The translations under genes were made by a program, and so were the position numbers. From Octopus bimaculoides (lineage: Eukaryota), in the NCBI RefSeq assembly GCF_001194135.2, contig NC_068984.1, positions 69,565,162 through 69,605,128 on the forward strand: DNA of 39,967 bases. The letters run 5' to 3'. Each line of letters starts with the position of its first letter. The first letter of the stretch is position 1. Under the pieces are notes generated by a model, which was not told where the DNA came from, did no database searches, and worked only from the letters and a program-made list of their open reading frames with translations. Shown here in pieces: positions 1 through 39,967 of this stretch.

Positions 1-694
1 GATGCTCCCCGCCCCTACTTCTGCTTGTGATCAGAGATGCACATATCATCAGCCCCTAAGAGACATGCTCAACTGGTTAAGGTCAAACAACTGACAAGCA
101 AATTTGTGGTATTGAGCAGAATATTTGCCTATCTTTAATACCAAGACAAAACAATGTACATGATAACACTTGCAATGAGTTAAGATGAGAAGCAATGAAA
201 GCCAGTACCTGATACTGCATCAGTATTATTGTTGTTGTTGTTGTTGTTGTTGTGATCATAAGAGCAGTGAATTCACAGGATTGTTAGANNNNNNNNNNCA
301 GAAGCATTCATAAACTGAGGTACTACTGTATTAAATGAATATGAGAAAAATAGGTCGAGTAGCCCATCCAGCATAAAAGTTCCTTGAATAAGGGGTGTTT
401 AAGGATGTTGAATGAAACACCCATGTTTCCAGAGGTGAATTATCCAAACCTGAAGAATTCCTCTCAACACATGGCGATGATGCTCCCCGCCCCTACTTCT
501 GCTTGTGATCAGAGATGCACATATCATCAGCCCCTAAGAGACATGCTCAACTGGTTAAGGTCAAACAACTGACAAGCAAATTTGTGGTATTGAGCAGAAT
601 ATTTGCCTATCTTTAATACCAAGACAAAACAATGTACATGATAACACTTGCAATGAGTTAAGATGAGAAGCAATGAAAGCCAGTACCTGATACT
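1..694. repeat. Exact 216-bp direct duplication (1-216 = 479-694) next to two 10-N gaps; probable assembly overlap artefact
   Basis: The two copies are identical base for base. A second short block (~238-287) recurs at ~735-783. N runs lie at 289-298 and 695-704. Confidence 0.85.
301..606 (-). mobile_element. Unclassified interspersed repeat, homologous to 29761-29917
   Basis: The reverse complement of ~440-606 (gcaaatattctgctcaataccacaaatttgcttgtcag...gagcatcatcgccatgtgttgagaggaat) aligns by eye with 29761-29917, with indels. Confidence 0.75.
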
Positions 695-1475
695 NNNNNN
701 NNNNATGGTATTTTCCCATAGCTAATGTTTTAATGTTGTTGTTGTTGTGATCATAAGAGCAGTGAATTCACAGGATTGTTAGAACATCATAAAATGATAT
801 CATATGGTATTTACCCTGGAATTTAACATTCTGAGTTCAAACGATGTGTATGTCAGCATATGCTTTGCTTTCATCCTTCTACATCTCATAAAATAAAATA
901 TGATATGAGTATTGGCATTGATTTGATCAAATAATCTCTTTCCTTTAAACTTCTGGCTTTGTGCCTGTGCTTGAAACACTTACTATTATTGTTATTGTCA
1001 TTCCTATTGTTATCATTTCTGTTGTCATTATCATTATTTCAGCTAAAACATGCACATATTTTAGAAAACACATAGCAAGTGGAGATAGAATATAATTCAT
1101 TTCCAGAGCTTTCATAGTGACATTCTATAATGGACAAGCATTGCGTTGATGAGAAGGCTTAAGCTGAAAACCTCTACTGGGAAAAAGCCCTTCCAGCAAA
1201 GATAACCAGCACCACCAGCAGTGACAGCAGCAGTAGCATTACCAAAGGCTAATTCTCCACTTATTTCTCTCCAGTTACAGTAAATCTTCTGCCCAATCTC
1301 TGTCCTTGTTCCCTTTTCAATTTTCATTGATCATTACACATATTTCGATAAAAGGTGCTGTACAGCAAGTGAATAAATTGCTTGCCATTAGATGCAAATA
1401 ATCCTCTTAGAATTCTTTCACTGGTCTCACATGCTGCACTAATAAATAGTCCCTGCTTACAGTTCAAATTATGCA

Positions 1476-1630
1476 TAAACAAAGGTGGACTCAAAAGTTC
1501 ACAGGCTGACTACGAAGCAATGATGACAGAGTTGTGAAATCTTGCATGCATTAATTTCAACTAGTTTTATTAATAATTGCATTGTTTTGTTCCATGTAAA
1601 CTGACATCTGACTGTTCAAAGAAGACTTTG
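1476..1630 (+). mobile_element. Possible Tc1/mariner terminal remnant
   Basis: aaaggtggactcaaaagttcacaggctgac resembles mariner-type TIR starts (tacgagggtg...aaaagtt). No partner TIR was found. Confidence 0.3.
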
Positions 1631-1744
1631 CCAAGGCAACACCAACGTCCTCCCAACAATTAGCCAGAGATGATTTCTAAAATGAGAATATATGAAATAA
1701 ACTCCACTGCTCTCACAAATGAGAATACTAAAAATGAACATAAC

Positions 1745-1945
1745 TGCTCAAAAAATTAAGTCAAAAATCCGGAAAAATAATCCAGAATCCTTGTCTGGTA
1801 TCAGATCAATCCCAAAATCTAATTACTTCATGCCAGTCATGTGACCAAATATCCCTGAAAGTTTCATCCGAATTCATCCAGCGGTTCTTGAGAGATCTTG
1901 TTCAAGGACAAACAAACGTGACTGAAAACAATACCTCCGCCTTAA
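1745..1945 (-). mobile_element. DINE-1/HINE-like (Helentron-associated) non-autonomous element remnant
   Basis: On the minus strand it begins aaggcggaggtattgttttcagtcacgtttgtttgtcc, then gatctctcaagaaccgctggatgaattcggatgaaactttcaggg. This end motif + short (TTTG) repeat + atctcaagaacc/atgaaacttt layout resembles DINE-1-like elements from memory. Confidence 0.45.
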
Positions 1946-2009
1946 GAATAGAAATACCTCCGCCTTAAGAATAGAAATAAGATAAGAATAAAGAAATGAT
2001 AATGAAAAC

Positions 2010-2230
2010 AATCCTTTCTACTATATGCACAAAGTCTGAAATATTAAGTGGTGGGGAGGCGAGTCGATTATATCAAAACCAGTTCTTGACTGGTACTTAT
2101 TCTGTCAACCCCAAACGGATAAAAGCCAAAAGTTGACCATGGCAGAATTTGAACTCAGAGCATAAATCCAGAAGAAAATTTGCTAAGCATTTTGTCTGGT
2201 GTGTTAATGATTCTGCTATCTTACCACTGC
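2010..2230 (-). mobile_element. SINE family A, degenerate
   Basis: Reverse-complement match to the family A copy at 13387-13597 (tgagttcaaattctgcc, cttttatccgtttggggttgac, aagtaccagt). Confidence 0.75.
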
Positions 2231-2233
2231 ATA

Positions 2234-2362
2234 TTACTACAGCTACTGCTACAACTACAAGTACAACAACAACAACTACCACCACCACTGATGATGATGA
2301 CGATGACGACGACGACGACGATGATGATGATGATGATGATGAAAGAAGAAGAAGAAGACGAA

Positions 2363-2409
<47 letters not shown>

Positions 2410-2428
2410 AGAAGAAGAAGAAGAAGAA
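2234..2428. repeat. Compound trinucleotide microsatellite (ACT/ACA)-(CCA)-(GAT/GAC)-(GAA)
   Basis: Directly visible; explains the low-complexity ORFs at 2097-2452. Confidence 0.97.
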
Positions 2429-3423
2429 TCAATTAAAATAAGGGTTTACTAAGACCATTAAGGAACAAAAGCTAGAGATAAGTAAAAGCATAAATAATGA
2501 AGATGATGATGATGATGATGCGGTCAGGGTGCAGTGTTGAAAGGAGAAAATTAAATAAACATTAGTGTGAGGACCCTGCAATAGTGAATGTAGAGATCTG
2601 CTAAGGGGAAAGCAGAAGTCAGTAGCAATAAAACTCAAGTGTTTGTTGGGTTATTGGTAAAGATAATGATTCTTCATTCAAATGACTTGAGCCTAAAATT
2701 GGGTTTAGGAAAAGAAAGATGAGGAAAAGTAGGGAAAGAGAAAGGGAGAGAAACTATTCAGACATACATCCAAACATTTAGCAATGACCCTAAACCTAAA
2801 TAATGGAAGGAAAAGGTGAAAAAAATCATTGTTTATAAAAACAAGTGGGCCAATAAATAAATAGCTAAATAAATAAATTCGATGAAAATAAATTAGAATA
2901 AGGCTTAATTAAAAATTCCAATTAAGTATCAGAGTGAAAGTGTATTAAGAGAATAAATAGCTTGCTGCGAGGTGGTTCATGTGTTAGTTAAATCTACTGT
3001 GTCATAATGATAGAGAGTAGAATATGCTACCACTTGAATAGTTGAAAGAAGGTGATTTAAGAGGCCATAGTGAGATGAAATTGAAAGTAGTTTATGCTAG
3101 TCCAAAACAAGTACCTCATTGACTGCTGTTAGTTAATGGAAGAAAGGGAAATGTAATAATGCTGGAATACAATTATATAACTTAGAAATCCATAAAATAA
3201 GAAGCTGATACCCGATGCAGTCAGAAATAAACAGAGCTATACAAGGAGAGTAGTTGCTAACGAGTTAATTCTACCAAATGTAGAGGAAAATCACAAGCAA
3301 GCATTCAAGAATAAGGATAAAGGAACCCAAAATTTAGGGTAAAGGAACACAAAAAAAAAGAAAAGAAAAGGATAACGGAATGAGGAAGTACAGGTGTGGA
3401 ATCTTCCAAATACATCTATAAGG

Positions 3424-3809
3424 TTATTGTTGGCACTCCGTCGCTTACGACGTCGACGGTTCCAGTTGATCCGATCAACGGAACAGCCTGCTCGTGAAAA
3501 TAACGTGCAAGTGGCTGAGCACTCCACAGACACGTGTACCCTTAACGCAGTTCTCGGGGATATTCAACGTGACACAGTGTGACAAGGCTGGCCCTTTGAA
3601 TTACAGGCACAACAGAAACAGGAAGTAAGAGTGAGAGAAAGTTGTGGTGAAAGAGTACAGCAGGGCTCGCCACCATCCCCTGCCAGAGCGTTGTGAAGCT
3701 TTAGGTGTTTTTGCTCAATAAACACTCACAACGCCCGGTCTGGGAATCGAAACCGCGATCCTATGACCGTGAGTCCGCTGCCCTAACCACTGGACCATTG
3801 CGCCTCCAC
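3424..3809 (-). mobile_element. SINE family C (tRNA-derived head), near full length, with TSD
   Basis: The minus-strand head gtggaggcgcaatggtccagtggttagggcagcggactc...ggtttcgattcc has Pol III A/B boxes. Near-identical to 11480-11863. Flanked by tacatctataagg (3411-3423) and tccatctgtaagg (3810-3822), 11/13 identical. Confidence 0.9.
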
Positions 3810-4169
3810 TCCATCTGTAAGGAATACATAAGTATTGAGAATGATACGCTACGATTAAAAAATAGAGTTTGTGTATTGTTTAAATAAAAACTGCTGGAGT
3901 ATGAACTTTCATAATAGAAAAGTGAGCAGAGGAGATTGTCAAGGTTGTGAATAACATCATTAATAAACCCCTGAGTAAGTGGTGGAATATATACTGGTAC
4001 AGGAGGAGATTAACTTGTAGACTGTCATGTCTCAGGTATATGCACCCTCCACACACACACTCATTTATCCACCTGTGTGTATGTATAAAATATATATGTA
4101 CATATACACATATACATACATTTGTGTGTGTATGTGTATATGTGTACATATGTGTGTGTATATGTGTAC

Positions 4170-4209
<40 letters not shown>

Positions 4210-4256
4210 AGTAGAAAGAAAGTATGAACAAGTAAACAATTGGTATCAGTTTAGTG

Positions 4257-4587
4257 CAGGGGTTCTCAAACCATTTTTTACCAATGGACCCCTTTGGTTA
4301 CTACTCTATTGTAGTGGACCCTTATAGCCATTCGATGTTTAAAACCTAGTTTTACAGAAATTTCTTCCAAAATTCCTATTTTGTCTTTCACACATTAACT
4401 TCTCTAGGGTGAACTATGTAAAAAGTTAAAGAAAGAAACTCAGTTGTTTCTTGCAATACATACCAATACATACATCTAAAGCAAACATTTTTCAGGGGTC
4501 CTTAAAATACTATAATGGATCCTCAATTTAATATTTTGTTATGTGAACCCCCAAAAATTTTATATGGAACCTGGTTGAGAATCATTG
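4257..4587. mobile_element. hAT-superfamily MITE
   Basis: Termini caggggttctcaaacc ... ggttgagaatcattg form an imperfect TIR. 8-bp TSD gtttagtg (4249-4256) / gtttagag (4588-4595). Confidence 0.85.
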
Positions 4588-4812
4588 GTTTAGAGTAAGG
4601 AATTTATAAATCTAAACATAATTATAGGGTTGGTACAGTATAACTTTTAGAATAAAATAGAATGTATCATAGAAATAAGGCAGTAAGACGGTGTGCAGGT
4701 AGTTACTTACTGCCTTTTCCAGAATTGATGGATATATGGTGCATACAGTGCATATGGTGCATATAGTGCTTTTTCAACAGACAAAGATAAGCTTTCCATA
4801 TATTAGCAGACA

Positions 4813-4975
4813 AGGTACATACATGGCCATGTGGTAAGACGTTTGCTTCCCAATCGCATAGCTTGGATTCAGCCCCACTGCATGGCACCTTGGCAAGTAC
4901 CATCAACTATGGCCTTGGGGAAACCAAAGCCCTGTGAGTGGATTCTGTAGATGAAGACTGAAAGAAATCCATTGA
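4813..4975 (+). mobile_element. SINE family B (CORE-like), 5' part
   Basis: Matches 21159-21319: gtggtaag...ttcagccccactgcatggcaccttggcaagt...aaagccctgtgagtggatt. Confidence 0.75.
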
Positions 4976-5251
4976 ATATGTACAAGTTACTTCATCAAGC
5001 AAGAGGAGGGGGAAGCTTCAATAAAAGAGCTCTTCAACTTGAAGGATAATAACTGGTATCAGCATGGGATCAAAGAACAGGGTAGAAAGGTGGCTTCAGA
5101 TGGTGCAGCATGAGGGTCTCTACTTTGAGTGTTTGGCTGCTTCTGTTGTGACTTGATGAATAAAGAAAATAAGCTGGCAATATATTGCAAAACTTTTGAT
5201 TCAAAACAATATAAATGTATGCATGTGTACATACATGCATATGTACATAAC

Positions 5252-5572
5252 TGGCACTCCATCGGTTATAACGTGAGTTCCAGTTGTTTTAATCAACGGA
5301 ACAGCCTGCACATGAAATTAGTGTGCAAGTGGCTGAGTATTCCACAAATACATGTACCCTTAACTTAGTTCTCAGAGATTCAGCATGACACAGAATGTGA
5401 TAAAGCTGACTCTTTGAAATAAAGGTGCTTCTCATTTTTACCAGCTGAGTTGACTGGAACAACATGAAATAAAATAATGTCTTGCTCAAGGATACAATGC
5501 ATCACCAGAAATTGAATTCATGACCTTACGATTGTGAACTGAATACTTTTACCACTAAGCCATGTGTCTTCA
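5252..5572 (-). mobile_element. SINE family D: CORE-like head with the family C 3' tail
   Basis: 5252-5410 matches the family C tail (ggcactcc...aacggaacagcctgc...gcaagtggctgag...tacccttaac). 5430-5572 is a different head containing tgtatccttgagcaagac on the minus strand. Confidence 0.8.
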
Positions 5573-6229
5573 TATATTATGTATATGTATATATACAACA
5601 CATTTCTGTTAGTCCCAGTTTTTTTTCCTTTATCTCTAACTTTACTTTCTATAAAGAATTTAAACTCAAAACATCAAAGTCACTTCTATTTCATAACCTC
5701 TCACTGAGCATCATACTAATATCTTTTCTTTTTTTTACTAGTTTCAGCTTGAGAGCTGTGGCTATGCTGGGGGCAAACTTTGTCTGTTAACTTCTACGCT
5801 GTTTACTTAGCATTAGTTTTGAACCTATGTATGAACATACATGCATGCACATACTCTTATATTCATTCTTCAGAATACTTAATTTTTTAGTTGCTATGCT
5901 ATATTGGTGTAATGAGAATGCTTTTACGGATGCAAGACGAATACCAATATGTAAATTAGTTCATTTATCTACTTCAATGACTACAAGGGTATTTTTGTTT
6001 GATTTTATTGTTATTCATATCATGCGGATTACTTTCATAGATTACCAACTTTATTAATACTGCTTATCAACTTGTAAGACAAATACCATTTCTATGTAGT
6101 TATAAGCAAATGTCTCATACTAGTATGGCGATTTTAAATAAAACTTGATGGAAGATAGCAAACTAGAAACCATTGTAACACTGCTATCCATGCTGTTCTT
6201 TGATACCTAAGATACGTTCTATAATAAGT

Positions 6230-6455
6230 GATTTATATAAGTCCAACAAGAAGAGCCTGTTCTCAGCAGTATGTTCTGTTTGAAATACCAGCTAAATTTC
6301 CTAGAAATCACATCTTATCAAATTAAAATAAAAGGGAAATCTAGATTAAATAAAATATTCTTTGATATGTTATGTAGAACAACAAGATGGAATAATCACA
6401 GCAATGATTTTGATAGGTTTTCTCCATGAGGCTTGACCTGAGAATAAACAACCAC
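6230..6455 (-). mobile_element. Old, highly diverged interspersed repeat (family G)
   Basis: Reverse-complement similarity to 19500-19720 and 15170-15370 (tgtgatttctaggaaatttagctggtatttc). Confidence 0.45.
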
Positions 6456-8175
6456 AATAGTAAGTCAAGTGTTAGATAGTTTATCATCTATTCAGTATCT
6501 GTGATCAGGAGAGTTAACTCTTAAATAGCTTACTTCTGATTAATTGTTAACAATTATAAAAGCGATTACAGGATGACAGTAAACTGATGGGCACTTTATT
6601 AAGTGATAGTGTCAAATTATTTAAAGTGATGCAGATATGCTAAAAGTAGCCCTTCCAGTAGATTGAAATCGGTGATCACAGTGACTTACATGTATTTGCT
6701 AGATTCATATTGTGATTTGTGGAAATTCAACTCTAGTGAGTTGTAGAAATTCAATATGCTTTGCGAGCTGATACTTTCCAAGAAACATTCTAAGTTTTTA
6801 TGCTAAAACTTCATCAAAATAGTGATAGCCATCAAAAAAACAATTCATCAAAATAATGACAGTCACCGATTTAATAAATATGGTATCAAGGTGTGTCAGC
6901 AAAGTATGTATGTGATAGAAAACATCCATATAATGGATGTCAGAGAGCTCTGTTACTTCAAGTTCAACGGAGAATAAACTAAAAAGGACAGAATTGTATT
7001 TATGAGACATGAAAAGAATAAGAGAATGTTATTACTTATAGTTCTATAAAAAGACTTCAATAAACATAGAAAATAATGTTCATAAAGAGATTCACTTATT
7101 CTTCTTATAAGCATAAAATGGTAAGTTGATATATTGAATGTCCTTGTCAGTGATGGAGACACAATTTACACGGGGAAAATTTGACAACATGTTACAAATA
7201 ATCAGTTTAAGAGAAGTTAACGGTCTTACATGGTCTTAGATCAAATCTCTAGCATTGTAAGTACACATGTGATATTCTTGAGAGAATTGAGTAAGATTAC
7301 ATTGAAGGATTTTGAGTTATTGTTATAGACATATATTCAAGGACATTCCAGCCATGATCATTCCATTATCTTCCTAGTCATAGTGCACTTAGAACAATAT
7401 TATCCAATGTGTCCATTTCTGAGATGTGACTTAAGTGAGTTGAAGTTGCTATTTCTAACAGATTAGTTTACATTCAGATGAATAATTTTGAAGGTGTATC
7501 ATATAACCGATATTCGCTATTGTTATGTGTTCAGAACTAAATAACCCAAATCCCACATGCTTAATAGAAATACAAATAATGTTTGAGAAGGTGATATAGT
7601 TGTTATTCCAAACTGAGGGCTGAATATTTTGGTATCCAATTATTTTGTAAATTATCAAGACATATTTTGACAGTGTTTCATCCACATTTTACTCACAAAT
7701 GTAAAATTATTACTTCTTTATTCCAAAGATAAAAGCCTTACTTTCCAATTCAAGACCTTTGTTCTAAAAGTGTTTAAATCTCAGAGCCATATATTTACTA
7801 CGCATGAAATGTTCTGATGAGAAATCTTCATTACATTATGACACAGCTATATATGTGTACATATGTATATATTTATATATGTAGGATGATTTAACATCAG
7901 TGATGTAACTGGATACAGATTATGAAATGGCTGTAAATATATGGAATAAATTTTTTATCACTCATTTCTTTGAAATTTGATTTTTCTATCCAACAAGGAT
8001 TTTCAATACAATATTTACATGCTGTTATTTATAACTCTATCTGTGCTTCATGCTCTAGATCCAAAATGAATTATTACAAGTTCTCTTGCAATATATAAAT
8101 TCTTGACTTCAACAACACACACACGCATGCATGCACAGACACACACAGACACACACAGACACACACACACACACA

Positions 8176-8241
<66 letters not shown>

Positions 8242-8253
8242 ATACATATTATG

Positions 8254-8990
8254 AATCATGATGTCATAGGAGAGAAATGTGTCCACATGAACGATGACTC
8301 ACTTGTATTTAATGAGGATGCAAAGAGAGAGAGTCTTGGAGACAACACTATGAAAGGTTGCTAAATCAAGAGAATGAATGGGAGAAAGAGAGTCTGCCAA
8401 ATGTCAACCCAACAGAGGGACCAGCTATCCAAATTGACAGTACCTTGGTAGATAAATCAATTAAAGGTATGAAGATAGGGAAATACCCCAGCCCATCAGG
8501 AATCACTGCAGAGATGCTTAAAATATCTGGTGGTGTTGGCTATAGTCTAGTCACCTGTATAGTCAATCAGGTGATACATGAAGGAGTCATACCCAATGAC
8601 TGGTGTCGCAGCACCATAGTCAGCTGCTACGAAGATAAAAGTGATGCATTAGATATGAATAATTACAAAAGTATCAAGCTGTTGGATCAGGTAGTGAAAG
8701 TCACGGAGAGGGTCATAGCCCTACTAATTAGGGAGAGAGTCAGTTTAGATGAGATGCAGTTTGGGTTTGTGCCAGCGAAAAGCACCACTGATACTATACA
8801 TCTAGTAAGACAGCTGCAGGATAAATACCAAGCCAAAGATAAATCTCTGTGCCTGGCTTTCATTGACATGGAGAAAGCCTTTGACAGGGTCCCCTGATCC
8901 CTTATCTGGTGATCTATGTGGAAACTAGGGATAGATGAGTGGTTAGTGAGAGCTTTACAATCCAAGTACAGGGATGCTGTCAGTAATGTG
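8254..8990 (+). mobile_element. RTE-clade non-LTR retrotransposon fragment (linker plus N-terminal half of reverse transcriptase), frameshifted and with stops
   Basis: DVIGEKCV...LNQENEW...GKYPSPSGITAEMLK...IPNDWCRSTIVSCY...NNYKSIKLL...EMQFGFVPAKSTTDTIHLVRQLQDKY...LAFIDMEKAFDRVP, continuing past a stop as LIW*SMWKLGIDEWLVRALQSKY. These are typical RTE RT motifs. Confidence 0.95.
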
Positions 8991-9150
8991 GCAGACAAGG
9001 AGGTATCTATTTTTGGCATTTTTTATTTAGTGAGCTTGGTTTTATGGGGTGACTTCTTTTGACATACTATGTTTTCAAAAAAACATGTAATGCTCTTGTA
9101 ATTGTTGGTGACATTACTGTCATTGCTGAATGTATTGATTTTGTGTGTGT

Positions 9151-9204
<54 letters not shown>

Positions 9205-10428
9205 TCAAATATTTCTAACAGTATTCTACTTTTGTGTCTTCCATTATACAAATTCAAGAGCTTGAGCATCAAGTTTTGTCTGAGATAATATCGAAGCTGA
9301 TATTACCATCACTGTGGTAAACATTGTCTTGCCTCTTTAAAGCATCTATCTTGTATTGAAAGTAAATATTACAAATGGTTTCTTTTGCCAGAATATATAA
9401 ACAGTTGAACATTTATCTAAATATCTCTTATATCTATCTTCCTGTACCTTAAGAGTATGTCCTAACACTTTATCATGGCCATCCATTCTCTCTTTTAACC
9501 TGGAGTAAATATTTATCTCCTTTACAATAAGACACCAGTTCCTGAACCTCTATCATTCTTTAGCTTGTCAATATCTGGCACAGAGCCATCTCCCTAAATC
9601 CTACACTTCCACTCATTTGAGGAGTCTTGTCTTGCAAAATACTCGTAAACCTTGCTACCCTAATAATAGAGTGGATCCTGAAAGAAGTTGAGGGCTTTTT
9701 AAAACTTTTTTGAAGAACTTGGGTAGAACCTATAACTTTGATAAGGTAATTTGACTAAAAATTACTTTTAGATGACGCTCTTTCAAAAAGACCAAATTAT
9801 TTCAGTACATTATAATAACACCGTTGCCGATGACAACGACCACACCAACACCAACACCACCACCACCGATGATAATGACGATGACAACAGTGGTTTCCTT
9901 TGTTGTCTAAGGGGTGAAAGATGAAGATGCATTATAAAGACAATCTATGAAGCCACAAGTATGATACATTAAGTAATAATGCTAAATTCCATTTTCTTTG
10001 TACCATGTTGTTACCATTTTGTTTGAGATTCACTTTATGACAGAGACTTAAGAAAAAGCAATAGTTATGACTCACCTGTATTTCAGTTTTTTCCCAATGT
10101 ACACCAGGCTATGTTATTCAATGTATTTTTTTTTTTGCTTTTTACAAGACCAAAAGTTGTGATTTAGAGGAATTTTGGCTGCTATTTCTTGCTGATTGAG
10201 CAAGGATGTACAAACTTGTTCATTGGCTGGCATATAACCTATTAGTCTCATTAAACAGACAATTGGAAGCCAATATTAATAAAAATGAAAAAGAAATGGC
10301 TTTTGTTAGGGAAAGATTTAACACTTGATGTGCTACAAAATACTTATTTATCACGCCTAGAATTTGAACTGATATTCAAGTTCATCTATTGTCATGAGTA
10401 ATGATACTGAGAAAAACAATTATCAATC

Positions 10429-10471
<43 letters not shown>

Positions 10472-10599
10472 CATTATTATTATTATTAGTAGTAGTAGTA
10501 GTAATAGTAGTAGTAGTAGTAGTAGTAGTATACATTGTTATATATATTGCTTACTTTTCAATTTGGTTAGATTGAAATATGTCCAGATAGAACTTTTTC

Positions 10600-10631
<32 letters not shown>

Positions 10632-10670
10632 GTTTCTGTAATAATGATAACAACAATAATAATAATGTTA
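10429..10670. repeat. (ATT)n-(AGT)n and (AAT)n microsatellites
   Basis: Directly visible; explains the ORF at 10401-10679. Confidence 0.95.
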
Positions 10671-11479
10671 ACTAAATAAAGTTATATACAATTGAAATTA
10701 AATTTATTGATTAAGAAAAGAGCTACCAATCTAAGATTGTAATTTACAAATTATTTGACAGAACTAAAAAAATAAAACGTAATTCAATCTTTGTTAAAAA
10801 AAATTTACTTTCAAAACAACAAACAAAAATAAGAGACAGAATAAACAAAAACAACAACAGCAACAAAAAGAATATACGAATTATACAGGAAACCAAACTA
10901 TTTTATCACTTCTATGTGACTAATAAAGAAACATCTAGTTAGTTTGAGACAAATGAATCTCTAATTATTATTACAAGTTTAAAAATGCTTCTTGATATGT
11001 TGAAAATAAATAAACAAATAAATAGATAAATAAATGAATAGATAAATAAATAAATAAATAAATAAATGAATAAATAAAAGGACAAATTATTAAAATATGT
11101 GCAAGAACTAAAGCAGACAAAAGGATTTCAAAACTAATAAACACTAGTGACGTAGGTGCTGGCATAGTTGAAGTAATAAGTCAAAAATTTTTAATGAATT
11201 AAAATTGTACAATTAGTAATGAGAGCAATCATTTTCTAAACAACTAAATCTGGTATAACAAAACAATAAATAAATAAAACAAAATGAATAAAATTAAATT
11301 AAAGCAAACAGAGGGACAACCCTGAAATTTTAATTAATGAATTAAAATAAATTAATTATAAAATGTACAAGAGAGTGAATGTAATCATTCATTCACAAAA
11401 AAACTCTAGACAGGTTTCTAACTTATCAGACCTTATTAACAAAACATTGTAAAACCATGACTCCAAGATCTTAGCAACA

Positions 11480-11863
11480 TGTGTTGGCAATCCGTCGCTT
11501 ATGACAGTTAGGGTTCCAGTTGATCCGATCAACGGAACAGCCTGCTCATGAAATGAATGTGCAAGTGGCTGAGCACTCCACAGACACGTGTACCCTTAAC
11601 GTAGTTCTCGGGGAAATTCAGCATGACACAGCGTGACAAGGCTGACTCTTTGAATTACAGGCACAACAGAAACAGGAAGTAAGAGTGAAAGAAAGTTGTG
11701 GTGAAAGAGTACAGCAGGGTTCACCGCCATCCCCTGCCGGAACCTCGTGGAGCTTTAGGTGCTTTCGCTCAATAAACACTCACAACGCCTGGCCTGGGAA
11801 TCGAAACCGCAATCCTATGACCTCGAGTCCGCTACCCTAACCACTGGGCCATTGCACCTCCAC
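11480..11863 (-). mobile_element. SINE family C, near full length, with perfect 11-bp TSD
   Basis: Near-identical to 3424-3809. TSD tcttagcaaca at 11469-11479 and 11864-11874. Confidence 0.93.
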
Positions 11864-12139
11864 TCTTAGCAACAACTAATGATATAAACTGAACTAGAGA
11901 CAAATTTTTTTTAAATACTGTTTGCTTGAAATCTAATGAGATAAAAATATTAAATATGTTTGTGCTGGAATCTGTTTTATGTTTCAGTTTCACACATGCA
12001 AGTTAAAAGCAGATAATTGTTTTTTTTTTTGTTTTTTTTATTTTGATAAATTTTCAAGAAGTAGACTTTGAATGAAATAAAGAGAAAATTACAAAATATG
12101 ATTCTAAGTGGCCAAAACCTTTAGCGATATTCCATGCTT

Positions 12140-12517
12140 GAGGAGACCCATCAAGCCAAGTGAAATCATAGTCATGGCTGATACAGTGGCACGTAAAATG
12201 CACCGTTTGAGCATTGGGCCCTCACAGTGGCAATGTGGCCAATGCCAGTGTCACATAACTGGTATCTGTGCTGGTGACACATAAAAAGCACCATTTGAGC
12301 ATTGAGACAATGTGGATGATGCTGATGTCAGGTATGCCAGTGGAACATAAAAGCACCCTTAACACTCTCGGAGTGGTTGGTGCTAGGAAGGGCATCCAGC
12401 CACAGAAACCATACCAAATCAGACAGAAGTTTGGTGCAGCCTTTTAGCTTGTCAACCTTGGCCAAACCATCCAACCCATACCAGCATGGACCATGGACGT
12501 TAAATGATGATGATGAT
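12140..12517 (+). mobile_element. Retroposon family F, diverged subfamily, with internal degenerate repeats and (GAT)n tail
   Basis: Contains ggtgctaggaagggcatccagcc...ccaacccataccagcatgg...cgttaaatgatgatgat. Three degenerate cac(g/a)taaaa(n)gcacc units lie upstream. Confidence 0.75.
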
Positions 12518-12802
12518 ATACATATGTGTGAATGTCTGTAAGTTATTTATCATCAGGTAAACCCTGAGTAAGCAGATCTATGATCACAAGCAATCGAACT
12601 ATGATCATCTAATATTTTTACAACTATTAAGGACTATAGGAGTCATGAGCAAACTGCTGCCCACAGGAATTTCTGAATGGCATATTTAATGTAAGTAAAC
12701 CTTCTTTGAACGTTTGAAATAGTGCTGCCTGGCTGATGATGAGTCATATCTCATGCAGCTTGCTTCTTGGGAAAGATTATCCATGCCAGGATTATAATAT
12801 CT

Positions 12803-13033
12803 TATTTCTTTATTGCCTTCAAAGGGCTAAACATAGAAGGGACAAACAAGGACAGGCAAAGGGATTAAGTCGATTACATCGACCCCTATGCGTAATTGGT
12901 ACTTAATTTACTGACTCTGAAAGGATGAAAGGCAAAGTCAACCTCGGTGGAATTTGAACTCATAACGTAACTGCAGACGAAATACCACTAAGCATTTTGC
13001 CCAGCATGCTAACGTTTCTGCCAGCTCGCTGCC
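12803..13033 (-). mobile_element. SINE family A, full length, alternative 3' tail, perfect 11-bp TSD
   Basis: Minus-strand head ggcagcgagctggcagaaacgttagc, B box gagttcaaattcc. TSD ttataatatct at 12792-12802 and 13034-13044. Confidence 0.92.
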
Positions 13034-13386
13034 TTATAATATCTGGTGTATCCTTTGCTTTTTCTAAGATGTATTCTGTTATTCTTTTTGTTGTTTCATT
13101 CACTGGAGTGCAATCATGTCAGAGCATCATCTTAAAAAGTTGTAGGTGCTCATTTCAATCCCACTGCTTAGAGTTAAGGCTGGTACTTATGTTAGTGATT
13201 GGTATTTGTCCAAACATTAAGTTAAAGAACATAGACACAGAGACAGACATGTAAACACACATGCACGTACACACACACACACACATTTTTATACTTTATT
13301 GTTCTACTACTGGGAGGATCAAGATAGTGCTCTATCAAATGAGAGATAAATAGCATGTGATATACCCATTATTTAGATAGTAATAG

Positions 13387-13597
13387 GGCGGTGAGCTGGA
13401 AGAATTGTTAGCACGCTGGACGAAATGTTTAGCAGTATTTCACCTGTCACTATGTTCTGAGTTCAAATTCTGCCTAGGTCGACTTTGCCTTTCATCCTTT
13501 CAGGATCGATAAATTAAGTACCAGTTACGCACTGGGGTCGATGTAATCGATTATCTCCCTCCCCCAAATTTCAGGCCATGTGCCTATAGTAGAAAAG
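13387..13597 (+). mobile_element. SINE family A, full length, 19-bp TSD
   Basis: Head ggcggtgagctggaagaattgttagc, B box gagttcaaattc, central gactttgcctttcatcctttcaggatcgataaattaagtacc. TSD attatttagatagtaatag (13368-13386) / attatttaggtagtaatag (13598-13616). Confidence 0.93.
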
Positions 13598-13654
13598 ATT
13601 ATTTAGGTAGTAATAGTAACTGTTATGCGAATACTGTGTGTTTGTGTTTGTCTG

Positions 13655-13706
<52 letters not shown>

Positions 13707-13747
13707 CACATATATACATATATGTACACACCTACATTTATATATTT

Positions 13748-13895
13748 ACATAATGGGCTTCTGCAGAGTTTCCATTCACTAATTTTGTTCAGAAGACATT
13801 GGTCAGCTCAAGGCTTTATTAAAAGAACTTATTGAAGATAAAATGCAATGGGACTGAACATGACAACACATGGCTTTCAAGTAAACATCTTCTTT
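13748..13895 (-). mobile_element. SINE family B, degenerate
   Basis: gggcttctgcagagtttcc...gggactgaacatgacaacacatgg matches the reverse complement of the family B head. Confidence 0.5.
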
Positions 13896-15169
13896 ATCAG
13901 ATTCTATGGCTGTGGAATGAAGATTTGACTGCTGAATTTCTCTCATGTCAAGTGACCACATTGAAATCCCTGCTTCATTAGCTTGTATTACTTCCATTGT
14001 TAATTAGCAAGGTGATGGCACCAATTACAAATGATGACTTATTACAGCATCTTGAATTTCGTTTCCATTTCAATGAGAACCAATATTACTATTAATAAAA
14101 TTGCTCTCAGCGTATTTTCTTAGATTAACTTAAAATTTTTGAATTAGAATTGGATTTAATTACATTATTTAACATAGGGTGGAATCCTTTTCCAGTTCCT
14201 GCGGCAAATCACAAGTGCATACGAACTTATGGGTGGTGCAAGTGTATTGAAATAAATAAGATATATTTAATTTTACAAACACATATATCAACATTTCATA
14301 TCAAATTAGTCTTATTTTATCAAAGCTTTGCCTGTTTTGTGTTTTTATATGGGTTTATCAATACTTCATCAACAGACGTTTCCAAACTTGAATTGAAGGA
14401 AAATTTTGCTCACAGGTGATGAGTTCTTCACATTGTTTAGCAGATTCCTTACTATCCATCCCACTATAGATGGAATTACCACTGCATCAACTTCATAGAG
14501 CCATAATTTTCTGAAGTATCTCCTTCATTTATATCATTTCATAACATATCTTATCACTTCAAGTTATATGTATTTCTTTCTTGCTCCAAATTATAGGTAA
14601 CATCTACAAGTACTTTAATATTTTCCCATAGAAAAGGCATTTTTTACACCCCTTTGAATTTTGGGTTCTTGGCAGGTAGACTTAATCCACCCTGATTGAA
14701 TCCAACTTAGATGCTTGCTATAGAGTTCACTCTGTCACAAGGATTCAGGGCTAGGTATTTACTTTTTTGGATAACTTTTACCTTTCTTCTCACCAGTCAG
14801 AGAGACTCAGTAAAAATTAAAACTTATAGATGCAGCCATCCTTACTCTAAGTATTAAAGCAAAAATATCTAACCCAATTACTGATTAATAAGAAAAGACA
14901 AATCTGTTGCTATAATTAGAGAAAATGACTAATCAACTGATCAAGGAAGTTGAGCACCACAAAGGAACTCATCAATGTAAAATTTTTATTTCTAAACTAA
15001 CACATAAATGAGATGTGCTTTCATGTTATAATAAAGGCATTCTATTAAGAGTAAAACTACTCTGAATTAAGACTACCACCAAGCAGACAGCACCTTTGAA
15101 TTTACAAGACAGCCTTTCTTGAAACAGAGAGTTGGTGATATGATTAAGTCATTAAAGACATAATGTATT

Positions 15170-15370
15170 AGTTATTCGGTTGTTTAACTCTAGATCAATC
15201 TTGATTCTATAAACTTAGGATCAAAGGCATTCTAACCTTGAACATCTTGTCTTTTAAAGGAGGTCTAAACTGCATGGTCAAATGTACCCTTTCTGTTATT
15301 TTTGGATGGTAGACTGATTTGAAGATTTGTTTGTTGAACAGCAGTAAGTTGAACAACTGTACAGATGCTA
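15170..15370 (+). mobile_element. Old interspersed repeat (family G)
   Basis: ggatcaaaggcattctaacc...atcttgtctttt...gatggtagactgatttgaagatttg resembles 19500-19720 and 7330-7430. Confidence 0.45.
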
Positions 15371-16916
15371 AATCTTTGAGCTCTAAATTGATCCATTTGT
15401 GATTGATGATAGAAAAGAGCTCAAATCATAAAAATCTGCAACAATTAATCTTATAGCACAACACACTAAAGACAATGAACTAATGGCATCATACTTTTAG
15501 TGGTTCTATATGTTGGATGTGTGGAATGATGCTAATGGTATAAAATTTCTCGAAATTTAATGTAACAATGAAAGAAACGGTATGAACATGGGATGAAAGA
15601 TTTCAAGGAAATTAATTAACATGTCAAACTCATTATGGAATAGTTTCATATATTGCTGTATCTAATGTTAAGAATAATGCTTCCTATGTGAAAAGTAACA
15701 GCTCAGTTGACAACAAGTCTGTTAATGAGATAGGCTATACTGAGAAATCAGTGGAGAGGGTCTCATTATAGCTTAATGTCGAAATGCAAAATGGTTAGAA
15801 ATGGGTTCAAAATTTGCAGTTAATTTCCTATATCTGAATATGAGGTTATATCATGAAAATGTGAATGTTACATGGCAGCCAAAATAGGAAGATTGTTGGA
15901 AATAATTTCCATGTTTGCTTTTATGATAAGTTAATTCTCTAAACTCTAAATGTAAGGTTAGAGCATGAAAATATGAGTCTGACATGGCAACAAAATAGTA
16001 AAATGATCAGAAATAGGGTTAAAATTTGCTGTCTTTATGAAGTAGTTACCTATGAACTAAAATATAACAATAAGATTCAATCCATTGGTGATCTGCCAAA
16101 ATTTAAGTTTTACTGTGCCGCCAAAATCTTAACAACAGCTTTAGTAAACTATCAAAATTTTAGTCATGAGCTTTCTATATACAAAAAATCCAATATTAGC
16201 AATAAAAATATTATTTCATAAGAGTGGGACACAACTGTTGGTCGACATTGACCACTCAGGGATGCATTTAAGTTTCCTCTATTACTGTTGTAATCCAAAG
16301 AGAAGGTCAATGTTTTTGGCTAATATTACTTAACGCCAGTGTCATTACAGGCATTGCTGTCAAAAGACAAATAGCCAGAACAAATATTGCAAGGCATCTC
16401 AAACTACCCTCCAAGAGATTTGTTAATCCATCACCCTGAATTGGTACTTTTGTTATATACCTCAAAAGGATGAAATGGAAGGTTGACTTCAGTAGGATTT
16501 AAACTAAAAGGGCAGAAACTTGGAACAAATAATATGAAGCAGTTTAATGACTGCTAATTTGTTGTACATTGCTTTATTTTGAGGGATTGAATATATAATA
16601 CTATAATAGGGGGAAATCCAGCATCATAGAAAACTAGAGATAGTCTGCATTGGCCAAAAAGAGCCAATATAAGTTTAGGAAGTAATAGAAAATTTTTTTA
16701 AACAGTTAGCGGGATAGAAGTAATATAACGCTTTTTCTGAGAATTAAAATATAAACGAGAAACATTGAAGTTGATGAAAAAAATTTGATGGGAAGAGAGA
16801 AGAGTGAAAGTATGGGAAGCTAAGTGGGAAAGAAAAATATGAAGGATTAAGGTCAGAAGTTGGCTTTGAAGATAGCTAGATAGAGTGATGAACAGAGTTA
16901 AGGCAACATGTCAAAG

Positions 16917-16985
16917 TAGGCATGAGCAACCTATTTCGAGAAGCAGGGCAAATGAAGCATGGCACATTATAAGAGGGGCTGCACT
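16917..16985 (+). mobile_element. Possible hAT terminal remnant
   Basis: taggcatgagcaacctatttcgagaagcagggcaaatg resembles hAT TIR starts (caggcatgggcaacct). No partner end was seen. Confidence 0.3.
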
Positions 16986-17577
16986 GCTAACAAAAATTTA
17001 ATTGTTTTTCAGGCATGATATTCAGGATGTCCAACTGGTTGAAGTCTGCCTATGGAAGAGACAAAGAGTAGATACATACAATACATCAAATGCATCACTT
17101 ACAGAGATACAGTTACAATGAAACATTAGAAAAGAAAAGGGCCACAGTACAGGAGCACATGCAATTTTCAAACATGGAATTATATACACATTTACTTTGG
17201 TGTTGTTGGCCTTTCCAGTAAAGTTACCTATTTATTTTTTTCATTTATGATTACCTAAAGCTCATGTAAAGGCTCCTATTTCAGGATCAATAATTTTGGC
17301 TAGAGTTCTATTAAAGTTAGGAAGTTATGGAGTTATACGATTTATGGGTTTGTTTATATATATTTGGTGGTCCAAATCAGATATGTATTTTATGTGGGTG
17401 TCTTTTTAATACAGTGTCTGGTTCAAAAAATTCACATCAGTTGCCATGCTGAATCTAAGGTGTAGTTACAAGAGGTGGACAAACTTAGCATAAGGAGTAG
17501 ACAACCACCATACATACATACATAGATACATACATACATACATATATATGTATGTATATATATATATATATATATAT

Positions 17578-17729
17578 NNNNNNNNNNNNNNNNNNNNNNN
17601 NNNNNNNNNNNNNNNNNNNNNNNNNNNNNNNNNNNNNNNNNNNNNNNNNNNNNNNNNNNNNNNNNNNNNNNNNNNNNNNNNNNNNNNNNNNNNNNNNNNN
17701 NNNNNNNNNNNNNNNNNNNNNNNNNNNNN
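17578..17729. other. Assembly gap (N run) between (TA)n tracts
   Basis: Run of N flanked by TA dinucleotide repeats. Confidence 1.
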
Positions 17730-18412
17730 ATATATAAATATATATATATATACATAGATACATATACAAAAATACACATGCACATATATGGCAAAGGAAA
17801 AATGGACGATGGAATATATACAAGAATTTTTTATTAATCATGACAATTGTTTTGACATGTCTAGCATCGATCCCTCATCGGTGGGACACTCAACAACAGT
17901 TTCATGAGCATTTGGCAGTGCAGATGTTTCTCATTGGGGGATAAATAGACACAACTCATTAGAATAACAGATCTGCAATGTAACTTCTCGTTTTGTAGAA
18001 AGGAAAGCAACCAGACGGAAGAAATATCTTCATTTACATAGAAAATTTAAAAAATCAAAAAAAAAAAATAACACACACACATACACACGTATGCATATGA
18101 GCATCCATAAATGCACAGATATACACCATGCATATTTCCTTACTTAGCTCAAGAGAGATGAAGTTTACAGATCATGAGAACATTAATATCAACGTAGAAA
18201 ATTTATAAAACATTGAGAGGTAACTGAATTGTGAGTTAATGTGAATGAAATTTGATTATTTGCATGTGTGGCATTATGATTTTTCCCAGTAAATATCTCT
18301 TCAGCATGCAACAAAATATCAACAGTCAGTGGTCATTTAAAAATCTGAGTGTAACACTAAGTATGTGCAAGCCAGGTCTAGGTGGCCATTGGTTATATCT
18401 TTTATTTGTTTC

Positions 18413-18531
18413 TAGGAAGGGCATCAAGCTGTAGAAACTCTGCCAAAACATAATGGAGCCTGGTTCACCAGTCCTCAGTCAAATCGTCCAACCCATGCTA
18501 GCATGGAAAGCGGACGTCAAACGATGGTGAT
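18413..18531 (+). mobile_element. Retroposon family F, 3' tail only
   Basis: taggaagggcatcaagctgtagaaactctgccaaa...cagtcctcagtcaaatcgtccaacccatgctagcatggaaagcggacgt. Confidence 0.85.
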
Positions 18532-18695
18532 TTGACTGCGGCCACACTGTGCACTGCTTTGAGGAGTTTAGTCAAATGAATCAACTCCAGTACTTATTTT
18601 TATTTTCAGGCTTGATACTTATTCTATCAGTTACTTTTTGCTGGACCACTAAGTTACAGAGACATAAAACAAGTGGTTGTCAAGTGGTGGTGAGG

Positions 18696-18700
<5 letters not shown>
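18532..18700 (-). mobile_element. SINE family B, 3' part
   Basis: Reverse-complement match to 21331-21490 (tacttattctatcag...actaagttacagagacataaa...ggttgtcaagtg). Confidence 0.7.
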
Positions 18701-18754
<54 letters not shown>

Positions 18755-18780
18755 ATACATATACTGGCAAAAGGTAAGTC

Positions 18781-19016
18781 ACTAAATTAGCTAGCCACAT
18801 ATGGAGTTTGAAGACCAACTGCACATCACATACAATCAAGCAGAGAATCATAGAGAAATCCATGCCATATCTTATGGATGTAAGAAATGTAACTTATGGA
18901 TAGCTGAAAAATCGCATATTCTTTTTAGATCTAAGGATTCCGCTGCACTACTGAATTCCAGATCCAAAATTTTCAGCAAATGCAAACATATGGACAAATT
19001 TCTTTTGGTAAGCTAG
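18781..19016 (+). mobile_element. Penelope-like element remnant (C-terminus of the GIY-YIG endonuclease region)
   Basis: The frame from 18781 reads TKLASHIWSLKTNCTSHTIKQRIIEKSMPY. After one frameshift it reads YGCKKCNLWIAEKSHILFRSKDSAALLNSRSKIFSKCKHMDKFLL, matching the remembered PLE pattern LSxHIWxLK...PY...KxCxLCxxEK...LLNxRSExxSKCRH. Confidence 0.85.
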
Positions 19017-19499
19017 AGGACACAATCCTCTTTAGAGTCTTGTAGACTTTGGACCTGTCTCCATTGAATTATTCTACAATAATTAGCTTAGTTATGGTTT
19101 TATAGTCAAAGGTGACATAACTCTAATTTTCTTTCTTTTCTTTTCTTTTGCTGTTTTTATTCACCCTTCCACTTTTACCAGATGATTTCTCTTGTACCAG
19201 CATCCGGATTTTCAAATTAAATAGACCATATGCTCAGAGCCTTAGAATTGCTTGAAGACACAAAGCACATTACAAAACTTTTCTAGACTTGTCTTACCAA
19301 GCAAGAAGCTATTAGTAGCTTCTATCATTATACTTTGTTTCATTTAATTTTGAAAATAACGAAGAATTTAGTAAAGTATCATTGCCATTATTAAGCTGGT
19401 GTTTGGAACGTGTATTAATATGACATTTTCTTGGAGGGACTTTAAAATAGAAAGTTTGTATCAGAGAATCAAGGGCAGTTTCAGTGAGTTGGTACCAAA

Positions 19500-19720
19500 T
19501 TGGTCAATACTTGATCAACTCTTTTCTAGCAGACGTATTATAAAAACCATTCCAGCCATCATGATGACATCTAGTTGCATATCAGGACTATATTCTCTGT
19601 TGTGTACTTCCCTATTTTTTTTTCCATTTTAAAGACAGTAAGGTGTGATTTGAGAGGAATTTGATTGCTATTCTTAGCAAACTGGATGACCAAGAACAAC
19701 CCTCTTCCCCACTCCCTTAT
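19500..19720 (+). mobile_element. Old interspersed repeat (family G)
   Basis: accattccagccatcatgatg...aaagacagtaaggtgtgatttgagaggaatttgattgctattcttagc. Related blocks occur at ~7330-7430, ~10140-10210 and 15170-15370. Confidence 0.55.
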
Positions 19721-20487
19721 TATTTGGCTCATACCACTAATGTTATATGAGTAACCAGATATTAGAATCAATGATATTGGTCAATGCTTTTAAGAGAAAC
19801 AAACACATTAACATGAACAAGTGATGAGAATAGATAATATATGTACGTAGGTGATAAAGTGTTAATAAGTAGTGTTTGATGCTAGCCAATGAAGCAGTAG
19901 AGCAAAGAATGTAGATAGATTAATTTAAAGATAGGCAAATATGGATACTGGCTATTTGGCTAGTCTATCCCTATTTATATCTGAATAGAAAAAAGAGAAA
20001 AACATGATGGATATTACAAGAGTAATACTGATGATGTAGATGTGCAAATATGTCACTATAATTATAGTGTTTTGCTAAATATACTTTATAGCAATTATGG
20101 CTTTACATACTGATTTACCTTCAGACAACCGAAGGGAAAGCAGAACCAAAACAAGGTTGCAATTTAAGCAAGTGAACACCACTCGATGTTAATAACAATT
20201 AACTCAATTTAGGAAAACCAAATGGTAGGCATTGCGGTTTATATATGTAACCATGGTGTATATTATTATTAGGTTTATTATTATCATGTCTACATAAGAT
20301 AAAATTGGCGATTTATATAAATATATACTTATCTATCTATCTATCTATCTATCTATCATTAATCTGCAGAAGTTACAGAATGACTCAAAGACTGGGAGTT
20401 TCGTGCTTTGGCACTTATCAAACTTGATTAGTACCAATGCATGAAACCCATGGTCCTTGAGGCACTCTGTAGCATCAGTTGCTTATT

Positions 20488-20490
<3 letters not shown>

Positions 20491-20565
<75 letters not shown>
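20491..20565. repeat. (AAT)25 microsatellite
   Basis: Perfect 75-bp trinucleotide run. Confidence 0.98.
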
Positions 20566-20780
20566 CCATTCTACTATAGGCACAAGGCTTGCAATTTTGC
20601 AGGGAGCAGGATAGTCAATTATATCGACCCCAGTTCTCAACTGGTATTTATTTTATCAAGCTCAAAACAATGAAAGCCAAAGTCAACCTTGGCAGAATTT
20701 GTGGTCAGAATGTAAAGATGGACAAAATGCCACTATGCATTTTGCCTTGCATACTAACGACTCTGCCAGCTCACTGCCTT
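20566..20780 (-). mobile_element. SINE family A inserted in an (AAT)n tract
   Basis: Reverse complement of the family A head (aggcagtgagctggcagagtcgttagt) and central domain. AAT repeats lie on both sides. Confidence 0.85.
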
Positions 20781-20800
20781 AATAATAATAATGATAATAA

Positions 20801-21045
20801 GTGATCATGGCAAGACTGTATGGAATGCGTGAGAGTAATGTAAAAGTGACACCAGTGGTTATCGGAGTGTTGGGCTCAATCTCATTGAAACTTCTGAAGG
20901 CAACTGGAAATCCCATGCAAGGTTGATGCCTTGCAAAAACACAGCACACATCTTAAGGAAAGTATTATCTGTCTGAAGAGCTTGTTGTGACTTGAGAGAT
21001 GACTAAAGACTCTGGTGCAGTTTTACCTACACTGTGTTACAAAGG
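20801..21045 (+). mobile_element. R4/Dong-like non-LTR retrotransposon, 5'-truncated 3' end (restriction-like endonuclease C-terminus plus 3' UTR)
   Basis: MARLYGMRESNVKVTPVVIGVLGSI (from 20807), LEIPCKVDALQK and TAHILRKVLSV* (stop 20974-20976) lie in shifting frames, matching the RLE C-terminal pattern RLW...VxPVVIGALG...LQK...TAxILRKVL. Flanked by (AAT)n on both sides. Confidence 0.85.
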
Positions 21046-21158
21046 AATAATAATAATAATAATAATGATAGTAATGATAATAATGATAGGAATAATAATG
21101 TGAACTGTAAAGATACTTGGAAAAATGTGGGCTGCTACCTATTGATTCATCATCAATA

Positions 21159-21490
21159 CGTGTAGTAGTGGCTGTATGGTAAGTAGCTTGCTAACCAACC
21201 ACATGGTTCCAGGTTCAGTCCCACCTCATCGCACCTTGGGCAAGTGTCTTCTACTATAGCCTCAGGCCAACCAAAGCCTTGTGGGTGGATTTGGCAGACA
21301 GAAAGTGAAAGAAGTCCATNNNNNNNNNNATCACTTGGCAACCGATGCTGGTGTGCTTACATCCCTGTAACTTAGCGCTTCAACAAAAGAGACCGATAGG
21401 CTTACAAAGAACAACTTCTGGGGTCGATTTGCTCTACTAAACGCGGTGGTCCAACATGCCATAGTTAAATGACTAAACAAGTAAAAGAAT
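21159..21490 (+). mobile_element. SINE family B (CORE-like), near full length, interrupted by a 10-N gap
   Basis: A box gtggctgtatggtaag, B box ggttcagtccc, CORE-like ccttgggcaagtgtctt. The gap at 21320-21329 sits where other copies carry a microsatellite. Confidence 0.88.
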
Positions 21491-21776
21491 CAACTTCAAC
21501 ATGATTGATCAACCAGTCTCAAACAGTCAGGCTATATAGTATTTGGCTGTTCTATTTATCCTGTCAATCTCTGAATACAAAGCATTGCTCACAGGAATTC
21601 TGTTTTGGTAATTTTACTGAGTTACCATCTCGCCCTTGTATACTAAACCATCACAAGGTTACCCATTCACAACTGAGTGGATGGAGCTACATGAAATGAA
21701 ATGTTTTGCGAGAAGAACACAATGCAATTGAAACCACGATTCTGCAATCAAGAGCAGAACATTCTAATGACTAGGC

Positions 21777-22193
21777 CAGTGGTTCCAAACCTGTGGTCCA
21801 TGAACCCCTGGTGGTCCATGAACTCCTGGTGGTCCATGAAACCCTGGTGGTCTGCAAAGGTAGTACTGGGAGTCTGTGAATATGTTAAGCTGACAGATCT
21901 TTCAATATCCTGGGGGCAGAAACATTAGCATACCAGGCGGAATGCTTAGCGGTATTTTGTCTGTCTTTATGTTCTGAGTTCAAATTCCACCAAGGTTGAC
22001 TTTGCCTTTCATGCTTTTGGGGTCGATAAATTAAGCACCAGTTGCATACTGGGGTCAATCTAATCGACTGAATCCTTCCCCCCAAATTTCAGGCCTTATG
22101 CTTAGAGTAGAAAAGAAAAGAATTCGGGGGGGCTGTGGGAAAACTCATATAAATAAAAGGGGTCCTTAGTAGTGAAAAGGTTGGGAACCACTG
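21777..22193. mobile_element. hAT-superfamily MITE carrying a nested SINE and an internal 18-bp tandem repeat
   Basis: TIRs cagtggttccaaacct / aggttgggaaccactg. 8-bp TSD gactaggc (21769-21776) / aagtaggc (22194-22201), 6/8 identical. Confidence 0.85.
21915..22115 (+). mobile_element. SINE family A nested in the hAT MITE
   Basis: ggcagaaacattagc...gagttcaaattcc...gactttgcctttcatgcttttggggtcgataaattaagcacc...cccccaaatttcaggcc. Confidence 0.88.
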
Positions 22194-22464
22194 AAGTAGG
22201 CCATATGCCTTCACAGGGCAGATATGAGAGATGTTAAAGCAGACCTAAGGTGTAGTTCAAAGGAGAAGAAGAAGAGATAACTGAAAGCACAGAAAAGGTG
22301 ATCAGTGAAAATAATGTGATGAGATACAATAATAAGAATAAGTGATAGATGTTAATGGGAAGTGGCTACAGAGGGAGAAGGAAGTAATTAGTGGGCAAAA
22401 AAAGGGTGGGAGAGAGAAATATATACTAGTACTGCTCTCAGTTGTTTACAGCAACTGAATAGTT

Positions 22465-22465
22465 G

Positions 22466-22496
<31 letters not shown>

Positions 22497-22540
22497 ACAC
22501 ACACACACACACATACACACATATATACACACACACACAT

Positions 22541-22591
<51 letters not shown>

Positions 22592-22598
22592 AACACAC

Positions 22599-22638
<40 letters not shown>

Positions 22639-22745
22639 ATGTATATGTATATATATACACATAGAGTGAAAGAGAGAGAGAGAGAGAGAGAGAGAGTATA
22701 AGAGAGACAAAGAGACTGATAGATAGATTGGTAGATAGATAAGAT
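22465..22745. repeat. Compound (CA)/(TA)/(GT)/(GA)/(GATA) microsatellite block
   Basis: Directly visible. Confidence 0.95.
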
Positions 22746-23029
22746 AGATAAAGTGAAAGACACAGACAGAAAAGTACATAAGAGATTCAGACAAATGTGA
22801 CTTCATTAGACCATTAATAATGAATAATTACAATTTAACCATTGCAGTGTTTACTCTTTAATCTTGTATACAGACTTATCATCTTTTCTTGTTTACAATG
22901 TTTACTGTTTAATAATGAATACAATTTTACAAAGTAGTAGACTATTTGTTCATGATGTAAAAACTTGAAAACACATAATCAGCCTTACACATAAGCACTG
23001 CCATATTACCATTCATGTGTGTGTGTGTG

Positions 23030-23061
<32 letters not shown>

Positions 23062-23081
23062 CGTGTGTGTGTGTGTGTGTG

Positions 23082-23188
23082 TTCTTTTACTTGTTTCTGC
23101 CAAGTTACAGTGATACAAACACACCAACATCAGTTGTCAAGCAATGGTGAGGGGACAAACACAGACACTCAAAAGCATACATACATAC

Positions 23189-23228
<40 letters not shown>

Positions 23229-23393
23229 TATACGACAGATTTCTTTCAGCTTCTGTCTACCAAATCCACTCACAAGGGTTTGGTCGGCCTGAAGCTATAG
23301 TAGAAGACACTTGCCCAAGATATGCCACTCAGAGGAACTGAACCCAGAACCACATGGTTTGGAAGCAATCTTCTTACCACACAGTTATGCCTG
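23082..23393 (-). mobile_element. SINE family B, with internal (TA)n and a deletion in the tail
   Basis: Reverse complement of 21159-21490: ctaccaaatccactcacaagg...gctatagtagaagacacttgcccaag...tcttaccacacag. Confidence 0.85.
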
Positions 23394-23409
23394 ATATATA
23401 TATATATAT

Positions 23410-23796
23410 GAGATAGTTGCCAGTGCCCCTGAACTGGCTCTTGTGCGGGTGGCACATAAGATGTACCATCCTGAGCGTGACCATTGCCAGTATCGCCTGA
23501 CTAGCCTTGTAGGGTTTTCGAGCGAGATCGTTGCCAGTGCCCCTGGACTGGCTCTTGTGCGGGTGGCACATAAAAGACACCATTTCGAGTGTGGCCGTTT
23601 TCATGCGGGTGACACGTAAAAGCACCCACTACACTCTCTAGTGGTTGGCGTTAGGAAGGGCATCCAGCTGTAGAAACTCTGCTAAATTAGATTGGAGCCT
23701 GGTGTAGCCATCCGGTTGCACCAGTCCTCGGTCAAATTGTCCAACCCATGCTAGCATGGAAAGCGGACGTTAAACGATGATGATGATGATGATGAT
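23410..23796 (+). mobile_element. Retroposon family F, with partial tandem units and (GAT)n tail, inserted in (TA)n
   Basis: Repeated gttgccagt...actggc...gtgcgggtg(g/a)cac units are followed by the common tail ggcgttaggaagggcatccagctgtagaaactctg...gacgttaaacgatgatgat. Confidence 0.9.
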
Positions 23797-23830
23797 ATAT
23801 ATATATATATATTTATATACATATATTCTT

Positions 23831-24005
23831 AGACTGGGCAATGCATTGAGTTCTTGAGCCAAAAACTTCATTTTACATTGCTCTAGTCCACTGAGCTGGC
23901 AAAAAGGAGTAATCCTGCAATGGACTGGCATTTCATCCAGGTGGAGAATACATATGCTATGGAAACCAGCTCTATGAACCTATGGATTGGGAAGAACCTT
24001 TGCTT
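23831..24005 (+). mobile_element. CORE-like SINE variant with a different tail
   Basis: gttcttgagccaaaaacttcattttacattgctctagtccactgagctggcaaaa is the family D core. It is followed by cctgcaatggactggcatttcatccagg, which is not the family C tail. Confidence 0.6.
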
Positions 24006-24404
24006 TGGCATATATTTAAGAAGGTTGATTTCTGGAACCAGGAAATGTAACAATGACCTTGGAGGGGTTAGAAAATCCAAATGCAAAGAGTTAGAACAAA
24101 TATCACAAAACAGTTTGTCTGATACTTTAATAGTTTTGCCAATGAACCCACTGCTCAGCCTTGACAATAATATTAGTCTTTCATAGTTTCTTCTGGTTTC
24201 TTACTTTAATAATTGAGACTGAGTGATGCTCATCAAGAGGCAGTTTAATTAAATGACAGAAATCATGAAGCATAGTTGTCTTTTTTTTCTCTTATCCTCT
24301 CTGCCTTGATTAAATCGCAATCAAAACTTATTTCAAACTGATACTTAATCGTCCTATCGCCTTCTACTGAACTGATAATATAAGGGGGCTGTAAGCAAGT
24401 CAAC

Positions 24405-24450
<46 letters not shown>

Positions 24451-24469
24451 GTACACACACATATGTATA

Positions 24470-24590
24470 AAGGGATTGTGCACAGTTTCTAACTTGCAAA
24501 ACATTGATAGAAGACATTTACCCAAGGTGCCACGTAGTGGGATTAAATCCTGAACCCTGCAAACTTCTTAATCAAACAGCCATGCCTGTG
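24470..24590 (-). mobile_element. SINE family B, degenerate head
   Basis: gaagacatttacccaaggtgccacgtagtgggatt...aacttcttaatcaaacagccatgcc. Confidence 0.65.
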
Positions 24591-25974
24591 TCTAGTGGAC
24601 AACTATAAATTTTTAAGTTCATTTTGATTTGAGCCAAAATTTTCAGTCTTGCATATATAAGCCATGCATAAATCTAAAGCTTTCTGATTAGTTAAAACAG
24701 GTACCAACACTTCAAATCTTAAAAAAAAAAAATAAAAAAATAAAAAAAACTCAACAAGCCCTCTGCTGCTGTTGGTGTTGTTGTTATTGTTGCTTGGCTC
24801 ATTAGTTGGGTCTTGATTCATTGGTATGAAATTTAGGCAGTGTGCTGTCCCATATTAAACTTCTCTGTGAACAGTGTTTGATAAATATTTATTTATATGC
24901 ATGTAGATCACCATATTTACATAATTATACAGATGTTTTCCAGAGCTGTATTGCAGCTTGCCAGAAGTAGATGGAATGCATAATTCAATTAACAATGGAT
25001 AAGAATGGCTTCATGTGAGAGGCAGGCAGGAGAATGTTCAGTTCTTTAGAATAAATGATTCCTTTAACCCAGGGTCAAGTGGTAGCCAAGATACCGTTCT
25101 TCTTGCAGACTTGTTGTATGTGTCACCTATAAACACCTTTGCTTTGTGTCATCTATGAACACCATGCTTTTGATTGTGTAACTCCACTTTAAGTGGGAAC
25201 ATGTGGAACTTTCAGTCATATGGGGTGCTATTGCAGCAGTATAGCTATTTATTATTCAAGACAGCAACTGGATTTGGTGTGGCCTGATGCTGGCTGCTAA
25301 ATCCACATGGTTTCAAATCTAGGCCTCCCTACAATATTATTTTCACCAAATACTTCTGATGTGTCACCCAAAGTATAATTTGATTAGTTCCACAACTCAG
25401 TACAAATTCACACATTTTCTTTTTCTATTTTTACAATCTTAGTCTAGATTACATTATCTTATGTATGACTATCACTTTCTATAGCTTCCATTCTTCATTC
25501 TAAATCGAGTAAAAGTAACTATTTCATAATATTTGTAATCATATACTTATTTTTCTCTCGTGAAAACTGCCACATCAAATGGAACCAAACCATAAGTTAC
25601 AAAAATGATATTACCATTTGGGGAGGAAAAAAAAAGTTATGTTATAGTAATTGATTTTTGCAAATATATTACAATTTTACTGGCTAGACATCAGAAGAAA
25701 TAAATCCTGCTTTATCTGCTGAGATTTCTTAAGATGATAATAAAAGGTGAAATATGAATAAAGCATTGAGGAATATTAATAACAATTTCATTTTCAGTGC
25801 TTAATGTCAAATGAAAAGGATTTCTATTCTTAGTTGAAGAAGAAATTTCCATTTCATATGTCATAAGGGTAAAACCATTATAGATATATTAACTATAATT
25901 CTTTCAAAATAATTTTTTTTCACATAATATCAGTGAATAATAAAATAGAAATTAAGTTTTTTGTTTATTTTTCT

Positions 25975-25975
25975 T

Positions 25976-26023
<48 letters not shown>

Positions 26024-26249
26024 CATACACAAACATATATGTATGTATAAATGTATAAAAAGGTATGTATGGGTGTACCTGCATATATATATGGATATGA
26101 ATATATATGTGTTTGTGTGTGTGAGTGTGTGTATATATATATGTGTGCATATACATACATACATACACACACACTCATGCATATATGTACATATACATAC
26201 ATGAATACAGGCACACACAAACATATATATATGTATGTGTGTATATATA

Positions 26250-26329
<80 letters not shown>

Positions 26330-26510
26330 TGCGTATATACATGTATGCATGTATTTATATGTGTTTGTGTGTATGTATTTATGCATGTATATACACAGAC
26401 ACACATGTACATGCATATATATTTATATGTATACATAACTACGCATACATAAATTTATATGAACACATACATGCATCCATGCATACATACATATATACAT
26501 ATACATACAT
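25975..26510. repeat. ~540-bp degenerate (TA)/(CA)/(TG)/(TACA) low-complexity tract
   Basis: Directly visible; source of many Y/I/H/T/V/C-rich spurious ORFs. Confidence 0.95.
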
Positions 26511-27242
26511 TTAAGTTTTTTTTTTTTTTATTGGACAGTTACAAAGTTATCTAAGATCAGTGAACTTATTTATAGCTGAAATGTGAATATGAATGTGTTG
26601 GTAAAATAAGATATATTTATTAATCTCTGTTGAGTAGATTATTTTTCATCTTTTATATTTCGGGGGGATGAACAAATGAAAAGGAACTATTTCCCCTGGA
26701 TTCAAAACAACAACATATTTTTCACACTGGAAATGTCTTTTACAAACTTCCTATCTCTTCTCTCTGAATTGGGTTGCTATTATCAAGCACACAAACATGC
26801 ATACACATACACACACACAGTCACACACATGCATCTGCATATACATACACATATACATATTTATCTGTGTGTCTTTGTACATGTGTTAGTGTGTGTATAT
26901 ATTCATATGTGTGTGTGTTTATCCTCAGGAAGCACTTCTGTGAATACCGGCTATCAATTTTATATCCATTGTTGGTTTATATTTAAGAAGAAAATTATCC
27001 ATATGAGTTGAAATGATAATACCATAAAATCTAGTTTTCCATTTAATATATATATATATATATATATATTTAAAGAGAAAGTGAGAGACAGAAAGAGAGA
27101 GATATAGAAAAAAAGGTAAGTCAAGTGAGAGAATGAAAGCTTATTCTGTTTGTTTACAGTTGTTTCATAATCTTCTAAATTACATGACAGATATTACTTC
27201 AAAATTATCAAGCATATAAAGAGTACATATAAATATATAGGA

Positions 27243-27420
27243 AGGTGTTAGGAAGGGCATCCAACCATAGAAACCATGCCAAAACAGATAGGGAGGCTGA
27301 ACAGCCCTTCAGCTGGTCAGCTCCTGTCAAACCATCCAGCCCATACCAGCTTAGAAAACTGACGTTAAATGATTGTGATGATAATGGTGACGCCGCCGAT
27401 GATGATGATGATGATGATAT
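27243..27420 (+). mobile_element. Retroposon family F, diverged 3' tail
   Basis: gttaggaagggcatccaaccatagaaaccatgccaaaacaga...gacgttaaatgat, followed by (GAT)n. Confidence 0.75.
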
Positions 27421-27451
27421 AAATAAACATATGTGTGTGAATTCCCATATA

Positions 27452-27682
27452 CAGGGTTGGCCAAAAGTCATCTGACAGTGAATCAAAACCATTTAATTCC
27501 AAGATTTATTTATGTTTAACAACTGATTGATTTTAATAAAAGCATCTAAATATGAAAGATAAAGAAAATTGTTCAAACTGAAGTCCTTCTTGAGCGACAC
27601 TTTTTCATTCGATTCAATATAGAATTATAGATAGTATTTATGGAATTTTACTCTACTATCGGGTGACTTTTGGCCAAGCGTG
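27452..27682. mobile_element. Tc1/mariner-type MITE (231 bp)
   Basis: TIRs cagggttggccaaaagtcatctgacagt and (reverse complement) cacgcttggccaaaagtcacccgatagt. TA flanks both ends (27450-27451, 27683-27684). Confidence 0.85.
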
Positions 27683-27771
27683 TATACAAGGGTGGTGAAA
27701 AAGAGAACTAACAAACTAATCGTCAGAATATAGAGTATCCATTTATATAATTATAAGGTCAAAGTAAGCTG

Positions 27772-27827
<56 letters not shown>

Positions 27828-27877
27828 TATATATGCATGGGTAATAGACATATTCAGCATTTATTATTTACTTTAAG

Positions 27878-28349
27878 TCCTAAATACATCCAGTTTCTGA
27901 AGGACAATTTGATACCAGACTTGGATGAAGGTGAAATTTTGCAGCATGACAGAGCACCATGCCACAGATCACATGCAACACAGCAGAGTCTGGCTGATGA
28001 AGGTGTTACCGTATTGAAATATTGGCCAGCTCAGAGCTCTGACTTAAATATCACTGAGCAAATTTGGACAGATCTAAAAATAAAAGTTCTTGAAGAGTTG
28101 TGGGAGCTCAGCCATGGAGAATGGCATCTCACGCCTGTGGAGATTGTGAAGGATTTGTATGCATCCCTTTTCAGGTGCACTGAAGCAATTATTCAAGATA
28201 TGGCAAGCCACATGAAATATTTACAATGCACAGTAACTTCTTGAAATTAATATTATGTAATAAATTTTCATTATAGACATTTTTCTGTTTTAAAACACTG
28301 TATCATGATTGGGTGATGTGAGGTGGCCAGAAACTTTTGCACAGCCATT
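27878..28349 (+). mobile_element. Tc1-like DNA transposon remnant: C-terminal DDE domain plus probable right TIR
   Basis: ILQHDRAPCH...WPAQSSDLNITEQIW...LYASLFRCTEAII matches Tc1 FQQDNAPxH / WPxQSPDLNPIExxW. The end gtggccagaaacttttgcacagc (28323-28345) resembles a Tc1 TIR. Confidence 0.92.
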
Positions 28350-28654
28350 TTTGTTGGTTGTCTTGCATTTTCCCCTCTCATTCAGAACCCCTACTACAAA
28401 GTATAATGATTAGGTATGGAAATGACTCCAACAGGGATAATGTTCCATCTGTAAAAAACGCAATGTGAAACAAGCTCTTACAAGTTGGCAATTAGTAGAA
28501 ATTTACAATAGTTTAAAGTGGCTGAAGACTTTAGCACAGTACTGTATATATATTTGTTGCATTTACATATTTATTTTACTTTTACTTTTATTGATTTGTT
28601 CATTTATTTATTTGTTTAATTATTTATTGTATTTTATTTTAAAAATAGATACAC

Positions 28655-28894
28655 ATAAAATACACCATTTTGAGCGTGGCCGTTGCCAGTACCGCCTGAC
28701 TGGCCTTCATGCGGGTGACACGTAAAAGCACCCACTACACTCTCTGAGTGGTTGGCGTTAGGAAGGGCATCCAGCTGTAGAAACTCTGCCAAATCAGATT
28801 GGAGCCTGGTGTTGCCATCCGGTTTCACCAGTCCTCAGTCAAATCGTCCAACACATGCTAGCATGGAAAGTGGACGTTAAATGATGATGATGAT
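28655..28894 (+). mobile_element. Retroposon family F, 5'-truncated within the last repeat unit
   Basis: One hairpin/pseudoknot unit, then the tail and (GAT)n. Candidate TSD gatacac at 28648-28654 and 28895-28901, partly overlapping the tail repeat. Confidence 0.9.
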
Positions 28895-29142
28895 GATACA
28901 CTGTATTCCTACGTATCATAATGGTGTCTAGATGATTTGGTGGCATGAAGTGTATCTGTTCATGAAACTCTGCATCAGGAAACCCATTCCACATATGCCA
29001 GCATGGGGAAGCCTATTTAATAGAAGGAAAACAAGGAAAATGAAGTAAGGAGGATGAAAATGGGATGAGGAGTGTAAGAGAATATTGATGGTGATAATGA
29101 TGATGTTAATGGAGTTTCAATAATTTTTTTTAGTATTATCAT

Positions 29143-29460
29143 TTACTCTGCTACCTTTCCATTCATTTAAGCATGTTCCTGGAGCAGATAATGACTGATG
29201 CGCTCAAAGATAATTTTAGCATAGCAGCATCAAAAGAGAGAAGCACCAAAACTTTAAAATTTGTTGACATTGATGGACTGGCAAGAAGAGAAGATGAAAT
29301 GATTGAATTAGTCAAGCACCTCAAAAGAGCTTCCATCAAGTTCAGGAAAAGAATCACTGAAAAATACAAAGCTATGACAAATGCCACCTCAGCCGATATC
29401 TTTGTACAAGGACAGAAACTTCAGTAGTTCAAATACCTGGAAGAAATAACTGGAGACATA
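29143..29460 (+). mobile_element. RTE-clade RT fragment (catalytic DD region) from a second, more diverged family
   Basis: MFLEQIMTDALKD...LKFVD-IDGLARREDEMIELVKHLKRAS...VQGQKLQ*FKYL aligns from memory with RTE FLERIMTDALED...LRFADDIDGLAGxEEEL...VNGQKLE...FKYLG. One catalytic D is lost. Confidence 0.85.
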
Positions 29461-29653
29461 ATTAAGGATACACCTGAATCCTCAAACAAGGAAGTAGAGG
29501 TTACTATAATACAATCTATAGGTCCCATACATAGTATTTCTAAACAGATGCTAGTAATTGCTTAGATTACATTGTGTAACAAAATTTCTTTTTTTTTTTT
29601 TTCTTTGGTCTGTAAGTGTCATTTGCTATATGTTTCTGCTCAGAAATAAAAGG

Positions 29654-29917
29654 AAATGGCTATTATTCCTTTCAAACTTTGCTTTTGTGACCTGGACATC
29701 AATGCTTTGGAACTGACCAATTTTCCATTACCTTTCAGACAGATTTGGTGTAGAGTTATAGCAAATATTCTGCTCAATACCACAGATTTGCTTCTCAGTT
29801 AACCATTTGGGCATGTCCTTTAGTGGCTGACAATATGTATATCTCTGATCATCATCAGGCGTATTGCAGAGCATCATAGCCATGTGTTGAGAGGAATGGA
29901 TTCCTTGGGGTTTGAAT
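29654..29917 (+). mobile_element. Unclassified interspersed repeat, same family as 301-606
   Basis: gcaaatattctgctcaataccacagatttgc...atctctgatca...gagcatcatagccatgtgttgagaggaat. Confidence 0.7.
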
Positions 29918-30407
29918 CAATGTAACAAGCAAAGTTTGAAGGAAATATTAGGCGCTTTTGATACTTTCTAGGGATAGGTAAATGAGAAATAACAGTTGCT
30001 ACCCAAGGAGAAAAATCGTGTTACATAGTGTTATAACAAAGTGAAATGACAAAATTCCATCTCAATAATTTTGAGTTAGTTGCATGTATGAGTATGTGAG
30101 AGGATGTATGCATGTGTGCATGTAGTAAAATGTGGAGGTGTTTAATAATTTATTGTTTTTCTAAAAATCTAATATCGCGTTGAAAGCCTATTAACAATGG
30201 CAGTGTTGCTGCATACAAATCTTTAATGTCCCACTCATTGCTTCACTGAATCTCTGATGAGAAGAGACACAAAGGATTGTCTGCACAACTTGATGCGGAA
30301 CATATAACAAACAAGTGTTTTTTTCACAATATGGCCTATGTGTTGTTCTTTTTCCCCAGCTATCTTACTAATATTTACATATTTCGACTTGATAAATATA
30401 CACCAGA

Positions 30408-30764
30408 NNNNNNNNNNNNNNNNNNNNNNNNNNNNNNNNNNNNNNNNNNNNNNNNNNNNNNNNNNNNNNNNNNNNNNNNNNNNNNNNNNNNNNNNNNNNN
30501 NNNNNNNNNNNNNNNNNNNNNNNNNNNNNNNNNNNNNNNNNNNNNNNNNNNNNNNNNNNNNNNNNNNNNNNNNNNNNNNNNNNNNNNNNNNNNNNNNNNN
30601 NNNNNNNNNNNNNNNNNNNNNNNNNNNNNNNNNNNNNNNNNNNNNNNNNNNNNNNNNNNNNNNNNNNNNNNNNNNNNNNNNNNNNNNNNNNNNNNNNNNN
30701 NNNNNNNNNNNNNNNNNNNNNNNNNNNNNNNNNNNNNNNNNNNNNNNNNNNNNNNNNNNNNNNN
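30408..30764. other. Assembly gap (N run) directly upstream of the tandem array
   Basis: Run of N; it may hide further ~62-bp units. Confidence 1.
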
Positions 30765-31219
30765 ATGTGCGGGCGACACATGAAATCTTTCGAGCGGGAT
30801 TGTTGCCGGTGCCCCTGGGCTGGCTCTTGTGCGGATGACACATGAGGGTTTTCGAGCGAGATCGTTGCCAGTGCCCCTGGACTGGCTCTTGTGCGGGTGA
30901 CACATGAAATTTCTTCAAGCGAGATCGTTGCCGGTGCCCCTGGACTGGCTCTTGTGCGGGTGACAGATGAGGTTTCTTGAGCGAGATGAGCGTGGCCGTT
31001 GCCAGTACCACCTGACTGGCCTTCGTGCGGGTGACACGTAAAAGCACCCACTACACTCTCTGAGTGGTTGGCGTTAGGAAGGGCATCCAGCTGTAGAAAC
31101 TCTGCCAAATCAGATTGGAGCCTGGTGTAGCCATCTGTTTTCACCAGTCCTCAGTCAAATCGTCCAACCCATGCTAGCATGGAAAGCAGATGTTAAACGA
31201 CGACGACGACGACGACGAT
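30765..31219 (+). mobile_element. Retroposon family F with a tandem array of ~62-bp units and a (GAC)n tail
   Basis: The tgtgcgg/cgtgcgg motif recurs at 30766, 30828, 30890, 30953 and 31024. The common F tail follows and ends aaacgacgacgac. Confidence 0.92.
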
Positions 31220-31375
31220 ACATATATACACACATATATACACACATATGTACATATATATATATATATATATATACAAGCATACATATACTTACATACA
31301 CATATACATATATATATATATACACATATATATATACACACATATATATATACATACACACATATATACATACAT

Positions 31376-31406
<31 letters not shown>

Positions 31407-32864
31407 TACTTATATATATATATATATATAGATATAGATATATATACATTTATAGTTCATATATCAGTTTAATGCTCAGAGAAATAGAGATGTCTTTAAT
31501 GTTTCAGACATAAGCCCTTCATAGGATGAAGTGAATGAGATAAAAGGAGAGAAAAAGATAAACAGAAGGACAATGTGGATGGGGTAAGAGAAGGTTGTAA
31601 AAAAAAAATAGCAAAAACATGTGTAGATCACTTAGGTGCCATTTTGTTATGTGCGTGTGTATGTGTGTGTGAGATTGTGTTTGTTTGTGTGCATGTGTGC
31701 ATATAATTTGGTAGTTTGCTGTTAATAAATAATCCATTCAATTTAGGGATTCAAAGCCAAGTGGAATAAGAGCTCTCTTACTTTAAAACAGTTAAGAAGT
31801 TAATGCTTAAAAGGGCTTCACCTGTAAACAATGCCTCAGATAACACATTTATGCAACACACGTGAGCATGAACAAATGAACATAAATATGAACAAACACT
31901 GGCACAATCACACAACATAAACCTGGAATGAATGCCACTATAGATTATATCAGGTGTGATATCAATTCTGCCAGTCTTTAACTTGAATGCAGGTGATAAA
32001 GGGCTATGCTAATTAGTGTTTAACATTAACACAGATACAATATCTCGCATTTGAAGCAGAGATATAATCAAATATATTGGCTCCGTAATTTATCTGGTAC
32101 TTTCTTTTATGAATCCCAAAAGGATGAATAGCACTGTTGATATTGTTGAGATGTGAATTCTGTATGTAAAGGACTACAGTAATTAGTATTTTGTTAGCTT
32201 AGAAAGCTGACATACCAGGACAATTCAAAAAGAAAGCCACTCTAAAGTTCTGTGTCTTGATCACATCTGCAAATGCTTCAGGTGGTATCTGGCATTGTAA
32301 TTGATGCTCTGATTCACAATATAAAATGATCATTAGAAATGGAATAGAAACTTATAATGTTCAAAACAATATATTTACCACTGAGGGTATCACAATGCCA
32401 GAAGCTGAGTGAAGCATTTAAGGACTAAACTTGAAAAGTATAATGTCAGAATGGTTTACCTTATCAATCTTCTAGCCCTGTAAAAGAAGAAATATCTTGT
32501 AGTATTTTTATGGCCCTTTACATTTTGCAGACAAGTCCAGCCAAGGTCGCTATCATCATTTCATGGTCATCAATAAAATAAAGTATCACTCCTATAAAGC
32601 AGCTTTGATGTGTATGGAATTAATATAATTCTAAACCTAAAACTAAAGCTAAATTCTATATCAAATAACTGTGTTATCCTAAATTAGATCTTCAAATTCA
32701 TTGGTTCACTACAGTTTTCAATAGAAAGAATAGAAAGAATTGAAAGTAAATGACTTACTGGGTTTAAGCCATTGATATTGGTGTCACCCAAGCTTATTTA
32801 AGCAGAGACTGCAGCTGGGAATCTTAAACAAAACGTATAATACTTATTAATAGTTATCACCAAG

Positions 32865-33075
32865 CTAACATGGCAGTCCAGGAAAATAGGGTGAATGCTA
32901 CCGTTGATTAGCTCCAAGAGGCTATCGCCTCTAGCTAGCTATGTGACACATTGAACCTGTGTCCATTATAACCTTCGAACAGGGGAGGTCAGCTGCTTCC
33001 TCTTGCTGGTCAGGCATCTACAGACTAGTCTTGAGGTATTTGCCCCTTATCAATGAAGAGCAGCCAAACCCAGAG
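32865..33075. mobile_element. GC-richer, hairpin-forming island; probable unclassified repeat fragment
   Basis: Sharp compositional contrast with the flanks and three adjacent stem-loops. Single copy in this window. Confidence 0.4.
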
Positions 33076-33254
33076 TGATTTGTAATACTATTTGTATTTT
33101 AAGAGTAGAATAAGGTATAAATCCCAACAACCAAAGTTTTCTTGTGAGAAGCAGTAACTTCAGGTATCATATTATCTTTGAAAGACGTTGCTTCCAATGC
33201 AAGTCATGAGAGGAAGAAAACTAAGTACATTAGTTTGATGGATTGCAAGACTGG

Positions 33255-33440
33255 TTGAGAAATGGACAAAACGCCCTAATGGTATTTAGTTGTGTCCTTT
33301 AATTTTATGAGTTCAAATCTCACTGGGGGTTGAATTTGCCTTTCAACCTTCTGGTGTTGATAATGGAAATATTAGTCAGATAAGTACTGGATCAGTTTAA
33401 TTGACTCTACCCTCAGCTAAATTTAGTAGCCTTCTACTGA
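33255..33440 (+). mobile_element. SINE family A, strongly diverged
   Basis: tgagttcaaatctc...ttgaatttgcctttcaaccttctggtgttgataa. Confidence 0.6.
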
Positions 33441-34099
33441 AATCATTAAACTGGTCTCTGATGATGATTTATATTGTACTATGCAACAATATCAATAACT
33501 TTACACTTAGAGAGAAAGAACGACAACACATGCAGCCCTGTGTCAATAAAACAGGTGTGCATATATGTTTAACAGCATGTTTCTGCACACACATCACACA
33601 CACATACATACACATTGAAATGGGAGCAGAAGTATAAACATTAGTCTTCAACACAAAGGAACATTCCACAAAAGCAATAAATTTCACACCTCATATTTTT
33701 TCCTTGCTTTCATTACAAAACAAAAATAAAGAATGAATCTAAGATATAAATAAAACAAATATTAAATAAATACATTAAAAACAAATTATCACAACTTTTA
33801 CTATTGAAAGATTCCAACTGGTTCTTCGTATATTGATTTATATTGTATTTCTTTTCTATGCTAGATTACTTCAGCACACCAGCTTAGCTCAAAGATACAC
33901 ATCAAATTGCATGCTACCACATCTAGTTTTCATTACTTAGTATTTAATGGATATCCTAAAGTGACTTAAGTATGTGTTTAAACTTTCTCTGAAGCTTCTG
34001 TTTGTAATAAACACCTTTTAAACTAAAACTTGCTACAGTGGTTTATCTAAATAGACATAGCACATTAGTTATCATTTATGATCCAACAGTAGATGTTTC

Positions 34100-34560
34100 T
34101 CATATAAGCGAACTTGTTCACTGATCTTCATTTGAAGTCAAAATATTTCGTGTTATCAGTATTATTTCTTATATGATCTAAGTTCAATTTTACTTTTCAT
34201 CTTTTGAGGGTTGATAAAACAAGCACCAGTTTCGCACTGGGATCAATATAGTCACATATATTATCCCTAACAAATATGTGCTTCGGGCTGACATTAGAAA
34301 ACATTATTATCTCAAATTATGAGGGTGGTTGATTAGCAGAATTATTGGAGCTTTGGACAACATGCTTTGTGATATTTCTTCTATCTCAATATGTTCTTTG
34401 TTCAATTCCTGCCAAACTTAATTTTACCTTTCATCCTTTCAGTGTTGATAAAATAAAGTATCAATTAGGTAGAGGGGGGGGGAGATTCAAGGGTATTGAC
34501 TAACCCTCTGCCTTCATTTTGCTAACCTTGAATCTTATTTAGAAATCATTATTATTTCGT
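34100..34560 (+). mobile_element. Two adjacent strongly diverged family A SINE copies
   Basis: The central motif ttttcatcttttgagggttgataaaacaagcaccag (~34193) and cctttcatcctttcagtgttgataaaataaagta (~34427) recurs. Confidence 0.6.
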
Positions 34561-36764
34561 ATTATAAAGACCATGTATAGAAATTTTAGTAGAACATTTG
34601 AAGAATAAAAAAAGTTTTTAAATGCCTAGCATATCAACTTCAACATTGTTTCTCATTTTTCAATAAATAAATATCAGTCAATTACTGGGGTTGGTTTTAT
34701 AGAGTATAACTATCCCACTTCACAAAAAATATATGGGCTTGTGTGATTAAGAAAATAATATTATATGATTGTTGACACTGAGTCCCACTGAAGTTAATAA
34801 AATGAATAACAGCTAAGTACTCGGACTGATATAATAAATTACCACAATAACCCAAGCTTCATCGATTCATATCAGTTCTTTTTATATTTTTACTTTTATT
34901 CTATACTGTGTTGCCCATTGGTCCATTCTTGAATGCTTTTACCATCAGAAATGGTTGCTGTCCTCTCATTCAATCCTTTTCTATTTCAAGTGAAAGAGAT
35001 ACTGTAAATGGCCTACCAAGACACTTCTTATGATGCAATGTGGAAAATTCGAAAAGAAAAAGAGTGCTTGTCTACTTCATCAGATTTGGAAGGGTGAAAA
35101 GCAAGTTGAACTGGATACATAGAGTGCAAAGACTTGGAACAAAATACTGCAAGGCAATATGTCTGACACTTAAATGACTCAGCTAATTTACTAGTTTTCT
35201 TGTACTAATTAAACATTATTATTTTAAATTATAAAGGCACCAAATAGCAACATTGATAAACCGTGATAGACAACATTCTTTGTGGCACTCTGTTGCTTCC
35301 TTGCATGTTTTATACTCGAATCAACCTTACCTTAAATTTGCCATTTCTTTCGTGAATGATGAAATTTAGTAGCAGTTGTGAAATGAAAGGTTAATAATAT
35401 ATCTCTTATAAAGTTTGTTGTCTTTACTTTTATTAAAGAGGACATTATCAATATGGCTAAAAAGGAGGTAAATGGCATAACTTGTAGAGAACAATGAACA
35501 AAATACCATGTAACATTTAACACTATTCATACCACAAATATATATAAACATATCTATAGCAATGAAATCCCAGTGGCACATACATGTGTCACTCACAAAC
35601 TGCCACAAAATCCTGGAGACACTTGTATGTGACCTACTCATTGTGTTGTGAAATCCCAGGAATGTTTATATAGATCTTAACCAATCATATTGGATTTCAG
35701 AGCTACAAATTAGAAATGCTTATATGTGTCACTAGTATTGTGTTAATTGCATTCAATTCCTGTTGTACTCAGCTTTGCCTTTCCTTTTTCAGGAATTGAT
35801 AAAATAAGTTCTACTCAAGAAGTAAAGCTGATTTAAAAGATCACTTCCTTTCCAACACATTCATAAGCATCAATATGTTTTGGCCTTCTGTCAAAATTAA
35901 GAAATCTTTATTAAAATTCTTGGAATAATTTTCAAATAATAACCCAATATATGTCTTTTGACAGTTCCTGTATATATTTAATATTTAAATGTTACCCTTT
36001 TGGAATTCCCACCTTGCTCAAATTTTTTTTCACAGCCATCATCTTGCAGTTGTTCATAAAGAACATCAACCTCAGTAATCTCACCAATCTTAAATGGCCT
36101 GCAAAGGTCACTGCACAGCCACTTTCTCAAGACCATTGATAGAGAACCATTTTAGTCAGTGTGTCTCAATATTTCAATTTTCAGAATAACCTCTTACAGA
36201 AGCTTTACTTACAACTATACATGTATTTATGCATTAAATAAATGCCTATAGGTAAGCTACATAATAATGAGTTGCTTATTCTTTAATTCCTAAGGAATTT
36301 CTAATTTATGGGATCTAATATAAATGTACTATATCATTAGATATCTCTGAAAATTACAAAATTTTAAGATGAATACGTTAATCATTTCTTTGTCAAATTC
36401 TGTGCCAAATTTAGTGAGGAGGATGACATTTTTCAAAAGTCCATCATATTACCTAAAAAAAACTAATGTGTGTGTTACTACTGACATGAGCCTCATAGAT
36501 TCTAGACAGGATCATTAAAAAAACAAAAATCAGAAGTTAACATTTGTTACAATATTTATATGTGTAATTAATCCAAACCAGTAAAGATGTAATTGACATC
36601 ATGGTAAGTTATCCCATCATTATAACACAGCTGAAAACCTCAAAAGAAGTTTCTCATTTAATAAGTTGAAAGACAGTTATTTATTGATAAGGGATTATGA
36701 TAGATTCTTTATATGACACCTGCTAAGCTAAAGTTGTATCTCCTTTAAATCACACTTCATTAAT

Positions 36765-37074
36765 AATATATTACGTTTATTTACTTGTCAGTCTACTAAA
36801 CTATAAAATTCTTACATTCTCTTGATTTCCTGTAATTCAGACCATCTCACGGTCCCAGTAGACAAAACAGAAAAGGTGTTGCCCTGGAGGATGGTGGGGA
36901 GATGTGCTGAAACAGCCATTCTGACTTACAGGGCTTGCACTTTCAGATAGCCATTTCTGCCCTGACAGCAGTGAGCAGGGATATGATCTAAGGGCCAAGA
37001 ATGCTGGAGGTCTCCACTGCTATGGGTTCAACCACAAACCAGTCAGAGAATAATTGATATTTTGACACTATACA
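36765..37074 (-). mobile_element. CRE-like non-LTR retrotransposon 3' end (RLE C-terminus)
   Basis: The minus strand reads SKYQLFSDWFVVEPIAVETSSILGP*IISLL...SEWLFQHIS, then after a frameshift ILQGNTFSVL. This matches the CRE pattern KY...FxPIAVETxGxxGP...LFQRISxAIxRGNA. AATAAA lies downstream near 36776-36781. Confidence 0.8.
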
Positions 37075-37256
37075 CTTCTCAGCATTCTTGGCCCCTGGCT
37101 CATATCCTTGTTCGACACTATTGGAGTGGAGATGGCTATCTGCAAGTGCGAGCCCCACGAGTCAGAGTGGATGTTCTAGTGTTTCTCCTTTGCCATCCTC
37201 TGGGGAAACACCTTTTGTATTTTGTTTACTGGGACCATGAAGCAATCTGAATCACA
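37075..37256 (+). mobile_element. Second CRE-like 3' fragment in the opposite orientation (right arm of the fold-back)
   Basis: The plus strand reads SILGPWLISLFDTIGVEMAICKCEPHESEWMF*CFSFAILWGNTFCILFTG, homologous to the minus-strand copy. Confidence 0.8.
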
Positions 37257-37759
37257 CTTTATTGTCTTGAAAACAGAAGGATAATGCAGCTCTAGTTGTA
37301 TTGTGTCTGAATAAAAGACAGGATGGTCATGGTTGAAACACGAGTAGACAAAACTCTGTTCAGTCAGAACTTTTTGCTGAACAATAACAAAAATGAAAAC
37401 ATCTTGTTGGTTTATACTCTAATGGTTTGGAAATCTGAAAAGAAAGTAGTTTAGCAACCAATGTATCGTCACAGAACTATAAATATGTATTGATATATAT
37501 TAATAATCCAATAGGTTATTGGACTTGACTGAAAATATGAAAATGAAATCACTAAATCTGTAATAAGCTGTAGATAACTTCAAACCTGATCTGCTTTAAG
37601 TCCCATTCCTTCATCATAACTTGAGCCTTAATAAAACTAGCTCTGCATTGTAGGCTCCATCAGAGATATGATGTCAATGAAATCAGAACAAAGATTATTT
37701 TATAATAGGGATAAACATACATACATACATACATACATACATAGATAAATACACATACA

Positions 37760-37808
<49 letters not shown>

Positions 37809-37829
37809 ATATATATATATATATATATA

Positions 37830-38743
37830 NNNNNNNNNNNNNNNNNNNNNNNNNNNNNNNNNNNNNNNNNNNNNNNNNNNNNNNNNNNNNNNNNNNNNNN
37901 NNNNNNNNNNNNNNNNNNNNNNNNNNNNNNNNNNNNNNNNNNNNNNNNNNNNNNNNNNNNNNNNNNNNNNNNNNNNNNNNNNNNNNNNNNNNNNNNNNNN
38001 NNNNNNNNNNNNNNNNNNNNNNNNNNNNNNNNNNNNNNNNNNNNNNNNNNNNNNNNNNNNNNNNNNNNNNNNNNNNNNNNNNNNNNNNNNNNNNNNNNNN
38101 NNNNNNNNNNNNNNNNNNNNNNNNNNNNNNNNNNNNNNNNNNNNNNNNNNNNNNNNNNNNNNNNNNNNNNNNNNNNNNNNNNNNNNNNNNNNNNNNNNNN
38201 NNNNNNNNNNNNNNNNNNNNNNNNNNNNNNNNNNNNNNNNNNNNNNNNNNNNNNNNNNNNNNNNNNNNNNNNNNNNNNNNNNNNNNNNNNNNNNNNNNNN
38301 NNNNNNNNNNNNNNNNNNNNNNNNNNNNNNNNNNNNNNNNNNNNNNNNNNNNNNNNNNNNNNNNNNNNNNNNNNNNNNNNNNNNNNNNNNNNNNNNNNNN
38401 NNNNNNNNNNNNNNNNNNNNNNNNNNNNNNNNNNNNNNNNNNNNNNNNNNNNNNNNNNNNNNNNNNNNNNNNNNNNNNNNNNNNNNNNNNNNNNNNNNNN
38501 NNNNNNNNNNNNNNNNNNNNNNNNNNNNNNNNNNNNNNNNNNNNNNNNNNNNNNNNNNNNNNNNNNNNNNNNNNNNNNNNNNNNNNNNNNNNNNNNNNNN
38601 NNNNNNNNNNNNNNNNNNNNNNNNNNNNNNNNNNNNNNNNNNNNNNNNNNNNNNNNNNNNNNNNNNNNNNNNNNNNNNNNNNNNNNNNNNNNNNNNNNNN
38701 NNNNNNNNNNNNNNNNNNNNNNNNNNNNNNNNNNNNNNNNNNN
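37830..38743. other. Assembly gap (N run) between (TA)n tracts
   Basis: Run of N. Confidence 1.
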
Positions 38744-38811
38744 TATATATATATATATATATATATATTCATTTATTTACACACACATACAAGCACACAT
38801 ACACACATTTA

Positions 38812-39571
38812 CAAACAGGCACACAACAAAACAGATTTCTTATCACAGTATGTGTGTGTGTGTAGGTGTATATATCATAAATAAATAAAAAGGTTTCACA
38901 TATTGCTCACTATAGATCAGATATATTGTTTTATGCAAATACATTTCTCAAATAGGATATTTACAGTGGCTTCATCCAAGTATGCCTTATGAAAGAAGAA
39001 GACAAAATAGGGAAAAAAAACAACAGAATTAATAAAAAGTAAACAAACTAAATAATAACAATGTAAATATCAATAAGAATAAATAGAACACCCATAGAGA
39101 GAGAGAGAGAGAAGAAAAAGAAGAAAGACAGAAAGAAAGAGAAATATTGTGTAAATAATAAGTGAAAGATGGCCAACCATGAACAGTTATTTATATGAGA
39201 CAAAGTTTAATTTCAAAATATTTGCAATATTCCACTGAATATAATTTTTGTTCCAGCTAACCAACGAGCTGTCAAAACTTTTCCGACATAGCAAAGCAGA
39301 AATTGTGATTTCTCTTTGTTCAGTTTGGCTCGGTATTAAATATTTAGCAATGTGTTAAACCAGCTATCATACTCATCTGCTTACAATTTAATAGGATTAT
39401 ACCTGCTTTCTTACAAGATACAATTGTAGTTTCTTTATAATGTATATATTTTCTTTCTGATTAGATACATTTCTGATGCTCATTCTTTTCTTTTCTTCTT
39501 TTTCGTTTTTTCTTTTTTTATTATTTAGGAGAAACCATGATAAGAAATCTATTTTGTTATGTGCCTGTTTG
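38812..39571. mobile_element. Putative non-autonomous TIR element (760 bp) with 34-bp inverted repeats and TA flanks
   Basis: caaacaggcacacaacaaaacagatttcttatca (38812-38845) versus the reverse complement of 39538-39571 is 32/34 identical. TA is present at 38810-38811 and 39572-39573. Confidence 0.55.
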
Positions 39572-39719
39572 TAGAAATACATACATACATATGTGTGTGT
39601 GTGTGTGTGTAGAAAGAAAGAAAGAGAAAGAGAGATACATATACAAATATACATACATGTGCACATGCATATATATATATATATATGTGTATATATATGT
39701 ATGTATGTATGTATGTTAT

Positions 39720-39930
39720 GTCAGGTCGCTCTTACAAGTATTCCTGAGTGCTACTGGTAACATGTAATCCAGTACAACCTGTCTCATGGTCGGGTCATCG
39801 GCGACTAAACTGGCAACCCCACAAAGCTCGCTTGGTGAGGAGGGTGATTGTTGGCATCCTGCGGGATGAAAAATAAAACTCGTCAAAAGGACGTAAGAAC
39901 TACTGTGTAGTAACGTCCACCCAACAATGT
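39720..39930 (+). mobile_element. GC-rich structured segment; possibly the 5' UTR of an RTE-type LINE
   Basis: Abrupt GC-rich start after (TATG)n, with several complementary blocks and an aaaaataaaac stretch after a hairpin. The RTE 5' UTR call is from recollection only, and no ORF follows within the window. Confidence 0.35.
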
Positions 39931-39967
39931 TTGTTTGTTTCTGTGCGTGTGTTTAAATTCTGTGTGC

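Follow-up and report, generated by a model that had tools for sequence, protein, structure and literature searches.

SINEs account for a large share of octopus genomes. Among the known systems closest to the element analyzed here are SINEs with a V ("Vhc") block, a highly conserved 39-bp segment with a predicted stem-loop that occurs in SINEs of fish, bivalves, gastropods, arthropods, and cnidarians, and in molluscs such V-domain SINEs are already on record as RUDI and Vhc_1/Vhc_2 (PMC4758252, PMC5804259). LP-SINEs, known from bivalves and gastropods, have a LINE-derived, non-tRNA 5′ promoter region (PMC4758252). Within octopuses, the three classical SINEs OK, OR1, and OR2 are described as tRNA-derived in titles cited in PMC4758252 and PMC3531059. 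To the extent that those titles describe them, OK, OR1, and OR2 are probably different elements from the monomer-bearing octopus family described below, which may already be catalogued in Repbase or Dfam.

Tandem units at the 5′ end of a retrotransposon are found in rodent L1. The mouse and rat L1 monomers (A, Tf, and Gf) are ~200 bp long and part of an autonomous LINE, and they are established as active pol II promoters. Tandem expansion of short retroposons is represented by SINE-derived satellites (PMC10702118), by a limpet satellite derived from a Nin-SINE (PMC11121367), and by the VNTR of SVA. We analyzed a 39,967-nt stretch of Octopus bimaculoides DNA, referred to here as the window, in which a tandem array at positions 30765–31050 had been predicted to be an amplified RNA cassette ending in a pseudoknot. 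The array probably represents the 5′ monomers of a single copy of a SINE-like non-LTR retroposon that is abundant in Octopus.

Layout of the array and its family copies

The window is AT-rich (~35% GC), and microsatellites are abundant in it. Tandem Repeats Finder detected an array on the plus strand at 30766–30987 with a period of 62, 3.6 copies, 85% matches, and a score of 323. Read from the sequence, units start at 30766, 30828, 30890, and 30953, with a last partial unit at 31024, and the hairpin GCC(A/G)GT-N8-(A/G)CTGGC, here called palindrome B, is present at 30805–30824, 30867–30886, 30930–30949, and 31001–31020, once in each of the four full monomers. These are U1 (30766–30827, 62 nt), U2 (30828–30889, 62 nt), U3 (30890–30952, 63 nt), and U4 (30953–31023, 71 nt), all on the plus strand. 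U1 is of the type that in other copies forms the penultimate monomer and has no GCACCA block. The last 45 nt of U2 are 100% identical by BLASTN to the penultimate monomer of another copy in the window, at 23511–23555. U4 is a hybrid, with a 5′ part like U1–U3 and a 3′ part (gagcgtggccgttGCCAGTaccacctgACTGGCctt) of the type found as the last full monomer in the copy at 28660–28897. The terminal partial monomer, CGTGCGGGTGACACGTAAAAGCACCC (31024–31049, plus strand), joins the monomer region to the body of the element. An assembly gap of 357 N (30408–30764) ends one base before U1 and hides the 5′ end of the element together with any more monomers, and the unit number of at least 4.6 monomers is a lower bound.

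Downstream of the terminal unit, and likewise on the plus strand, is a retroposon body of 147 nt (31050–31196) that is 94–95% identical to the bodies at 23604–23777 and 28710–28884. Within it lie a V-domain-like core, GTTAGGAAGGGCATCCAGCTGTAGAAAC..TGCCAAATCAGAT (31073–31115), and a 3′ palindrome, CCATGCTAGCATGG (31169–31182), just upstream of the microsatellite tail. The tail (31197–31218) was scored as (ACG)7.3 and is read as (GAC)6GAT; other copies have (GAT)n.

Using BLASTN, we identified six family copies in the window, all on the plus strand, and ~25 more in five 20-kb O. vulgaris loci (100 kb) that were fetched via matching proteins, and these ~31 copies from 140 kb form the whole sample examined. 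Besides the copy at the array, the window contains a sister copy at 23410–23796 with ~3.5 monomers of two alternating types and (AT)n on both sides; a 5′-truncated sister copy at 28660–28897 with about one (~1.4) monomer, including the terminal unit; a copy of an older subfamily at 12170–12516, with a body ~75% identical and ~2.5 monomers bearing a GGCAC(G/A)TAAAA(A)GCACC block; a 5′-truncated copy at 18413–18531 that runs from the V-like core through the tail and has no monomers; and an old 5′-truncated copy at 27244–27420, also without monomers. The original prediction had described a ~62-bp tandem hairpin-bearing unit, multimerized toward the 5′ end of a retroposon family whose members finish in a microsatellite tail. 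The period-62 array, the sequence reading, and the variable-number monomers of the family copies agree with that description. It had also placed the terminal 26-mer, with CGTG changed to CATG, at 23602–23627 and 28708–28733, and had noted that upstream units have no CACCC partner; both observations are correct.

Alignment of the longest O. vulgaris copies gave a full-length element of ~430 nt made up of a leader, three monomers, a partial fourth, a body, and a tail. In these O. vulgaris copies the leader reads (AAATCG)n..TCAACATCAATGGAATTTGTAG..GGTACCAGTGCC. The family lacks a sharply defined 5′ boundary, and some copies reach AGACCTGTTGAGGCAAG, upstream of the (AAATCG)n leader. The partial fourth monomer passes directly into the body (GGTGGCACGTAAAAAGCACC|CACTACACTCACGGAGTGGTTGGCGTTAGGAAGGGCATCCAGCTGTAGAAACACTGCCAGATC), and every one of the 18 copies long enough to include this monomer/body junction, the terminal unit, has it. 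The 3′ end of the element is CCAACCCATGCTAGCATGGAAAGCGGACGTTAAACGATGATGAT, and its last ~80 nt close with ..CCAACCCATGCTAGCATGGAAAGCGGACGTTAAACGATGAT. Truncated copies in the window and in O. vulgaris always retain the 3′ end, as target-primed reverse transcription would produce; this makes the plus strand the sense strand and points to copying of the LINE type, primed at the 3′ end. The element resembles SINEs in being short (~430 nt, under ~700), dispersed, and non-coding, with stops in all sense frames, and in combining 5′ truncation with a LINE-type 3′ end that consists of a palindrome and a (GAT)n/(GAC)n tail. Consistent target-site duplications were not found among the copies, many of which are inserted within (TA)n or (CA)n microsatellites.

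Long open frames are present on the antisense strand of the element. One of these antisense ORFs, used as a protein query, matched only O. bimaculoides (90–95% identity) and O. vulgaris proteins, and these octopus proteins are gene models into which copies of the repeat have been incorporated; the matches show the window to be Octopus DNA. Exact-pattern scans of metagenomes, prokaryote genomes, and viral contigs detected no octopus DNA: the metagenomes gave one chance 19-mer (L001), the viral contigs one chance match, and the prokaryote genomes 17 matches, about the chance number, except for a fish-like contaminant contig (L017). A search of the literature for sequence strings of the element returned no matches, or unrelated primers only.

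The contaminant contig L017 belongs to a bacterial MAG and carries a SINE-like element adjoining a LINE endonuclease-like ORF. The octopus core GTTAGGAAGGGCATCCAGC..TGCCAAATCA (31073–31115) has 88.6% identity over 44 nt to that element, as a single match. The matching block presumably corresponds to the V-domain core found in DANA and other fish V-SINEs. The octopus element resembles the V-SINEs and Vhc SINEs of fish (DANA-type) and molluscs in this putative core, in its SINE size, and in a 3′ hairpin followed by short tandem repeats. The arms of the 3′ palindrome, CCATGC-NN-GCATGG, are kept among copies, and its two central nucleotides vary (TA, AA, TT, or CA). The position directly before the tail is the usual place of the hairpin recognized by a stringent LINE reverse transcriptase, and from its position the 3′ palindrome is a likely recognition hairpin of this kind. 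Large ORFs adjoining O. vulgaris copies were considered as partner LINEs and rejected, two being C2H2 zinc-finger genes and one having no Pfam match. A reverse transcriptase fragment in the window (8358–8897) showed no 3′ end resembling the SINE tail by BLASTN.

Number, type, and conservation of the monomers

Monomers in the family are 62–68 nt long, and a copy typically has three plus a partial one, within a range of 0 to 12.4 per copy: none in the truncated copies and ~3.5 in the copy at 23410 and in most O. vulgaris copies. All copies that extend far enough in the 5′ direction, in both species and in several subfamilies, bear monomers with the same blocks. Among the ~31 copies, local arrays built from pieces of the element occur three times. 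One, at L022 16163–16933, is a 62-nt unit repeated 12.4 times with 94% matches and a two-variant higher-order pattern; another, at L021 3682–4496, consists of the 3′ half of the element as a 137-nt unit repeated 5.9 times with 97% identity. Tandem expansion of pieces of the octopus element is thus recurrent.

The sequence of U1–U3, ..CACATGAAATTTTTCGAGCGAGATCGTTGCCAGTGCCCCTGGACTGGCTCT, is without the GCACCA block that follows TAAAA in other monomers. The same GCACCA-less type is the penultimate monomer in O. vulgaris copies L020_10111 and L020_11243 (..GTAAAAAGATTCAAGCGAGGTCATTGCCAGT..) and in the window copy at 23410–23796, so the missing CACCC partner is old and does not reflect decay within the array. 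U1–U3 differ from one another at 6–10 of ~61 positions (10–16%), with transitions making up 20 of the 22 differences; between the three young copies in the window, body divergence is 4–5%. The units are CpG-rich, and on this divergence the expansion may have taken place in a source copy or after insertion, but a very recent local expansion of the window array is excluded.

To assess conservation, we aligned 34 distinct monomers from both species. The blocks GCCAG, CTGGC, GTGC, GGTGGCAC, and TAAAA are conserved at 90% or more. Among them are the arms of the two palindromes that each monomer contains, GCCAG-N6-11-CTGGC and GTGCC-GGT-GGCAC. In the first of these, the loop is 6 to 11 nt long and variable in sequence, and the helix extensions vary by monomer type (GCCAGT/ACTGGC, GCCAGA/TCTGGC, TGCCAG/CTGGCA, and AAGCCAG/CTGGCTT). 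Judged from the alignment, this is how a selected hairpin, or a pair of loosely spaced half-sites, would look. There are few true double changes in the palindrome, and its covariation score was reached by 30 of 500 shuffles, which is not significant for related sequences. The hairpin proposed for the repeated unit is therefore a real and conserved feature of the family, but only a candidate as an RNA structure. As a lead only, GTGCC-GGT-GGCACGTA presumably resembles the GTGCC-T-GGCACATAG palindrome of the L2/MIR 3′ end.

In the mechanism that we propose as part of the retroposon reading, an element is ordered as a short leader, 62–68-nt monomers, a body with the V-like core, a 3′ hairpin, and a (GAT)n tail. 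Each full-length member carries several monomers, the terminal unit being the last, partial one at the body, and in the copy at 30766–31218 the penultimate monomer type occurs at least four times instead of once. Monomer number would shift through unequal exchange or slippage, either in source copies or after insertion, and the pair of GC-rich palindromes that every monomer contains would probably favor such changes. A LINE reverse transcriptase would copy the element from its 3′ end, most likely recognizing the 3′ hairpin and the tail repeats and not the 5′ units.

The array could instead be a local and functionless minisatellite, in which a palindromic, GC-rich piece of a dead SINE was expanded by slippage after insertion. 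The arrays of 12.4 and 5.9 units found elsewhere, formed from parts of the element, are what this alternative would lead one to expect, and we regard it as unlikely but deserving of serious weight. Against it, a multi-monomer 5′ region is common to essentially all long copies in two species and several subfamilies, which means that the repeat structure has been inherited through source copies. The units of the window array have also diverged by 10–16%, against 4–5% for the bodies of the sister copies, and the palindrome arms are conserved in old monomer types. SVA, with its VNTR, and satellite-forming retroposons resemble the octopus element in that an internal piece of a short retroposon expands in tandem; the octopus element differs in having ~3 basal monomers by design, and not only as a local after-effect. 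The window array is made up of the normal variable-number 5′ units of a common octopus retroposon and is not the amplification of a private RNA cassette.

Candidate promoter role of the monomers

If the monomers are inherited 5′ units of the retroposon, they would most likely be a 5′ promoter or regulatory module whose dose is set by monomer number, by comparison with the monomers of mouse L1. The weakest step in the proposed mechanism is this one: the monomers possibly have a promoter role, to judge from their 5′ position, tandem form, variable dose, and richness in GC and CpG within a genome of 35% GC. Rodent L1 and the octopus family are alike in having tandem, variable-number, GC/CpG-rich 5′ units with a truncated last unit at the junction, and the variation of L1 monomer number through 5′ truncation and unequal exchange has its likeness in the octopus copies. 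The octopus units differ from those of L1 in being ~62 nt long, in belonging to a non-autonomous element of ~430 nt, and in being candidate promoters only. A more specific version of the promoter reading is that the monomers form a tRNA-independent, dose-variable promoter array of a SINE-sized V-domain retroposon, possibly derived from a LINE 5′ UTR, with the twin palindromes as its core, acting either as factor sites or as RNA hairpins. We put this version forward as speculative and on balance rather unlikely, drawing on the analogy with L1. LP-SINEs offer a second parallel: like them, the octopus family is a mollusc SINE-like element with no tRNA head, a tandem-repeat tail, and a presumed non-canonical promoter.

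A polymerase III promoter was sought in several ways. ARAGORN, run by default and with -ps, detected nothing resembling a tRNA gene in either the window or the five O. vulgaris loci, and at the relaxed -ps80 setting it returned scattered and inconsistent matches, in differing places and on both strands. The Rfam tRNA, 5S, and 7SL models gave no match at E ≤ 10 in the region or in a full-length O. vulgaris copy, and the best A-box and B-box scores were no better than in shuffled sequence (p = 0.4–1.0). A tRNA-, 5S-, or 7SL-derived head with an internal pol III promoter, which defines a SINE in the strict sense of SINEBase, was thus not found. In this respect the octopus element differs from V-SINEs: these have a tRNA-related 5′ region, whereas the octopus element has no detected tRNA head or A/B boxes and has variable 62–68-nt monomers instead.

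These results bear directly on the possibility that the monomers are degenerate tRNA-derived units, as in a multimeric tRNA SINE, each with TAGCCAGTGCC, within palindrome B, as its A box and CCATCCGAACG as its B box. The length of the monomers is near that of a tRNA, palindrome B is reminiscent of a D arm and GTGCC-GGT-GGCAC of an anticodon-type arm, and the leader contains GTGGTACCAGTGCC, which recalls an A box, the last by sequence reading and as a lead only. Set against the ARAGORN and Rfam results and the shuffle-level box scores, these resemblances leave a tRNA origin of the monomers distinctly improbable.

The terminal unit as an RNA structure

The terminal unit had been predicted to be a compact H-type pseudoknot that the family multimerizes as a functional RNA module for reverse transcriptase recognition, protection, recoding, or self-cleavage. 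Positions 31024–31049 parse as CGTG-C-GGGTG-A-CACG-TAAAAG-CACCC, and there, and only there, a crossing topology with feasible loops (1, 1, and 6 nt) and stems of 4 bp and 5 bp exists on paper. This arrangement is sterically possible, and a similar one, TGTG/CACA with TGGTG/CACCA, occurs at 12267 in the older copy. The pseudoknot that had been proposed to be multimerized is nevertheless present once: the repeated units are without the CACC(C) arm, the 3′ arm of stem 2, and U4 additionally has a broken stem 1 (CAGA). In both sister copies, the CpG-type change to CATG produces an A·C mismatch in stem 1. The commoner O. vulgaris form of the same sequence is a perfect 6-bp hairpin, CGTGCC-GGT-GGCACG, with a 3-nt loop and a folding energy of −8.6 kcal/mol; since the stem 2 bases lie inside this hairpin, there is no room for stem 2. 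This hairpin is the ancestral state, and the terminal unit at 31024–31049 is derived from it: in the subfamily found in the window, a C-to-G and a G-to-A change leave only 4 bp of the stem and give rise to GGGTG. The H-type pseudoknot arose as a side effect of these two substitutions while the hairpin was decaying.

We aligned 18 monomer/body junctions from family copies and tested the predicted stems for conservation and covariation. The top pair of stem 2, and hence the full stem, forms in 6 of the 18 copies, and the remaining four pairs (GGTG/CACC) hardly vary and are uninformative. Only the outer pair of stem 1 changes on both sides (CG in six copies, UG in six, and UA in five), but both sides of this pair are CpG sites, so that the CG-to-UA double change is explained by CpG decay. 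The observed percentage paired was equaled by 193 of 500 shuffles and the covariation score by 117 of 500; with no excess over shuffles, the expectation of conserved or covarying pseudoknot stems failed.

Folding energies gave a similar result. Relative to dinucleotide shuffles, single units and junctions had z-scores between −1.5 and +0.55, the whole element one of +1.86 (~+1.9), and no excess of folding energy was found for single units, junctions, or the whole element. Stacking of the two stems amounts to ~−15.5 kcal/mol before any pseudoknot penalty, and the nested fold has −6.8 kcal/mol. By this estimate, which takes account of stem energies only, the pseudoknot would be roughly iso-energetic with the nested alternative, making it possible but not favored. 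In a scan for the same geometry (4 + 5 Watson–Crick pairs with loops of 1–2, 0–1, and 3–8 nt), shuffled sequence contained ~8 cases per 40-kb strand. The expectation for the 295-nt stretch in which the motif lies is 0.03, and 2.7% of shuffles of that stretch contained one, which speaks for the motif; over the scanned window, one paper pseudoknot is unremarkable. Chance does not come near to explaining the tandem repeat and the hairpin palindrome, since both are features of the family.

The functions suggested for the module were examined separately. Rfam gave no match to the whole window at the gathering score, and at E ≤ 10 nothing relevant was detected in 30765–31220 or in a full-length O. 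vulgaris copy. Self-cleavage, which had been among the suggestions, found no counterpart in any Rfam ribozyme covariance model, including the HDV-like, hammerhead, and twister models and others. For a frameshift or readthrough signal, which would be expected 5–9 nt downstream of a slippery heptamer or of a stop codon within an ORF, the surroundings are unsuitable: all three plus-strand frames of 30766–31218 contain stops, and no slippery heptamer lies upstream, the XXXYYYZ motif being absent from the upstream bases gactggcctt. With the sense frames closed and no slippery heptamer, recoding would have no context. A role in reverse transcriptase recognition or 3′ protection is unlikely, as the module lies ~170 nt from the 3′ end and a separate conserved hairpin, CCATGC-NN-GCATGG, precedes the tail. 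The likeness to viral frameshift and readthrough pseudoknots, and to the HDV-like and hammerhead ribozymes at retrotransposon 5′ ends, is confined to the paper geometry of 31024–31049; unlike those systems, the octopus motif is without an ORF, a slippery site, a stop-codon context, fold conservation, or an Rfam ribozyme match. In our judgment the family does not have the pseudoknot as one of its features, and we consider a functional, multimerized pseudoknot very improbable. Nothing at 30766–31218 gives evidence of a novel structured RNA, a recoding signal, or a ribozyme. That the array is an assembly artefact, produced by mis-joined or collapsed reads beside the gap that ends one base before it, is more improbable still, because its units differ from one another at 6–10 positions and their monomer types recur in independent copies and in a second species, leaving only the unit count uncertain.

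What remains of value is the architecture of a head-less, monomer-bearing retroposon family, which is of modest interest for transposon biology. The family unites a V-domain-like core common across animal phyla, no detectable pol III head, and a variable 5′ array with two conserved palindromes. Its monomer arrays would give rise to minisatellite variation and to assembly gaps like that at 30408–30764. If the monomers are a promoter, the family would illustrate a way for a short retroposon to be transcribed in the absence of a tRNA head, and if the dose-variable promoter reading is true, an unusual class of non-autonomous retroposon would lie behind part of the SINE expansion in octopuses.

Tandem arrays and tail variation

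In two 20-kb O. vulgaris loci, tandem arrays are built from pieces of the SINE-like retroposon family. The first, on the minus strand of L022 (16163-16933), comprises 12.4 copies of a 62-nt unit with 94% matches, the same monomer that forms the array in the window; two variants of it alternate, giving a 124-nt higher-order pattern, and a normal body and tail lie directly 3′ of the array. The second, in L021 (3682-4496), repeats a 137-nt unit 5.9 times with 97% matches. Its unit is the 3′ half of the family element, tail included, and the array looks like a SINE-derived minisatellite. The window copy at 30766-31218 ends in (GAC)6GAT (31197-31218), whereas every other copy ends in (GAT)n, a difference that fits reverse-transcriptase slippage on a variant template regenerating the tail, rather than point mutation.

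Genomic setting of the family copies

All six family copies in the window (12170-31218) lie on the plus strand (two-sided chance ~0.03), which may reflect orientation selection within an intron of a gene. Many family copies have (TA)n or (CA)n runs at their flanks, suggesting that insertion favors microsatellites. A tRNA-like octopus SINE distinct from the family occupies window positions 23240-23400 in reverse orientation, and this element, likewise reversed, is found immediately 5′ of several family copies in the window and in the O. vulgaris loci L021 and L023.

On the minus strand of L022 (~2690-3790), the 12-nt direct repeat TATTATTTGAGG is present just past the tail and recurs 895 nt 5′ of the point where the body begins. 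Part of another SINE lies within the ~1.07 kb between the repeats, and the segment may have arisen by 5′ transduction or as a composite retrocopy. The 9-nt repeat ACACTGTAT, on both sides of window ~28295-28897, is a weaker case.

The window also contains plus-strand fragments of a reverse transcriptase (8358-8897; Pfam RVT_1, E = 1e-8) and of a Tc1/mariner-like DDE_3 transposase (27837-28244; E = 2e-9), neither of which resembles the SINE tail at its 3′ end. Two 216-nt stretches of repeat family D20 (1-216 and 479-694), 478 nt apart, are 100% identical, which could reflect either duplication in the very recent past or an error in the assembly.

Annotated proteins, relatives and shared modules

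Seven annotated Octopus proteins (P0001-P0007), described as "C2H2-type domain-containing" or "hypothetical predicted protein", include translated antisense copies of the retroposon; these stretches reflect either exonisation of the repeat or errors in the gene models. The 1.5-kb contig JBOFZK010000057.1, labelled as a Metamycoplasmataceae metagenome-assembled genome (MAG), carries a SINE-like core, which we take to be of the fish V-SINE type, followed by a LINE endonuclease-like ORF. The contig probably comes from the host, a fish, and ended up in the bacterial MAG during binning. Older relatives on the minus strand of the O. vulgaris locus L024 (18170-18310 and 18650-18740) contain the GGCACGTAAAAAGCACC block and the V-like core joined to a 3′ part that differs from that of the family, which suggests that modules have been shuffled between SINE families.
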